Notes: generated by a model not told the origin, from the letters alone. A stretch of DNA of 64,000 nucleotides from Candidatus Altimarinota bacterium (GCA_965250085.1 OZ252287.1:32001-96000); one strand, 5' to 3'; positions 1-64,000 are shown, numbered from the stretch's first letter. A program made the numbers and translations.

Positions 1-127
1 TCTGAGTATGTCGTGTATCCTCGCAGGCAATGGATTCGACTGCTTTGAGAGTATCCAAAGCTCTCAGAGTGATATCTTGCAGGTTGCCAATAGGAGTGGG
101 GACGATGAAGAGAGTTCCAGAGTTCAT
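1..127 (-). CDS. rsmI: 16S rRNA (cytidine1402-2'-O)-methyltransferase, 5' part (runs off window)
   Basis: Manual translation from CAT at 125-127: [41 protein letters not shown], the RsmI N-terminal signature (TPIGNL.DIT.RA, ACEDTR). Confidence 0.93.
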
Positions 128-173
128 AACTTGGTTTTAGCTTAAATGAGTATTAAATACAAAAGGATTTTAG

Positions 174-1091
174 ATGACGCACAAAATTTCTCAGCATAAG
201 ATTAAATTGGAAAAAATAACTTTTATATTGTCTATGAATACAACAGGAAAGATTAAAAAGCTAATTGATAAATTAAGATATATTGATGAGTTGAAACCAA
301 AAGGTAATATAGCTATTGAAAGGCAGAGCTTTATTACACCTGTTTATATCTTACCAATTGCTACGGCAATAAATAATAAAAAACTAAAAGTCAGTTTTAC
401 TGGAGATACGTCTTATTTAGAGACAATCTGCTTTCCGAAAGGAATTTCGGACTTAAATTCAAGTCGTTATTTAGGAGGAACATATTTTCCTATTGTAAAC
501 GTGTCTTTACATGATTTGTCCTATGAAAAAAGCGCAGAGTGTGTGGATGCACTCCATAGCAAATATTTGGATCTTTTACAGAATAATATTATTGCCAATA
601 AAGAATTTTTAAAACTAATCAAAAAGAGTACATTCGGATTCTTACTGGGTGAGATGACCACGAATGTTGCTGAGCATGCAAGTGCAAGCAATATTTATGT
701 TTTTGCTCAGTATTGGCTACAGTCGAATTCGTGTGAAATATGCTTGCTGGATAATGGACAGGGAGTTTTTGGATCATTAAGAGAAGCAGGAAGAGAAGTT
801 AAAGATAGCCACGATGCATTGGACAAAGTTCTCAAAGAAGGATTATCAGCAAGCGATGAACATGGTGATATCAAAAGAGGAACAGGAATCAGAAATACTA
901 GAAAAGCATTGGTAAACAAGGAGATAAATGGAGAATTTTTTATAATGTCTGGAAACTCCGCTTTTTTACATTCTTCTCAGGCTGGAGAGCGCTTCTTCAC
1001 ATTGCAAAATTACTCATGGCAAGGTACAATTATAATGCTCAGGATAAACAATCCACTACGATCATTTAACATGTACAAATATGTCCGATAG
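174..1091 (+). CDS. HATPase_c/GHKL-like ATP-binding protein (anti-sigma/kinase-like)
   Basis: N-box NVAEHA, G1 LDNGQG, G2 RGTG; AT-rich; true start may be ATG 234. Confidence 0.7.
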   Translation: MTHKISQHKIKLEKITFILSMNTTGKIKKLIDKLRYIDELKPKGNIAIERQSFITPVYILPIATAINNKKLKVSFTGDTSYLETICFPKGISDLNSSRYLGGTYFPIVNVSLHDLSYEKSAECVDALHSKYLDLLQNNIIANKEFLKLIKKSTFGFLLGEMTTNVAEHASASNIYVFAQYWLQSNSCEICLLDNGQGVFGSLREAGREVKDSHDALDKVLKEGLSASDEHGDIKRGTGIRNTRKALVNKEINGEFFIMSGNSAFLHSSQAGERFFTLQNYSWQGTIIMLRINNPLRSFNMYKYVR

Positions 1092-1401
1092 GATAATAAA
1101 TGTAGCGAAGTTTTTTCGCCTCTCCAATATTGCAACGCGACATGCGGCAAATAATCTTGCGAAAGCTATTTCAAAAGATCATAAAAAACAAATAGTATTG
1201 GATTTTTATGATATTGAATCTGTTTCACGATCATTTTTTGATCAACTTAATGATTTAAAGAAAAATTCTTTAAAAACGAAAAAAATAAAATTTATTAATC
1301 TTAACAATGATTTGGAAAAATTACTTACTATTGTTACAGCAAACACAAGTAAAAAAATGAGTTATCCCAGCATGAAAAATGTGACATACGCAACGGTATA
1401 G
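1081..1401 (+). CDS. STAS-like (DUF4325-type) domain protein
   Basis: IVLDFYDIESVSRSFFDQL...IKFINLN pattern; overlaps the upstream ATPase gene by 11 nt. Confidence 0.7.
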   Translation: MSDRIINVAKFFRLSNIATRHAANNLAKAISKDHKKQIVLDFYDIESVSRSFFDQLNDLKKNSLKTKKIKFINLNNDLEKLLTIVTANTSKKMSYPSMKNVTYATV

Positions 1402-1414
1402 ATCTATTTTACTT

Positions 1415-3121
1415 CTACCTCCCTACAGCTCTCCTCAATTCCGTAAGAGTTGTTTTGCCATCTATTACCGCCAGGATTCCTTCTTCCCACATGGTACGGA
1501 ATCCATTTTTTTCAGCGAGTTTTTTGAGTTCTGGAGCAGAGGCATTTTCGAAAATAGCACTCTCAAGTGTTTCATCTATAACAAGTATTTCACCAATTGC
1601 CATTTCTCCCCGAAAGCCACTTTGAGAACACGCGTCGCATCCTTTTGCTTCTTTTACGTGAGGAGTTACTTCTGGAATTTTATCACCACGATCAGTCATT
1701 TGCTTGAGCGTTGCAAAGATTTCTTCTTTTTCTGTTTTTCCCATTTCGCGCTCTTTCCTACACTTTTCACACACTTTTCGCACCAGTCTTTGTGCTACAA
1801 CTGCCCTTATGGCTGGAGCAAGAATATAATTTTTTACTCCCATATTCAAAAGTCTCGGAAGAGCATCAATGGCAGAATTGGTATGAAGTGTCGAAAGAAC
1901 AAGGTGTCCGGTAAGTGATGCTTGTACGGCAGTCTCTGCGGTTTCAAGGTCTCGTATTTCTCCAATCATCACCACATCAGGATCCTGACGCAAGAGAGCT
2001 CTGAGTCCACTGACAAATGTATATCCATTTTCTTCATTGACTTGTGATTGCAAAATCCCTTCCAAATGGTATTCCACAGGATCTTCCAAAGTAATTATTT
2101 TTTTACCGGGATCATTTATTTTTTGTAAAGCAGAGTAGAGAGAGGTTGTTTTTCCTGATCCAGTTGGTCCAGTCACCAGAACAAGTCCATTAGGAGATTC
2201 AAGAGCCGTTTCGAGTCGTGATTTGAGAAAGTCACTCAATCCCAAGTCACTGAGCTCTACAATCCCTTTTTTGGGATCTAAAAATCGCATCACAACACTT
2301 TCTCCCCGTTTGGTAGGAAGAACAGAAACACGCACGTCGATCAAACGATCTTTAGCGCGAAAAAAATACTGACCATCTTGTGGAACATTGACGATATTTA
2401 GTTTTAGCCGCGCGTTGTATTTGATTTGCCTGATGAGTGACTCTACTGAGTTTCCCTCAGAAGGAAGTGAAAAAAGAGTAGTGAGTACACCATCAATTCG
2501 TGCTCGTACTCGATATTCTTTTTGCTGAGGCTCCAAATGCATATCACTCATTCCCATTCTGAGTACTTGCTGGTGTAGCACATTGAGTGCTTCATCTCCT
2601 TTCATTTTTTCCAATATTTCAGGAATTTCTTCGAGCGAAGAGATGGCTGCTTCGATATTGGCTACATTTTCTTCTTTGACTTCCGTAATGATTTCTTTTT
2701 CTTGAGGATTGTGGCTTTTGTACATCTGATGAGCTCTGGAGAGGCTTTCTTCGGAGCAGAGATTGAGATTGAGAACAAAACCTGATTTTTTTAGGCTTTC
2801 TATTACGCGTTTGGTTTCATCATTCTCCACATCGGTAAGTGCGATGCGGAGTTTTTGTCCTACTCGAAAAAACGGCATAACCTTCGCTTTTAGAGCGTCT
2901 TCTTCCGAAACAACACTCAGAATATCTGGATTAATAGGAACTAAAGAAAGATCGATATAGGAAATTCCTAATTCACGGGATTTTTGTTGCACAGCACGCT
3001 CTTTAAACTCCTGGTTAATATCAGAAATAGCATGCGAAATGACTCCACTCTGAGAAGCAGGATCACTTTGGGAGTTTTTTGTATTTGCTTTGCCTGTTGT
3101 TTGAGGAGGTTTTGAAGGCAT
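1415..3121 (-). CDS. pilB: Type IV pilus/T2SS assembly ATPase (GspE/PilB family)
   Basis: Walker A GPTGSGKTT, TLEDPVEY, LRQDPDVVMIGEIRD, STLHTN, CxxC...CxxC Zn motif. Confidence 0.9.
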   Translation of the reverse strand: MPSKPPQTTGKANTKNSQSDPASQSGVISHAISDINQEFKERAVQQKSRELGISYIDLSLVPINPDILSVVSEEDALKAKVMPFFRVGQKLRIALTDVENDETKRVIESLKKSGFVLNLNLCSEESLSRAHQMYKSHNPQEKEIITEVKEENVANIEAAISSLEEIPEILEKMKGDEALNVLHQQVLRMGMSDMHLEPQQKEYRVRARIDGVLTTLFSLPSEGNSVESLIRQIKYNARLKLNIVNVPQDGQYFFRAKDRLIDVRVSVLPTKRGESVVMRFLDPKKGIVELSDLGLSDFLKSRLETALESPNGLVLVTGPTGSGKTTSLYSALQKINDPGKKIITLEDPVEYHLEGILQSQVNEENGYTFVSGLRALLRQDPDVVMIGEIRDLETAETAVQASLTGHLVLSTLHTNSAIDALPRLLNMGVKNYILAPAIRAVVAQRLVRKVCEKCRKEREMGKTEKEEIFATLKQMTDRGDKIPEVTPHVKEAKGCDACSQSGFRGEMAIGEILVIDETLESAIFENASAPELKKLAEKNGFRTMWEEGILAVIDGKTTLTELRRAVGR

Positions 3122-3187
3122 TCTATTTGTATTTCATGTCCCTCTATTATAGCACAGAAGAGAGTGTATATAAAGAGGAGGAGCTGT

Positions 3188-3316
3188 TTTGAGAGGAACT
3201 CTCAAAGTGCGTGTTCAGAAAATTTTGAATGTTGTCTTCGACTCTGAGGGATGAGCCCTCTCTTCTGAGCCTGAGGGCGGCTTTTCAGAGCCTCGAACGG
3301 CAGGCTCAGACTCGAA
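3188..3316. repeat. Cluster of nested inverted repeats in the DHH-pilB intergenic region
   Basis: tttgagag/ctctcaaa (3188-3206), gaggg/ccctc (3246-3260), tctgagcctg/caggctcaga (3264-3310), outer ttcga/tcgaa. Confidence 0.65.
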
Positions 3317-3350
3317 TGAGAATGCTGAATTTTAAATGTAAAAATCTTTT

Positions 3351-5513
3351 TTATGCTGGGGGAGGGGGATGTCCAGAAGAAGGAGGGAGGGGAGTTTGTG
3401 GGGGATAGGGAGGGTATTGTGGGTAATAGGGTGGTGGTGGGAAAGGTGTACCATTTTGAGAAGTTTGTCCGCTTCCAGGAAGTGGCGGTGGGATATATCC
3501 CTGTCCTGTTTGTCCGGTTCCTTGCTGTCCCTGCCCATACTGAGGAGCTCCTGCGGGAGGTATATATCCGCTTCCTGTTTGTACCGGTACTTGCCCCGAA
3601 GGGAAGGAACTTCCAGGGTACTGCCCTCCCGATGGTGCTGGCGCAGGAGATACTTTTGGAGCTTGTGGAATGAGGTCTGGAGGAGGATTTGGATCAAGAA
3701 TATTTGCTAATGGAGGCTCTGTATTTTCCGATTTTTGAGGAGTAGAAATTTCTGGTTTTACTTCTGTCTCTCCGGAAGAGGGAATAGCGAGCTCCTGAAG
3801 GTCATCCGAGGATTGTTTCTGAGCTTCTTTTTGATCGAAATTTTCTATAGTCTCTGCCTTTGGTACCTGCTGTTGTTTTTTCTTTCTGACGAGTGGTTCT
3901 TGTGAAGAGGATATTTTTGATGCCACTTCTTCATTTTTTTTCTGAGATGAGTTTTTTTCTAAAGAAACTTCAGGCACTTCTGAAAGCATAGGGGTGGAAG
4001 ATTTTTGGGATTCTATACGGTTGAGTTCTTCCGCATCTTTTCCTTGTTGTTTTGCTTGATCGGCTTCTTCCAACCATTCAGGAATTTCTTCTTGATCAGA
4101 AGTAATCTCCTGGAAAGATGGCTTTTGAGCGAGCCATTCGGGAATGTCTGAATCAATATTTTTTTCCTGTGCTTTCTCGGGAATTACTTTTTCAAAGTCA
4201 CTTATTTTTTCCAAGTGAACTTCGGATTTCTCGGGTACTGTTGGAAGAGTAGCGTCAGGACCAAAGTCACTCTTTTTTTCAAGCTCTGCATGTTTTTTGA
4301 GTTCTCTTAGAGTATCAGATCCACTTTTGTCTTCAGTAGAAATCCCAAGACGTTGTTCTTGGAACTTCTCCACTTTTGGCACAACTTCAGAGATAACGTG
4401 CTCAAAGCTTTTAGGATTTCGAATTTTAAATCCAGCAGCTTGGCGATGCCCTCCACCTCCAAACATTCCTGCAATTTGAGTAGCATCACACATAGGGGTC
4501 TTGGTTCTCAGCGAGCCAGACACAACTCCATCTTCCCGCTCCTTGAGGAGGAGTACGACCTCTGCTCCTGGAGCATTGGACATCAACTCATCTATGAGGC
4601 CTTCAGTCTCATCTGAAGATGCATTCTCATCGGAAAGATCTTCTCGAGTCACAGTACTCCACACCATTCGATGTACGGGATCATATTTGATTTTTGAAAG
4701 AACCCTTCCCCAGAGACGGAGAGTGGTGAGTTTTTTGGTCTTAAACAAATGACGAATAATCTCTTGCTGTCTTGCATGCATATCAATCAGTTCTGCCGCT
4801 ACTTCAAAACTCTTAGGGGTGGTGTTTGGATGTTGAAAACTGCCGGTATCAGTAATGATTCCTGCGAGAAGTAGCGTGGCAATATCTTCATCAATGAATT
4901 TATATTTTTTTCCTGTAATCGTCGGAATCAAATCATACAATGTCTCGGTAGTGGAGGCATTGGTGGGGGCAATATAATTCACGGTGCCAAATCCTTCGTT
5001 GGAAGCATGATGATCGATCACAATCATTGGCAGGGAATGAAACATCTCCGCATTTTCTTCATAAAGAGCCCCCAACTGCTCTACGTCTCCGGCATCGCAA
5101 GAGATAATGAGGTCAAAATCTTTTCCAGATCCTCCTCGGAAAGAGAAATTTTTATGAGAAAAACGATCTTCTCCTTCTGGAGAGAGGATGATATTTACTT
5201 TATTCCCTTCCACATTCCACTTGAGCGAATCGAGCTTGGTTTTTGTGACATCCAGAGTGATGATAAAATCTGAAGTATCAGAAAATCCAGTATTCATCAG
5301 ATCTGTATCGGGAAGAAACTTGAACGCTTCTGGAACGGGGTCCTGACATATGGCCGTCACATTCTTCCCCATCTTTTGGAGTATGAGATAGAGCGCTATC
5401 GTAGAAGAAAGCGCATCACAATCCATCTTGGCGTGTGTTACCAATAAGATGTTTTCTTTTTCATCAATAAGTTTTTTTATTTGCTGGGCAATATTTTTGA
5501 GAGACTCGTCCAT
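3351..5513 (-). CDS. nrnA: DHH/DHHA1 phosphoesterase (NrnA-like) with ~330-aa low-complexity, Pro-rich C-terminal tail
   Basis: THAKMDCD, IDHH, GIITDTGSF, SGSLR, GGGGHRQAAG motifs in the first ~390 aa. Confidence 0.85.
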   Translation of the reverse strand: MDESLKNIAQQIKKLIDEKENILLVTHAKMDCDALSSTIALYLILQKMGKNVTAICQDPVPEAFKFLPDTDLMNTGFSDTSDFIITLDVTKTKLDSLKWNVEGNKVNIILSPEGEDRFSHKNFSFRGGSGKDFDLIISCDAGDVEQLGALYEENAEMFHSLPMIVIDHHASNEGFGTVNYIAPTNASTTETLYDLIPTITGKKYKFIDEDIATLLLAGIITDTGSFQHPNTTPKSFEVAAELIDMHARQQEIIRHLFKTKKLTTLRLWGRVLSKIKYDPVHRMVWSTVTREDLSDENASSDETEGLIDELMSNAPGAEVVLLLKEREDGVVSGSLRTKTPMCDATQIAGMFGGGGHRQAAGFKIRNPKSFEHVISEVVPKVEKFQEQRLGISTEDKSGSDTLRELKKHAELEKKSDFGPDATLPTVPEKSEVHLEKISDFEKVIPEKAQEKNIDSDIPEWLAQKPSFQEITSDQEEIPEWLEEADQAKQQGKDAEELNRIESQKSSTPMLSEVPEVSLEKNSSQKKNEEVASKISSSQEPLVRKKKQQQVPKAETIENFDQKEAQKQSSDDLQELAIPSSGETEVKPEISTPQKSENTEPPLANILDPNPPPDLIPQAPKVSPAPAPSGGQYPGSSFPSGQVPVQTGSGYIPPAGAPQYGQGQQGTGQTGQGYIPPPLPGSGQTSQNGTPFPPPPYYPQYPPYPPQTPLPPSSGHPPPPA

Positions 5514-5720
5514 AATTGTCTTTTGTAGGGGCGGAAGAAAAAATAAGAACAGAAAGAAATATGTTATTAGAATATTTTTACATAAAAATTAGAATATGTC
5601 AAATAAAAAGTAATAGAACATCCCTCCTCTCTTTTTCTTTGTGGAGGATAAAAATTCTTTGTTTGAGAAATTCAAGACCTGTTTTCTGAATTTAAAATTG
5701 AACACTCAAGATTTAAGACT

Positions 5721-6281
5721 CTAATTCTTCGCTCTTTCTTTATACTCTCCGAGTGTAGTATTGATCATTAGGGCATCTCCTTCACTGATAAAGAAGGGAA
5801 CTTGCACTGTCAAACCGGTTTCAAGCTTTGCAGGCTTGGTACCACCAGATGCGGTATCTCCTTTGAGATTGGGTTCAGTTTCCATTACTTTGAGCTCTAC
5901 AACAGATGGGAGTTCTATATTGATAGGATTGCCATCCCAGTTCATTACCGATACTTCCTGTCCTTCAGTGAGATATCCCGTTATATTCCCCAGTTTTTCT
6001 GTATCAAATTCAAATTGTTCGAAACTTTCATTTTCCATAAAGGTATAAGCATTTCCATTGGCGTAAAGAAATTGCGCTTGTTTCATCATAATGTCAGCAT
6101 CAGGAATATTTTCTCCAGAGTTCCATGTCTTTTCAATAACCGCTCCAGTGAGCAAGTTTTTCATTTTGACCACTGCTTTTCCCACTGTGCGAGGAGCTTG
6201 TTTGTGTTGATAGCTCAATACAACATATGGCTCGTTATTAACGACTATTTTATGCCCTGTTCTCAGTTTTTGTGACTCCAT
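5721..6281 (-). CDS. efp: Translation elongation factor P
   Basis: Probable start ATG at 6281 (MESQKLRTG); KGDTASGGTKPAKLETGLTVQVPFFI C-terminal signature. Confidence 0.95.
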   Translation of the reverse strand: MESQKLRTGHKIVVNNEPYVVLSYQHKQAPRTVGKAVVKMKNLLTGAVIEKTWNSGENIPDADIMMKQAQFLYANGNAYTFMENESFEQFEFDTEKLGNITGYLTEGQEVSVMNWDGNPINIELPSVVELKVMETEPNLKGDTASGGTKPAKLETGLTVQVPFFISEGDALMINTTLGEYKERAKN

Positions 6282-6304
6282 ATTTGAAGGAAAAATCAAG
6301 AAAC

Positions 6305-6334
6305 AGGGTAGCGGAAACAAAAGGTTCAAGTCAA
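6305..6334 (-). promoter_or_regulatory. Putative sigma70 promoter for efp, overlapping the 22-bp direct repeat
   Basis: Minus strand TTGACT-N18-TACCCT about 25 nt upstream of the efp ATG. Confidence 0.4.
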
Positions 6335-6336
6335 AA
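6315..6336 (+). repeat. 22-bp direct repeat, left copy
   Basis: aaacaaaaggttcaagtcaaaa, identical to 9029-9050. Confidence 0.9.
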
Positions 6337-6424
6337 CCTGTCCATATTTTATAGTTGGAACTACTTGAGGTCATCGTAGAGATTTTGGTATCCTTTTTTT
6401 GTAGATATAAAACGCTTCTGATAT

Positions 6425-9013
6425 ATGACTAATAAAACATTTTTCACAGCACTTTTCTCACTTGTACTCTTTTTTTCCTTCGCAGACAGCGTCCTTGCAC
6501 TAACCTTTACGGCAAACGATATTACTGGAGATAACACCAATACCACATGGGACGCTGTTATGGGTGACGTCAATGGCGATACCTATCTTGATATTTATGT
6601 CGCTAATTTTGGTCAAAACAAACTCTGGATCAACGACGGTGCAGGAAATTTCACGGCAATGGACATTGCTGGAGATACAAAATCTGCACAAGATGCGGTG
6701 ATGGGTGACGTCAATGGCGACACCTATCTTGATATTTATGTGGCAAACGATGATGGACAAAACAATCTTTGGATTAACGATGGCGCAGGCAACTTCACAG
6801 CAATGGACATCACTGGAGATGCGGTAAACTCAGCAACGGCAGTCATGGGGGACGTTGATAGTGATACATATCTCGATATCTATGTTGGAAATGAAGTCGG
6901 TGTACAGAACAAACTCTGGATCAACGACGGTGCGGGAAATTTCACGGCAATGGATATCACAGGTGACACAGCTTTAGCTGAAAATGCAGTGATGGGTGAT
7001 GTCAATGGTGACACCTATCTTGATATTTACGCTGTGAATGGTGCCCAAAACAAACTCTGGATCAACGACGGTGCGGGAAATTTCACGGCAATGGATATCA
7101 CGGGGGATACAGGATCTTCACAGGTTACTGTCATGGGTGATGTAGACGGTGACACCTATCTTGATATGTATGTCGCGAATTCAAGTGGACAAAACAATCT
7201 CTGGATTAACGACGGAGCAGGCAACTTCACTGCAATGGACATCACTGGGGATACAGGTGGTTCATGGGGAGCTTCTATGGGAGATATTGACGGAGATGGT
7301 GATCTTGATATTCATGTTGCAAACTTTGGTGCACAAAACAATCTCTGGATCAACGATGGATCAGGCAGCTTCACTGCAGATAATATTACAGGTGACACGG
7401 GTAACTCTCTTCGATCGACACTAAGTGATGTAGACGGTGATGGAGGCCCGGATGTGTATGTAGGTACTTTTAGTACTGCCCAAAACCACCTCTGGCTCAA
7501 CAATTCACTCACCCTCACCCTCGAACAAGCAGGAGCACAAACCGACCCCACATCAACCGACAGTGCCACATACACTGTCACCTTTAGTGACCCAATAACA
7601 ATAGCTTCCTTCATCGCAGGAGACATAACACTCTCTGGCACCACAGGTACCGTCACCAGTGGACCAACAGAGGTAGCACCTAACGATGGTACTACCTTCG
7701 AGTTTACCGTCACCGGCATGACTGATGGAGACACGGTCACTGCAACAATAGTTGCAGGAGGTGTAGACAACGCTGGTGCCACCGACACGAACCTTGATTC
7801 CGCCAGTACGGACAACGAAGTGACATATCAAGTACCGCTCAATGTCACTCTTGAACAAGAGGGAGGTCAAAGCGATCCGACACCAGTCGACAGTGCCACA
7901 TACACCGTCACCTTTAGTGACCCAATCACGATAGCCTCCTTCATCGCAGGAGACATCACACTCAGCGGAACCACAGGTACCGTCACCAGTGGACCAACAG
8001 AGATAGCACCAAACGATGGTACTACCTTTGAGTTCGAAGTCACCGGTATGACCGACACAGACACAGTCACAGCAACAATAGCTGCAGGTACTGTCGATAA
8101 TGCTGGAGCGACCACCACGAATCTTCAGTCCACTAGCGTCGATAATGAGATAACATATATTGTGCCACCACCTCCATCTCCACCCTCATCAGGGGGAGGA
8201 GGGAGCAACAAGCGAATTCGAGAAAGCTTTTCGAATTCTCAAGAAGAATTAATGGAAGAAGACCAGCAAAGTGTGCGAGAAAATACGGAACTCAAAGAAC
8301 CAGAAAACTGTGATCTTTCCTTTATAGATATTGCAGATATTGAAGACGAAATATATATAAAAATACTCAACTGTCTGAATATTATCTCCGGAAAAAACGC
8401 AACAAATTCATCTTTTTCCCCACTTGAAAATATAACTCGTGGAGAAATTACAAAAATAGCGCTTCTTGTCGGAGGATATCTTCCTGATGCGAGTGCTACA
8501 GAAACTCCTTTTTCTGATGTCGATGGTGAAGGATGGCTGACGGCATATATTGCCCCTGCACAAAAAAAAGGAATTGTACAAGGATATGCAGATGGAACAT
8601 TTGCTCCAGAACAAGAAGTTTCCCGAGCAGAAGCTCTTGCTATATTTATTCGTGTCTTAGAAAAAAGAGAGTTTTCTTTTTCTCAGGAAGAGCCAGCTTC
8701 TTCTGATATTCCTGATGTCAAAGAAGGAAACTGGTATTATGATATGGTCCATGCTGGAGTCTCTATGGGACTTCTCAACACAGAAGAAAGAAATAAGAGA
8801 GAACTCTTTCTCCCTCACAAATCTCTCAATCGAGGGGAAACAGCCCGTTTGGCAGTTTTAGTTCTCGAACTCCTTCGTACACAAGGTTCATATCCTGGGC
8901 CTTCTCAAGAACTTGAAGGAGCTCTTTTTATAGCGGGAGACACCAAAGAAGAGCCAACTCAGGATCCCAAAGAAGTTCTGCCAAGGTATTTCCCTCCTTT
9001 TCCTGAGGGGTGA
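6425..9013 (+). CDS. Secreted surface protein: FG-GAP/VCBS beta-propeller (7 repeats), two Ig-like repeats, three SLH domains
   Basis: Signal peptide ending VLA; repeated GDVNGDTYLDIYVAN...N.LWINDG; duplicated TYTVTFSDPI units; SLH motifs ITRGE, GYADGTFAPEQEVSRAE, LNRGE. Confidence 0.88.
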   Translation: MTNKTFFTALFSLVLFFSFADSVLALTFTANDITGDNTNTTWDAVMGDVNGDTYLDIYVANFGQNKLWINDGAGNFTAMDIAGDTKSAQDAVMGDVNGDTYLDIYVANDDGQNNLWINDGAGNFTAMDITGDAVNSATAVMGDVDSDTYLDIYVGNEVGVQNKLWINDGAGNFTAMDITGDTALAENAVMGDVNGDTYLDIYAVNGAQNKLWINDGAGNFTAMDITGDTGSSQVTVMGDVDGDTYLDMYVANSSGQNNLWINDGAGNFTAMDITGDTGGSWGASMGDIDGDGDLDIHVANFGAQNNLWINDGSGSFTADNITGDTGNSLRSTLSDVDGDGGPDVYVGTFSTAQNHLWLNNSLTLTLEQAGAQTDPTSTDSATYTVTFSDPITIASFIAGDITLSGTTGTVTSGPTEVAPNDGTTFEFTVTGMTDGDTVTATIVAGGVDNAGATDTNLDSASTDNEVTYQVPLNVTLEQEGGQSDPTPVDSATYTVTFSDPITIASFIAGDITLSGTTGTVTSGPTEIAPNDGTTFEFEVTGMTDTDTVTATIAAGTVDNAGATTTNLQSTSVDNEITYIVPPPPSPPSSGGGGSNKRIRESFSNSQEELMEEDQQSVRENTELKEPENCDLSFIDIADIEDEIYIKILNCLNIISGKNATNSSFSPLENITRGEITKIALLVGGYLPDASATETPFSDVDGEGWLTAYIAPAQKKGIVQGYADGTFAPEQEVSRAEALAIFIRVLEKREFSFSQEEPASSDIPDVKEGNWYYDMVHAGVSMGLLNTEERNKRELFLPHKSLNRGETARLAVLVLELLRTQGSYPGPSQELEGALFIAGDTKEEPTQDPKEVLPRYFPPFPEG

Positions 9014-9028
9014 GTAGTGGAGTACCTC

Positions 9029-9062
9029 AAACAAAAGGTTCAAGTCAAAAAAGATTTGAACC
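9029..9062 (+). repeat. 22-bp direct repeat, right copy, extended into an imperfect 10-6-10 inverted repeat
   Basis: 9029-9050 identical to 6315-6336; ggttcaagtc-aaaaaa-gatttgaacc at 9037-9062. Confidence 0.85.
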
Positions 9063-9222
9063 AACCTTGAGCCAACAAAGGAGAATAGAAAACTACCTAA
9101 TCAACTTTCTGATTGTTTTTATATAATTTCCTAATTTCTTGAATTTTTTCCTAAAAGCCCTCATGTCAATTCTACTTTTCTTCTCTTTTCTTCAGTACAA
9201 TATACACCTCTCCTGATCTAAT

Positions 9223-10443
9223 ATGCTTCAACGCAGGATATCAACACCGGTTCAAATTGGGAATCTTTTCCTTGGAGGCAATCACCCTGTCGTGATCCAG
9301 TCGATGACTGATACGGATACAGCAGACGCAGATATCACTTTTGAGCAAATCAAAGAACTGGCAGATGCGGGGAGTGAAATGGTACGAGTGACAGTGATGG
9401 ATGCTGACGGAGCCAAGGCTATTCCACTGATTAAAGAACGAATGACCAAAGAAGGATATGATATCCCATTGATCGGGGATTTTCATTTTGTGGGGCACAG
9501 ACTCCTGAGTGAGCATCCAGAATGTGCTGAGGCATTGGATAAGTATCGTATCAATCCAGGGAATGTGGGGGAGGGAGATCACCATGATGAAAATTTTTCT
9601 CAAATTCTCAAGATTGCACTCAAATATGATAAACCTGTTCGTATTGGTGTGAATGCTGGATCATTAGACGAAGAACTCTTTACCAGTATGACGGATGAGA
9701 ACGCACAACAAAAAAATCCGAAGTCTGATAAAGAAATATTGCGCCATGCGCTCATAGCATCAGCATTAATCTCAGAACAATTTGCACTGAATTTGGGAGT
9801 ATCAAAAAACAAAATAATTCTTTCTCTCAAAGTGTCTGATGTGCAGGATGTGGTGTGGTGTTATGAGCAGCTGGCTCAAAAGACAAGTGCCCCTCTGCAT
9901 CTGGGGCTTACAGAAGCCGGAATGGGAGATAAAGGAATTGTTGCCAGTAGCGCCGCTCTCGCAATTCTCCTCCAGCAGGGGATAGGGGACACCATTCGTG
10001 TATCTCTGACTCCAGAACCAAATGTTTCTCGAGCACGAGAAGTGGAGATTTGTAAGGTGCTTCTTCAGACGATGGGAGTTCGCTCATTTCAACCATTGGT
10101 GACTTCATGCCCCGGATGCGGACGGACCAATTCCGATTTTTTTCGCACCCTTGCGGCTGGAATAAATGCTGATATCCAAAAAAATATTCAAAATTGGAAA
10201 GCAAGATATCCGGGAGTAGAAAATCTTACCATTGCGGTGATGGGATGCGTGGTCAATGGTCCTGGTGAGTCACGCCATGTTGATATTGGAATTAGCCTTC
10301 CTGGAAAAATGGAAGACCCTCAGGCACCAGTCTATATTGACGGCAAAAAACATTCAGTCCTCAAGGGAGATAATATTGCTCAGCAGTTTCTGAATGTATT
10401 GCATGAGTATGTGAGAAGAAGGTTTGGAACAAAGGAAAGATAA
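9223..10443 (+). CDS. ispG: (E)-4-hydroxy-3-methylbut-2-enyl-diphosphate synthase (MEP pathway)
   Basis: VVIQSMT, RINPGN, RIGVNAGSL, GIGDTIRVSLT, SCPGCGRT, AVMGCVVNGPGE. Confidence 0.96.
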   Translation: MLQRRISTPVQIGNLFLGGNHPVVIQSMTDTDTADADITFEQIKELADAGSEMVRVTVMDADGAKAIPLIKERMTKEGYDIPLIGDFHFVGHRLLSEHPECAEALDKYRINPGNVGEGDHHDENFSQILKIALKYDKPVRIGVNAGSLDEELFTSMTDENAQQKNPKSDKEILRHALIASALISEQFALNLGVSKNKIILSLKVSDVQDVVWCYEQLAQKTSAPLHLGLTEAGMGDKGIVASSAALAILLQQGIGDTIRVSLTPEPNVSRAREVEICKVLLQTMGVRSFQPLVTSCPGCGRTNSDFFRTLAAGINADIQKNIQNWKARYPGVENLTIAVMGCVVNGPGESRHVDIGISLPGKMEDPQAPVYIDGKKHSVLKGDNIAQQFLNVLHEYVRRRFGTKER

Positions 10444-10499
10444 TATCTGGAAACGTATGTAAAGAAGCTCTCTTTTTCTTTCTGAAGCCACAAAAAATG

Positions 10500-10593
10500 A
10501 ACCCCCTCAATCCCCCTTTTCAAGGGGGAAGTTTTTTTTATTCCTCCCTTACCACCATGCCTGACGGCAGACAGGAGGGAGGTTAGGTGGGTT
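10500..10593. repeat. Pair of CCCCTT..AAGGGG-type palindromic elements, the second carrying a nested 21-nt palindrome
   Basis: aaccccctcaatcccccttttcaagggggaagtttt (36 bp identical to 41331-41366), then cctccctt-acca-[ccatgcctgacggcagacagg]-agggaggttaggtggg; lies between convergent genes. Confidence 0.85.
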
Positions 10594-12110
10594 TATTCTG
10601 CACTTTGCAATGCCTCCAGGCTCTCAACAGCAGGAGCATCCTCATCAATTTCTCCTTCATATTCAGGAAGATCAAATGTTTCCCATTCCGCATGTCCAGA
10701 TGGTGCAATACTGGTAGAAAATCCTTCAACAATGCCTTGCAGTGCTTCTTCAAGGGGCTGAGATTCGGTAGGAATTTCCACTTGTACAGAGTCTATTTCT
10801 TTGAATTGATATTCTGCTTGACCTTCAAATACCAGAGTGTCATTTTCGAGAATACTCAGTTCCAGATGGAGAGAATCATCTGAGTAGCTGAAATTGGGAA
10901 CCAAAATTTTAGAATCTCCTTCTGGAGTGAGAATAGTACCGGTATAACTTCTTTCTCCTGTTTTCTCAAATTCAAAATTCATAACCTGAGCGCCACTGAC
11001 GTCATGCAGGGTTCCTGATTTTTTTTGCTCTGCCCAAATTCCATTCAATACTGACGCATCTCCTACGGAGAGCGAGTATTCGACACCCTCTTTGGCAAAT
11101 GCAATTGACTCTCTCTGACTGGCTCCTTTGGGATCGAAGAGCAGTTGCATCTTCTCTGCAGTGCGGCTCATAGTGATATCACCCATCTCATTATTTCCGG
11201 CGAGAGTTCCCACAAAGTCAAAGTACTGAAAATTCTGCATGTCTACAGAAAGCACCCCTTGCGCAATAACATCTTCAGAAAATTCCTCTTCTACTCGTAC
11301 CTTGGTCTGTTCAAACTCTTCTCTTCGCACTGTTCCATCTGGATTGGTATAAAAGAACTCCGCAAGAGCGAGCACTCCATTTTTGAGAACTTCCTGGTTC
11401 AGCTCCACTTCATATTTATACATCCCATTTTCGACTGGGAGCACTTTTTTGAGTTTCCAAAGGTGAATCTTATTTATTGCATTCTGAAATCTCTTTTTTG
11501 TTTGCTGCAAAATAATATTTGGATTTTGGAAAGAATTTTGAATACGAAATCCCTCAGTCTTAGCAGAATCAGCTATGTAACCATTCAGTCCTTCAAAATC
11601 CAGGGAAAACCATTTCCCCAAGTATTCATTGGCAAAAAGTTCTACAGGAACTTGTTCTCCATTGGCATTAGCAACAAGTTTTTGGAGTGAGAGAAAAAAC
11701 TGCTGATCAACTACTTTAAAAATTATTTCCGCAAATCCACTCCCAGGCTCATTACCAGTGACCTCTGCATTCAATTGCATAGTGGATTGTCCTTGAGGAT
11801 TATTTTCATCTGTAAAATCATTGTTGCCATCCACGGTAATATTAAAGGTAAGTTGATCAAGCCCTACCACATCTTCTTGAGAAGGAGTAAGTGTTCCCGC
11901 CAAGAGAAAAGAAGTGTTGTTTTTGAGAGGGACTTCGTACTCAGGAAAGGAGGACACAATATCTTCAGTAAAAGACTTGTGCATTTTGGTCATGACTGCC
12001 TCAAAATTGGTAAATTCTTCCGCGGAAGGAGCATCGGGATCATCTTTTGAAAACCATGAGCATGCGCTCAGGAGAGAGAGTGAAAGAAGGAGAGAGAGTA
12101 TTTTTTTCAT
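10593..12110 (-). CDS. Hypothetical lipoprotein
   Basis: Probable start ATG 12110, MKKILSLLLSLSLLSAC lipobox. Confidence 0.75.
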   Translation of the reverse strand: MKKILSLLLSLSLLSACSWFSKDDPDAPSAEEFTNFEAVMTKMHKSFTEDIVSSFPEYEVPLKNNTSFLLAGTLTPSQEDVVGLDQLTFNITVDGNNDFTDENNPQGQSTMQLNAEVTGNEPGSGFAEIIFKVVDQQFFLSLQKLVANANGEQVPVELFANEYLGKWFSLDFEGLNGYIADSAKTEGFRIQNSFQNPNIILQQTKKRFQNAINKIHLWKLKKVLPVENGMYKYEVELNQEVLKNGVLALAEFFYTNPDGTVRREEFEQTKVRVEEEFSEDVIAQGVLSVDMQNFQYFDFVGTLAGNNEMGDITMSRTAEKMQLLFDPKGASQRESIAFAKEGVEYSLSVGDASVLNGIWAEQKKSGTLHDVSGAQVMNFEFEKTGERSYTGTILTPEGDSKILVPNFSYSDDSLHLELSILENDTLVFEGQAEYQFKEIDSVQVEIPTESQPLEEALQGIVEGFSTSIAPSGHAEWETFDLPEYEGEIDEDAPAVESLEALQSAE

Positions 12111-12224
12111 TTCTATTGTATAAAAAGCCTGACTCAGACGGCATTTTCTCAAAAAAACAGAAACAGAGAAAGAAGAAAATGATTGCTGAAGGGGAATGGT
12201 TTCTTCTACAATCCCTTTGTTCTC

Positions 12225-12259
12225 GCCCCGGTAGCTTCCTCCTTCGGCGGACAGGCAGC
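12225..12259 (+). pseudogene. Duplicated 5' fragment of tRNA-Arg interrupted by a 19-nt palindromic insert
   Basis: gccccggtagct + [tcctccttcggcggacagg] + cagc, versus tRNA start gccccggtagctcagc. Confidence 0.6.
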
Positions 12260-12304
12260 ACTGTCTAGGGCATTAACACATTAAAAACACTTCATTCACT
12301 TTTT

Positions 12305-12381
12305 GCCCCGGTAGCTCAGCTGGATAGAGCGGCACCCTTCTAAGGTGAAGGTCACAGGTTCGAATCCTGTCCGGGGTACCA
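12305..12381 (+). tRNA. tRNA-Arg (anticodon TCT), CCA encoded
   Basis: GCCCCGG...CCGGGGT-ACCA acceptor, D arm AGCTCAGCTGGATAGAGC, anticodon loop CTTCTAA, T loop GGTTCGAATCC. Confidence 0.97.
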
Positions 12382-12537
12382 TTTCTAAAATCCGCAAAGC
12401 GGATTGCAGAAATGGTGTTTTGATATGATTGCAGAACCGTCTTTAGGTTCGTAACGAAAAACGAATCCCGTTTTACGGGATGAGTATTTAAGTCATCGAC
12501 CTCGGAGTCCGCCTGAGGCGGACGAGAATGTAAGACC

Positions 12538-12556
12538 ATCCTGTCCGGGGTACCAT
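12538..12556 (+). repeat. 19-bp duplication of the tRNA-Arg 3' end (att-like)
   Basis: atcctgtccggggtaccat identical to 12364-12382. Confidence 0.9.
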
Positions 12557-12692
12557 CATTGACAAGATAAATAAAATATACAATAATATTACAAGATTTG
12601 ATCTTGAGTAGAATCTGTCAATAGGTTTTGGTACCTAGCCTACTTACCTATTCTCATCTACCCTAAAATTTGATATACTATGCAGAACGCTT

Positions 12693-13109
12693 ATGAATAT
12701 TCCAAAAAAATACAGGCAACGGCTTCCCGAGAGTTTCAACATTCTAATTCAAAAGAAAAGGGGTGGTGGACTATTTGGAATATGTCTTGATTTAGATATA
12801 GTTGCTGAATCTGAAGGAAATGATCCAGATGAGTTAGCTGCAGAAATTTTTATTATGTGCATGTCTCACGTACATAATGTGATTAAAAATAAGCTTTCAC
12901 CAGATTTATTGGATAGAAAGGCAGAAAAAGAATATTGGGACATTCTGGAAAACTATCTTTCAGACAAAATTCAGGAAATTAAAAAGCCAAGGAATCAACC
13001 AAGGTCAGTTAAATCAAAGTGGGATATAGAGGTGTATGTTGATAAGCCACTTTCTCGTTCTAAAAACTTAGTGAATGGCTTTGAAAAATTGGTGCTTCAA
13101 GGAGTTTGA
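12693..13109 (+). CDS. HicB-like antitoxin
   Basis: FNILIQKK.GG.LFGICLDLDIVAE.EG....E RNase H-like HicB pattern; paired with the downstream HicA-like gene. Confidence 0.6.
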   Translation: MNIPKKYRQRLPESFNILIQKKRGGGLFGICLDLDIVAESEGNDPDELAAEIFIMCMSHVHNVIKNKLSPDLLDRKAEKEYWDILENYLSDKIQEIKKPRNQPRSVKSKWDIEVYVDKPLSRSKNLVNGFEKLVLQGV

Positions 13110-13392
13110 AAACTTCCTATTAGCTTGTGGATTCGAAAAATTTCCCGATGCACTGGGAAGTAGTTTTAATCATTACAACAGCCCTGACAAAAGGTGGACT
13201 ACTCGGCTAGATTTTCATGGGAACAAAGAAGTAATTCGGAGTGCTAGAATTGTGAAAAATATAATTAATAACTCAGGAATACCGGAAGCACTTTGGACAA
13301 AAAGTAAAAAAGAACTGAGAAAAATCAAAAAGGACCAAAAGAGTTTTTGGAATGATGTTTATGAAATAAGAAAAAAGAAAGGCTTAGATTAA
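13075..13392 (+). CDS. HicA-like toxin (dsRBD fold)
   Basis: KEFENFLLACGF...GSS.NHY...DFHG...IVKNIINNSGI HicA-like pattern. Confidence 0.62.
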   Translation: MALKNWCFKEFENFLLACGFEKFPDALGSSFNHYNSPDKRWTTRLDFHGNKEVIRSARIVKNIINNSGIPEALWTKSKKELRKIKKDQKSFWNDVYEIRKKKGLD

Positions 13393-13638
13393 TTCTTTTA
13401 CATTTTTCTTTTCAAACTGGATTCGAATTCAGCTCGGTCATCGAACTGTATTCGAACAAAATCTTGTATTTTCTGGAAAAAATACTTATAAAGACATCAG
13501 TCACTATTCGATTATCCTCTTCCTTAAGCGATCCTTTAATTTGCCCATAAAAACAGTCAATAGCTGTAGCCATTCGTTTCGCATTGCGTACAGCCATGGG
13601 TACCACGTTCTGTGTTTTGACTCAAAAAAATATATTTC

Positions 13639-15090
13639 CTAGATAATAACATGACATCCAAGTGATTTCTTTCTTTGCAGTGCTGCTTTGGTGATTTCAG
13701 TCGCGACCAGAAGCAAGTTTTTCACTTCGGTTCCTTTGGGATGTAAATGGTGTAGCTTTTTAAGGGCCAATTTCATCCCGTTTTGATTTCGGACAACTCC
13801 CACAGATAATTGCATTGTACTCTGGATCTGTTGTCGAATTTCTTGATCTTTCTTCGTTTCAGAAACAAAGTTTATTTCCGCACTGTTCGCGCAAGAAGAA
13901 GTGGTCATCACTTCAGTCATGTTTTTTTTGCAGTATCTATAGATTTGATCGGCAAAAACCACGCCCTCAAGAAGTGAGTTACTGGCTAATCTATTTGCTC
14001 CATGTACTCCGGTACAAGCGGTTTCCCCAAGAGCAAAAAGATTCTGCAAGCTTGTTTTTCCGTGAAGGTCGGTGGCAACTCCACCACAGAGAAAGTGTGC
14101 TGCAAGGGAGATAGGAATGAGGTCGTGTGCCAGATTGAAGCCAAACGAAAGAAGATTTTCAAAAATCATAGGAAACTCTTTTTCCAATTTACGTTCGGCT
14201 CTCTGTCTAAAATCGAGAAATACTTTTTTCCCCTGAGAAAGATTTTCAAAAATACTTCTTGCCACGATATCTCGCGCGGCAAGTTCATCTACAAATTGGT
14301 TCTCGTCTTCATCCACAATCTTTGCCCCTGCTCCACGCAAGGCTTCGGATAAGAGAAACAGTGGGTCTCGCGGCATATCAAGTGTTGTGGGATGAAACTG
14401 CACAAACTCCATATCCTTCAGCTCAGCGCCGGCACGCGCGGCAATAGCCATCCCATCTCCAGTGATAATACTGGGATTGGTTGTTTTTTCATATGCCTGT
14501 CCGGCTCCACCAGTAGCAAGGATTGTACATTTGGCGAAACAGGAAGAATTTTTTCCATTTTGAAAAAAATATATTCCACAGACATGTCCATTTTCTGCTA
14601 TAAGATCAGTAGCAAATGCGTTTTCCACGAGTTTTATTTTTTTGTTTTTTACAACTTCATCAGACAAAATTTCCTGTACTACACGTCCCGTCTCATCAGC
14701 TACGTGAAAAACACGAGCATAGGTATGACCGCCTTCTCGGTGGAGTGAAAAATCGAACTCTACTCCCCATTTTTGCAAATCCTTTAACGCTTTTTCTCCA
14801 TTCTCAACAAGTAATTTTACAGCATTTTCATCATTATGATGTGCTCCAGCTTTCATTGTGTCGCGAAAATGATTTTCTGGAGAATCTTTCTCAGGGTTTG
14901 TCACCCCGGCGATTCCACCTTGAGCAAGTCCTGTAGATCCTGAAGTGACACCTTTTTTTGTCAGAATGACGACTTCCCCAAGTTCAGAAAGCTTCAGAGC
15001 GAGTGACAGGCCAGCAATGCCAGAGCCAATTATGAGAAAGTCCGTTTGCACATATGGATTGTGACGGAAAGAGGTTTTTTTTGCATTCAA
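13639..15090 (-). CDS. nadB: L-aspartate oxidase
   Basis: IIGSGIAGL, AQGGIA, REGGH, MEFVQFHPT, LSEALRG, HGANRLASNSLLEG. Confidence 0.92.
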   Translation of the reverse strand: MNAKKTSFRHNPYVQTDFLIIGSGIAGLSLALKLSELGEVVILTKKGVTSGSTGLAQGGIAGVTNPEKDSPENHFRDTMKAGAHHNDENAVKLLVENGEKALKDLQKWGVEFDFSLHREGGHTYARVFHVADETGRVVQEILSDEVVKNKKIKLVENAFATDLIAENGHVCGIYFFQNGKNSSCFAKCTILATGGAGQAYEKTTNPSIITGDGMAIAARAGAELKDMEFVQFHPTTLDMPRDPLFLLSEALRGAGAKIVDEDENQFVDELAARDIVARSIFENLSQGKKVFLDFRQRAERKLEKEFPMIFENLLSFGFNLAHDLIPISLAAHFLCGGVATDLHGKTSLQNLFALGETACTGVHGANRLASNSLLEGVVFADQIYRYCKKNMTEVMTTSSCANSAEINFVSETKKDQEIRQQIQSTMQLSVGVVRNQNGMKLALKKLHHLHPKGTEVKNLLLVATEITKAALQRKKSLGCHVII

Positions 15091-15145
15091 AATTTAAAAT
15101 TTATAATTCAAAATTTACAACGTATACTCTCGGAGGAGTTTCTAC

Positions 15146-16285
15146 TTGGTTTTTATGAGTGTAAGACGCAAAATTATTTGGCTTGACCCCGCAGATTTTC
15201 TTGGCGGAGCAGAAATGTTTTCACTGGACGTATTACCATATCTTGCTGAGGATTTTGAAATTACGGTGCTTACTGGAGAAAAAAACATACACCAGTTTTC
15301 GGGTCATTACGCGGTGGAAACATTTTCTTTCTCACGCCTTAAGCCCATTACACCTGTACGTATTTTTCAATTTTTCCAAGCGACAAAAAAACTGAGGAAA
15401 TATATTGAAAAAGCTGGTAAAAAATTTGATCTCGTACACACCAATTCCATTCGCGCTCACATCCTCGCATCCCAAGCGATCAAAAAAATACCACCACTGC
15501 GCAGACCAAAGCTCTCGTTCTTTGTTCATGACTTTACTTTTCCTGCATGGGCAGTTAAGCGATATGCTTCTAGTGCCAACCTCATTTGCGCTTGTTCTCA
15601 AGGGGTAAGAAATGATTTGATCCAAAAAGGCGCTTCTGAAAAAAAAATCAGTGTTATTCCAAATGGGGTCGATCTGAAAAAATTTCAAAACACCTCTCAG
15701 AAGAGTTTTGATGAGAAGCACCCCATACTTGGTATCATCGGACGACTTGATATTTGGAAAGGTCAAGATATTTTTTTGCAATCTGCAAAAATACTTCTGA
15801 ATGAATACCCTGATGCTCAGTTAAAATTTTTTGGAGAAAGCTCATCTCATGATCCCAAAACAGTGCAGTTTGAAAAGAAGCTCAGGGCATTTGTCTCTGA
15901 AAATAATCTTTCAGAAAATGTAGAATTTTGCGGCTTTGTACCCGTAGAACACGCTCTGAGTCAGATAGATATTCTCATTCATTCCAGTACAGAGGCAGAG
16001 CCTTTTGGTCGGGTGATTATAGAAGCACTCGCCATTGGAGTACCTGTTGTTGCGAGCAATTTCGGAGGACCTTCTGAAATTCTTACCGATAGGAAAAATG
16101 GACTTCTCGTAACTCCTGGAGATCCTGATGCCTTGGTACAAGCCATAAAGAGCCTTCTCACGGATGCAGCACTCAGAGCACAGTTTGGAGAAAAGGGAAA
16201 AGAGCTTGTCCGCAAAAGATACACTGTAGAAACAACATGCCACCAAATCAAAGAAGGCTGGGAATCTGTTTTGCAATGCCTGTAA
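15146..16285 (+). CDS. Glycosyltransferase family 4
   Basis: GGAE, IPNGVD, GRLDIWKG, EPFGRVIIEA. Confidence 0.9.
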   Translation: MVFMSVRRKIIWLDPADFLGGAEMFSLDVLPYLAEDFEITVLTGEKNIHQFSGHYAVETFSFSRLKPITPVRIFQFFQATKKLRKYIEKAGKKFDLVHTNSIRAHILASQAIKKIPPLRRPKLSFFVHDFTFPAWAVKRYASSANLICACSQGVRNDLIQKGASEKKISVIPNGVDLKKFQNTSQKSFDEKHPILGIIGRLDIWKGQDIFLQSAKILLNEYPDAQLKFFGESSSHDPKTVQFEKKLRAFVSENNLSENVEFCGFVPVEHALSQIDILIHSSTEAEPFGRVIIEALAIGVPVVASNFGGPSEILTDRKNGLLVTPGDPDALVQAIKSLLTDAALRAQFGEKGKELVRKRYTVETTCHQIKEGWESVLQCL

Positions 16286-16308
16286 TTGGACTATAATGCG
16301 TCCACTTT

Positions 16309-17199
16309 GTGTCACATATGAATAAGAAGATCACCCGCATCGGTATCGCCTGTCAGAAGAAGCTTGAAAATCCAAAAGTTCTTGAAAGCGTCATGCATTG
16401 CTTGATTGCGAGTAAAAAAGAAGTTTTTTTGCTGCCACATACAAAAGAAAACCTTCTCCACGAACATGATGAGCTTCCCTACGTTGAAGATCTTTCAAAA
16501 GAAGATCCTTTACACCTGATCATTGCGCTTGGCGGAGATGGTACCATTCTCAGAACGGTGCACAGACTTTCTTCTTTTGATACATATCTTTTTGGAATTA
16601 ATGCTGGACACCTCGGGTTTCTTTCCGAAGTTCAACCCGACAATTTAGAAAATACATGTCTGAGAATTTGGGATTCTGTTTATACAATAGATGAGAGAAT
16701 GCTTCTTGATATCAAAATTCAGAAAAAAGACGGAAAAACAATCTCATACCATGCTCTGAACGAAGTTGTTGTCTCTCAGTCAGCAGTGGCAAGACTCATT
16801 GAACTTCCGGTCACCATTGGCGATCAGCCTCTCACTGTGTTTCGTGCAGATGGACTCATTGTTGCCACACCAACCGGTTCTACCGCGTACAATCTTTCTG
16901 CTGGAGGTCCCATCTTGCATCCACGAATAGAGGCTATTATTTTGACACCCATTGCTCCGTTTTCACTCAGCCAAAAACCTCTTGTGATTCCTGCAGAAAA
17001 GACAATCACCTTTGAGGTGACCGATTGTAATCGTGAGAATATGGTACTTACGATTGATGGACAGGAGACAGAACCTCTCCATTGTGGAGACAAAGTCACT
17101 ATTGCCGAGCATCCAAAAAAGGTAAAGTTTCTCCGTCTCCCCGAGGAAAGCTACTTCAATACCCTCAGAGAAAAACTAAAATGGGGAGAAAGACTCTAA
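16309..17199 (+). CDS. nadK: NAD+ kinase
   Basis: GGDGT, GHLGFL, ALNE, DGLIVATPTGSTAYNLSAGGP. Confidence 0.95.
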   Translation: MSHMNKKITRIGIACQKKLENPKVLESVMHCLIASKKEVFLLPHTKENLLHEHDELPYVEDLSKEDPLHLIIALGGDGTILRTVHRLSSFDTYLFGINAGHLGFLSEVQPDNLENTCLRIWDSVYTIDERMLLDIKIQKKDGKTISYHALNEVVVSQSAVARLIELPVTIGDQPLTVFRADGLIVATPTGSTAYNLSAGGPILHPRIEAIILTPIAPFSLSQKPLVIPAEKTITFEVTDCNRENMVLTIDGQETEPLHCGDKVTIAEHPKKVKFLRLPEESYFNTLREKLKWGERL

Positions 17200-17212
17200 A
17201 TAAACTCATACT

Positions 17213-18490
17213 ATGAACCTCCACCACCAACTTGACTTGGCTCGCACCGCATCGCATGAAACAGCGCTTCTCAGCACTGAGCAAAAAAACAAGGTGTTGC
17301 AGACTCTTGCTGCAATGTTGCGGAATGAAACAGATCAAATTATAGAAGAAAACACCAAAGATATGGAGAGGGGAAAAAAAAACAATCTGGGATCAATGCT
17401 CGATAGGCTCATGCTGAGCAATAAACGAATAGATGCTATCGCCTCTGACACAGAAAATGTAGCTGCTCTCCATGATTTTGTAGGAGAGACTATTCACGAA
17501 AAAAATCATGAAAATGGTATGAGAATCAAAAAAATACGTACTTCTATAGGAGTAATCGGCATGATTTATGAAGCCCGACCAAACGTAACGGTTGATGCTG
17601 CTGTACTCGCGCTTAAAAGCGGGAATACCATTGTTCTCAAAGGTGGAGAAGATGCGGCACATTCAAATCGTGTATTGGTAAAAATAATGAGAGAAGCACT
17701 CAAATCACACGATATCACTCCTGAGGCAATACAACTTCTTGATGGTGCGACAAGGGCAGACGCCGTAGAACTGATGAAAGCGAATGGAAAAATAGATATT
17801 TTAATCCCACGAGGAAGTAATCGACTTATCGCAGCAGTAAAAGAAAATGCAACAGTACCTGTTATTGAAACAGGAGCCAGCCCTGTTCATACCATAGTGG
17901 ATGAATCAGCAGATCTTGATATGGCAGTTTCCATTTGTGTAAATGAAAAAGTGCGTCGTACCTCGGTATGCAATGCCCTTGATACTATATTAGTTCATGA
18001 AAAAATTTCTGATCACTTTTTAAAAAAACTTATTCTTGCTCTGCAAGAAAGTGCAGAGAAAAAAGGCCATCCATCAGTTGCAGTACATGCAGATCAAAAA
18101 AGTTTTGAAGCATTTTCTACAGCTGGGTATGAATCACTTCATAAGCACTCAGAGGGGGATTACGACATTGAATGGCTGAATTATGCGATGAATATACGAG
18201 TTGTAAAAAACTTTAATGAAGCCCTCCAGCACGTTCAAAAATACTCTCTTGGACACTCGGAAAGTGTTGTCACAAAAAATGATGACAATGCGCAAAGATT
18301 TTTGAACGAAATCGATGCAGCATGTGTATATCACAATGTCAGTACCTGCTTTACTGATGGAGCCGAGTTTGGACTTGGTGCAGAAATTGGTATCTCTACT
18401 CAAAAGCTTCACGCTCGAGGACCATTTGCTCTTGAAGCACTGACAACGGTTAAGTGGGTAGTTACTGGGGAAGGACAGACAAGAGAATAA
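17213..18490 (+). CDS. proA: Glutamate-5-semialdehyde dehydrogenase
   Basis: IYEARPNVT, IPRG, SVCNALDT, FTDGAEFGLGAEIGISTQKLHARGP. Confidence 0.95.
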   Translation: MNLHHQLDLARTASHETALLSTEQKNKVLQTLAAMLRNETDQIIEENTKDMERGKKNNLGSMLDRLMLSNKRIDAIASDTENVAALHDFVGETIHEKNHENGMRIKKIRTSIGVIGMIYEARPNVTVDAAVLALKSGNTIVLKGGEDAAHSNRVLVKIMREALKSHDITPEAIQLLDGATRADAVELMKANGKIDILIPRGSNRLIAAVKENATVPVIETGASPVHTIVDESADLDMAVSICVNEKVRRTSVCNALDTILVHEKISDHFLKKLILALQESAEKKGHPSVAVHADQKSFEAFSTAGYESLHKHSEGDYDIEWLNYAMNIRVVKNFNEALQHVQKYSLGHSESVVTKNDDNAQRFLNEIDAACVYHNVSTCFTDGAEFGLGAEIGISTQKLHARGPFALEALTTVKWVVTGEGQTRE

Positions 18491-18504
18491 TTGCAGAGGT
18501 CTCC

Positions 18505-18753
18505 TTAGCCAAAAAAACCTCCTTCGATAAGAACTCTCAACACTTCACTTCCAACTTCTCTTGCTGCTTCTGGATCAGGTTTTTTCATAACGTCTCCAAC
18601 TTCTCCTCGAGCACCTTCTGTTATCCCTTTAAATTCTATGGGAATACTTGTTTGGAATATCTCAGAGGGGTATTGTCGATTTTTTTCTGAACTCTCTCCT
18701 GAAAGAAAAGCAGCAGCACTCAATGTAAGAACAGGAAGAAGTCGTTTTTTCAT
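18505..18753 (-). CDS. Small hypothetical protein with N-terminal signal-like segment
   Basis: Probable start ATG 18753 (MKKRLLPVLTLSAAAFL); TTGACA on the minus strand ~50 nt upstream. Confidence 0.55.
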   Translation of the reverse strand: MKKRLLPVLTLSAAAFLSGESSEKNRQYPSEIFQTSIPIEFKGITEGARGEVGDVMKKPDPEAAREVGSEVLRVLIEGGFFG

Positions 18754-18927
18754 GAGCGCATTATAAAAACTATCATAATAGTGTATAAAAAAATTATACT
18801 TGTCAACATTTTTTATACAATAAATTCCTTCAGCAATTTTTTCTTTCTGATATAATGGAGGCAGAAGTTCTGAATTTAGGATTTGTAACCTCATTCAAAA
18901 TTTAAAATTTAACATTCAAAATTTCTT

Positions 18928-20025
18928 GTGAACACATTTGGACATCTTTTCCGGGTTACGACTTTTGGAGAATCGCATGGAGGTGCTGTGGGGTGCGTGA
19001 TAGACGGATGTCCTTCTCAAATCGAAATCTCAAAGGAAGAGATAGAAGCAGAACTGAGCCGACGCGCAACCGGACAAAGCGAAGTAACTTCTGGTCGCAA
19101 AGAGCCAGATACAGTAGAGATTCTTTCTGGCATCTTTGAAGGCAAGACTCTCGGGACGCCTCTCTGCATGCTCACCAGAAATAAAGACGCAAGAAAAGAA
19201 GATTATGAATATTTAAAAGATAAATATCGTCCGAGCCACGCGGATTTTACGTATGAAAAAAAATATGGAATTCGAGCTTGGACCGGAGGAGGAAGAGCTA
19301 GTGCACGCGAAACGACCGCACGTGTTATGGCAGGAGCAATTGCAAAAAAAATACTGCAGTCTGAATGTGGTACAGAGGTCTTGGCGTATGTTTCCCAGGT
19401 TAAAGATATTACAGCGGAAGTGAATACAGAGACTTTAATTCTTAAGGATATTGAGTCTAGTGCGATGAGGTGTCCAGATCCGAATGTGGCAAAAAAAATG
19501 GAGCAATTAGTACTCCAAATGAAAGAAGAGGGGAATTCAGTAGGAGGTACGGTTTCTTGCGTGGTCAAAAACATGCTTCTGGGGCTCGGCGATCCAGTAT
19601 TTGGAAAATTGGAAGCGTCGCTTGCGAGAGCGGTGATGTCACTTCCAGCAACAAAAGGGTTTGAAATTGGTTCTGGATTTGCAGGAACGCACCTTACGGG
19701 AAAAGATCACAATGATGAATTTTATGCCCAATCAGATGGCTCAATTGGCACTAAAACGAATAATTCTGGAGGAATCCAAGGAGGAATTTCAAATGGAGAA
19801 GATATTCTTTTGAATATTGCTTTTAAGCCCACATCGACTATTTCACAATCTCAAGAAACAGTAGACGCAAAGGGAAACAATGTGGAACTTAAAAATATTA
19901 CGGGTCGGCACGACCCGTGTGTACTCCCCCGTGCGGTGCCGATTGTGGAAGCAATGGTAGCTCTTACGCTGGTAGATCACTTGCTTTTAGACAGAGCACA
20001 GAATGCAAGAGTGAACAACACATAG
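18928..20025 (+). CDS. aroC: Chorismate synthase
   Basis: [48 protein letters not shown]. Confidence 0.96.
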
Positions 20026-20110
20026 GACTCTCAAATTTCAAAGATGTCCAAAAATATTTGAAAACAAGGGATAAAAGTGATACAATGATCCGATCATTTT
20101 AATTACAGAT

Positions 20111-20320
20111 ATGTTTGGAAAGATAAAAAATCACATCAATTCTTTTTTTATTGTCCATGAGGACGAGCAAGGATTTGGAGTGGAAGTAACACTCGCGATA
20201 CTGGCGCTCTTTTTTCTGGCAATCGCTCTGTTTATTTCATTTGAAAGCAATGCCCACGACTTTGATGCAAATATTGTATCAGGAGTGGAAGATCAAAATA
20301 TGTCAGGAAGCATTCAGTAA
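20111..20320 (+). CDS. Small pilin-like membrane peptide
   Basis: DEQG|FGVEV followed by a hydrophobic helix, resembling a class III (prepilin) leader. Confidence 0.5.
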   Translation: MFGKIKNHINSFFIVHEDEQGFGVEVTLAILALFFLAIALFISFESNAHDFDANIVSGVEDQNMSGSIQ

Positions 20321-20351
20321 AAACAGAGATTCCTTTCACGATAGAAATCCT

Positions 20352-20376
20352 AAAAGTGCACATTTGTGCGCTTTTT
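20352..20376 (+). terminator. Putative intrinsic terminator
   Basis: aaaagtgcac-attt-gtgcgcttttt hairpin with U-tract. Confidence 0.6.
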
Positions 20377-20578
20377 GTGTGCAAAAAATAGGTTCATAAA
20401 CTCTTTGACAAAAAAGCAAATACTATTGTATAAAAGTTCTCCCTGCAGACATTTTTCCCGAGAGAAAACATCTGTGTATTTAGAGTCTCCGTTTTTTTCC
20501 AAAAAAACATTTGACAAATATTTTTTTTCTATGTAAAGTCGTCTCCTTTTTGGATTTTTCCCTTTAATCTCTTTTCCA

Positions 20579-23500
20579 ATGGAAAGTACAACATTTTCTT
20601 TTTCGCGTGTATTTCGTGCGATTTTTTATTCACTTTTTGCAATCTTAAGCACTGCATTTCTTTTCCTCTATGGTGGAGCAAAACCATCTACAGACAACGC
20701 TCTTGCTGCAGGCACCTGCAGTTATGATGCAGTACTAGAAGTAGTAGGGGGAGGAGATCCTATGGATATAGAGAAAGGAGAAGCACTAGAATTTGTATCC
20801 TCAATTCAAAATAGAAGTGCAGATTGTAATACGAGTGACGTAGGGAATAACAGTAAGACATATCGGAAGCTAGAAGTAGATGCCGATGGGAACGGAGAAT
20901 ATGAATATACAAGTGACTGGACATCATGCTATTCGACAACGTGTAAAACAGACAGACATCCGCCAAGATTCACCTATAGCAAAGCAGGACAATATACAGC
21001 AAGAACAAGAATTACCTGGAGAGAAAACCCGAATGGGACAGTAATAGAAGAAGACACTGTTACCATAAACGTAAAAGCCCCACCAGTAATCATAGATCCT
21101 GCATGTAACCTGAATGATCCTGATGGAGCAGGAGACAAGTTTATTCTTGTAAACTTCCAGCCATTCTATCAAGGAGGGAAGAAGATATTTGGGAATTATG
21201 GACCTGCAGATGCAGTTATGGGACCTGTGGGAGTGAATGTTCCCTCAGGAGTGTATAAGATAGAAGCGACCTCATTTGATGACCATAGCCAACAGACGAG
21301 TGATAAAGTCACAAGCCAACAGAGAGAACAATGGGTACTGAGATTCCAGAATGGAGGAGGATCAGTGCTGGCCCAGACGAGAGCGACAAATGATGTACCG
21401 AACAACGCAGACCAGATAAGCCATGTACTGGAGACAGGTTTTGTGATACCAGCGAATGTAAGCAAAGTAGATGCGTATCATGCAGCCTATCCGGGAGCAT
21501 CTACACCAGAGAGTGTGACACCGGTATGTGCTCTTCTGGAAAATATTACACCCCCAGAACCAACATGTAGCTTTAATGCTGATCCTTCTCAGATAGTAGT
21601 GGGCGACTCCAGTACTCTTTCATGGAGCACCACCAATGCAGGCAATGTTGTTATTTCCAATATTGGAAGTGTAAGTGCTAATGGAAATCAAAATGTGACC
21701 CCGGCAACAACTACAATTTATGAGCTTACAGCAACGGGTCTTGGAGGAGAGGCGATATGTTATGCAACAGTTACAGTGGAGCCCCTTCCAGACGAACCTA
21801 GTTGTTCTAATTTTACGGCCAATCCAGATTCAATATATGTTGGTGAGTCAACAACGCTCGATTGGACACAAGTCAACGGTGTCTCTGCTTCCATTGATAA
21901 TGGAGTAGGAGCGGTACCATTAAATGGACCAAAATCGGTTTCACCAAATCAAACGACAACATATACCCTTACAATTACTGGTGCGCCTGGAACGACTCCA
22001 GACGAGTGTGAAGCCACGGTTACAGTAAATCCACTGCCACCACTGGATTGCGAACTGAATGTGATTCCCAATCCAGTTTTAGAAGGAAGTGGAGCTCAGG
22101 TATGCTGGACTCTTACGGGATCTCCCCTTGATGGGAATTTGATTTCTAACGATCCTGGTGTTTTCATCCCTGGTCCAAATAATTTTACTCAAGATGGATG
22201 CGCTTCCAATGTGGGACCATTCACGATTGATCCTACCAACTTTACCCTTAGTATTTCTGATGTCTTTGGACAGCAAGCTTCGTGTAATATTGCTGTAGAA
22301 GTCAATCCACCTACTCCAGATAAAGCAGATGTGTATATTGATAAAGTGGTCTTGTCTCCTCAGCCTCCTCAAGGAGAAATAGGAGATATCTTTACCTATC
22401 GACTCAATTTTGGAAACAATGGTCCTGATACAGCCGTCAATGTACGGGTGATAGATGTGTATGACGCGACCAGAGTTTCTATTGTACAGTTTATCGGCAT
22501 GAGTGCAGGAGTCAGCTGTCAGGATATTCCCAATCCGCCAAATGGCAATCCGCGTATTGTATGTACTGCAGGAGATTTATCTGCTGGCGAGAGTAGATTT
22601 GTAGAATACCAAGCTGTCGCCATTGCTCCTGGAGAAGCTGTCAATAGAGCTCGTGTGGCAACAGACACAGAGGATACAAATCCTGATAACAATCATGATG
22701 AAGAGAGGGTCTTTATTGATCTTCCCGAAGCTCCAACTTGTACTCTGAGTGCAGAGCCAAATCCAGTGACCGCTGAACAATCAATAGAGCTTTGCTGGAC
22801 GGTGATCGGAGGATCAGGGAATGGAATTTTAGATTCAGAACCAGATGCTTCTATTCCCGGTCCAAATGATTTTTCTCAGGACGGATGTGTGTCTCCTGTA
22901 GGCCCTATTGTCCAAAATACTGATTTTACACTTACCGTTTTTGATCAATTCCAGCAATCAGGACAATGTGCAGTAGCTGTTGAAGTAGAAGAACCGCAGG
23001 ACATAGATGTTACTGTCACCAAGGAAGCGAACCCTATCAGTTCTTTTTCAGAAGGAACGGTTACCTATACTCTCACCTACCAAAACTTGGGAACTGATCC
23101 TGCAATGAATGTCACCCTTGAAGATAGTATTGATCTTATAAACTCTACCGGATCAGCGAGCGATTTTATGATTACTGAGCAACCAACTACTGGAGGAGTA
23201 TGTGTTCCAAAGGTAACTGATGACGGTATTATTTGTGTTCTTAACGATCTTGCTGCTAATGCATCCGGAACTATTACCTACACAGCAAAAGTCAGTGGGA
23301 ACGCGGGAGATGTGATCCTTAATGACGTTGAAATCTCAGCAACCAATGAGCCACCTGCAAATCAAGGAAATAATACAGATGATGCTATGGTGACTATCAT
23401 AGAAAGCCTTGAGCCAGATGTTTCGATTATGAAAGAAGTAAATCCGGCAGAAGTATTTCCTGGAGACATAGTGACCTATACACTCGACTATGCAAATGTC

Positions 23501-26500
23501 GGTCTGGAGGTAGCATACAATGTTACTGTTATTGATCAGGTACAAAATTCTTCTACTGGTACTATCCACACGCTGGAAGTACAACCCCCTGCAGATGGAT
23601 TTTGTAATGTAGACGAACCAAATCTCAAAATTACGTGTTCTCTGGGAACTTTGAACCCTGGAGATACTGGAACTATTGTCTATACCGCTATCGCTGGTGA
23701 AAACCTTACCAATGGGAACCTTTTGGTTGATAATTTGGTAGTGATCAATACCACCAGCAATGATACCAATCCTGTAAACGACACAGACACAGCTCGACTT
23801 ACCATTAAGCCTCCAGTTCCAGAACTTGAACTTGCGAAATCTGTCCTGAATGAAAACTCACAGGAAACTGGAGATGATGTGAAGGCTGATGCAGATGATG
23901 TCCTCACCTATACACTCAGCGCGTCAAATTCTGGCACGGCAGATGTACAGGATTATGTGTTTATCGATGATGTGAATGATATTCTGGAATATGCAGATAT
24001 CGACAGTATCTCTGATGGAGGAGCAGAAAATGCAGGAGTCATTACCTGGCCTGCTATGACCATTCCTTTCGGTCAGACCGTAAGCGTTACATTTGAAGTT
24101 ACTGTAAAAGCAGAAAACGACTGGCCACAATCAGACTTTACCCTTACCAATATCTTTGGAAACTTTGTCACCGTACGCCTCGAACAACCTGATCTGGCGA
24201 TTACGATCAATGTAGATGACACCTCAGTGCCACCAACTATTGTGGGACCACCACGAGTACCCACCCTGCTCACCTATGATCTGATTTGGGAAAACCTGGG
24301 AAATATCGATATGGAACAAACAATTGTTACCGTTGATTGTGCTGATGATGCGATCAATATCTTGAGTGCCTCTGGAGCGCTGAGTATAGACAATGTAAAC
24401 AATATCATTGTCTGGGACTTAGGAACGGTACTGGCTGGCAGCAGCGGACCACTTACCTTTGAGGCAGAACTGCAAGATGGATATGGAGAACTCACTCCAG
24501 AATCATTTGATTGTACTGCTCATATTGAAAGCGCTGTAATTCCCGTAGCAAGTGAAACCAACCAACTCAACAACGATGATGATGTCACTGTAGTCGTTGA
24601 TGAAAACAATAGAGACTCAATAGCAAAACGTGTTACCAATCTTAGTACAGGGATTACTTCCACAGCCGTTCAAGCGCAACCTGGTGATGAAATTGAATAC
24701 GTGCTTTCATATACTGCTGGAGATGTTGATATGAATGGATATGTCTTTAATGATGATGTAACAGATGTTCTGGAGCTTTCCAACCTGGTATACAATGATC
24801 CACCAGCAAATACTTCACTCTTTGGAGGAGGAGTTCTGAATGGCAATACTATCACTTGGGATAATGGAGGAGCAGGATTTGATGTTCCTGCTTTCCAAAC
24901 ACAGGAAGTCAAGTTTCGTATTGTGATCTTTGACGAGGAGACACTTTCTCAGCATCAAGGAGATTTTGTTCTGACAAATATTTTTGGAAACGTGACAACA
25001 ACAGTTACTCTTCCGAGTTTACAGAAATCAAAAACAGTTGCAATCAATGGAGGGTCAGAAGTTATTGCGAGCAATGCAGAGGCAGGAGATATTCTCACTT
25101 ACAATCTGTATGTAGAGAATATAGGAGCCGCTACGCACAACGCATTTGTTGTAGAAGATGACGTTAGCGATATCCTAGAATATGCCACTGTGATCGATTC
25201 TGGAGGAGGAATAATCGATACCAATGCATTTGGAGAGCAAATTATTTCATGGCCTCCAGCTGATATTGCTGCAGGAGACACTCTTGTGAAAACATTCCAA
25301 GTGCAAATTCTCAATCCACTTCCACAAGGAGGTGACTTCACCCTGAGAAATGCTTATGGAAACAGTGTGACTGTTGTTACTATTCCAGATTTGAATATCT
25401 CAAAATCAGTGCTTAATACTGATACTCAAGAGCAGGGAACGAATGTAAATGCTGATGAAAATCATGTTCTGGTATATACCCTGACAGCAAATAATACTGG
25501 AAGTGCCGATTTTCTCAACTTCGTCTTCTCAGATGATGTGAATGACATTCTGGAATATGCTGTTCTCGGATCTATTTCTGATGGAGGAGCTGAGGCAGGG
25601 GGAGCGATTACCTGGCCGGCAATGGATGTCCCCAATGGACAATCAGTCAGTGTGACTTTTGAAGTAACCGTCAATGCTACAGCAAATTGGCCAGCAAATT
25701 CTGATTTCCGAATGGAAAATATCTTTGGAAATACTGTTGTGGTGGAACTCCCAGGAGTCGTAGAAGTGGATACTCACATTGAAAAAACAGTTGATACCGT
25801 CGTAGCGATCCCTGGACAAGTGCTCACCTATACTCTGACGTACTTTAATGAAGGCAACGATATAGCAACCAATGTGACCATAGAAGATGATATTGATGAA
25901 TCCAAACTTGATATTGATCTCAATTCTCTTCCTGCCAACTGTGCATACGTTGATCTGGGTGATCCACTTAAGATAAATGGTGGACCCATGGGGATCAGAT
26001 GCAGCTCCATCGATCTGGAAAAAACAACTCCTGCACAGGTCATAACCTATATGGCAACCGTCAAAGATGACGCCACAGGAGACATTATCAACACTGCTGA
26101 GATTAATCAGGATGAAGTAGATATTGATCCTTCAGACAATCAATCATCAGCAACAGTTCCAGTAGAAACAGATGTCAATCTTTCTATTGTTAAGATCGCA
26201 AATCCAGTGAGCTTGGTGACCGGACAACAAACTCAATATGCTATTACGGTCACGAATGATTCGTCAATTGCACAAAGCTTTACCGTAACCGATGTTCTGG
26301 GTGCTGGAAACAATGGAGGATCACTCACCTTTCTCCCTTCAACAGTTTCATTTGTATTTAGTGCAGGAGGCAGTGCTTCAGGAAACTCACCCTTTATCAT
26401 TACCGATCTGGAAGGGAGTGGAAACACTGTGACCATTACGTACAACGCTACGGCTAGTAACTCTGGTATTCCTACAAACCAAAGTTCACTCTTTACCAAT

Positions 26501-27562
26501 ATTGCGACAATTGTCGAGACTGGTGATACTGCTACAGAAGACGTCTTTGTTGTCGGGCCACGAAGCGGCGGAAGTGGAGGCGGAGGTGGTGGAGGCGGTT
26601 CTCGAATTATTCGAGGATCACTCAATGTCTTTCTCCAAAAAGAGGTATTTGATACCAATATTGATACTTGGAAAGATGCTGACACTGTAGATCTTGCAGC
26701 TTTTGTTGATCCAGGTTCTCAGCAGGAAATTCGATATCGAATTTTGGTGCGAAACGAAGGAAGTATCAAAGGAGATATCACTGTAGAAGACATCTTTAGT
26801 AGCCAAAGCTTGAATAGAGTTGATGTGCAAAATGTTACAGGAGCTACTTGGGATCCACACACACAAGAATTCTTGGTAGAAGATGTCGGAGCGGGGAGCA
26901 CTAAAACGATTGCTTACACTGCTGTAGTTTCTCGTCTTGCTGGCACGTCAAATCCTGTAGCGGTCAATACTGCCACGGTAACTGAAGCAGAACTTTCTTC
27001 AGACCTTCCGAGCAATCGATACATCTTGCAAAGCGTAGAAGGAATTGGTACGAGTGATGATGCGTATGTCAAAACCTTTGGGGGTGATGTAGAACTCAAA
27101 AAACGAGTTGATAAGATCATAGCCAACAGAGGAGAGGAAATACGATATACCCTCACGGTTCGTAATGTAGGATCTGAAAATTTTACAAATGTTCGACTTG
27201 TGGATGAATTCCCATATGAATTCGTAGATATCATTTCTATGAGTCCTGAAGGAGTTCGTCAAGGAAATGCTCTCGTGTTTACCAAAAGTTCACTTGCGCC
27301 CAGCAAACTCTGGATTGTACGAATAACTGCCCGTATCAAAGATGATGTCAAATCCGGAACAGTGATTCCAAACCTCGTCAACGTAGAAGCTGATGGACAA
27401 GACTTTTCTGACAAATGGGTACGAGTAAAGACTTTGGTAGACTTTCCCAAAGCACCGAGGACGCCTGATGTAGGACCCGCTGGAATCTTCTTTGGACTCT
27501 TCCTCTTCAGCACTTCACTCCTCTATATTAGACTTCGAAAAAGAGGCATTCTGAAAATATAG
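20579..27562 (+). CDS. Giant modular surface protein (PKD-like, Cys-bracketed Ig repeats, many DUF11/isopeptide-type domains, C-terminal sortase-like motif + TM + basic tail)
   Basis: Repeated xxK...PGD.LTYTL...N.G...D...N.A units; GGGGGGGS linker; ends PRTPDVG + hydrophobic helix + RLRKR. Confidence 0.85.
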   Translation: MESTTFSFSRVFRAIFYSLFAILSTAFLFLYGGAKPSTDNALAAGTCSYDAVLEVVGGGDPMDIEKGEALEFVSSIQNRSADCNTSDVGNNSKTYRKLEVDADGNGEYEYTSDWTSCYSTTCKTDRHPPRFTYSKAGQYTARTRITWRENPNGTVIEEDTVTINVKAPPVIIDPACNLNDPDGAGDKFILVNFQPFYQGGKKIFGNYGPADAVMGPVGVNVPSGVYKIEATSFDDHSQQTSDKVTSQQREQWVLRFQNGGGSVLAQTRATNDVPNNADQISHVLETGFVIPANVSKVDAYHAAYPGASTPESVTPVCALLENITPPEPTCSFNADPSQIVVGDSSTLSWSTTNAGNVVISNIGSVSANGNQNVTPATTTIYELTATGLGGEAICYATVTVEPLPDEPSCSNFTANPDSIYVGESTTLDWTQVNGVSASIDNGVGAVPLNGPKSVSPNQTTTYTLTITGAPGTTPDECEATVTVNPLPPLDCELNVIPNPVLEGSGAQVCWTLTGSPLDGNLISNDPGVFIPGPNNFTQDGCASNVGPFTIDPTNFTLSISDVFGQQASCNIAVEVNPPTPDKADVYIDKVVLSPQPPQGEIGDIFTYRLNFGNNGPDTAVNVRVIDVYDATRVSIVQFIGMSAGVSCQDIPNPPNGNPRIVCTAGDLSAGESRFVEYQAVAIAPGEAVNRARVATDTEDTNPDNNHDEERVFIDLPEAPTCTLSAEPNPVTAEQSIELCWTVIGGSGNGILDSEPDASIPGPNDFSQDGCVSPVGPIVQNTDFTLTVFDQFQQSGQCAVAVEVEEPQDIDVTVTKEANPISSFSEGTVTYTLTYQNLGTDPAMNVTLEDSIDLINSTGSASDFMITEQPTTGGVCVPKVTDDGIICVLNDLAANASGTITYTAKVSGNAGDVILNDVEISATNEPPANQGNNTDDAMVTIIESLEPDVSIMKEVNPAEVFPGDIVTYTLDYANVGLEVAYNVTVIDQVQNSSTGTIHTLEVQPPADGFCNVDEPNLKITCSLGTLNPGDTGTIVYTAIAGENLTNGNLLVDNLVVINTTSNDTNPVNDTDTARLTIKPPVPELELAKSVLNENSQETGDDVKADADDVLTYTLSASNSGTADVQDYVFIDDVNDILEYADIDSISDGGAENAGVITWPAMTIPFGQTVSVTFEVTVKAENDWPQSDFTLTNIFGNFVTVRLEQPDLAITINVDDTSVPPTIVGPPRVPTLLTYDLIWENLGNIDMEQTIVTVDCADDAINILSASGALSIDNVNNIIVWDLGTVLAGSSGPLTFEAELQDGYGELTPESFDCTAHIESAVIPVASETNQLNNDDDVTVVVDENNRDSIAKRVTNLSTGITSTAVQAQPGDEIEYVLSYTAGDVDMNGYVFNDDVTDVLELSNLVYNDPPANTSLFGGGVLNGNTITWDNGGAGFDVPAFQTQEVKFRIVIFDEETLSQHQGDFVLTNIFGNVTTTVTLPSLQKSKTVAINGGSEVIASNAEAGDILTYNLYVENIGAATHNAFVVEDDVSDILEYATVIDSGGGIIDTNAFGEQIISWPPADIAAGDTLVKTFQVQILNPLPQGGDFTLRNAYGNSVTVVTIPDLNISKSVLNTDTQEQGTNVNADENHVLVYTLTANNTGSADFLNFVFSDDVNDILEYAVLGSISDGGAEAGGAITWPAMDVPNGQSVSVTFEVTVNATANWPANSDFRMENIFGNTVVVELPGVVEVDTHIEKTVDTVVAIPGQVLTYTLTYFNEGNDIATNVTIEDDIDESKLDIDLNSLPANCAYVDLGDPLKINGGPMGIRCSSIDLEKTTPAQVITYMATVKDDATGDIINTAEINQDEVDIDPSDNQSSATVPVETDVNLSIVKIANPVSLVTGQQTQYAITVTNDSSIAQSFTVTDVLGAGNNGGSLTFLPSTVSFVFSAGGSASGNSPFIITDLEGSGNTVTITYNATASNSGIPTNQSSLFTNIATIVETGDTATEDVFVVGPRSGGSGGGGGGGGSRIIRGSLNVFLQKEVFDTNIDTWKDADTVDLAAFVDPGSQQEIRYRILVRNEGSIKGDITVEDIFSSQSLNRVDVQNVTGATWDPHTQEFLVEDVGAGSTKTIAYTAVVSRLAGTSNPVAVNTATVTEAELSSDLPSNRYILQSVEGIGTSDDAYVKTFGGDVELKKRVDKIIANRGEEIRYTLTVRNVGSENFTNVRLVDEFPYEFVDIISMSPEGVRQGNALVFTKSSLAPSKLWIVRITARIKDDVKSGTVIPNLVNVEADGQDFSDKWVRVKTLVDFPKAPRTPDVGPAGIFFGLFLFSTSLLYIRLRKRGILKI
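20711..21544 (+). repeat. ~830-bp module shared with 47714-48544 (500-bp identical core 21017-21516)
   Basis: Line-by-line comparison of the two regions. Confidence 0.95.
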
Positions 27563-27590
27563 AGTTGCAACATACATCGAAACAAACCTT

Positions 27591-27618
27591 GTAGAGGCTC
27601 AATATATCGAGCCTCTAC
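27591..27618. repeat. GTAG-type REP palindrome providing the stop codon of the GT2 gene
   Basis: gtagaggctc-aatatatc-gagcctctac; related to 32071-32098. Confidence 0.8.
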
Positions 27619-28448
27619 TTTGTGTTTCGAGGATTTGGCTTCCCTTTCCATTTCCAAAAATATTTGAAAGCACTCATGGCGTGTATTTGGACTGTCTTTT
27701 TTCGAAAAAAATCAAAGATACCCTTTGTTTCCGAAAGTCGTTCATGATTGTGAAGTGCAGAGTATTGAGGATGAAACACAACCTGCCAGCCATGTGACCA
27801 AAGTGATCTACAAATATCAGTGTCTTCCAAAAAGAGAAAATATCTTGGATCAAATCCTCCGACTTTTTTCCAGGCATCTTTTCGGGCAATAAAAAAAGCT
27901 CCCACCACCCAATCAACAGCTGTAGGAACAGTAAGATTGATATTCCACATGAGGAAACGAGCAATGCGTTTTGGAAATACCTTTCGTAAAAAACCAATTC
28001 GTTTTATCACCATGTCCGGCAAAGAGGGAAATCGGCGAAATGAATCTTGCATTTTTTTATTGGGCAAGATCAATTTGGGTGCTACCAGCCCCACTTTTTC
28101 ATTCTCTTTCAAGTATCTGAGCAGTCCGTCAAAAGTTCCGGCATGGACCTCAATATCTGGATTCATCACAGCAATATACCTTCCTTTTGCAAGAGTAATT
28201 CCTGCTTCGTTTCCCTGACCGTATCCTAAGTTTTTTACAAGTTCCACAAATCTCAGGGGCAGTTTTTCCTTCCATTTATTTCTCAGATTCATAAGGCTTC
28301 CATCCCTGGATGCATTATCTACAAGAATGATTTCATATTCTGCAGATGGGGTATTTTTCGCAATAGACTCAAGGCATTTGTGACAAAATGCTTCAGATTT
28401 GTAATTGAGAATAATAATAGAAAGCTCTGGAGTATTCATGACTTTCAA
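27615..28448 (-). CDS. Glycosyltransferase family 2 (rhamnosyltransferase-like)
   Basis: SIIILNY, VDNAS.D, NLGYG..N, MNPD, GGFDPRYFLFLEDTD. Confidence 0.9.
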   Translation of the reverse strand: MKVMNTPELSIIILNYKSEAFCHKCLESIAKNTPSAEYEIILVDNASRDGSLMNLRNKWKEKLPLRFVELVKNLGYGQGNEAGITLAKGRYIAVMNPDIEVHAGTFDGLLRYLKENEKVGLVAPKLILPNKKMQDSFRRFPSLPDMVIKRIGFLRKVFPKRIARFLMWNINLTVPTAVDWVVGAFFIARKDAWKKVGGFDPRYFLFLEDTDICRSLWSHGWQVVFHPQYSALHNHERLSETKGIFDFFRKKTVQIHAMSAFKYFWKWKGKPNPRNTK

Positions 28449-28466
28449 AGTGTAGCAAATTCTTAT

Positions 28467-29228
28467 TTATGAAGATACGGACCAAATGACATCAAATAGA
28501 GACTCCATGGTCTTGTAGAAGGTTTCACTTTCAATGATAAGTCCATGTACATGTTTATGAAAATCAATAATAGCAACTTCTTTGGACTTACAAAGAATAA
28601 TTTCGGAATGGAGCTTGAAAGGGAATTTTTTTATAATTCTTGTTTCTCTGTTAGATATCATATCAAGCGATTGATACCTTGTACTGAGTTTGCTTTTTTC
28701 TACTAATACCTTACTAAAGGTATTCTTTTGAATCTTTTTGGCAATAAAATCTCTTTTTAAAAACTTCTTCAACCCTTTTGGCATAATATCTACTGTGAGA
28801 AATGATTTTTGAATATCACTTTTTTGGAGAGTAGAAAGGTACAGATTCATAACAGCTTCATTGCCTTCAAAAATTCGAACTGTCGGTTTTTCGAAAAATT
28901 GTTTTTCTAGTTTCAACACTTCTTCTATAAAATCTTGCGCCATCTTTTTTCTTCCTTTTAGATCAGCAATATCCCGTTCTATAATGTCCACAAAAATTTC
29001 AGGCGATACAGACATATACGCATTTACTTCATTTACTTCTGTCTGAGCAATGATGCCTTTTTGCAAAAGTCTTTTTAAGACTGAGTACACAGTGGTTCTA
29101 TCAATTTTTGTTCTTGTCGCAATAGAACTCGCATAAGAAATGCCATGAGTGTAAATATCCAAATAAATTTCTCTATCTTTCTTGTTAAATCCCTGATGAG
29201 CAAGAAAGGAGGCAATAGTTTCATGCAT
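28467..29228 (-). CDS. TrmB-family transcriptional regulator
   Basis: N-terminal wHTH ASSIATRTKIDRTTVYSVLKRLLQKG; PTVRIFEG C-terminal domain start. Confidence 0.85.
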   Translation of the reverse strand: MHETIASFLAHQGFNKKDREIYLDIYTHGISYASSIATRTKIDRTTVYSVLKRLLQKGIIAQTEVNEVNAYMSVSPEIFVDIIERDIADLKGRKKMAQDFIEEVLKLEKQFFEKPTVRIFEGNEAVMNLYLSTLQKSDIQKSFLTVDIMPKGLKKFLKRDFIAKKIQKNTFSKVLVEKSKLSTRYQSLDMISNRETRIIKKFPFKLHSEIILCKSKEVAIIDFHKHVHGLIIESETFYKTMESLFDVIWSVSS

Positions 29229-29380
29229 GAGTGTTGATAATATTTCAACACATGCATTATATTATGCTCTTTTGCTCTCCAGCAAGAGAAAACGAATCAA
29301 AATCAAAGAATACTCTTTTTTATAATCTTATAATCTGCTTGTACTGTCAGTGCATAAGTTTATGAATTTATTTTTGACGT

Positions 29381-30112
29381 ATGCAATATCCAGTTCGAGT
29401 GTATGCAGATGCAGAAAGCACATTGCTCCAACAGGAAAGTCTTGTGGAGATCGCAAGAAGATCTGGAAAAACAGAGGATGTAGAGTCTAAAGATGTTATG
29501 AATGGATACAATGTTTGGACTCCAGAGCTCCAAGCTCGATCTTTACAAACTCGCTGTAATATATTGAATATGAGTCATGACATGCTCTTGAAGCAAGCAG
29601 GGCTCATGACACCAACACCTGGTTCTCAGGATTTTGTAGAGCATTGTCGCTCACATCGCATTCCTCTCACGGTTGTGAGTGGTGGTATAAACACGGTTAT
29701 TTGGCCAATTCTGAAAAAAATGGGAATACATCGCAAGTATTTGTATTCACCACAGGCAGGAGATTGTGAAGATGGATTTAGAATTCTTGAACATCCTCGA
29801 AATCTCCCTCCTAAAGTAAATGTTTTTTCTAAAAAAGATGTCATTAACTACTGTAAGAGAAGATATGGAGAGCATATCGCTGTAGTGATTGGAGATGGAG
29901 CAAATGATGTAAGTGCAGGTGATATCAACATCGCTTTTACAGGAGTTGTACAACGTCCAAAAGTAGTAGAAAAAGCAGATACTGAGGGAGAAGATTTCCC
30001 AAAGGTTCAGGAGATTATATCTGGCATTATAGAAAACAGAGCTACTCTACGTCTACCACTAGGAGCTATCTTAAATAGAGAGACCGTAGAGCAACTTATT
30101 CAAGACGTATAG
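29381..30112 (+). CDS. HAD-IB phosphoserine phosphatase-like protein
   Basis: Motif I variant DAEST, TPG, VSGG, K, IGDGAND, AFTG...RPKV; convergent with serA-like gene. Confidence 0.75.
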   Translation: MQYPVRVYADAESTLLQQESLVEIARRSGKTEDVESKDVMNGYNVWTPELQARSLQTRCNILNMSHDMLLKQAGLMTPTPGSQDFVEHCRSHRIPLTVVSGGINTVIWPILKKMGIHRKYLYSPQAGDCEDGFRILEHPRNLPPKVNVFSKKDVINYCKRRYGEHIAVVIGDGANDVSAGDINIAFTGVVQRPKVVEKADTEGEDFPKVQEIISGIIENRATLRLPLGAILNRETVEQLIQDV

Positions 30113-30145
30113 CAGTATTCAAGAATACAGAAAATTTATTTCATA

Positions 30146-31480
30146 CTATGTATAATTTTTGAGCCAACTGCGAATCACATGCTTAGATGTGCCAAGAGAT
30201 TCGAGAATGCTGTCAGGAACAGGATTACGGAAGCGGTACACCCCTACTCCTGAATAGAGATCATTTCCGAATCGACCAAGTGTTGCTAACTTTGACTGTG
30301 TAATATTTAGTTTGTGCTCACCCAAGAGAGAAGTAATTTCACCTTCCGCACCTCGTTTATTTTTATGGATCACAAAGAGATCATGGAGTTCTCCAGCCGA
30401 AAACGCGTCAACTCCCGGCAGTTTAATAGTGGGAGACACATTCACCCCATTTGTGACTTCTAATCTTTCAAAAAAATTTCGAATTACTTCCACAGCATCC
30501 AAAGCAACTCTTTCTTGTGACTCAGGAGTGTTTCCTCCAAGATGTGAAGTGAGGTGCAATTTGTCTTCTGGAATTCCTTGCAAAGGACTCTGGAAGTTTT
30601 GTCCTTCATGGACAAAGACATCAACAGCAGATCTCCCTATTCGATTTTCCTCTAGGGCTTTTGCGAGTGATCCTTCATCGACAACGCCTCCACGACCCGC
30701 ATGAAGAAATACTCCATTTTTTTTCATCCATCGAAACTGATCTTCTCCCACCATATTTTCGGTAACATCCTTTATAAGGGGCATATGGACGCTTATCGCA
30801 TCGGATTCTCGAAAAAGAGTCTCCATATCAACTTTTTCGACCTCAGGGATATCAGCTTTTGGATGAGGATCACTAAAAATAACGCTCAACCCCATTAATT
30901 TCATCATTTGGGCGACTTCTGTTCCAATTCTTCCTCCACCCAGAACGCCAAATACTTTCTCAGAAATCTCACGTCGTACTCCTTGCTTAAGCCATTCTCC
31001 CTGAGATTCTTTTCTATTGGAAGTTGTGTGTGGACGCATTCTTCTGGAAATATCTTGAGTATTTTCAAATGCCCAAAGCAAGGAGTACAAAACCCATTGC
31101 TTTACAGCAGGGATATTTGCAAAAGGTGTGTTAGCAACAACTATTCCACGCTCTGCAGTAAGCTCCGAATCTATATTATCAGTTCCAACTCCTCCTCGTA
31201 TAACAAGAGAACCACCCAGAGCTTCGATGGCCTCAACGCCAGCTTCGTCATTCTTTAAATTGGTACCCGATCTGAGAACAGTAGCATCTGCCCATGCCAA
31301 AAGTTCTAAGAGTCTCGCTCTGTCAGGTGCATCATCTTTCGTAAATCTTTTTACATTTCCATTTTCCACCCCTAATTCATGCAATCTTTGCTCTCCGGCA
31401 TGATGCACGCCGTCAAGAAACAAAACCTTTAGATCACGAACACTTTTATCACTTAGATCAACAGGAGGGGCAGCTTTCAT
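30146..31480 (-). CDS. serA: D-3-phosphoglycerate dehydrogenase-like with C-terminal ACT domain
   Basis: RGGVGTDNID, GVLGGGRIG, GRGGVVDE, DVF..E, SHLGG; C-terminal HKNKRG...LGEHKLNI ACT pattern. Confidence 0.8.
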   Translation of the reverse strand: MKAAPPVDLSDKSVRDLKVLFLDGVHHAGEQRLHELGVENGNVKRFTKDDAPDRARLLELLAWADATVLRSGTNLKNDEAGVEAIEALGGSLVIRGGVGTDNIDSELTAERGIVVANTPFANIPAVKQWVLYSLLWAFENTQDISRRMRPHTTSNRKESQGEWLKQGVRREISEKVFGVLGGGRIGTEVAQMMKLMGLSVIFSDPHPKADIPEVEKVDMETLFRESDAISVHMPLIKDVTENMVGEDQFRWMKKNGVFLHAGRGGVVDEGSLAKALEENRIGRSAVDVFVHEGQNFQSPLQGIPEDKLHLTSHLGGNTPESQERVALDAVEVIRNFFERLEVTNGVNVSPTIKLPGVDAFSAGELHDLFVIHKNKRGAEGEITSLLGEHKLNITQSKLATLGRFGNDLYSGVGVYRFRNPVPDSILESLGTSKHVIRSWLKNYT

Positions 31481-31624
31481 AATGAGAAGTTTTTAATAGG
31501 ATTCCTTTATAATCATTTTTTATACCTTTGTCAAGTACAGTATTTCCCTCAAGAAGTGACCTTATAAAAACAAAAAGAGAGTTTTTGACTCCTCATAAAA
31601 AATACTTCCGTCTAGTGATTTTTT

Positions 31625-32665
31625 TTATTTGTCAAAAAATTGCTCTATATCTTTTGGAGATGCTTTCTTTTTAAGTGATTTTTTCTTTTTTGCAATATCA
31701 CCAGAGAGTTTTTTGAGTTTTTTTCGTGTATACCAAAACACTTTTGGCTCACAAAAGAAGGTAAAAAAATAGGTACAAAGTTGATACCACCATGTTTTGA
31801 GTTTTGTTTTGAAGGAAAATTGAGAAGAAAAGTTTTTCTGAAGGAGTATTTGATGGTCTAGAAATGACCATTTTTTTACGACCAGTGACTTGTTTTTTCG
31901 ATTTGTAATAATACCAGTACTTGCTTTTTCTACAGTGCGATCATGATAGGCGATTGCCTTGGGGGTATACAGACATTTCCACCCAGCCCATCTCAAACGA
32001 TAGGCGAGATCGATATCTTCTTTGTACAGAAACATCAGCTGGTCAAAATATTCGGTCAGATGGGAATCCCGTAGGGGCTCAAAATTTTGAGCCCCTACAA
32101 ATGCAATGTCATCCAATGCTTCCTTGCGATACATTACTGCGGCTCCGGAAGCTCCAAATATTTCTCGCTGGGCATCATATTGTCCTGTGTCTTCTTGTCC
32201 TTGCCCTTCGTCTTCAAACCGGTGTGATGTATATGCTTTGAGTCCCACGGTATCAATGATATGCGTCTTTCCGTCAGTACCTTTTTCCGCATTCCACTGG
32301 TACAGCTTTCCGGTAACTGATCCAATGCGATTGTCACTCTGCATGACTGTCACCAGTTCAGAGACAAAATTTGGCTCCGCAAACATATCCTGATTAAAAC
32401 AGAGATAGTACTGCCCTTTCATTTCTCTGATAATCCTATTATGCCCTCCACCAAAACCAAGATTTTTTTCACTTCGATGGACGATAATATCATCGTTCCA
32501 TCTTTTCTGAATATACTCTGCATTGTTTTCTGGAGAAGCATTATCAAGTACTCGTACTTCAATATTTGAATACTCTTGTTGGAGAAGAGAAGAAAACAAA
32601 GCGTCAAAGTACTTTTTGCCATTGTAGGCAAGAATGCCGATGGTGACCATTGGAGTATCAGTCAA
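31625..32665 (-). CDS. Glycosyltransferase family 2 with in-frame REP insertion
   Basis: LDNAS, NLGFGGGHN, NQD, GASGAA, YKEDIDLAYR. Confidence 0.9.
   Translation of the reverse strand: MTDTPMVTIGILAYNGKKYFDALFSSLLQQEYSNIEVRVLDNASPENNAEYIQKRWNDDIIVHRSEKNLGFGGGHNRIIREMKGQYYLCFNQDMFAEPNFVSELVTVMQSDNRIGSVTGKLYQWNAEKGTDGKTHIIDTVGLKAYTSHRFEDEGQGQEDTGQYDAQREIFGASGAAVMYRKEALDDIAFVGAQNFEPLRDSHLTEYFDQLMFLYKEDIDLAYRLRWAGWKCLYTPKAIAYHDRTVEKASTGIITNRKNKSLVVKKWSFLDHQILLQKNFSSQFSFKTKLKTWWYQLCTYFFTFFCEPKVFWYTRKKLKKLSGDIAKKKKSLKKKASPKDIEQFFDK
32071..32098. repeat. Perfect 28-bp GTAG-type REP palindrome inside CDS
   Basis: gtaggggctcaaaa|ttttgagcccctac. Confidence 0.9.
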
Positions 32666-32675
32666 AGCATGTGTG

Positions 32676-33401
32676 CTACGATTTCCCTGTTTTCAGCTCC
32701 CGAACTTTTTGATTTGCCTGAAAAAGACTCTCAAATGTTCCAGCATCAATCCACTGTTTTTGGAGCTTTTGTGCGACGAGTTTTTTTTCTTCAAGATACT
32801 TCTTGTTTACATCAGTAATTTCATATTCTCCACGAGCAGAAGGTTTTAAATTTTGAATCTTTTCGAAAACGGTGTTGTCATAGAAATACATGCCGGTTTG
32901 AGCCCAGTTTGACTTTGGATTTTGAGGTTTTTCTTCCAGAGAAAGCACCGTATCTCCTTCCAGTTCCACAACACCTAATCTCTCAGGATCTGAGACTTCG
33001 GTGACAAAAATTTGAGCACCTTCTGTAAAATTTTGAGAAACACTTTTATCAAATTTCTCAAAATAAATATTGTCTCCCAGAATGAGAGCTACATTATCTC
33101 CATTTACAAAATTTTCCGCGATAGAAAGCCCCTGAGCAATTCCAGCAGGTTTTTCTTGAAGAACGTACTCAAACTGAACTCCAAATTCTTTTCCCGCTTG
33201 CAAAAGATCCAAAAAATCCTCCATATGATCGGGTCCACAAACAATCAAAATATTTGTAATCCCTATACTTTTTAGTGTACGAATAGGAAAATAAATCAGT
33301 GGTTCATCATATATTGGTAACAGATGCTTTGAAGTCACTTTTGTGAGTGGACTGAGTCTTGTAGCGCTTCCGCCGGCAAGGATAATTCCTTTTTGGATCA
33401 T
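32676..33401 (-). CDS. rfbA: Glucose-1-phosphate thymidylyltransferase (short form)
   Basis: KGIILAGGSATRL, SKHLLPIYD, LILGDN, EKP, PSARGEYEITD, WIDAGT; probable start ATG 33401. Confidence 0.92.
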   Translation of the reverse strand: MIQKGIILAGGSATRLSPLTKVTSKHLLPIYDEPLIYFPIRTLKSIGITNILIVCGPDHMEDFLDLLQAGKEFGVQFEYVLQEKPAGIAQGLSIAENFVNGDNVALILGDNIYFEKFDKSVSQNFTEGAQIFVTEVSDPERLGVVELEGDTVLSLEEKPQNPKSNWAQTGMYFYDNTVFEKIQNLKPSARGEYEITDVNKKYLEEKKLVAQKLQKQWIDAGTFESLFQANQKVRELKTGKS

Positions 33402-33554
33402 ATACAATCGCTATCATTCCAGAGCTGGAATCTATCTACAGTTATTCTAATTCATTATAGAGGTCCATCCAACTAGGATTCTTTTCTTCAATTCAGTTGG
33501 GTTTCTATTTTTCTTCTCCGGCAGGTAAGTTTTGGGTCGCAATGAGAAGAATTA

Positions 33555-33583
33555 TTGACAAAAATATATTTTATTTGTATAAT
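33555..33583 (+). promoter_or_regulatory. Perfect-consensus sigma70 promoter
   Basis: TTGACA-N17-TATAAT, 25 nt upstream of ATG 33609. Confidence 0.85.
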
Positions 33584-33608
33584 AATCAACCTCCCTTTGC
33601 AATAATTT

Positions 33609-35045
33609 ATGACAGAAAAGATACCTCACAATACTGTATCACCTCTGGAAGCAGACGAGTTTTTAAAAAAACATGATCTTCATAGAGATTTTTCTCGCCT
33701 CAGGCGGGTTGTCCGTTCAAAGTATTTAGCACTTTTGGCTATCGCCTTAATAGAAACAGGAGCTTGCTCTGACAGAAAAGTTGAAGCAATACAACAGAAT
33801 GTTGCTTCTGAAACGTTGGTTGCTTCGGAAGAAGTGAATGACAACTCTTCTCTGTGGCGAGAATATCCGGATGCAGGACCAGAGAGAGATGCATACATCA
33901 TTGCCCAAATAAAGCAGGGGAATTTTGAGAATATTGAAGATCTCACGATTCTTGACGTATCGACAGCAGAGTTACTTGCTGCTTCTGGAGAAAAGATCCT
34001 TCGCCTTAATAGAGTTAAAAGCCCTGAAGTAGCGCCAATAAAAGCACTGGTTGCTTTTAAAGGAGATTACATTTTTCTTGAGGGCATTGAAAAACCTGAA
34101 GCGGCGCTAATAAAAGAAATGACTGCTTTTCAGGGAAAATGGATTTATCTTAACCCCAAAAACCTTGATACAGCGGCAGTGAAAGCATACGTTGCCCTTC
34201 GGAACGCTATAGTTACCGATGACCGGATCGATTGGATAGAAGCGATGCTAAACAATAGTCTTCACTTGGAGTTTGAAAAAGGCTTTGATTTTGATGTAGA
34301 AAAAGCAGAAGCAGCAGGTGCTTTTCAGGGAGAGAACCTTTCCCTTGGTTTTACAAGCATTGATGCAGCAACAGCAAAAGAGTTGGCCGCTTTTCAGGGA
34401 GAGAACCTTTCCCTTGGTTTTACAAGCATTGATGCAGCAACAGCAAAAGAGTTGGCCGCTTTTCAGGGAAGTTACTTTTCCCTTAATGGTCTTACAAGTA
34501 TTGATGCAGCAACAGCGAAAGAACTAGCTGCTTTTGGAGGTGATTCTCTTTTGCTTAACGGTCTTACAAGTATTAGAGCGGACATAGCCGAAGAATCAGC
34601 TGTTTTTCAGGAAAGTCACTTTTTCCTTGATGGTCTTGAAAGCATTGATGCAGCAACAGCAAAAGAGTTGGCCGCTTTTCAGGGAGAGAACCTTTCCCTT
34701 GGTTTTACAAGCATTGATGCAGCAATAGCGAAAGAATTAGCTACTTGTAGAGGAGATCCCCTTTTCTTTGCGGAAGCAGCAATAGCGAAAGAACTAGCTG
34801 CTTTTGGAGGTGATTACCTTTCCCTTGGTCTTACAAGCATTGGTGCAGCAATAGCGAAAGAACTAGCTGCTTTTGGAGGTGATTCTCTTTTGCTTAATGA
34901 TCTTATAAGTATTAAAGCGGACGTAGCGGAAAAGTTGGCTGCTTTTAAAGGAAGTCACCTTTCCCTTAGTAGCCTCGATGAGAAAAGCAAAGCAAAACTA
35001 AGGTACGAACAAAGAAAAATAAAAAAAAATAAGAATCATTCCTAA
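33609..35045 (+). CDS. LRR-like tandem-repeat protein with possible lipobox
   Basis: 23-24-aa repeats DAATAKELAAFQGENLSLGFTSI; LALLAIALIETGAC near the N-terminus. Confidence 0.75.
   Translation: MTEKIPHNTVSPLEADEFLKKHDLHRDFSRLRRVVRSKYLALLAIALIETGACSDRKVEAIQQNVASETLVASEEVNDNSSLWREYPDAGPERDAYIIAQIKQGNFENIEDLTILDVSTAELLAASGEKILRLNRVKSPEVAPIKALVAFKGDYIFLEGIEKPEAALIKEMTAFQGKWIYLNPKNLDTAAVKAYVALRNAIVTDDRIDWIEAMLNNSLHLEFEKGFDFDVEKAEAAGAFQGENLSLGFTSIDAATAKELAAFQGENLSLGFTSIDAATAKELAAFQGSYFSLNGLTSIDAATAKELAAFGGDSLLLNGLTSIRADIAEESAVFQESHFFLDGLESIDAATAKELAAFQGENLSLGFTSIDAAIAKELATCRGDPLFFAEAAIAKELAAFGGDYLSLGLTSIGAAIAKELAAFGGDSLLLNDLISIKADVAEKLAAFKGSHLSLSSLDEKSKAKLRYEQRKIKKNKNHS
34320..34970 (+). repeat. 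Coding tandem repeats of 69/72 bp
   Basis: gcttttcagggagagaacctttcccttggttttacaagcattgatgcagcaacagcaaaagagttggcc repeated exactly at 34320 and 34389, with variants downstream. Confidence 0.9.
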
Positions 35046-35154
35046 AAACTACTTTTATCGCAACAAAGTTGTTGTAGTGATTGTTTCTTTATTTATCCAA
35101 GCTGTAATTTCCCAATCTTATTCGTGAAGAGCTAGAACAAGCTTCGCAACGACA

Positions 35155-35997
35155 TTAATTTTTTAGAAATTCTTGCAGCATATCCTGCCAGCTTGGGAGC
35201 TGAGGCAGTTTTGTATTTAGAAGCACTGATGAAAGAGGGCGCTCAGCCGCTTGTTCAAATTTATTTGAAGGAACAGGATTCATGGTGATGCTTTGCCCAG
35301 TTATTCGAAAAATTTGATCTGCAAAATCATGCCATGATGGAGGAATGTCTCCTACTTCAGAAACAGCGTGATATATTCCTGGAGCCTGTGGTGTATGTAT
35401 GAAATCAGCAATGACCTTTGCTACATATTTACTCCAGGTAGGATTACCAAACTGATCATTCACTATCTTCAATGCTTCCCTTTTTTTTGCCAGTTGCAGT
35501 ACACGGATAACAAAATTGGGACCATAGGGTCCATAGAGCCAGGCAGTGCGAATGATATATGTTTTTTCCCATGCACTCAGTGCAGCATCTTCTCCATCAC
35601 TTTTGGTTTTTCCATAAAAATTAATGGGATGTTTTACATCATCTTCCAAAAATTTTGCCTCTTTGCTCTGCCCACTGAAGACAAAGTCTGTAGAGACGTG
35701 AAAAAAGGGAATATCAAGCTTCTTACATCCTCTTGCCATTGCCCTAGGGGCATCAATATTTATCTTCTGTATCGATTCTTGAAATTTTGAATTTTCTGCT
35801 TTATCTACTGCAGTCCATGCGGCGGCATTGATCACTGCATGAGGAGTATATTTTTCTATCTCTGGAATAATGAAGCTTGTGTGTTCCAGATCCAGATGCC
35901 CTTGGTCCAGTGGAATGATTTCGAATGTGTCTTCATAGTCATATACAAACTGCATTCCCAGCATTCCCTGTGCACCAAAGAGGAGGATTTTTTTCAT
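35155..35997 (-). CDS. rfbD: dTDP-4-dehydrorhamnose reductase
   Basis: Start MKKILLFGAQGMLG at 35997; NAAAWTAVDKAE, STDFVF, YGKTK, RTAWLYG, DQFGNPT. Confidence 0.93.
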   Translation of the reverse strand: MKKILLFGAQGMLGMQFVYDYEDTFEIIPLDQGHLDLEHTSFIIPEIEKYTPHAVINAAAWTAVDKAENSKFQESIQKINIDAPRAMARGCKKLDIPFFHVSTDFVFSGQSKEAKFLEDDVKHPINFYGKTKSDGEDAALSAWEKTYIIRTAWLYGPYGPNFVIRVLQLAKKREALKIVNDQFGNPTWSKYVAKVIADFIHTPQAPGIYHAVSEVGDIPPSWHDFADQIFRITGQSITMNPVPSNKFEQAAERPLSSVLLNTKLPQLPSWQDMLQEFLKN

Positions 35998-36845
35998 TCT
36001 CTTGATTCGAAAAACGTTTTGATAATAACAGTGGAGAGAATGATCATACCACCCAAAAAGACCCGAGAAGGAGGAATTTCCTGGAGAAGGAAGACAGCAA
36101 ATAGGATTCCATAAATCGGTTGTACACTTGCCAGGATTCCAACGGTTCCTGCCTTGAGTTCTTTCAAACTTTTGACATAACAAGTGTGAGCGATAGCAGT
36201 GGTAAAGATCACCATAAACAGCAGATACCAGATATTATTTCCAGAAATGTCGAGTGGGGCAGACCATGGCAACAGGACGAGAGCAACCACCACAATCTGG
36301 TACCACATGACGGTGCTGCTGGGATACTGGCGCACATATTTTCTGCTGAGCACATTTCTGAGCGCAAAACAGAGCGCGGAAAGCAGCCCAAACAGAGCTC
36401 CTTGAGTCATATTATTCCCCAAATCAAACTCCGGAACGATCAAAATAATACCGACAAGTGCCGCACAAGCTGCAATGACATCTGAGACATGTACTTTTTC
36501 CTTCAAAAATACTGCTTCCAGAAATACGCTCATAAGTGGATAGGTAAAAAGCGAAATCCATCCCACGGCAACGGTAGAGATTTGCACGGCGTGAAATACG
36601 GTGACCCAGTGTGCGCAGAGCAATGCTCCGATCGCAAACATCATCACGTAGTCTTGTTTTTTGTTGAGGAGCAGTTTTTGCTTTTTTATCGCAAAATATC
36701 CCAAAAGGAGTATCGCTGCAAAGACCGATCGCCAGAACATAATCAGAAATGCTGGCATAGTGATGAGCTTTACCAGTATGGGGTTACAAGCAAAGAGGAG
36801 GCTAGCGGTATTGAGTTCGACAAGAGCTCTGGTTTTTGGTTTCAT
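35994..36845 (-). CDS. DMT/EamA family transporter
   Basis: About 10 TM helices in two EamA repeats; probable start ATG 36845; ATGA overlap with rfbD. Confidence 0.88.
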   Translation of the reverse strand: MKPKTRALVELNTASLLFACNPILVKLITMPAFLIMFWRSVFAAILLLGYFAIKKQKLLLNKKQDYVMMFAIGALLCAHWVTVFHAVQISTVAVGWISLFTYPLMSVFLEAVFLKEKVHVSDVIAACAALVGIILIVPEFDLGNNMTQGALFGLLSALCFALRNVLSRKYVRQYPSSTVMWYQIVVVALVLLPWSAPLDISGNNIWYLLFMVIFTTAIAHTCYVKSLKELKAGTVGILASVQPIYGILFAVFLLQEIPPSRVFLGGMIILSTVIIKTFFESRE

Positions 36846-36923
36846 ATAGTCATTATGGCATGGTCTATTAAATATTGACAAAATTTGTTTATTTTGTAAA
36901 AATAAATTTCTATATTTAACAAT

Positions 36924-38234
36924 ATGCAAGCGGTTCCGGAAGCATCTCGTGGCATAGATCATACTCAGCATCCGTACACAGATGAATTTTTGCCATATGC
37001 AAGAAAATATGGATGCAAGATTGGTGGATTAAAATTTATTCAGGAACGTATTCCTGAATTGGCACATCATGTATTACCCATGGATGTGTTACAACCTCAT
37101 GAAGAATGGGGAGAGAGAAAACCGTCTCCTCATCCCCATGCAAAGGGGCATATTATTCGCGCATCACATTTTAATGATGGATTTGGACTCGTGGATGTAC
37201 TTCCAACTTATACGACCGAATATGATGAAGATGAGAAAGAAGGGGCGATTTCTGAGAAAATTGCTAGGACTGTAGAATTCACACAAGTCAAATGTGCGGC
37301 TCAGAAGATAACAGCCTATGCAGAATATGAAAATCCAGAATATGACGGAGAAGTAGTAATAGGAATACAACCATTTATGCCTCATTATGTGGCATCGCGA
37401 CTCTCCATTGTGGAGCATCCTAATCAACCAGATGTGTTTATAGCCTCTGAAAGACAAAGTAGGATGATGATAGAAACTGCAGAGTACGATGCAAATGGAG
37501 ATCGCATAAGACGATTAGGATCAGATGATATTGAGTTACTAAGCTCTCTCAAACAAGAGCTCAAAGCTTTCGATTTGCTGAGGAGTAGAATGTTTCAAGG
37601 TGATATAGCAATTGAGGTAGAGCAATTGCGCTCTCAAGATTCTTTTAGGGATTATTTAGAAGATTTTTACATTGCTCAAGTGCGAGCATTTGCTCGAAAA
37701 CAAGTTGCAAATTTTTGTCTTCTGCCCCAAGAAAACAACAGAAAGTTTCCTCTTGTTTTTGGAGTGACTCCCCCAGAGGGAATCGTGACCCCAGTATATT
37801 GTTCAGAAAGCGTATCAGAGTGTATTCCGGAAAATATGCCAAGAGATTGGGCATTGATACGTTTAAATCATAGGGATCCGTCAAAATTTTGTTTTCAGCC
37901 TCAAGGAATACAGGCATATATAGTGGACAGATCCTTTGGAAGTGGTAATAGGATAACCATTGAACATAACCACACTGAGTTTATCCAAAAAAGTGGCATC
38001 ACTATATTTGACAATAAGGGATACACAATGAGACCCTTTTATATGAGAGAAAGCATATCTGGTGACGTTCTTGAAAGGGGACTTACCGGGAAAAAAATGA
38101 GAATTATTTGCGATGGAAGAGACGCTGTTGTCGAACTTTTCGAGGAACCACGGAAGAAAGAATTTGGTGACGTGATAATAGAAAAATTTCTCAGATGGTT
38201 AAAACAATGGAGGAGAAAAGTGACTCAAAAATAG
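36924..38234 (+). CDS. Hypothetical protein with possible degenerate PEP/pyruvate-binding (PPDK-N ATP-grasp) domain
   Basis: G.KIGGL, IIRASHFND, VIGIQPF, FYIAQVR resemble GGK..L, VRSS..ED, .VQ, ILQAR motifs. Confidence 0.5.
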   Translation: MQAVPEASRGIDHTQHPYTDEFLPYARKYGCKIGGLKFIQERIPELAHHVLPMDVLQPHEEWGERKPSPHPHAKGHIIRASHFNDGFGLVDVLPTYTTEYDEDEKEGAISEKIARTVEFTQVKCAAQKITAYAEYENPEYDGEVVIGIQPFMPHYVASRLSIVEHPNQPDVFIASERQSRMMIETAEYDANGDRIRRLGSDDIELLSSLKQELKAFDLLRSRMFQGDIAIEVEQLRSQDSFRDYLEDFYIAQVRAFARKQVANFCLLPQENNRKFPLVFGVTPPEGIVTPVYCSESVSECIPENMPRDWALIRLNHRDPSKFCFQPQGIQAYIVDRSFGSGNRITIEHNHTEFIQKSGITIFDNKGYTMRPFYMRESISGDVLERGLTGKKMRIICDGRDAVVELFEEPRKKEFGDVIIEKFLRWLKQWRRKVTQK

Positions 38235-38277
38235 TTTTCTGACACAATAGGAGAGTTCATAGTAAAAAGTTCATACG

Positions 38278-40383
38278 GTGAAAAAGATAGCTCTGAGTAC
38301 ATCACTTTCAACCTCCAATCTCCACACCACGCGGAAGTATTTGGATTTACTAGCAGAGATCGGAGTTATGACAGGAGAAGATCTCCTCACGTATTTTCCT
38401 CGAGAATATGAGGATCACACAAAAGTAACAGAATTTGCAGATCTCAGAGCGGATCAAAAGAATGTGCTGAAGGGGACATTCTCTATGGTTCGAAGACAAA
38501 AAACGCGGAATCGGATGGTGCTGGTCAAAGCACTGCTGACGGATGAAGAGGGGAATGGTCTGGAATGTGTGTGGTTTAACCAGCCCTATCTGCATACGAT
38601 GATACCCGTCGGGAAACCAATGATTGTGGTCGGAAAGGCAAAATTGAGCTATGGAAAAATTTCACTTCAAAGCCCTACATTTGAAGAAGTCGGGGAAGAC
38701 ACCGTGCATACCGGGCGTATAGTTCCTATTTATCGAGAACACGGAAAGCTCACGAGTCTCTGGTTTCGAAAAAAAATATACCCACTTTTAGACACAGTGC
38801 AAACAGTCCCCAATGTACTTCCAGAAGACGTAATCGAATCTGAAAAATTTTTATCAAAACACGAAGCAGTGCTAGAAATACACTTCCCCACTTCTTCAGA
38901 CAAACTCGAACAGGCAAAACAAACACTGGCATTTGAAGAGCTTTTCTTACTTCAGTTGGCATCTCTGGAACGAAAAAGGATATGGAAAGAAAGCGCGTCT
39001 GAGTCTCATCATCCCATAAAACTTAATGCAGAATTGCAAAAACGATTTTTCGCTCATCTTTCGTTTACTCCTACAGACTCTCAAAAGATTTCCATTTTTG
39101 AGATTCTCAAAGATATGGAAGCATCTACCCCTATGCTGCGGCTTCTGGAAGGAGATGTGGGGAGTGGCAAGACAGTAGTCGCAATCGCTGCAGCACTGGC
39201 GGCAATACAAACTGGATATCAAGTGGCCCTTATGGCACCCACAGAAATACTCGCACAGCAACATGCAGAAAGTATTGCCCAAATGCTCAAGGGATTTGAA
39301 ATCACAAAAGAAGGAAAAAACTCTTTATTGAATAAAAATAGTGATCAAGAACAAGAAATTTATACAAACTTATTGACGGGTTCAGTAAAAGGAAAAAAAA
39401 GAGAGCAAATCTTACAAGATCTCAGGTTTGGAAATATTGATCTTCTCGTTGGCACGCATGCTCTTATTGAAGAGAAGGTTGTCTTTCAAAATCTCGGACT
39501 TGCGATTATTGATGAACAACATCGCTTTGGTGTAAAACAGAGAGAAAAGCTTGTAAAACACGGCTCGCCACACCTGCTCCAAATGACCGCTACGCCCATT
39601 CCTCGAACCCTTGCTATTGTGGCGTTTGGAGATCAGGACCTCTCAGTGCTTACCGAAATGCCCCCTGGGAGAAAGCCAGTACACACCAAAGTTGTTCCCC
39701 CAAGCGGTCGCAGCCAAATAGAACGATTTATCGAATCTGAAGTTCAGAAAAAAAGACAGTGTTTTGTAATCTGTCCGCTTGTTTCTGAATCAGAAAAAAT
39801 AGAAGTAAAAGCGGCAGAAGAAGAATTTATCCGCCTTCAGAAAGAAGTATTTCCTCATCTCAAACTCGCCCTTATTCATGGGCGAATGAAATCATCTGAA
39901 AAAGATGCCATCATGGTGGCATTCAAGAACCAAGAGTATGATGTATTGGTATCTACTTCGGTCATCGAAGTAGGAATTGACATTCCGAATGCTACTATTA
40001 TTTTGATTGAAGGAGCAGAACGATTTGGACTTTCTCAGCTCCATCAGTTTCGTGGTCGAGTGGGGAGGGGAGAGGCACAGTCCTATTGTTTCCTGTTTCC
40101 CACGAATCAACCTACCGAAAGACTCAGGGCAATGGAAAAGGTCATCGATGGATTCAAACTGGCGGAAATAGATCTCAAGCTCCGCGGACCCGGAGCTATT
40201 TTTGGCATTCGCCAGAGCGGTCTTCCAGATCTCAAAATGGCTAATTTTTCTGATGGGAGGCTCGTGGTTCGCGCTCGCAAAGAAGCTGAAAATTTTTTAG
40301 AAGAGAAAGGCGGATTTGGCGCCTTTCCATTATTGGAAAAAAAGGTGCAAAAGATGAATGCAGGAATGGCACAAGGAGGGTAA
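38278..40383 (+). CDS. recG: ATP-dependent DNA helicase RecG
   Basis: RLLEGDVGSGKT, APTEILAQQH, IDEQHRFG, MTATPIPRTL, QLHQFRGRVGRG. Confidence 0.97.
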   Translation: MKKIALSTSLSTSNLHTTRKYLDLLAEIGVMTGEDLLTYFPREYEDHTKVTEFADLRADQKNVLKGTFSMVRRQKTRNRMVLVKALLTDEEGNGLECVWFNQPYLHTMIPVGKPMIVVGKAKLSYGKISLQSPTFEEVGEDTVHTGRIVPIYREHGKLTSLWFRKKIYPLLDTVQTVPNVLPEDVIESEKFLSKHEAVLEIHFPTSSDKLEQAKQTLAFEELFLLQLASLERKRIWKESASESHHPIKLNAELQKRFFAHLSFTPTDSQKISIFEILKDMEASTPMLRLLEGDVGSGKTVVAIAAALAAIQTGYQVALMAPTEILAQQHAESIAQMLKGFEITKEGKNSLLNKNSDQEQEIYTNLLTGSVKGKKREQILQDLRFGNIDLLVGTHALIEEKVVFQNLGLAIIDEQHRFGVKQREKLVKHGSPHLLQMTATPIPRTLAIVAFGDQDLSVLTEMPPGRKPVHTKVVPPSGRSQIERFIESEVQKKRQCFVICPLVSESEKIEVKAAEEEFIRLQKEVFPHLKLALIHGRMKSSEKDAIMVAFKNQEYDVLVSTSVIEVGIDIPNATIILIEGAERFGLSQLHQFRGRVGRGEAQSYCFLFPTNQPTERLRAMEKVIDGFKLAEIDLKLRGPGAIFGIRQSGLPDLKMANFSDGRLVVRARKEAENFLEEKGGFGAFPLLEKKVQKMNAGMAQGG

Positions 40384-40390
40384 TTTTATT

Positions 40391-40456
40391 CCTCCCTTAG
40401 TAAGGGAGGCTAGGTGGGTTTTAACCCCTTTAATCCCCCTTTTCAAAAGGGGGAAG
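40391..40456. repeat. Composite palindromic element (two hairpin units)
   Basis: cctcccttagtaagggaggctaggtggg + cccctttaatcccccttttcaaaagggggaag. Confidence 0.85.
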
Positions 40457-40460
40457 GAAA

Positions 40461-41273
40461 TTACAAATAGCGCTGGAAGGTGAGGCACTTGAGTCCTCCT
40501 CCGAATTTGAGAAATTCACTGATATCGGTGTAGTGAATTGTAAAACCTCTTTTTTTCAGTATGTTTCCAAAATCTCTGGCTCCGGTATGCATAATAATGT
40601 CATTTTCCAGAGCAACAGAATTAAGACCAAAACTCATCACATCTTTTTCTGACACAACCAGTATCTCTGCATCCAGATGCGTCAATTTCTCTTGAGACTC
40701 CTCAGTCATAGCGTCTGGATATACCGCTATCAGATCAGTGCTAATAGGAAACAATACAGTATCGAGATGATACAATCGAGGATCAATAAGCTTAAATCCA
40801 ATAGTTTCCATATCAAAATATTCACGGAGATAGGGGACTATGCTTGGAGATGATCTTTGTCCATATCCCACCAGGATTTTGTCTTTCCAGACCATAGTTT
40901 CTCCCGATCCTTCATAGACCATTCCTTCTGGAACTCGCATTCCCTGTATTCCCTGCTGAGCACAATACTCCATCACATATTCGGTTTCTGCATATCTCTG
41001 TTTCATGGCAAGACGTGAAAATACCGCTTTGCCTTTGTATGCAAACACGCTATCTCCAAAATAGCAGAGCTCAGTGAGTCCTTCTTGAGGAGGAATAATA
41101 TGTACACTTTCAGGAGCCAATTTTTTATAAATATTTACCAGATCTTTCCACTGCTGCAGTGCTTTCCCTTGAGAAAAATCTGCGTGCACATCCATCCATG
41201 GATTGATTTCATATTTCAGTTCCAAAAAATCTGGAGAACAGAGGTAGAGTTTACGCTGAGGGTTGAGATTCAT
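40461..41273 (-). CDS. Amidinotransferase / dimethylargininase family protein
   Basis: YEINPWM, YEGSGE, YHLDT, EFLKFGGGLKCLT (catalytic Cys). Confidence 0.88.
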   Translation of the reverse strand: MNLNPQRKLYLCSPDFLELKYEINPWMDVHADFSQGKALQQWKDLVNIYKKLAPESVHIIPPQEGLTELCYFGDSVFAYKGKAVFSRLAMKQRYAETEYVMEYCAQQGIQGMRVPEGMVYEGSGETMVWKDKILVGYGQRSSPSIVPYLREYFDMETIGFKLIDPRLYHLDTVLFPISTDLIAVYPDAMTEESQEKLTHLDAEILVVSEKDVMSFGLNSVALENDIIMHTGARDFGNILKKRGFTIHYTDISEFLKFGGGLKCLTFQRYL

Positions 41274-41298
41274 TGCTGGGATAAAAAGAATTGAAATT

Positions 41299-41362
41299 CC
41301 TCCCTTAACAAGGGAGGCTAGGTGGGATTAAACCCCCTCAATCCCCCTTTTCAAGGGGGAAG
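41299..41362. repeat. Composite palindromic element, direct copy of 40391-40456
   Basis: cctcccttaacaagggaggctaggtggg + ccccctcaatcccccttttcaagggggaag. Confidence 0.85.
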
Positions 41363-41364
41363 TT

Positions 41365-42291
41365 TTATTTATGATACTTCTCATGCACATCCTTAAGGTG
41401 TTGATCGGTAAGGTGTGTATAGATTTGAGTTGTGGTGATAGATGAGTGTCCCAGCATCATTTGCACAGACCTGATATCAGCACCATTTTGGAGAAGAGTG
41501 GTAGCAAATGAATGCCTCAGCGTATGAGGTGTTGCTTTTTTTATAATCCCCGCAAGGCGCGCATATTTACGGACGATGTTTTCTATCACATTACGTGAAA
41601 GCCTGCGGTCATTCTCATCGATTCCAATGCTTTTTTCTGACTTCTTTGCATGAGAGATAAATGCTGCTTTGCAGTTATCATTGCGTGCCTTGAAGTACGT
41701 TTCAATTTTTTCCGCGGCTTTTTGGGTGAGAAATACAATGCGTACCTTTTGCCCTTTTCCACGAACACTAAATTCTTTTGTCTGTGTATTGATTGCTTCA
41801 CAATTGAGATTGCAGAGCTCTGAAACACGGAGACCGGTAGAATAGAGTGTTTCGAGTATTGCTGCATCACGTTTTCCGATAGAAGTGCTGTCATCTACCT
41901 GAGCAAAGATCTGACCTACTTCTTCTCGAGAGAGAAATTCAATATGTCTTTCTGGAATTTTTGGGAGTTCAATTTTTTCCGGTGAAAGCGTTTTGACATC
42001 TCGTTTGTGCAAAAATTTCAAAAAAGCTCTGAGAGCAATCAGATAATATGTCTGTGTTTTCACTGATATTCGTTCGCCAGATTTGGTTTTTTGCCTCGCT
42101 AAAAACAAACGATAGTCTTCGACATCCTGCAGAATGATTTTTTCCGGATTTTTATCCGCTCCATAAAACTCCTCAAATCGTTTGAGATACCTTTTGTAGT
42201 TCTGCAAAGTATGATCACTCTGATTTTTTCCTATCTCACAAAAAATGAGAAAGTCTTCTATCCATTGAGAAAGGGAAGTGCTTTGAGACAC
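41365..42291 (-). CDS. XerC/XerD-type tyrosine recombinase
   Basis: STGLRVSEL, VRGKG.K.R, TPHTLRHSFAT, LGHSSITTTQIYT; N-terminal SAM-like domain. Confidence 0.93.
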   Translation of the reverse strand: MSQSTSLSQWIEDFLIFCEIGKNQSDHTLQNYKRYLKRFEEFYGADKNPEKIILQDVEDYRLFLARQKTKSGERISVKTQTYYLIALRAFLKFLHKRDVKTLSPEKIELPKIPERHIEFLSREEVGQIFAQVDDSTSIGKRDAAILETLYSTGLRVSELCNLNCEAINTQTKEFSVRGKGQKVRIVFLTQKAAEKIETYFKARNDNCKAAFISHAKKSEKSIGIDENDRRLSRNVIENIVRKYARLAGIIKKATPHTLRHSFATTLLQNGADIRSVQMMLGHSSITTTQIYTHLTDQHLKDVHEKYHK

Positions 42292-42412
42292 GAATGGTGG
42301 GCAAGTTCAGCTTCATTGTAGGAGAGAACAGGAACTGTGCACAATACCAAGAAACTTGACAATCGCTATAAAAAACATAAAATAAATATCTATTTACTCT
42401 TTTTCTACTCCC

Positions 42413-42760
42413 ATGTCTGAAGTGTATCCAACAGAAGAGGCGGTAAAAAATCTAGAAATGCAGGTATTTGATTCCCTTGGGGATCTTTTTGAGGCGGTAA
42501 TCAGAGAAGGGTGTCTGAATATAGGGGTAGGAAATTTTGAGCTTTCTCATTCTGGAGGAAGAGGAGATGGAGATAATGAACTTCAAATTGACGGAACCTT
42601 ATTTGCCTACAAAGGTATAAATGAAAAATGGATTATTAGTTCCGAAGGATGGGAGGGAGTGGTGGATTACTCTCAACATGACTTTAAGCCAGAAGGCAAA
42701 AAAATAGAACCGTTGATTAAAAATGCGAGAAACAAAATACAAGCATTGCAAAGGCAATAA
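42413..42760 (+). CDS. Hypothetical protein (ORFan)
   Basis: 115-aa ORF with upstream TTGACA-N16-TAAAAT. Confidence 0.65.
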   Translation: MSEVYPTEEAVKNLEMQVFDSLGDLFEAVIREGCLNIGVGNFELSHSGGRGDGDNELQIDGTLFAYKGINEKWIISSEGWEGVVDYSQHDFKPEGKKIEPLIKNARNKIQALQRQ

Positions 42761-42849
42761 GATCACATACTGAATGTATGAATCCAATGTTTCCCCTGTA
42801 GAAAAAATATAGGCCGAAGTACATGGATTGCAGTACAGAAAACTGCTAT

Positions 42850-43722
42850 TTATAATTTCACGTTTTCCACTTTTTTCATCTTTTTTCCCAGAAAAATTTC
42901 TCCCAGTTTTTGAAATTTCTCAGGGCAATCCGTGGTAAAGAATTGTAAATCCCCCCTAGCCCCCCTTTGCAAGGGGGAGGAGGAAGACGAGGATTGAGAG
43001 AGGGAGGAGCTAATTTTTGGATGATTTTTTAAGTATTCTGCAAACGCTTTTGCTTGAGATGCGCCAGAGTTGATGATCACACAATTTTTTCCCATTTTTC
43101 TTTCAAATTCTTTTTGAAGCAGGGGATAGTGAGTACAACCAAGAATTAGAGTATCCACATTTGCATGTTTCAAGGATATCAAATATTTCTTCAGGATACT
43201 GCGAGTTTCTGGTTTTTTGATCCATCCCTCTTCAACCAGTGGTACGAGAAGTGGAGCGGATACGGAAGTGAGGATCGGTTTTGTAAGTGCCTTTTTTTCC
43301 GTTGGCTTATAATGGGTTTTCCAGAGTTTTTGGAGTTCCTTTTCATAATTGCCCGTCTCTACAGTGCTTCGGGTTGCAATAAGACCAACACGTCCATATC
43401 GAGTTTTTTGGAGCGCTTCTTCCATGGCGGGAATGAGGGCTCCCAGGACTTTTTTTTGTGAGCCATATTTTGCCTGCAAGTTCCTCAGGGCATCAGCACT
43501 TGCCGTATTACACGCGAGGAGCACTATTTTTGCCCCTTTTGTAAAAAGGAACTCCACGCCCTGCTCGGTATACTCAGTTACTCGTTCTTGACCATGAATT
43601 CCATAGGGAGATCTCGCCTGATCTCCCAGAAAGAGAAAGTCTCTCTCTGGTATTATTTTGAGGAGTTCTTTGAGAGTTGTAAGGCCGCCAAATCCAGAGT
43701 CAAATATTCCAATCATAGTCAA
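42850..43722 (-). CDS. murI: Glutamate racemase with in-frame palindromic-element insertion near the C-terminus
   Basis: FDSGFGGLT, PYG, ACNTAS, LILGCTHYP. Confidence 0.95.
   Translation of the reverse strand: MTMIGIFDSGFGGLTTLKELLKIIPERDFLFLGDQARSPYGIHGQERVTEYTEQGVEFLFTKGAKIVLLACNTASADALRNLQAKYGSQKKVLGALIPAMEEALQKTRYGRVGLIATRSTVETGNYEKELQKLWKTHYKPTEKKALTKPILTSVSAPLLVPLVEEGWIKKPETRSILKKYLISLKHANVDTLILGCTHYPLLQKEFERKMGKNCVIINSGASQAKAFAEYLKNHPKISSSLSQSSSSSSPLQRGARGDLQFFTTDCPEKFQKLGEIFLGKKMKKVENVKL
42947..42979. repeat. CCCCTT..AAGGGG element inside murI
   Basis: aaatcccccctagcccccctttgcaagggggag; read on the minus strand as SPLQRGARGDL. Confidence 0.85.
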
Positions 43723-43766
43723 TTACGAATAAACGTTTTTCATTTTGCATTTTTCATTTTGAATTA

Positions 43767-44606
43767 TCAAAGGTATTCAGCAAAGAAAACCTTTGCTAGG
43801 TTCTCCCAATCTTGAGTATTCAAATTTTGTGGTCTGAGATCTCCAGAGATACCAACACTTTCTAATATCTGATCTATTTCTTCACCAGGCATTTGAAATT
43901 TTCTACTGAGGACATTCCTGAGTTTCTTGCGAGGCTCTGCAAACCCTGCAAAGAGCATTTCTTCAAATATTTTTGCAGGAATATGTATCCTTGGGCGGAC
44001 ATACATTTCGATAAACAAGATAGCGGAATCTACTTTTGGTATCGGATAAAAACTGCTTGCGGGAACTTTTGACACTATTTGAGGGTCACCATACGCTTTT
44101 ATTATTTGCGAAAGCGCTGATTCCTTCCCTTTTTTGGCGCAGATCTTTTCTCCTACTTCTTTTTGCACAAGCAGTACAATGTGCCCAGGTCTGTGCTCTG
44201 TCTCCGTGAGGAATTTTCTCAGTATAGGAGAGGTAAGGTGATAGGGGATATTAGCGATGAGTTTATAGGGCTCATCAGGAGGATCAAAATCCAAGACATG
44301 CATTTGGTGGATTACAAGGTGTTTTTTAAAGCTCCGAGTTGCTTCTTTGAGCACTGGGAGAATCTCTGCATCTATCTCTACTGCTTCTACATTTGCTCCG
44401 GCTTCAAGCAGCGCTCTGCTCAGCACGCCGGGTCCAGGTCCGATTTCCACTATGTATTCTCCTTTTTGGATTTCAGCAATTTTCACAATGCGCTCCAAAA
44501 CACTTTTGTCTACTAGGAAATTTTGTCCCAGGCGCTTTTTTGCCCAGACATTATATTTTTTGAGCAAATTTTTGAGTGTTGGAAAATGAGTAAGATCCAC
44601 AAGCAA
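43767..44606 (-). CDS. rsmA: 16S rRNA (adenine1518/1519-N6)-dimethyltransferase
   Basis: KKRLGQNFL, EIGPGPG, ANIPYHLTS, QKEV, PKVDS. Confidence 0.95.
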   Translation of the reverse strand: MLVDLTHFPTLKNLLKKYNVWAKKRLGQNFLVDKSVLERIVKIAEIQKGEYIVEIGPGPGVLSRALLEAGANVEAVEIDAEILPVLKEATRSFKKHLVIHQMHVLDFDPPDEPYKLIANIPYHLTSPILRKFLTETEHRPGHIVLLVQKEVGEKICAKKGKESALSQIIKAYGDPQIVSKVPASSFYPIPKVDSAILFIEMYVRPRIHIPAKIFEEMLFAGFAEPRKKLRNVLSRKFQMPGEEIDQILESVGISGDLRPQNLNTQDWENLAKVFFAEYL

Positions 44607-44683
44607 AGTTTTAAATTATGAATTATAAATTTTGAATTCCAAAATCCGAGGTTATACTATCAGTAATTCTGGTTTTTCAAAGA

Positions 44684-46033
44684 ATGAAAGTTTCAGAGCT
44701 TACTGGCAAAAACATACTTATTCTGGGCTTTGGTCAGGAGGGGAGAGCTACGTATGAGTTCCTTCACAAGTGTCTTCCGGGCGAGCTCTTCTCAGTTGCA
44801 GATAAAAACAAACACATAGAGGTTTCCGCGGAGGTTCAAAATTCACACCTTGGGGATACATATCTCGATCATCTGGAAGAGTACGATGTCATTATCAAAA
44901 CACCTGGAATTTCTCCTTTTGTTTCGCAGATTCAGACAGCGCTTCAGAAAGGAATACGATTCACAAGTGCAACAGAGATTTTTTTCTCTGAAGTAAAAGG
45001 GAGAGTCATCGGTATTACTGGCACGAAAGGAAAAAGCACCACGTCCGCACTCCTCTACGATATTCTCAGAACTGCTCAAAAAGATGCTCATCTTATCGGA
45101 AATATTGGATCTCCTGCATTGAGTTTTTTGAAAAATGACACTTCAGAAACAATTTATATTTTTGAGCTTTCGAGTTATCAACTCCAGAATTTGAGGGTTT
45201 CACCTCAGATTGGTATTTTCACCAGTTTTTTCCCGGCACATCTCACGTATCACAAAGATCTCAAGGAATATTTTGATTCCAAGATGAACCTTTTCGTCCA
45301 TATGAAAAAGACTGGTAAAGCCTTCTGGAACTCAAACTTTTCAGAAATAACAGATGCTTTTATCTCTCTCTCATGTCAAAAGTATCCATATAATGATGGG
45401 AAACAAACGACAGTTGTGCATGGAGATTTGGTCTATAAAGGACGAACAATTGTTCTCGAAAAAGAATTTCCACTTATCGGAAAGCATAATGCCGAGAATG
45501 CTCTTGGAGCCATTGCGGTTGCAAAAGAATTTGATATTTCTGATGAAGTTATTTCAGAGGCTGTTTCTGAATTCACACCTCTTGAACATCGGCTAGAGCC
45601 AGTGGGGGAGTATAAAGGTATTCGGTTTTACAATGATAGTCAGTCCTCTACACCGAGTTCTACTATTGCCGCTATTCAGGCATTTGGAAATAAAATTGAG
45701 ACTATTATTTTGGGTGGTCTCGACAATAAAGTGGGTTTTGAAAAACTTGGAGAAGTCATTGCAGACTCATCTCTTCAAAATCTTGTACTCTTTCCAGATA
45801 CAGGTAAAAAGATCTGGCAAGAAGTGAAAAAATCATGTGAAGCAAAAGGAAAAAATATTCCACAGCATATCTTTGTTCACAATATGAAAGAAGCGGTGTG
45901 GAAATGCTATGAAATAACGTCTGCAGGAAAAATATGCATCCTCTCTCCGGCGTGCCAGAGCTTTAATATGTTCTCAAGACTCGAAGAGAGAGGGAAACAA
46001 TTCAAAGAATTCGTAAAAGAACTGGGCAAATGA
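44684..46033 (+). CDS. murD: UDP-N-acetylmuramoyl-L-alanine--D-glutamate ligase
   Basis: KTPGI, GITGTKGKSTT, GNIG, ELSSYQL, HRLE, NDS, LSPACQSF. Confidence 0.93.
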   Translation: MKVSELTGKNILILGFGQEGRATYEFLHKCLPGELFSVADKNKHIEVSAEVQNSHLGDTYLDHLEEYDVIIKTPGISPFVSQIQTALQKGIRFTSATEIFFSEVKGRVIGITGTKGKSTTSALLYDILRTAQKDAHLIGNIGSPALSFLKNDTSETIYIFELSSYQLQNLRVSPQIGIFTSFFPAHLTYHKDLKEYFDSKMNLFVHMKKTGKAFWNSNFSEITDAFISLSCQKYPYNDGKQTTVVHGDLVYKGRTIVLEKEFPLIGKHNAENALGAIAVAKEFDISDEVISEAVSEFTPLEHRLEPVGEYKGIRFYNDSQSSTPSSTIAAIQAFGNKIETIILGGLDNKVGFEKLGEVIADSSLQNLVLFPDTGKKIWQEVKKSCEAKGKNIPQHIFVHNMKEAVWKCYEITSAGKICILSPACQSFNMFSRLEERGKQFKEFVKELGK

Positions 46034-46743
46034 TCCCGAAAAATTTTCTTGATTCGGCTTATAGAGAACTCACAAATAATGAGTTAGAAAGCTTTCAAAA
46101 TTTGTATACAAATTTTGTTCAAAAAAATAAGATAATAAATCTTTCTGCTATTCGGGACGAACAGGGGATTTGGGAAAAACATTTTTATGATTCGCTCCTT
46201 GGAGCGGAATTTTTAGAAGATGCTGACGAAAAAATACTCGATCTTGGATCAGGTGGAGGATTTCCTGCATTGCCACTGGCTCTTATGTTCCCAGGCAAAC
46301 AATTTTTTCCATTCGATTCTGTTGAGAAAAAGATGAAAGCAGTGCAAGAAATAGTAAATACATCAAAGATAGACAATGTCACGCCTCTTATCGGTCGTGC
46401 AGAAGAGCTCGGTCAAGATGCTCTTCATCGGGAGCAGTATGATGTCGTGACAGTACGCGCCTTTGCTCCTTTTTCTGTATGCTTAGAGCTGGCTCTTCCA
46501 TTCGTCACTGTAGGAGGAAAAGTAATTCTCTATCGTGGTCCTGAAAATGAGCGAGATGCAAATTTGCTCGCAGGCGCTTTTGGAGCCATTATTAAAACTC
46601 AAAAAAAAGATCAATTACCGAGTAAGGATAAGCGAGAGATCTGGGAAATTATCAAAATAGCACCTACAGAAGATATGTTTCCTCGAGCAAATGGCATTCC
46701 TAAAAAAGAACCAATGACATTGAAGAGCATGAATTACGAATGA
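46030..46743 (+). CDS. rsmG: 16S rRNA (guanine527-N7)-methyltransferase
   Basis: NLSAIR, KHFYDSL, DLGSGGGFP, GRAEE, VRA, FPR..G.PKK. Confidence 0.93.
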   Translation: MIPKNFLDSAYRELTNNELESFQNLYTNFVQKNKIINLSAIRDEQGIWEKHFYDSLLGAEFLEDADEKILDLGSGGGFPALPLALMFPGKQFFPFDSVEKKMKAVQEIVNTSKIDNVTPLIGRAEELGQDALHREQYDVVTVRAFAPFSVCLELALPFVTVGGKVILYRGPENERDANLLAGAFGAIIKTQKKDQLPSKDKREIWEIIKIAPTEDMFPRANGIPKKEPMTLKSMNYE

Positions 46744-46808
46744 TCGATTACCAATTATGAATAAAAAATTCTTTATAAACTTTATAACTTTTTACTTTTA
46801 ACTCGTCT

Positions 46809-47426
46809 GTGCCAAAAGCATTTTCTCCACAGGACCATTATTTTCACCTCGCGAAAAAGAGAAAATTGCGCGCACGCTCTGCATTCAAACTTGAAGAAAT
46901 ACTAAAAAAATACCCGCACCTACTCCCGAAACATGGACGGATTTTGGACCTAGGATCTGCTCCTGGAAGTTTTTTGCAGATTTTGCAAGAACACGCATCT
47001 CCTCGCTCGTTAGTGATAGGTGTTGATCTTCAAAAGATAGAAAAATTTTCAAATTTTCAGCACTCGTTCCACTTGATTCAAGGAGATGTTTTTTCCAAGA
47101 AAGTCTCAGATAAAATCCAGGATATTCTCAAAGAAGAAAAAATTGACCTTATTACCGCAGATCTTGCTCCAAAAACATCTGGCATTAAAGATATAGACCA
47201 ATGGAAAAGTGTGGAACTCAATCAGCAAGTGTTCCAAATATGTAAGAAATTTCTTACACTAGGAGGCAATCTTATTACCAAAATTTTTGTCGGTGAAGAT
47301 TTTCAAGAATTTTGGAAGGATGAGTTCCAGTTGCTGTTTCAAAAATCGAAAATACACAAGCCAAAAGCATGTCGTGACAGGAGTTTTGAAACCTATCTGA
47401 TTGGAGAGAAATTTTTGAAACAATAG
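46809..47426 (+). CDS. rlmE: 23S rRNA Um2552 methyltransferase (FtsJ/RrmJ)
   Basis: RARSAFKLEEI, LDLGSAPGS, DLAP, KP.ACR..S.E.Y. Confidence 0.93.
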   Translation: MPKAFSPQDHYFHLAKKRKLRARSAFKLEEILKKYPHLLPKHGRILDLGSAPGSFLQILQEHASPRSLVIGVDLQKIEKFSNFQHSFHLIQGDVFSKKVSDKIQDILKEEKIDLITADLAPKTSGIKDIDQWKSVELNQQVFQICKKFLTLGGNLITKIFVGEDFQEFWKDEFQLLFQKSKIHKPKACRDRSFETYLIGEKFLKQ

Positions 47427-47560
47427 TCAACAGTCAGTGGTCAGCTATCAGCACTTGGTGTCTTATTTTCATGGTCTATGTTCCATGGCTGTTCCTGCTT
47501 GAAAAAAACTACAAAAAATGATACAATACTTAGATTTTTAAAAATTTAAATACATACAAA

Positions 47561-49408
47561 ATGTCATTTGTTCACAAGAAAACTGCATCGGCAGTTGCCA
47601 AGACAAATCCTCTTATAGGGCTTCTTGTATTGAGCACGCTCCTTCTCATGGGAGGTTTGTACCTTTTCCTTGCTGGAAATGATAGCACTTTTTCACCAGT
47701 TCAAGCACAGAGTGGCACCTGCAGTTATGATGCAGTACTAGAAGTAGTAGGGGGAGGAGATCCTATGGATATAGAGAAAGGAGAGATGCTAGAATTTGTG
47801 TCCTCAATACAGAACGAGAGTTCTGATTGTAATGAGAGTGATCAAGGCAATAGCGAGACATATCGGAAGCTAGAAGTAGATGCCGATGGGAATGGAGAAT
47901 ATGAATACACAAGTGACTGGACATCATGTTCGAGTACCACCTGTAAGACAGACAGACATCCGCCAAGATTCACCTATAGCAAAGCAGGACAATATATAGC
48001 GAGAACAAGAATTACTTGGAGAGAAAACCCGAATGGGACAGTAATAGAAGAAGACACTGTTACCATAAACGTAAAAGCCCCACCAGTAATCATAGATCCT
48101 GCATGTAACCTGAATGATCCTGATGGAGCAGGAGACAAGTTTATTCTTGTAAACTTCCAGCCATTCTATCAAGGAGGGAAGAAGATATTTGGGAATTATG
48201 GACCTGCAGATGCAGTTATGGGACCTGTGGGAGTGAATGTTCCCTCAGGAGTGTATAAGATAGAAGCGACCTCATTTGATGACCATAGCCAACAGACGAG
48301 TGATAAAGTCACAAGCCAACAGAGAGAACAATGGGTACTGAGATTCCAGAATGGAGGAGGATCAGTGCTGGCCCAGACGAGAGCGACAAATGATGTACCG
48401 AACAACGCAGACCAGATAAGCCATGTACTGGAGACAGGTTTTGTGATACCAGCGAATGTAAGCAAAGTAGATGCGTATCATGCAGCCTATCCGGGAGCAT
48501 CTACACCAGAGAGTGTTGCACCGGTATGTGCTCTCCTGGAAAATGTGACACCACTGCCAACCTGTAATTTAACATCAACACCAAGTGTTATTAACGCTGG
48601 AGATTCAGCAACCCTCACTTGGACAACAACAAATGCAACTTCTGCTTCAATTGACCCAGGAGTTGGAGTTGTTACCCCCGTAGAAAGCGGTTCGGTCGTT
48701 GTTTCTCCTGTATCTACTATCACATACACTATGACAGTAGACGGGAGCGGAGGACAGAGTATGTGTACAACTACAGTAACAGTAGAAGATACACCACCAC
48801 CAACCTGTAATTTAACATCAACACCAAGTGTTATTAACGCTGGAGATTCAGCAACCCTCACTTGGACAACAACAAATGCAACTTCTGTTTCAATCGATCC
48901 AGGAGTTGGAGCTGTTACTCCTGTAGCTGGTGGCTCAGTCATTGTTTCTCCTTCATCTACTACCACCTATACTATGACAGTAGACGGGAGTGGAGGGCAG
49001 AAGAGTATGTGTACGACTACAGTAACAGTAGAAACTATTGTTCCAGCCAATTTTACCCTCGACAAATCAGCAGACAAGACAGTACTCATTCCTGGTGATA
49101 CCGTTGTTTACACCGTAATAGTAAAAAACACAGGAGGGACAGCTCAAACAGTTCGCCTGACAGATACCATGGCATCTGGCACTGCTGGAGGCAGTATGGG
49201 ACCTATATTTGATGAAAATATTAGTTTTGCTGGTGGGACTTGTACTCCTAGTGGAAGCCTTGCAGTTGATGGAATTGTTTTTCCTGACTTTCCCCCTGGA
49301 GGAGTGGCAACTGTAACGTACAAGCGAACGGTAGACGCCACTGGAGTTGTTTTTGATGCTCCATCTTCGTTTACAAACACTGCAAAACTCTATACATGTA
49401 CTGAATAA
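47561..49408 (+). CDS. Secreted Ig/PKD-like + DUF11 protein whose last DUF11 domain appears C-terminally incomplete
   Basis: N-terminal TM/signal; shared module with 20579 gene; two ~81-aa repeats PTCNLTSTPSVINAG; ends FTNTAKLYTCTE. Confidence 0.82.
   Translation: MSFVHKKTASAVAKTNPLIGLLVLSTLLLMGGLYLFLAGNDSTFSPVQAQSGTCSYDAVLEVVGGGDPMDIEKGEMLEFVSSIQNESSDCNESDQGNSETYRKLEVDADGNGEYEYTSDWTSCSSTTCKTDRHPPRFTYSKAGQYIARTRITWRENPNGTVIEEDTVTINVKAPPVIIDPACNLNDPDGAGDKFILVNFQPFYQGGKKIFGNYGPADAVMGPVGVNVPSGVYKIEATSFDDHSQQTSDKVTSQQREQWVLRFQNGGGSVLAQTRATNDVPNNADQISHVLETGFVIPANVSKVDAYHAAYPGASTPESVAPVCALLENVTPLPTCNLTSTPSVINAGDSATLTWTTTNATSASIDPGVGVVTPVESGSVVVSPVSTITYTMTVDGSGGQSMCTTTVTVEDTPPPTCNLTSTPSVINAGDSATLTWTTTNATSVSIDPGVGAVTPVAGGSVIVSPSSTTTYTMTVDGSGGQKSMCTTTVTVETIVPANFTLDKSADKTVLIPGDTVVYTVIVKNTGGTAQTVRLTDTMASGTAGGSMGPIFDENISFAGGTCTPSGSLAVDGIVFPDFPPGGVATVTYKRTVDATGVVFDAPSSFTNTAKLYTCTE
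47714..48544 (+). repeat. Second copy of the ~830-bp shared module
   Basis: Identical to 21017-21516 over 48017-48516; patchy differences upstream. Confidence 0.95.
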
Positions 49409-49453
49409 TTTTTTGAATGTCTTTCTTCTTGAAACCTTTCATATATAAATACA

Positions 49454-52084
49454 ATGAAAAAAATAGCTTCTCCTAAGGGATTTTCCACTGTTTCACTCCT
49501 CATCATAGGATTGGTGATCCTTGGAATTATAGTCCTCCTTTTTGCAGGACTGGATAACATTCTGTTTCGAGGTGATATTACAGCACCGGACCCAGAGCCC
49601 ATAGGCCCCCCTCCTTCTGCTACGGTTCAATGTAGCACCTCATGTCAAAATCAACAGCTCGTTGCACAAGACACAGAGGTAGTAACTGTAAATGTCCCTC
49701 AGGGACCAGTATGTACTGGTGCGCGACCAGAAAGCCTCACGACTACCAACATGTCTGGAGAATTTATGGTGTTTGCCGATGGAGTACAGAATACGGACAG
49801 AGTATATTTTGCGGTCTTTTCTCTGGCAGATGAACAGGGAAGTGGCAGTAATACAGATGACAGACTTGTATACGAAGGAGAAGATCAGGGAAATGGAACA
49901 TGGAAAGCTACTATTTTGTTAGAAAACCATCCAACAACACCTGACAATCGTATCATTTTTGTACGAGCCTGGATGGACTATCCAGGAAATCAAAATGTAG
50001 AGTGTGGACGAGCAGATTTTGGAATAATCATTCTAGGAACGGGACCAACTTGTGTGCTCACCGCAAATCCGGCAACTATTAATGCTGGTGAAATAAGCAC
50101 ACTGAGCTGGGAAGTCTTCGGAAATGCAACTTCTGCAGTCATGAACCCAGATATTGGAACAATCGCTCTGCCAACCGGTTCTGCAGATGTATCTCCTACT
50201 GATACAACCAATTACACACTTACAGTCAGCAACGTCGACGGAAGTGGTTCTTGTTCAGTGCCAGTAACAGTTGGATCTCCACCAGGAGTTACTCTCTCTC
50301 TCACCAAAACGGTAGATCCTACATCTGCAAATCCTGGAGAAACACTGACCTATACCCTTGAATATAGTAATCAGGGTCCTGGAGACGCGACTGGTGTAAT
50401 CTTAGAAGATGATTTTGATGAGACAAAAATAACGAATATTGATGCTCCAGCAGAATGTTTGGAAGCTGGAGGAATCCTCACCTGTACTATTGGAGATCTT
50501 GCCAATGGAGAAACTGGTCAAATTGTCTATACAGCTGAAATTAAGTCAGATAATGCAATTTTCTTTGAAGGACCACCTGGTGGTGAATTTATTGACAATA
50601 CGGCAACACTTGATTCAGATCAGACAGATCCTATCTCTGACACGGCAAGGGTCACAGTACAGCCTGGCGGTTTGACTCTCGATAAGAGTGCTAACCCCGT
50701 GCGACTGGTGACCGGACAGCAGACAACCTATACCGTGGAAGTAATGAATCACTTTAATTCTTCACAGACCTTTACACTCCAAGATGTCCTTTCTAGTGGA
50801 AATAATGGTGGAACAATTACCATTAACGCCTCTAGCTATCAAGCAGTGTTTGATCCAATAAGTTCAGGAATATTTTCGGGAAATAATCCATTTACTATTA
50901 CGGATTTACAGCCTGGAGCAAAAGTAACGATCACATACACGGGAACTGCCAGTAACGCGGGAATTCCCGTTAATCAAGAATCGCTCTTTCCCAACACGGT
51001 TACCCTGGTAGAAACTGGTGAACAGGATAGTGCTGAAGTTGTAGTCATTGGACCCACACAAGGGACTCCACCAAGCACAGGTGGAGGCGGAGGCGGAGGC
51101 AGTAGAATCATTACAGCTGGTGTGGAATTGGACGTTATAAAAGAGGTACAAGACCGAGATGGACAATGGAAGGATGCAAATGAGATTGATTTCGCCGCAC
51201 TTGTTGCCAACACTCCTGAACAAGCAGTTCATTACCGAGTAAAGGTTACTAATTCTGGAAACATCAGCGGAGAAAATGTAGTGATCGAAGACGTATTTGA
51301 AAGTAGCACCTTAGAAAGACTTGAAATCGAAAATGTCAAAGGAGCTGAATATGATGATGAAGATGATACGTTCATGATTGATGAAATCAGATCGAATGAG
51401 ACCAAGACCATCACCTATGATATGAAACTTGAAAAAACTGGCTCATCTCAGCTTTCTGCCAGCGCGGTTAATACTGCAACCGTTACTGAAGCAGAAAACA
51501 GAAAAGGTCTACCTTTCCGTTATCGCCTCAAACCAGTAGAAGGAATAGGCGAAGATGATCCAGCGTATATTAAAACTGATGACAAAGCTCCTCCTCTAGA
51601 AAGGATTGATGTCAATCTCGACAAAAGTGTGAACAAAGCAGTCGTAAAACCAACCGAAGAAGTAGAATACACTATTCGCGTGAAAAATGTTTCTACCACT
51701 GATTTGCTGGATGTTGTGGTGACAGACCTTTTTCCCTTCAATTCTCTCGAATTTATATCCGCTAGTTCACGAGGAATTCAAAAGGATAATAAAATTGAAT
51801 ATAACAAGAGAATCCTGAGAATTGGAGAAGAATGGATCATTAAGGTCAAAGCAAAGGTTAAAGCAGGAGTACCAGCAGGAACTCATATTAGAAATATTGT
51901 GGCCATCAAAGCAAGTAATGCTGATCTCTCTGACAAACGAGATGAAACAGAAATTGAAACTATTGGTGGAACGACTCCAAAAAGGCTCCAAAGCACAGGA
52001 CCAGAAGAAATGGTAGCACTTATGCTCCTTGTTCTGGGATCACTGCTCTTTGTAACCGGAATACGCAAACGATACTGGTCATAA
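49454..52084 (+). CDS. DUF11 surface protein with pilin-like N-terminal leader and C-terminal sortase-like motif + TM + basic tail
   Basis: KG|FSTVSLLII leader; DUF11 units; GGGGGGSRII; ends RLQSTG + hydrophobic helix + RKR; C-terminal half homologous to 20579 gene. Confidence 0.82.
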   Translation: MKKIASPKGFSTVSLLIIGLVILGIIVLLFAGLDNILFRGDITAPDPEPIGPPPSATVQCSTSCQNQQLVAQDTEVVTVNVPQGPVCTGARPESLTTTNMSGEFMVFADGVQNTDRVYFAVFSLADEQGSGSNTDDRLVYEGEDQGNGTWKATILLENHPTTPDNRIIFVRAWMDYPGNQNVECGRADFGIIILGTGPTCVLTANPATINAGEISTLSWEVFGNATSAVMNPDIGTIALPTGSADVSPTDTTNYTLTVSNVDGSGSCSVPVTVGSPPGVTLSLTKTVDPTSANPGETLTYTLEYSNQGPGDATGVILEDDFDETKITNIDAPAECLEAGGILTCTIGDLANGETGQIVYTAEIKSDNAIFFEGPPGGEFIDNTATLDSDQTDPISDTARVTVQPGGLTLDKSANPVRLVTGQQTTYTVEVMNHFNSSQTFTLQDVLSSGNNGGTITINASSYQAVFDPISSGIFSGNNPFTITDLQPGAKVTITYTGTASNAGIPVNQESLFPNTVTLVETGEQDSAEVVVIGPTQGTPPSTGGGGGGGSRIITAGVELDVIKEVQDRDGQWKDANEIDFAALVANTPEQAVHYRVKVTNSGNISGENVVIEDVFESSTLERLEIENVKGAEYDDEDDTFMIDEIRSNETKTITYDMKLEKTGSSQLSASAVNTATVTEAENRKGLPFRYRLKPVEGIGEDDPAYIKTDDKAPPLERIDVNLDKSVNKAVVKPTEEVEYTIRVKNVSTTDLLDVVVTDLFPFNSLEFISASSRGIQKDNKIEYNKRILRIGEEWIIKVKAKVKAGVPAGTHIRNIVAIKASNADLSDKRDETEIETIGGTTPKRLQSTGPEEMVALMLLVLGSLLFVTGIRKRYWS

Positions 52085-52115
52085 GACAAGGAGTAAGAAT
52101 GAAACAGTAAGTAAT

Positions 52116-52148
52116 AAAAAAGGGCGATCCGACGAGATCGTCCTTTTT
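52116..52148. terminator. Bidirectional intrinsic terminator
   Basis: aaaaaagggcgatc-cgacga-gatcgtccttttt between convergent genes. Confidence 0.8.
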
Positions 52149-52178
52149 GTCAAAAACCCGCCTGATGAGAACTTCTTT

Positions 52179-53903
52179 TTATGCGGCTATTTTGTCGAGA
52201 GTATTCAACGCTTGAGTACGACCCGTGTATTTTTTTCTTTGGTAGAATTGTCGTATTCCCTTTTGAATCTCGCTTTCTTCTCCATTTTTTGCAGAAGTAG
52301 AATTCTCAAGAGCTGCGCGTGTTTTCAAAATAGTACGCTCTAACGCTCTGGGAAATGAAAGTACTCTTCCAGATTCTTCAATTTTGGTTACCTTTTGATC
52401 AGCCACGTTTTTCTTGGCATCCCTTGCTTCTCTTTTGATCTCTTGGGACCTGATATAACTAGCTCTGTTATCCAGAGAAATTACTTCAGCTGATTCGGGG
52501 TCTCCCTTTGAAGAAGAGAGGGGAGTTTCAATTGCTTCCGGTTCGGATATATGGAGCTGTATTTCTTGTTTTCCTGTTTTTGTTTCTGTAATGGCTTCTT
52601 GCTCACTTTTTTCAATTTCTTCATATCCCAAGGGACCGATTTGTTCAGGAGTGTCGTCATAATGTCTTTTGATTTCCTGTACCGTCATATCTCTTCTGGT
52701 TTCTTTTCCTGCATCAAACTCATTTTGCCACGTCAAACTTGCCAGAAGAAAAGGGACCACGTACTCTCCTGCTTCTTGTAAAATCAAATCTTCTATCATT
52801 TCTTGTTTGTTTTTTTGCTCTGATCCGCCTCCAGAGTCAGAATTAATATTTTTTTGGCACTTTGTAATGTTTGCTTCTATCAATTCTTGTTCCTTCGTGA
52901 TTCCTTTTGTTGGTGAAGGATATTGTTTTGCCATGCTCAAAAGTCCCTGATGGGTGACCAAAGATTCTTGCCACTTCAGATTTTTCTCTGCAAATTCTCT
53001 GCTTTTTAGGAGATGCACTTCAAATGGTTCTGCTTTGAGTTCCAAGGTGCATTTTTTTATGTTTTCTCCTGCTCTGCGCTGTACTTGCTGCAAATCAGGT
53101 GTCAGAAGTCCTCCTTTTTGGATTTGAGAGAGTTCAGAAAGAAGTTGTGTATGTTTCCTGACAGATTCATCCCATGCAAATCCATTTTTTGGATGAGACC
53201 ATGCGTCCATATCTTTCATATACTCTTTTGCTCCTTCTTGTTGTGCAATCTTGAGATCTTTCTCAGTGACCTGAGCACACAATTCCGCATACTCGGCAGA
53301 CGCACCCTTCCCGTGTCGTAAACTTTGTAATCCTTTGAGGGTTTTTCCAAATACGGTAATAGAAGCCCTATAACCAAGGTTTTTATATGCCCTTTGTGCT
53401 GGTCGAAACAGAGTCCGAGCTTGAGCATGCCTTTTGAGCTCCAATTTTTCTTCTTGGTGTATTTCTGCTTCTATTTGATCTAATTCTGCAAGAATGCGCT
53501 TCGATATATTTTTTTCAACAAGCTTATCGCTGAGATATAAGTCACTTTTTTCAAGAGCTTCCAAGGCCTTTCTTCTCTTGATGCTTTCCTCAGAAATAAG
53601 GGATATTTCAGCACTGCTAATGGTCTTTTCTAAAAGACCTTTCACAATTTCTCTTTTTTGAGAAACTTTTTCTTTTATTTTATGCTGCCTTTCGAGGTCT
53701 TCTGTGCTTTTTTTTATATCCTTTATGGAAACCGAGCTTGCACCCTCTCTCAAGATATTTGCTACTTTCCGAGTCATTGTTCCCGACTGCACCATATGAT
53801 CGAGGAGGCGCACTTGATCTTGAATGGCTTGCTTTTTATCAGCATCGGACACATCTTTTGGTTCCTTAGTTTTCGATAATGGAGCTACTCCAATGGATGC
53901 CAT
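52179..53903 (-). CDS. Hypothetical charged coiled-coil protein
   Basis: 574-aa K/E-rich ORF with no recognisable motif. Confidence 0.7.
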   Translation of the reverse strand: MASIGVAPLSKTKEPKDVSDADKKQAIQDQVRLLDHMVQSGTMTRKVANILREGASSVSIKDIKKSTEDLERQHKIKEKVSQKREIVKGLLEKTISSAEISLISEESIKRRKALEALEKSDLYLSDKLVEKNISKRILAELDQIEAEIHQEEKLELKRHAQARTLFRPAQRAYKNLGYRASITVFGKTLKGLQSLRHGKGASAEYAELCAQVTEKDLKIAQQEGAKEYMKDMDAWSHPKNGFAWDESVRKHTQLLSELSQIQKGGLLTPDLQQVQRRAGENIKKCTLELKAEPFEVHLLKSREFAEKNLKWQESLVTHQGLLSMAKQYPSPTKGITKEQELIEANITKCQKNINSDSGGGSEQKNKQEMIEDLILQEAGEYVVPFLLASLTWQNEFDAGKETRRDMTVQEIKRHYDDTPEQIGPLGYEEIEKSEQEAITETKTGKQEIQLHISEPEAIETPLSSSKGDPESAEVISLDNRASYIRSQEIKREARDAKKNVADQKVTKIEESGRVLSFPRALERTILKTRAALENSTSAKNGEESEIQKGIRQFYQRKKYTGRTQALNTLDKIAA

Positions 53904-54101
53904 GTGCAGAATATCTTTTTACAGGAGCTCAAGCATGCGTTTTTTTCACTCAAAAAACAAGGGAGGAAAATCAATTACGAATGACAAATTACGAATGCTC
54001 AATGCTAAAAAGCCAATACTCACAATTGACATCTCCTCTCGACAGAGGGAAATATTCCAGTATACTTCAAGGCACGAATATTCGTAATTTTTTGATTTTT
54101 T

Positions 54102-55340
54102 GTGGAAGAACCTCCGTCGCAGATACTCTTTGTTCTTGCCCTTCTCATTATTCTCTCCGGATTTTTTTCGGGCTCAGAAGCAGCGCTTTTGAGTATTGGG
54201 CGTGCCAAAGTACGGGCGCTTAGAGAACAAAAAAGGAGAGGGTCAAAAGCTCTTGAATGGCTCAAAAATCATCCCAAAAGACTCATTATCACTATCTTGG
54301 TGGGAAATAATATCGTCAATGTCCTGATATCTGTGTTGGCGACATTTTGGGCGACGAAAGCCTTTGGCAGTCATGTTTTGGGAATTGTTACCGGAATCCT
54401 CACGCTGCTCATTCTTGTTTTTGGAGAAATCATCCCCAAAAATATGGGACAACTTCATAATGAGAAGTTTTCTCTTTTCGTCGCTCCTATCCTCAGGATA
54501 CTTTCCAAATGCCTTTTCCCCATCGTGTGGACACTTGAAAAATTCTCAGACTCTATGGTGTCCAAAAAAAAACAAGACCCTATTACAGAAGATGAAGTTC
54601 TCGCCATGGTTTCTCTTGGCGCTGAAGGAGGAGCTATTGAAGACGAGGAGAAAGAACTCATCGAAAATGTACTCGAATTTACCGATACCATCACTGAAGA
54701 AGTCATGACCCCCAGAACAACGATGGAAGTGATGGAATCAGACACGACTCTCGCAGAAGCCATAGACTTCTTTATTACATACTCTCACTCTCGCATACCC
54801 ATTTATGAAGACACTATAGACAATATCATTGGCATCCTTACCATGAAACAAGCTCTGAAAGCCTGGAAACAAAATGAAAAAAATAAAATACTCAAAAATT
54901 TAGATCTCAAAAAACCACTTTTTATTCCTACAACCAAAAAAATTGCAAATGTCTTTCGAAGTTTTCAACTCCAAAGAATTCACATGGGAATAGCGGTAGA
55001 TGAACATGGTGGAACAGCTGGAATAATCACTATGGAAGATATTTTGGAGGAAGTCTTTGGAGAAATCATAGATGAAACTGATATAGACGATGTGCCTATT
55101 AAAAAAATAGCAGAAAATGCATGGATCGTATTGGCAGACATTCATTTACATGATTTGGAAGACAGAATTGGGATTGTGCTAGACACACAGGATTCAGAAA
55201 AGACAATATCCAGGTTTTTATTAGAGAAACACCAAGATATTCCAGAGAGAGGGGAAATAATAGAACTGGCCAATGTTCGCCTGGTAGTTGAAAAAATGGA
55301 TGGTCATAAAATAGAAAAAGTGAGAATTCTCAAAAAATAG
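54102..55340 (+). CDS. Hemolysin/CNNM (HlyC/CorC) family CBS-domain membrane protein
   Basis: SGFFSGSE, ILVGNN, FGEIIPK, VMTPR, HSRIP, VDEHGG..GIITMEDILEE. Confidence 0.92.
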   Translation: MEEPPSQILFVLALLIILSGFFSGSEAALLSIGRAKVRALREQKRRGSKALEWLKNHPKRLIITILVGNNIVNVLISVLATFWATKAFGSHVLGIVTGILTLLILVFGEIIPKNMGQLHNEKFSLFVAPILRILSKCLFPIVWTLEKFSDSMVSKKKQDPITEDEVLAMVSLGAEGGAIEDEEKELIENVLEFTDTITEEVMTPRTTMEVMESDTTLAEAIDFFITYSHSRIPIYEDTIDNIIGILTMKQALKAWKQNEKNKILKNLDLKKPLFIPTTKKIANVFRSFQLQRIHMGIAVDEHGGTAGIITMEDILEEVFGEIIDETDIDDVPIKKIAENAWIVLADIHLHDLEDRIGIVLDTQDSEKTISRFLLEKHQDIPERGEIIELANVRLVVEKMDGHKIEKVRILKK

Positions 55341-55382
55341 TTTTGTATTTCTAATTCAAAATTTAGAATTTATACTGGGGAC

Positions 55383-55790
55383 ATGAGACGTTCTTCTGAA
55401 CCACAAAATTTTACAGCGTCACTTCTTCTGATTGCAGGAATTGTAGCAACTGTGTATTTGCTATTTATTTTTTCTAACGCTCTCTGGAAATCTCAAAAAC
55501 AAGAGAGACTTTTTGCCGAATTCCAAGCAGAAATAGAGAGATTAGAAAAAGAGAATAGACAACTGGCAGAGAGATATGCCTTACAGCAAACGAAACAATT
55601 TATTGACCGGTATGCAAAAGCAAATTTAGGAAAAGTAAACACTGGGGAACAAGTCATTGTGCTTCCAGAAGAACAGGAAGAAAAAAAACTCAATTTTGAG
55701 GGACTTACTTCTGAAGAAATAGAACTCGAAATCCTGAAAAATCGTCCTATACGTGAGCAATGGTGGCATGTGTTTTTTGAGAAAGCATAG
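55383..55790 (+). CDS. Septum formation initiator (FtsB/DivIC-like)
   Basis: TM + coiled coil + AK..LG....GEQVIV. Confidence 0.7.
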   Translation: MRRSSEPQNFTASLLLIAGIVATVYLLFIFSNALWKSQKQERLFAEFQAEIERLEKENRQLAERYALQQTKQFIDRYAKANLGKVNTGEQVIVLPEEQEEKKLNFEGLTSEEIELEILKNRPIREQWWHVFFEKA

Positions 55791-55886
55791 ATATGTTCAA
55801 TGAAATCATAGTTTGCTCAATCATTTAGTAAATACTTGACAAAAAGATTATTATATACAATAGTATATTTACTATATTCTCTTAAC

Positions 55887-56573
55887 ATGCGTCCATTAAT
55901 CAGACCCAGCACTCCGTTGCTCTATCAAGAATTGCAAACAGGCAGCGACCCGAGTAGTTCAAGGGGAGATCAGCAACCTGGTCAGGACTGGGAAGATCCC
56001 ACTCTTCGAAGAATAGGAAATTCACCGGAGGATGAGATAAGATACTATGATCAAGAGAACCAGACAATGAGATACTATGGTCCAGAGCTCTTGCAACAAC
56101 AAAAGGCTGAAACATTGATAATATTACACGAAGCTCTCGAAACTGCTTATAAAAAAGATGCTCATGAAGAATTTTCTGCAATAGATGAAAGCAATATTAC
56201 GATAAAATCCTTCGTTCAAGAGGCACAAAATTACAGAAAAATGAGAAGAACACTAGAGGCATCACGGATACTCCAGAAAGCTTTCTTACAATTTCCAAAT
56301 CATCACCTTGTTTTAGATGAGCTCGGTCACGTTGCATTGAAAATGAAAGAGTATCAGCTTGCAGAGAAATTTTTTATACGAGAGAGAGAGTTATATCCCC
56401 ATCTCATATGTACGTATGTATCACTTGCACGTTGCTCTATACAGCAAGGAAAATTTCAAGAAACAATTCAGCAAATTGGAGACGGACTTAGAATTGATCA
56501 TACAGATGAAGGACTGATGAACCTTCGCACACAATACAGAGAAGAACTGGAAAGATTCTCAAGAGTGGCTTAA
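55887..56573 (+). CDS. TPR-repeat hypothetical protein
   Basis: ELGHVALKMKEYQLAEKFF and SLARCSIQQGKFQETI TPR-like helices; probable start ATG 55887. Confidence 0.65.
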   Translation: MRPLIRPSTPLLYQELQTGSDPSSSRGDQQPGQDWEDPTLRRIGNSPEDEIRYYDQENQTMRYYGPELLQQQKAETLIILHEALETAYKKDAHEEFSAIDESNITIKSFVQEAQNYRKMRRTLEASRILQKAFLQFPNHHLVLDELGHVALKMKEYQLAEKFFIRERELYPHLICTYVSLARCSIQQGKFQETIQQIGDGLRIDHTDEGLMNLRTQYREELERFSRVA

Positions 56574-56726
56574 TACTTTTCTAAGTAAGACAGTCAGAGA
56601 ACTTCCTCTAAATCCAGTGTTTTTATGAATAAAAAATTTATTCTTGAATAATTTTGTTGAACACAACATACATTGACAACAGGTGATAATAAATTTAAAG
56701 TAAACAACTTTTCTGTTATTTTCTTC

Positions 56727-57368
56727 ATGAGAAAAAAAGAAATCATAACGTCAATAGTTCATCTGTTTGAAAAGCGGAACAATCCAACTGAAGTACAGAT
56801 TCAAAAAAACACAAGAGCACTTCTCGAAGAACATTTGTTGGAAGGAAATATCCAATTGGGAAAAGAAAGAGAGATTCCTTTAGATGATTTTCATAGAAGA
56901 CTTGCGAATATCCACGATCATGTTCGGAATCGTCAAGCAAGAGGAGAGGAACGTAGCACCAGACCAACAGTCTTCCCGCTTGATTTTCTGGAGAATGTAC
57001 TCGAAGGTTCCTGTCGTCTTGATAAAGAGGATGTTCTCCAATATGAGTCTTCAGCACAAGTCATGGGATATATTGCAGATTTTTTTCACAAAAAACATAA
57101 AAAAGGCGTTAATAGAGAAGGTATTAATACTCTCCGAGTAAATGTGTTACGGATTCTTGAGCATAATAGAACGGGGAATACTGTACATGTACGAATATCA
57201 AAAGGGATACAATCTATGTTCTTGTGGAAATTGTATCTATTGCTTCAGAAGAAACATGAAAAACAAAACGGAGAATCTCTGAGTGTTGAGGCACTAAGGG
57301 GAAGTTTGCCTCCACGAGAGCAGATCGAACACCTTTTACAACAAACGGAGACTCTCCAGAAGAAATAA
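56727..57368 (+). CDS. Hypothetical protein (ORFan)
   Basis: Long ORF, probable start ATG 56727, upstream TTGACA. Confidence 0.6.
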   Translation: MRKKEIITSIVHLFEKRNNPTEVQIQKNTRALLEEHLLEGNIQLGKEREIPLDDFHRRLANIHDHVRNRQARGEERSTRPTVFPLDFLENVLEGSCRLDKEDVLQYESSAQVMGYIADFFHKKHKKGVNREGINTLRVNVLRILEHNRTGNTVHVRISKGIQSMFLWKLYLLLQKKHEKQNGESLSVEALRGSLPPREQIEHLLQQTETLQKK

Positions 57369-57464
57369 TCGGGAGTCCTGATAATACGTAATGCATAAAA
57401 ATATTTTAAAAACATATGCAGGCGGGTATACTCACCCCTGTACTTTTTCTTTTTTATTTCTCTT

Positions 57465-57659
57465 ATGCTTCATAACCATGTTTACAACCTCATGATGCAG
57501 CTCATTGCAGAAAGTAAAAGTCTCAAACGTATTCAAGACGCGTATCAGACTGATGCTGGTGATTGTGATACGTGCAAGGATTTTTGGAAAAAATTGGCAG
57601 CAGAAAAAACTTCTAATATTGAAAAATTGACGAAGATGATTCAGGGACATCTCGAATAA
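57465..57659 (+). CDS. Small two-helix ferritin-like protein with CxxC
   Basis: NHVYNL..QL.AESKSL.RI..AY..DAGDCDTC..FW..L. Confidence 0.6.
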   Translation: MLHNHVYNLMMQLIAESKSLKRIQDAYQTDAGDCDTCKDFWKKLAAEKTSNIEKLTKMIQGHLE

Positions 57660-57780
57660 TATTCTTCTGTAATATAAAAGACAGAAAAATCTCTTGAGAT
57701 AGAGTGATTTTTGTCTATAGTGCATATAGTGTACAGGATACTTAGAGAGGTCTTCCATTGCTCAGTTCTTTTATAAATTT

Positions 57781-58584
57781 ATGATAGCTTCATTTTTGAT
57801 CACATTTCGGGAAGGGCTAGAAGCTGCTGTCATCGTGGGTATTTTGCTCTCGACACTTCGTATGATGGGAGCTTATAAGAAGGAAATATTTATTTGGATT
57901 GGTGCTTTGAGTGGAGTCCTTATGAGCTTTATTTTTGCTGCCACTTTTGAAGCCTTTTTTGGGGGTTTTACGGGAACTGCAGAAAAAATTTATGAAGGTG
58001 CCCTCATGTTTATTGGATTTGTGGTGATTACTCATGTCATTATTTGGCTTCGAAAATATGGAAGAACTTTTCGCAAGAAGATCGAAAAAGATGTTCAAAA
58101 AGCTCTCCAAAAAAAAGAAATTTGGATTATTGCAATACTGGCGTTTACCGCTGTGGTGAGAGAAGGAATAGAAACAGTTATTTTTCTCAAAGCACTGAGT
58201 ATCCAAAGTGAAGGAACACTCTCTCTTTGGGGCGGATTTTTGGGTCTGGTAGCTGCGGTAAGCTTGGCGGGAATTATTTTTTTGAGTTCTCGCAACATTT
58301 CTCCCAAAAAGTTCTTTCAAGTAACCGGATATCTTTTACTCTTTATTGCCGGAGGCTTGCTTGCTCATAGTGTTGTAGAATTCCAAGGAGCGGGAATACT
58401 GCCGACTGTTATGAAGCCGGTTTATAATTTAGAATCAATCTTGAGCGAAAAAGAAGGCATCGGATCGTTTTTAAAAGCGCTGTTTGGGTATGATTCAAAT
58501 CCATCATTATTCGCTGTTATTGCGTATATACTCTATTTTTCAATTCTTTTTTCCTTCTTTCACAGAGAGCAAAGAAGTGCTTGA
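57781..58584 (+). CDS. FTR1/EfeU iron permease
   Basis: Two RExxE motifs (REGLE, REGIE), multiple TM helices. Confidence 0.92.
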   Translation: MIASFLITFREGLEAAVIVGILLSTLRMMGAYKKEIFIWIGALSGVLMSFIFAATFEAFFGGFTGTAEKIYEGALMFIGFVVITHVIIWLRKYGRTFRKKIEKDVQKALQKKEIWIIAILAFTAVVREGIETVIFLKALSIQSEGTLSLWGGFLGLVAAVSLAGIIFLSSRNISPKKFFQVTGYLLLFIAGGLLAHSVVEFQGAGILPTVMKPVYNLESILSEKEGIGSFLKALFGYDSNPSLFAVIAYILYFSILFSFFHREQRSA

Positions 58585-58681
58585 GATATATATCTTACGC
58601 GGTCCTATTTTCTTGCTGTTTACTGCTTTTTTTGAGGAGAAAAAGTATCTATTCATGAAAATTCCGTATTTTGAAAATATA

Positions 58682-58951
58682 TCAATTTTCGGTTTGATCT
58701 CCCCATCTCCATCTCAAATCTCCATCACACTTTTTTTCTGAAAAATAACTAAAGACTCCAATGAGAAGAAACAGGTCTAATAGAAATCTTAGAATATCTG
58801 ATCGCGTCGAGAGTCCATTTAATACCTGATTGATATGCGCTGAAGAAAACACCAAAAGAAGAAGAGCGACAGTCATCAACCATCCTTCCCAACTGACCGG
58901 CATAAAGCCCCAGCCGTATCTTTTTGGTTTGAACCAATATTTTTGAGACAT
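58682..58951 (-). CDS. Small membrane protein
   Basis: YWFKPKRYGWG..P.SWEGW plus two TM helices. Confidence 0.7.
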   Translation of the reverse strand: MSQKYWFKPKRYGWGFMPVSWEGWLMTVALLLLVFSSAHINQVLNGLSTRSDILRFLLDLFLLIGVFSYFSEKKCDGDLRWRWGDQTEN

Positions 58952-58966
58952 GACTTTAAGGAAAAA

Positions 58967-59383
58967 TTAATTTTTCCCTCCTGCTTTGTGGTGCATATAA
59001 TAAGCTGCTACCAAAACAAGCAGAGAAGGGAGATACTCTGTGCCAACTTTTGCGGTATTTCCATTATATTGCTGCCCAAAAACAAAAGAGAGATATATGA
59101 GAGCAATACCAAGATATGCTTTTTTTGCATGAAAGTTGAACAGCAGCATTACACCAAAAATAAATTCTGCGGCAGGAATGATATACCCATATGCATACAA
59201 AAGTGCATGAGGAATCTCTGCAGAGAGAAGGTCTTCAGCAGCGACAAGTCCCTCGGCAAAACCACCATATCCCATTCGGAATTTCTTGACTGCTACCAGA
59301 ATAAAAAGCAGGGCAAAAGCAATACGAAGTATTGTTGCACCAAAGTATAAGGGATCTTTGAGAAGTTTCTTGATGTGTTTCAT
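58967..59383 (-). CDS. DoxX family membrane protein
   Basis: LRIAFALLF...K, P.AEFIFG..LL, four TM helices. Confidence 0.75.
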   Translation of the reverse strand: MKHIKKLLKDPLYFGATILRIAFALLFILVAVKKFRMGYGGFAEGLVAAEDLLSAEIPHALLYAYGYIIPAAEFIFGVMLLFNFHAKKAYLGIALIYLSFVFGQQYNGNTAKVGTEYLPSLLVLVAAYYMHHKAGGKN

Positions 59384-59434
59384 AAGAAAAGAGATAAAAG
59401 AGAAAAATATTTTTTTGTATAATTTTCGAAAAAC

Positions 59435-59468
59435 AAATCCCCCTAACCCCCTTTTTCAAAGGGGGAAG
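59435..59468. repeat. CCCCTT..AAGGGG palindromic element
   Basis: aaatccccctaaccccctttttcaaagggggaag. Confidence 0.8.
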
Positions 59469-59474
59469 ATATTT

Positions 59475-60020
59475 TTATTCCTCCTTCCATTTAATCGAAC
59501 ATCCCATGCTGGGCTTTTGATCTTCTTCAGGAACCTGTTCGTTATTGAGTGTTTTGGAAATAGCATCGGCCAAATCTCTTTTTCTCACATTTTCCGATTC
59601 TTTCCAATTATCATCAATACGTCCTCGATATATAAGCTCTTTATTCGCATCATATACAAAGATATCTGGAGTGCATACAGCTCCATACTCTCTCGCAACT
59701 TCCTGAGATTCATCATAGAGGTAGGGAAACTCTATCGAAAGTTTCTTCATGTTCTCAAAGGAATCTTCGGGATAACCAGTAGCATCATTTGCATTGATCC
59801 CTACAAATTGTACGTTTTGATCGTGAAATTCTTCAGAAAGCCTATTGAGTCTTTGTAGAACCGCCTGAACATACGGGCAGTGATTGCACATAAACACTAT
59901 CACAAGTATCTTTGCCTCCTGAAAGGAATTGAGGCTATATGTGTTGCCATCTGTTCCCGGAAGTGAAAACTCATGTGCATGTATCCCGAGTGGAGTTTTG
60001 GAAGATTCGAGCGACACCAT
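59475..60020 (-). CDS. Thioredoxin-family (AhpC/TSA-like) protein
   Basis: FMCNHCPYV, INAND, YGAVCTPD, YRGRIDD, SMGCSIKW. Confidence 0.9.
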   Translation of the reverse strand: MVSLESSKTPLGIHAHEFSLPGTDGNTYSLNSFQEAKILVIVFMCNHCPYVQAVLQRLNRLSEEFHDQNVQFVGINANDATGYPEDSFENMKKLSIEFPYLYDESQEVAREYGAVCTPDIFVYDANKELIYRGRIDDNWKESENVRKRDLADAISKTLNNEQVPEEDQKPSMGCSIKWKEE

Positions 60021-60181
60021 TTTGTGAAGATCAAAAAGAAAATTTTCCCAAAAAAGTCAGTGTCGATTGTACTTCAAACACGTACAAAGAGCAAGATGCA
60101 AGTAGCTTCCAAAGAGATATCCCTTGATCGTTTAGAAAGAATCTTTACAATATTGACAAGCTTTTGATCTTATAAAATATT

Positions 60182-60349
60182 ATGAGAGGTTCAGTGTATG
60201 CATTTAGCAAGAGAGGAACGATATGTTCATCTCAAAGGTCAGTAGAAGAGATTACAGTGAAAGACATTTTTCCTCCTCTTCCAACGTTGTCATCACTAAG
60301 CCAGAAAATTTCTATTATCATGGACAGCGTTCGAAGACGAATACAATGA
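60182..60349 (+). CDS. Possible 55-aa ORFan (below the ORF-track cutoff)
   Basis: MRGSVYAFSKRG...IIMDSVRRRIQ*, with TTGACA at ~60153 upstream. Confidence 0.35.
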   Translation: MRGSVYAFSKRGTICSSQRSVEEITVKDIFPPLPTLSSLSQKISIIMDSVRRRIQ

Positions 60350-60393
60350 ACAAGAACTGCAAAACAATAGGAACTCTTTAGATCTCTTCTTTT

Positions 60394-61800
60394 ATGCTTA
60401 CTTCTCATATTTTCCGTGCCTACGATATTCGCGGTATTTACAAAGCTGATTTTGACGCCACTGGAGCAGAACTTATTGGGAAAGGATATGGAACCTATCT
60501 CCGCAAGCTCTATGGAAATGGAAAACTCACTATTGTACTGGGTCGTGATGGAAGAAACGCTGGAGCAATATTGGAAGAAGGATTTATAGAAGGAGTGCTT
60601 TCTACGGGTATCAATGTGGTTCAGATTGGTATGATCCCTTCACCACTTCTTTATTTTGCTATCTGTGATGGTGGTTTTGATGGAGGAGTAGCGATAACAG
60701 CAAGTCATAATCCAAAAGAGTATAATGGGTTTAAGCTTCAAAAACGTGAGGCGCACGCTATTTGTGGCGATCAGATCCAGGAGATTTTGCAGATTATTGA
60801 GAAGGAAGACTTTTTTGTATCCTCAGAAGAGGGGGATGTGCGCAAACAGGACTTTGCAAATTCTTATTTTGAGAAGGTAGCTACTCTTGCCAATATTGAT
60901 GTTTCAGGTGGTTCGCCGAAGATGGTGATTGATGCGGGAAATGGTATCATGGGGAACTATGCGCCTGAGTTTTTTCGCAATGTAGGATGTGAAGTCATAG
61001 AGCTTTTTTGTGATGTGGATGGGAGTTTTCCCAATCATGAAGCTGATCCTGAGCGAGAAGAAAATCTACAGGATCTTAAGCAGAAGGTTTTGGAGATAAA
61101 AGCAGACTTTGGGTTGGCTTTTGATGGAGATGGAGACCGAGTAGGCCTTTTGGATTCAGAGGGGAATCATTATTCGGCAGATTTACTACTACTACTTCTT
61201 TCTCGAGATTTGCTCTCCCGAAATCCAGGAGCATCTATTGTATTTGATCTCAAATCCACTGATGTGCTTCGAGAGGAAATTGAACGTCTGGGCGGCAAAG
61301 CCTTGATGTGTAAAACGGGACACTCATTTGTAGAAAAGATGATGGAAGAAAGCGGTTCTCTTCTTGGAGGAGAGGTCTCAGGACACCTCTTTTTTGCAGA
61401 AAATTATTACGGAGTAGATGATGCTCTTCTTGCTTCATATAAACTCATCAGTATTTTATGGAACTCTCAAAAATCTGTACGAGAGCACCTGTCAAATCTT
61501 CCGAAAACATTTGTAACACCAGAAATAAAAGTAAAAATTTCAGAAGAGAAAAAATTTGAAATTATGGATCAAATTATCGAACACTTTGTCGCAGAATATC
61601 CTGACGCGCTTACCATAGATGGAGTGCGAATCGATTTTGAAGAAGATGGAGCATGGGGAATAGTGAGAGCTTCCAATACTTCTCCCTATCTCACCACTCG
61701 ATTTGAAGCTCGCTCTCAGGAAAAACTTGATGAAATCCAAAAAATCGTGTTTGATCATTTGAAAAAATATGAGGAAATTGAGGGAGTTCCTGAGGTATGA
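60394..61800 (+). CDS. Phosphomannomutase/phosphoglucomutase
   Basis: FRAYDIRG, TASHNP, FDGDGDR, GEVSGH, DGVR, RASNT. Confidence 0.94.
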   Translation: MLTSHIFRAYDIRGIYKADFDATGAELIGKGYGTYLRKLYGNGKLTIVLGRDGRNAGAILEEGFIEGVLSTGINVVQIGMIPSPLLYFAICDGGFDGGVAITASHNPKEYNGFKLQKREAHAICGDQIQEILQIIEKEDFFVSSEEGDVRKQDFANSYFEKVATLANIDVSGGSPKMVIDAGNGIMGNYAPEFFRNVGCEVIELFCDVDGSFPNHEADPEREENLQDLKQKVLEIKADFGLAFDGDGDRVGLLDSEGNHYSADLLLLLLSRDLLSRNPGASIVFDLKSTDVLREEIERLGGKALMCKTGHSFVEKMMEESGSLLGGEVSGHLFFAENYYGVDDALLASYKLISILWNSQKSVREHLSNLPKTFVTPEIKVKISEEKKFEIMDQIIEHFVAEYPDALTIDGVRIDFEEDGAWGIVRASNTSPYLTTRFEARSQEKLDEIQKIVFDHLKKYEEIEGVPEV

Positions 61801-61806
61801 TTATAA

Positions 61807-62403
61807 ATGGTCAATTATGAATTACGAATGAATAAAGATTTTTCTAAACTTCATTGTGAACTTACTACTAATCGCTTGCTTCTCAGGCCGGTTGAAATTT
61901 TGGATGCTGAAAAAATATGGCCGTATGTTTCTGAGCCTGGATTTCCTAAATATATGAGTTGGGAAGCTCATAAAGATATTGGTGAAACGCGAAAATTTTG
62001 TAAAAACTGCGTGCAGAATTTTACAAAAGGGAAGGGGATTACGTGGTCAATTTTTCTCAGAGAAACGGAAGAATTTTGTGGTGTTATAGGACTCGATGGT
62101 GTGATTTGGAATATTAATGCGTTTCAAACGGGAGGGCGAGCAGAGATGGGATACTGGATTGGAGAAAAATTTTGGGGGCAGGAAATAGTTCTGGAAGCGG
62201 CAAGATCAGTACTGCAATTTGCATTTCACAAAATTGGATTTCGGAAAGTGACGGTGAGTCACATTACCGAAAATCATCAGTCTCAGAGAGTGATAGAAAA
62301 ACTCAAGTTTCGATACATTGGCGAGCAAAAAGACGAATGCTTCAAAAACAATGCTTGGTACGATGATAAGGTCTATGAAATGCTGGAGAGGGAGTTTCAG
62401 TAA
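61807..62403 (+). CDS. GNAT (RimJ/RimL-like) N-acetyltransferase
   Basis: TNRLLLRP, EMGYWI..KFWGQ, N..SQRVIEKL.F; true start may be ATG 61828. Confidence 0.85.
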   Translation: MVNYELRMNKDFSKLHCELTTNRLLLRPVEILDAEKIWPYVSEPGFPKYMSWEAHKDIGETRKFCKNCVQNFTKGKGITWSIFLRETEEFCGVIGLDGVIWNINAFQTGGRAEMGYWIGEKFWGQEIVLEAARSVLQFAFHKIGFRKVTVSHITENHQSQRVIEKLKFRYIGEQKDECFKNNAWYDDKVYEMLEREFQ

Positions 62404-62576
62404 GTTTCTGTAATTCTCTTAGAAGTTTGATGTGGGTATGTCACTTGACACAGGGAAAATGACATAAGAAAATAAAAGTTGTATAAATGTCCCGCATTCT
62501 GGGGTGAAGTGCACCACAGAATGCGGGTATCACAAGTGAAAGAACTCTATACCACATATCAGATACTGACTTAAGA

Positions 62577-63227
62577 ATGCTCGGGGGCTCTTTTTTTGGT
62601 GTTCCAATGATAAATGACGCAGGTGTTCAAGAGTATAAACATTTATTCTGGGAGAGCGATCTTTTTTCTTCTCCTTCATGGAACGATTTCACTTTCGAAG
62701 ATTTTCTTGAAACAGTTAAATCGAATGAGTTGCTTCATTCTGTTCTTTATAAAGAATATGGATTCCCTAGCCTTGCAGAAAAAATCCCTTGGTCCGAAAT
62801 TGATCTTTCTGACATAGACATAATAAACGATCAACAAGCAAATGAATTTTTATCAGATGTGGCAAGCCTCAATACGGATCCTCGTTATATTTTTGTTATT
62901 ATCAGAAAGGTTTTATTTCGTCTTTCAGCTATGGAAGATGGTTCTTTAGAAATAACACATGATCAATATCGTTATTCTAATATGGCTTGTTTGAAAGAAC
63001 TATCCACTATTTTTAGAGAATTAGGGAGAGATGAAGAACTCGGAAGGATTTTAATGAATGCCGCAACAACAGAGGAAGATTCGGAAGTTGATAAACACCT
63101 CAAGACCATTCTCGAAGTCTTAACTCCCGAGCATCTGGAGTTCATAAGAGATGCTTTTACCGTACGCGGAAAAAAACTTATGGAAGTGATGGATCGTCAC
63201 AACATGATGAAGTCAAAAGATTTATGA
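62577..63227 (+). CDS. Hypothetical protein (ORFan)
   Basis: 216-aa ORF; in-frame upstream ATG 62487 is interrupted by TGA inside a hairpin. Confidence 0.6.
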   Translation: MLGGSFFGVPMINDAGVQEYKHLFWESDLFSSPSWNDFTFEDFLETVKSNELLHSVLYKEYGFPSLAEKIPWSEIDLSDIDIINDQQANEFLSDVASLNTDPRYIFVIIRKVLFRLSAMEDGSLEITHDQYRYSNMACLKELSTIFRELGRDEELGRILMNAATTEEDSEVDKHLKTILEVLTPEHLEFIRDAFTVRGKKLMEVMDRHNMMKSKDL

Positions 63228-63247
63228 AATACTGAAGAGTAAAAATA

Positions 63248-63321
63248 AACCCACCTATAGCCTCCCTTTACAAGGGAGGAATAATTTTCTCTCCCCTTGA
63301 AAAGGGGAGTTGGAGGGGTTT
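63248..63321. repeat. Pair of palindromic elements between convergent genes
   Basis: cccacctatagcctccctttacaagggagg + ctccccttgaaaaggggagttggagggg; reverse complement of the 10500 arrangement. Confidence 0.85.
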
Positions 63322-63339
63322 AAGTCTAAGATGATAAGA

Positions 63340-63969
63340 TCACAAATACTGCTCTCCCCAAGCTTTCGGATCTTTTTGAAACTCCATAATCCTTTCCACA
63401 TCATTCCGAGAAATATCTTCTCGCTCAACAGCGAGAGGTATGATCTCTGAAAATCCGGTAAGACTCACAGCATCAATATTGGCTTTCTCAAAATTTGCTT
63501 CGGCAAGTGGAAGATCCCAACTCATAATGGAAACAGCTCCCAATACTTCACTTTTTCCTTCGTTTTGCACTGCTTCTGCAGAAGCAATGACACTCCCTCC
63601 AGTAGAGAAGAGATCTTCTACAACTACTACTTTTGAGTTTTTTTCTAAAAATCCTTCAATTTGTTTTTTGGCACCATGCTCTTTTGGTTTTGGGCGGATA
63701 TATACCATGGGGAGCTTCATTTTAGCAGCTACAAATGCTGCCCATGAAATGGCGGCAGTAGCAGTTCCAGCAATAGCATCAGGATGCCATTTATTTTGTT
63801 CAATTTTTTTGATCAATGCTGCAATAATTTGTTCTCTTTCTTCTACAAATCCAGTCATAAGACGATTGTCGCAATAGACCGGAGATACAATGCCACTGGT
63901 CCACTCAAATGGGGGATCGAGAGAGACTCGAACCGCATTTTTTTGGAGTAGAAGAGAGGCAATGCTCAT
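63340..63969 (-). CDS. pyrE: Orotate phosphoribosyltransferase
   Basis: WTSGIVSPVYCDNR, RPKPKEHG, VVVEDLFSTGGS. Confidence 0.95.
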   Translation of the reverse strand: MSIASLLLQKNAVRVSLDPPFEWTSGIVSPVYCDNRLMTGFVEEREQIIAALIKKIEQNKWHPDAIAGTATAAISWAAFVAAKMKLPMVYIRPKPKEHGAKKQIEGFLEKNSKVVVVEDLFSTGGSVIASAEAVQNEGKSEVLGAVSIMSWDLPLAEANFEKANIDAVSLTGFSEIIPLAVEREDISRNDVERIMEFQKDPKAWGEQYL

Positions 63970-64000
63970 ACAGTATCTTACTTAAGGCTTACAATCCGAT

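What the first reader, a model, noticed from the sequence alone, without database searches (positions are those of the whole stretch)
47561..52084. Split adhesin: a DUF11 domain apparently completed in trans by the next gene's N-terminal strand
Seen: the 615-aa protein ends ...SSFTNTAKLYTCTE*. Intact DUF11 units in this window continue past the N-x-A/V strand into a final strand (FTNIATIVETG-DTATEDVFVV; FPNTVTLVETG-EQDSAEVVVI). The next gene is in the same frame, 45 nt downstream. After its leader and a Pro-rich linker it carries ATVQCSTSCQNQQLVAQDTEVVTV, an orphan match to that missing strand. Joining at the Cys codons (atgta at 49396-49400 and 49630-49634, 234 bp apart, in frame) gives a continuous TAKLYTCSTSCQNQQLVAQDTEVVTV. 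Together the two genes reproduce the N-terminal module and the C-terminal modules of the 2327-aa protein at 20579. Known: chaperone-usher and type V pili polymerise by donor-strand complementation, and DUF11-like domains carry Lys/Asn isopeptide positions. Inference: the anchorless 615-aa tip protein docks on the membrane-anchored 876-aa stalk by strand complementation, possibly disulfide-locked, which would be a two-component swappable adhesin. The alternative is an ancestral fused gene split by a 234-bp insert carrying a stop and a new leader.
Basis: partly seen in the sequence, partly recalled or inferred. Interest (0 to 1): 0.8.

Follow-up and report, generated by a model that had tools for sequence, protein, structure and literature searches.

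The report
Adhesin domain split across two genes
Two neighbouring surface-protein genes of a very small bacterial genome divide one stalk domain between them: the first protein lacks the domain's last strand and the second begins with it, so the two probably snap together outside the cell, though this is not proven.

Summary
The 615-aa protein (47561-49408) ends inside a DUF11/CLIPPER domain (aa 495-615). It keeps the Lys-Asp-Asn isopeptide positions but stops exactly before the final strand, beta9. The next gene (49454-52084) lies 45 nt downstream in the same frame, with two in-frame stops between. After a hydrophobic leader and a Pro-rich linker it carries QLVAQDTEVVTV (aa 68-79). This is a true beta9 homologue. 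It ranks at p = 5e-5 per position against a profile of eight beta9 strands. Its only close match (10 of 12 identical) in about 497,000 residues of fetched proteins is the beta9 of a complete CLIPPER domain. A complex prediction pairs it antiparallel with the 615-aa protein's last strand: ipSAE 0.66, best control 0.02. Independent contigs from four runs of one sample cross the junction unchanged. I found no relative, split or fused, so conservation cannot be tested. The 'atgta' repeat is at chance level. Verdict: a real gene fission inside a stalk domain. Reassembly by strand complementation is plausible (about 0.5) but rests on one genome and one model. It would be a new variant of donor-strand complementation.

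The parts
47499..47527 (+). Promoter-like site (TTGAAA, 17 nt, TACAAT, with TG) upstream of the 615-aa gene. No such site and no terminator-like site lies in the 45-nt gap between the two genes, so they are probably co-transcribed (inference).
   Evidence: This is a consensus match only.
47561..49408 (+). Gene for the 615-aa protein (P0001). It has a hydrophobic leader, an N-module of unknown fold, two Ig-like 'PTC' repeats and a truncated CLIPPER domain. It has no anchor.
47705..48565 (+). N-module (aa 49-335). It is shared with the 2327-aa paralogue, has no Pfam family and is almost unique to this genome.
48017..48516 (+). 500-nt tract identical to 21017-21516 in the 2327-aa gene, a gene-conversion tract. 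The flanking codons 46-140 have dS 0.54 and dN/dS 0.25.
48557..49042 (+). Two tandem Ig-like repeats (aa 333-494). Each is closed by a Cys pair, and their DNA is 90% identical.
   Evidence: (family D7)
49043..49405 (+). Truncated CLIPPER/DUF11 domain (aa 495-615). K502, D535 and N606 occupy the isopeptide triad columns. The domain ends in the turn after beta8, and beta9 is missing.
49409..49453 (+). 45-nt AT-rich gap. It follows the TAA stop (49406-49408) and holds a second in-frame stop, TGA, at 49430-49432. It has no Shine-Dalgarno motif, as with most genes of this genome (48 of 630 long ORFs have one).
49454..52084 (+). Gene for the 876-aa protein (P0002). In order it has a leader, a linker, the orphan beta9, a Bsp-like domain, an Ig-like repeat, CLIPPER domains, a Gly linker, an RrgB-like domain and a further DUF11-type domain, and a C-terminal sorting-like signal.
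49454..49573 (+). Leader (aa 1-40). A short basic N-region ending in KGF(S/T) is followed by about 21 hydrophobic residues. It looks like a prepilin signal but lacks Glu at +5.
   Evidence: The prepilin motif is recalled from memory.
49574..49654 (+). Pro-rich linker and a C-S-T-S-C motif (aa 41-67).
49655..49693 (+). Orphan beta9 strand (aa 68-80, QLVAQDTEVVTVN). The model pairs it antiparallel with aa 602-611 of the 615-aa protein.
49706..50023 (+). GBS Bsp-like domain (about aa 85-190). It is bounded by Cys87 and Cys184 and does not include the orphan strand.
50666..51055 (+). Complete CLIPPER domain of the same subtype (aa 405-534), used as the structural reference.
51980..52081 (+). C-terminal sorting-like signal: LQSTG, a hydrophobic stretch and an RKRYWS tail.
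   Evidence: Two sortase genes are in the genome.
20579..27562 (+). 2327-aa paralogue (P0003). It is an unsplit fibrillar adhesin with the same N-module and the same C-terminal modules.

Best explanation
One large fibrillar adhesin gene, of the kind still intact at 20579-27562, has been divided in the beta8-beta9 turn of a CLIPPER (DUF11) stalk domain.

The upstream product (615 aa) is exported with a CLIPPER domain that keeps its internal Lys-Asp-Asn isopeptide triad but has an open edge where beta9 should lie. The downstream product (876 aa) is exported separately and held at the cell surface by its C-terminal sorting-like signal. It presents beta9 on a flexible Pro-rich N-terminal extension.

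Outside the membrane the strand inserts antiparallel to beta8 and next to strand A. This completes the sandwich and tethers the anchorless protein with the N-module to the anchored stalk. In effect it is a one-step donor-strand complementation without polymerisation.

Shown: the split, the homology of both halves and their predicted fit. Inferred: co-transcription, export, leader cleavage and reassembly in the cell.
For: - The domain is truncated exactly before beta9.
- The orphan strand is a beta9 homologue.
- It lies outside the next domain by homology boundaries.
- Complex prediction: ipSAE 0.66 as the median of runs 0.77, 0.65 and 0.66, against a best control of 0.02. This mark was reached by 58 of 80 solved complexes and by 2 of 110 mismatched pairs. 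The runs agree in at least 93% of contacts, and the partner's pLDDT is at least 65.
- The contacts in that model run from aa 602-611 of P0001 to aa 79-68 of P0002, antiparallel, plus a contact to strand A. The acceptor's pLDDT is 84-89 with the true partner and 62 and 75 with unrelated partners.
- The gap has no terminator-like or promoter-like site, and a promoter-like site lies upstream of the first gene.
- The start context of the second gene is typical for this genome.
- The N-module of the 615-aa protein shows purifying selection: dN/dS 0.25 over 95 codons at dS 0.54.
- Both ORFs are intact. Contigs from four runs of one sample cross the junction with 0 differences.
- There is a precedent in the same bacterial radiation. 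Pam pili use C-terminal truncated Ig-like domains filled by a strand of the next subunit. A membrane-tethered terminator is predicted to insert its N-terminus (PMC13278184; abstract, section 6 and passages read).
Against: - A complex prediction for the two halves of one split domain is expected to pass by likeness to intact domains. It shows that they fit, not that they bind in a cell.
- This is one genome only. No relative, split or fused, was found, so nothing shows that selection keeps the arrangement.
- With only the three closest paralogous strands, the motif test is weak: 0.12 expected.
- Cleavage of the 876-aa protein's leader is unverified. If it stays in the membrane, the donor strand sits about 35 residues from the membrane and the 'tip on stalk' picture fails.
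- No PapD-like chaperone was found by Pfam PF00345.
Confidence: 0.5

Rival explanations
1. Fission relic without reassembly. The split is a recent accident in a fast-changing adhesin locus. The orphan strand is left-over sequence. The 615-aa protein is released, or degraded, with a frayed last domain, and the 876-aa protein works alone as a shorter adhesin.
For: No conservation can be shown, because no relatives were found. The locus is recombinationally active: it has a 500-nt identical conversion tract and a 90% identical tandem repeat. An unsplit paralogue could cover the function. The complex pass is expected for any two halves of one domain (the tool's own caution).
Against: The strand is still a very good beta9: 10 of 12 identical to a bona fide beta9, and p = 5e-5 per position. 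It sits on a Pro-rich linker directly behind a complete leader, which is what a donor strand needs. The N-module of the 615-aa protein has been under purifying selection. Both ORFs are intact in a 1.37-Mb genome.
Confidence: 0.33
2. The N-terminal strand belongs to the 876-aa protein's own fold, packing on the Bsp-like domain, or serves another purpose. The 615-aa protein's domain is simply short.
For: The AlphaFold2 single-sequence model of aa 36-200 was too poor (pLDDT 38) to exclude this. The stretch ATVQCST also weakly resembles the start of the last strand of the Ig-like 'PTC' repeats (gapped hits, E 0.14-5).
Against: The Pfam Bsp-like hit starts at aa 99, which is profile position 7 of 92. 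The only distant homologue of that domain aligns from aa 82, at a Cys-bounded start. The contiguous match to a CLIPPER beta9 is much stronger, E = 0.002. The truncation and the orphan are exactly complementary.
Confidence: 0.07
3. Chance resemblance, or an assembly or sequencing artefact.
For: The motif is short. The 'atgta' repeat is at chance level. The four runs come from one sample, probably the sample the genome was assembled from.
Against: A 10,600-nt Logan contig covers 48858-52200 with 0 differences in each of 4 runs, and no joint appears at the gap. Two in-frame stops and a full leader lie between the genes. The statistics and the complex controls argue against chance.
Confidence: 0.04

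Closest known systems
CLIPPER domain (Pfam DUF11, PF01345; crystal structure 9IFR)
   Same: The Pfam hit is above the cut-off. The model of the complete paralogous domain has 9IFR as its best Foldseek hit (E = 2e-6), followed by the isopeptide pilins EbpB, BcpA and RrgB. Lys, Asp and Asn occupy the columns of K715, D748 and N806. The domain forms the stalk of a fibrillar adhesin, as described in PMC12617251 (passages read).
   Different: The copy at the end of the 615-aa protein lacks beta9, and that strand is encoded at the start of the next gene. The passages I read describe only single-chain domains. I did not see the supplementary tables of that paper.
Donor-strand complementation in chaperone-usher pili (Pap/Fim)
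   Same: An Ig-like domain lacking its last strand is completed by an N-terminal extension of another subunit.
   Different: Here there is one acceptor and one donor, so a heterodimer and not a polymer. The fold is CnaA-like with an isopeptide. No PapD-like chaperone was found. The modelled strand runs antiparallel to beta8, as in the native hairpin. There is no outer membrane or usher. How Pap/Fim works is recalled and also taken from PMC13278184.
Pam pili of Candidate Phyla Radiation bacteria (PMC13278184, preprint)
   Same: They occur in the same broad radiation (inferred for this genome). [quoted passage not shown] A tip subunit has an acceptor only. A membrane-tethered terminator is predicted to insert its N-terminus.
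   Different: Pam pilins are small two-domain subunits that polymerise and have dedicated membrane-anchored chaperones. Here two large multi-domain adhesin halves are involved, and the acceptor is a CLIPPER domain. Homology to Pam proteins was not tested, because no Pam sequences were at hand.
Archaeal thread filaments (PMC9715654)
   Same: They combine donor-strand complementation and isopeptide bonds in one surface fibre, according to the title and the start of the abstract in the search listing only.
   Different: Threads are homopolymers. I did not read the paper.
SpyTag/SpyCatcher-type engineered split isopeptide domains (recalled, no call)
   Same: An isopeptide-type adhesin domain is split before its last strand, and the two parts reassemble.
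   Different: In the engineered pairs the reactive residue lies on the donated strand, so the partners become covalently joined. Here all three triad residues stay in the 615-aa protein, so no intermolecular isopeptide is expected.

Membership tests
CLIPPER / DUF11 (PF01345) | Profile match above Pfam's gathering score | tested here: met
   P0001 scores 28.6 bits against a cut-off of 24.6. P0002 scores 146 bits and P0003 279 bits. TIGR01451 also matches.
CLIPPER / DUF11 (PF01345) | Lys (first strand), Asp and Asn (beta8) isopeptide triad | tested here: met
   D41 and N112 are invariant in alignment A2, and K8 is present wherever the first strand is aligned. In P0001 these are K502, D535 and N606. 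The triad is defined in PMC12617251. Bond formation itself cannot be tested here.
CLIPPER / DUF11 (PF01345) | Complete beta-sandwich with the final strand beta9 in the same chain | tested here: not met
   P0001's copy covers profile positions 4-96 of 114 and local HMM positions 2-116 of 131. The chain ends in the beta8-beta9 turn. The other copies in P0002 and P0003 are complete.
Donor-strand complementation systems (chaperone-usher type) | Acceptor Ig-like domain lacking its last strand, plus a donor strand on an N-terminal extension of the partner | tested here: met
   The fit is predicted and binding is not shown.
Donor-strand complementation systems (chaperone-usher type) | Dedicated PapD-like chaperone and usher | tested here: not met
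   PF00345 has no hit in the genome at E <= 0.01. The usher was not searched for. Structure-only homologues such as PamC/D cannot be excluded.
Pam pili of CPR bacteria | Homology to PamA/B/T/R and a pam operon with membrane-anchored chaperones | not testable with these tools
The neighbours of the locus are two methyltransferase-like genes and a convergent 574-aa gene, but none of these three was searched against a family library.
Sortase-anchored surface protein | C-terminal LPXTG-type motif, hydrophobic stretch and basic tail, with a sortase in the genome | tested here: inconclusive
   P0002 ends with LQSTG, a hydrophobic stretch and RKRYWS. P0003 has PDVGP, a hydrophobic stretch and RKR. Two sortase genes score above the cut-off. 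The motif departs from LPXTG, and cleavage was not tested.
Type IV pilin-like (class III signal peptide) | G|F(T/S)xxE cleavage motif with Glu at +5 (recalled) | tested here: not met
   The P0002 leader has KG|FSTVS with Ser at +5. Two canonical KGFTLIELL pilins and one prepilin peptidase are present in the genome.
Split isopeptide 'tag/catcher' pair | Reactive residue on the donated strand, giving an intermolecular isopeptide | tested here: not met
   All triad residues lie in P0001. The donated strand aligns with beta9, which carries no triad residue.

The most novel reading that the evidence does not exclude
This is a natural two-piece fibrillar adhesin. An isopeptide-locked CLIPPER domain without beta9 acts as a chaperone-free 'catcher' at the C-terminus of a secreted binding module. 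The N-terminal donor strand of a wall- or membrane-anchored stalk captures it at the cell surface, possibly with a disulfide between Cys613 and the CSTSC motif. The binding module exchanges sequence with a paralogue by gene conversion, so the cell could re-equip one stalk with changing heads. That would be donor-strand complementation used for modular assembly of a giant adhesin and not for pilus polymerisation.
Probability: 0.35. Interest if true: 0.75.

Novelty: new variant of a known kind. Interest (0 to 1): 0.55.

Why it matters
CLIPPER/DUF11 is described as the most widely distributed isopeptide stalk domain of fibrillar adhesins, and only as a single-chain unit (PMC12617251, passages read). 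A natural copy that is completed in trans would matter in three ways:
- It would show that giant adhesins can be built from separately exported parts.
- It would extend donor-strand complementation to a CnaA-like isopeptide fold. It would also extend it to the poorly understood surfaces of ultra-small bacteria, where a strand-exchange pilus was reported only in 2026 (PMC13278184).
- It would offer a natural non-covalent 'tag and catcher' pair.

If the split is only a recent accident, it is an ordinary gene fission in a recombining surface-protein locus.

Tried and rejected
**Searches for relatives**
- P0002 aa 1-200 found only itself in the 5.8-billion-protein index. It gave 1 weak partial hit in 60 related genomes. 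It gave nothing in metagenome contigs or genome contigs.
- P0001 against proteins of similar length matched only the Ig-like repeats, covering 18-47% of the query.
- The N-module against longer proteins found only the paralogue P0003.
- The N-module in 400 genomes of the class gave 3 weak partial hits at 28-33% identity.
- The exhaustive HMMER search with the truncated domain gave 1085 hits, all generic DUF11 repeats at 32-47% identity. There was no orthologue.

**Origin of the stretch between the two halves**
- It has no second copy in the genome by blastn or tblastn, so it is not a repeat element.
- The 'atgta' repeat is at chance level.

**Structure and family searches that did not help**
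- The AlphaFold2 single-sequence fold of P0002 aa 36-200 had pLDDT 38 and is uninformative.
- The ESM Atlas search on the N-module scored at most 0.78, which is no lead.
- The PDB sequence search with the complete domain gave only chance-level antibody hits.

**Reads**
- The four runs come from one sample and are held as contigs only. No joint skips the gap.
- Contigs cannot show rare variants, starts or expression, and no RNA holder is listed.

**Survey of fetched proteins**
- Of 153 fetched proteins with CLIPPER hits, 12 including P0001 end within 8 residues of a CLIPPER hit.
- They end at varied profile positions. Seven end near position 94-99.
- They may be contig-end fragments or a shorter variant. 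I did not follow this up, and it is not evidence for further splits.

**Readings considered and rejected**
- Read-through or ribosomal bypass of the gap: rejected because two in-frame stops and a complete leader with its own ATG lie in it.
- An intermolecular isopeptide of the SpyTag kind: rejected because the triad is all in one chain.

**Tool availability**
- Supplementary files of both papers were not seen. They may hold lists of DUF11 proteins or Pam homologues that bear on novelty.

Full report
**Setting.** The window is part of a single 1.37-Mb contig with 40% G+C. The genome has canonical type IV pilins, one prepilin peptidase and two sortases. Few of its genes have a Shine-Dalgarno motif: 48 of 630 long ORFs. 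Named database proteins that share the Ig-like repeats come largely from Patescibacteria/Paceibacteria-type metagenome bins. I therefore take the organism to be a member of that radiation. This is an inference and was not tested.

**The observation.**
- Between the genes, in frame, lie the TAA stop and a further TGA at 49430-49432. This is not a single nonsense mutation.
- The last domain of the 615-aa protein P0001 (aa 495-615) is a DUF11 domain. Pfam scores it 28.6 bits against a cut-off of 24.6, but the match covers only profile positions 4-96 of 114.
- The domain belongs to a subtype with three complete copies in this genome: aa 405-534 of the 876-aa protein P0002, aa 1866-1994 of the 2327-aa protein P0003, and a copy in a 1653-aa ORF elsewhere.
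- Aligned with these copies, P0001 stops 11 residues before their end, in the turn after the N-x-A/V strand.

**What the missing piece is.** An AlphaFold2 model of the complete copy in P0002 (11-row alignment, pLDDT 94.4) has nine main strands. The last is a 10-residue strand that forms a hairpin with the N-x-V strand.
- The best Foldseek hit in the PDB is 9IFR, the CLIPPER domain, followed by the isopeptide pilins EbpB, BcpA and RrgB.
- The paper that solved 9IFR renamed DUF11 to CLIPPER. It describes a CnaA-like sandwich with a Lys715-Asn806 isopeptide catalysed by Asp748, and a final strand beta9 (PMC12617251; abstract and passages read).
- In my alignment the Asp and Asn columns are invariant, and the Lys is present wherever the first strand aligns. 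P0001 has K502, D535 and N606.
- The truncated domain therefore keeps everything needed for its internal cross-link and lacks only beta9.

**The orphan strand.** After a leader (aa 1-40) and a Pro-rich linker, P0002 carries QLVAQDTEVVTVN (aa 68-80). Three independent lines identify it as a CLIPPER beta9.
1. A profile of eight beta9 strands from this genome finds its best hit within aa 36-100 exactly there. Only 5e-5 of 435,653 background positions score as high, so 0.003 hits are expected in the 56 positions examined. With only the three subtype strands, ungapped, the test is weak at 0.12 expected.
2. blastp-short of aa 55-84 against 270 fetched proteins (497,164 residues) gives one significant hit, E = 0.002, with 10 of 12 residues identical. 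That segment directly follows an N-F-A-G-L strand. It lies at the beta9 positions of a complete CLIPPER domain in an unrelated 1700-aa adhesin. No other 12-mer in those proteins or in the genome's ORFs reaches 8 of 12.
3. The strand lies outside the next domain. The Pfam Bsp-like hit begins at aa 99, which is profile position 7. The only distant homologue of that domain aligns from aa 82 and starts at a Cys-bounded boundary equivalent to aa 85.

The single-sequence fold of aa 36-200 was too poor to add anything (pLDDT 38).

**Do the halves fit?** I sent the truncated domain (with its 11-row alignment) and aa 45-95 of P0002 to the controlled complex prediction.
- The score was ipSAE 0.66, the median of runs 0.77, 0.65 and 0.66. 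The best of three controls scored 0.02.
- In the tool's calibration this mark was reached by 58 of 80 solved complexes and by 2 of 110 mismatched pairs. Those counts hold only roughly, because my own alignment was used.
- The runs agree in at least 93% of contacts, and the partner's pLDDT is at least 65.
- The lowest-error contacts pair aa 602-611 of P0001 (SSFTNTAKLY) antiparallel with aa 79-68 of P0002. There is an added contact to the first sheet strand. This is the native beta8-beta9 hairpin geometry.
- The acceptor's own pLDDT was 84-89 with the true partner and 62 and 75 with unrelated partners.
- As the tool warns, halves of one split domain tend to pass by likeness to intact domains. 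The result shows compatibility and says nothing about binding in a cell.

**Is the sequence right?** Four public runs, all from one sample, hold the stretch. In each run a 10,600-nt Logan contig covers 48858-52200 with no difference, and no joint skips the gap. The only variants and loose ends lie in the N-module and match the paralogue at 20579. Contigs cannot exclude rare variants. The sample is probably the source of the assembly, so this supports the assembly without being independent of it.

**Is the first gene alive?** The N-module (aa 49-335) is shared with P0003.
- A 500-nt tract (48017-48516) is identical to 21017-21516.
- The flanking codons 46-140 have dS 0.54 with dN/dS 0.25.
- This pattern indicates old paralogues under purifying selection, with a recent gene conversion.
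- A promoter-like site precedes the first gene, and the gap holds neither a promoter-like nor a terminator-like site.
- The AT-rich start context of the second gene, without a Shine-Dalgarno motif, is the norm in this genome.

**History.** The stretch between the two halves has no second copy in the genome. The 'atgta' repeat is at chance level, since 36% of shuffles give an in-frame shared 5-mer. How a leader came to lie inside a domain remains unknown. No relative was found, fused or split, in any collection searched. The only 'fused' comparator is the paralogue P0003, which lacks this particular domain junction.

**Mechanism and its weak points.**
- The most economical reading is a gene fission whose products reassemble. 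P0001 has a leader with a V-Q-A|Q site, which looks cleavable by my reading (no tool was used). It has no anchor.
- P0002 has a C-terminal LQSTG, hydrophobic stretch and basic tail, and the genome has two sortases.
- A donor strand on a flexible N-terminal extension is what chaperone-usher subunits use.
- According to a 2026 preprint, it is also what the Pam pili of Candidate Phyla Radiation bacteria use. That system includes a tip subunit with an acceptor only and a membrane-tethered terminator predicted to insert its N-terminus (PMC13278184; abstract, section 6 and passages read).
- Against this reading: n = 1, there is no conservation, and no PapD-like chaperone was found by Pfam.
- The fate of P0002's leader is also uncertain. 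It looks like a prepilin signal (KG|FST...) but lacks Glu at +5. If it stays in the membrane, the docking site sits close to the membrane and not at the far end of a stalk.
- An intermolecular isopeptide is not expected, because the triad lies in one chain. The proposed disulfide between Cys613 and Cys60 or Cys64 was not tested.

**Verdict.**
- The split of a CLIPPER domain across two genes is real. I put this at about 0.9.
- That the two proteins reassemble by strand complementation is plausible, at about 0.5.
- The main rival is a recent fission relic without reassembly, at about 0.33.
- The finding is a new variant of a known kind (donor-strand complementation) in a fold and a protein class where, in the two full-text searches I ran and the passages I read, I saw no such case described.

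Noticed in passing
window 48017-48516 and 21017-21516: A 500-nt perfectly identical tract is shared by the 615-aa and 2327-aa genes. It sits inside paralogous N-modules whose flanks have dS 0.54, which indicates a recent gene conversion between two adhesin loci 27 kb apart.
   Followed up: yes
window 49454-49573: The leader of the 876-aa protein (basic N-region, KG|FST, about 21 hydrophobic residues) resembles the class III signal of the genome's two canonical pilins (KGFTLIELL, at G000:C1:291806-292324 and 671673-672266). It has Ser instead of Glu at +5. It might be a substrate of the prepilin peptidase.
   Followed up: partly
window 51980-52081 and 27460-27559: By my pattern, only the 876-aa and 2327-aa proteins in the genome carry a C-terminal motif (LQSTG or PDVGP) followed by a hydrophobic stretch and an RKR tail. 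Two sortase genes lie at G000:C1:690716-691150 and 378313-378738. This may be a non-LPXTG sorting signal.
   Followed up: partly
G000:C1:766431-771389 (L003 covers 770088-770555): A third large ORF (1653 aa) has the same CLIPPER subtype. Its beta8-beta9 loop is 27 residues long and rich in Gly and Asp, and a poly-Gly linker follows. Loop length at the split site is therefore naturally variable.
   Followed up: partly
window 48548-48758 and 48791-49001: Two tandem Ig-like repeats in the 615-aa gene are 90% identical in DNA, which indicates a recent internal duplication.
   Followed up: no
window 10492-10547, 40388-40451, 41296-41378, 59429-59484: A palindromic intergenic element (CCCCCT..CCCCCTTTTCAAGGGGG) recurs at least five times in the window. 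It looks like a terminator or a REP-type element.
   Followed up: no
window 34025-34968 and 6554-7396: Long in-frame tandem repeat arrays, with periods of about 69-72 nt and about 144 nt, lie inside two other ORFs (33609-35045 and 6425-9013).
   Followed up: no
window 46722-46762, 53963-54003, 61789-61829: An AATTACGAATGA-like motif is repeated in three places at or just past the 3' ends of ORFs (46030-46743, 52179-53903, 60394-61800). Its purpose is unknown.
   Followed up: no
fetched proteins P0046, P0078, P0081, P0091, P0104, P0117, P0123: Seven database proteins with many DUF11 repeats end within 2-8 residues of profile position 94-99, after the ...F.V.V strand and without beta8 and beta9. 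They may be contig-end fragments, a shorter domain variant, or further incomplete terminal domains.
   Followed up: partly
locus L008/L012 (G290:C5:30205-32163): Weak homologues of the C-terminal third of the N-module in another genome of the class carry 1-2 in-frame TGA codons. This may mean broken genes or a different reading of TGA there.
   Followed up: no
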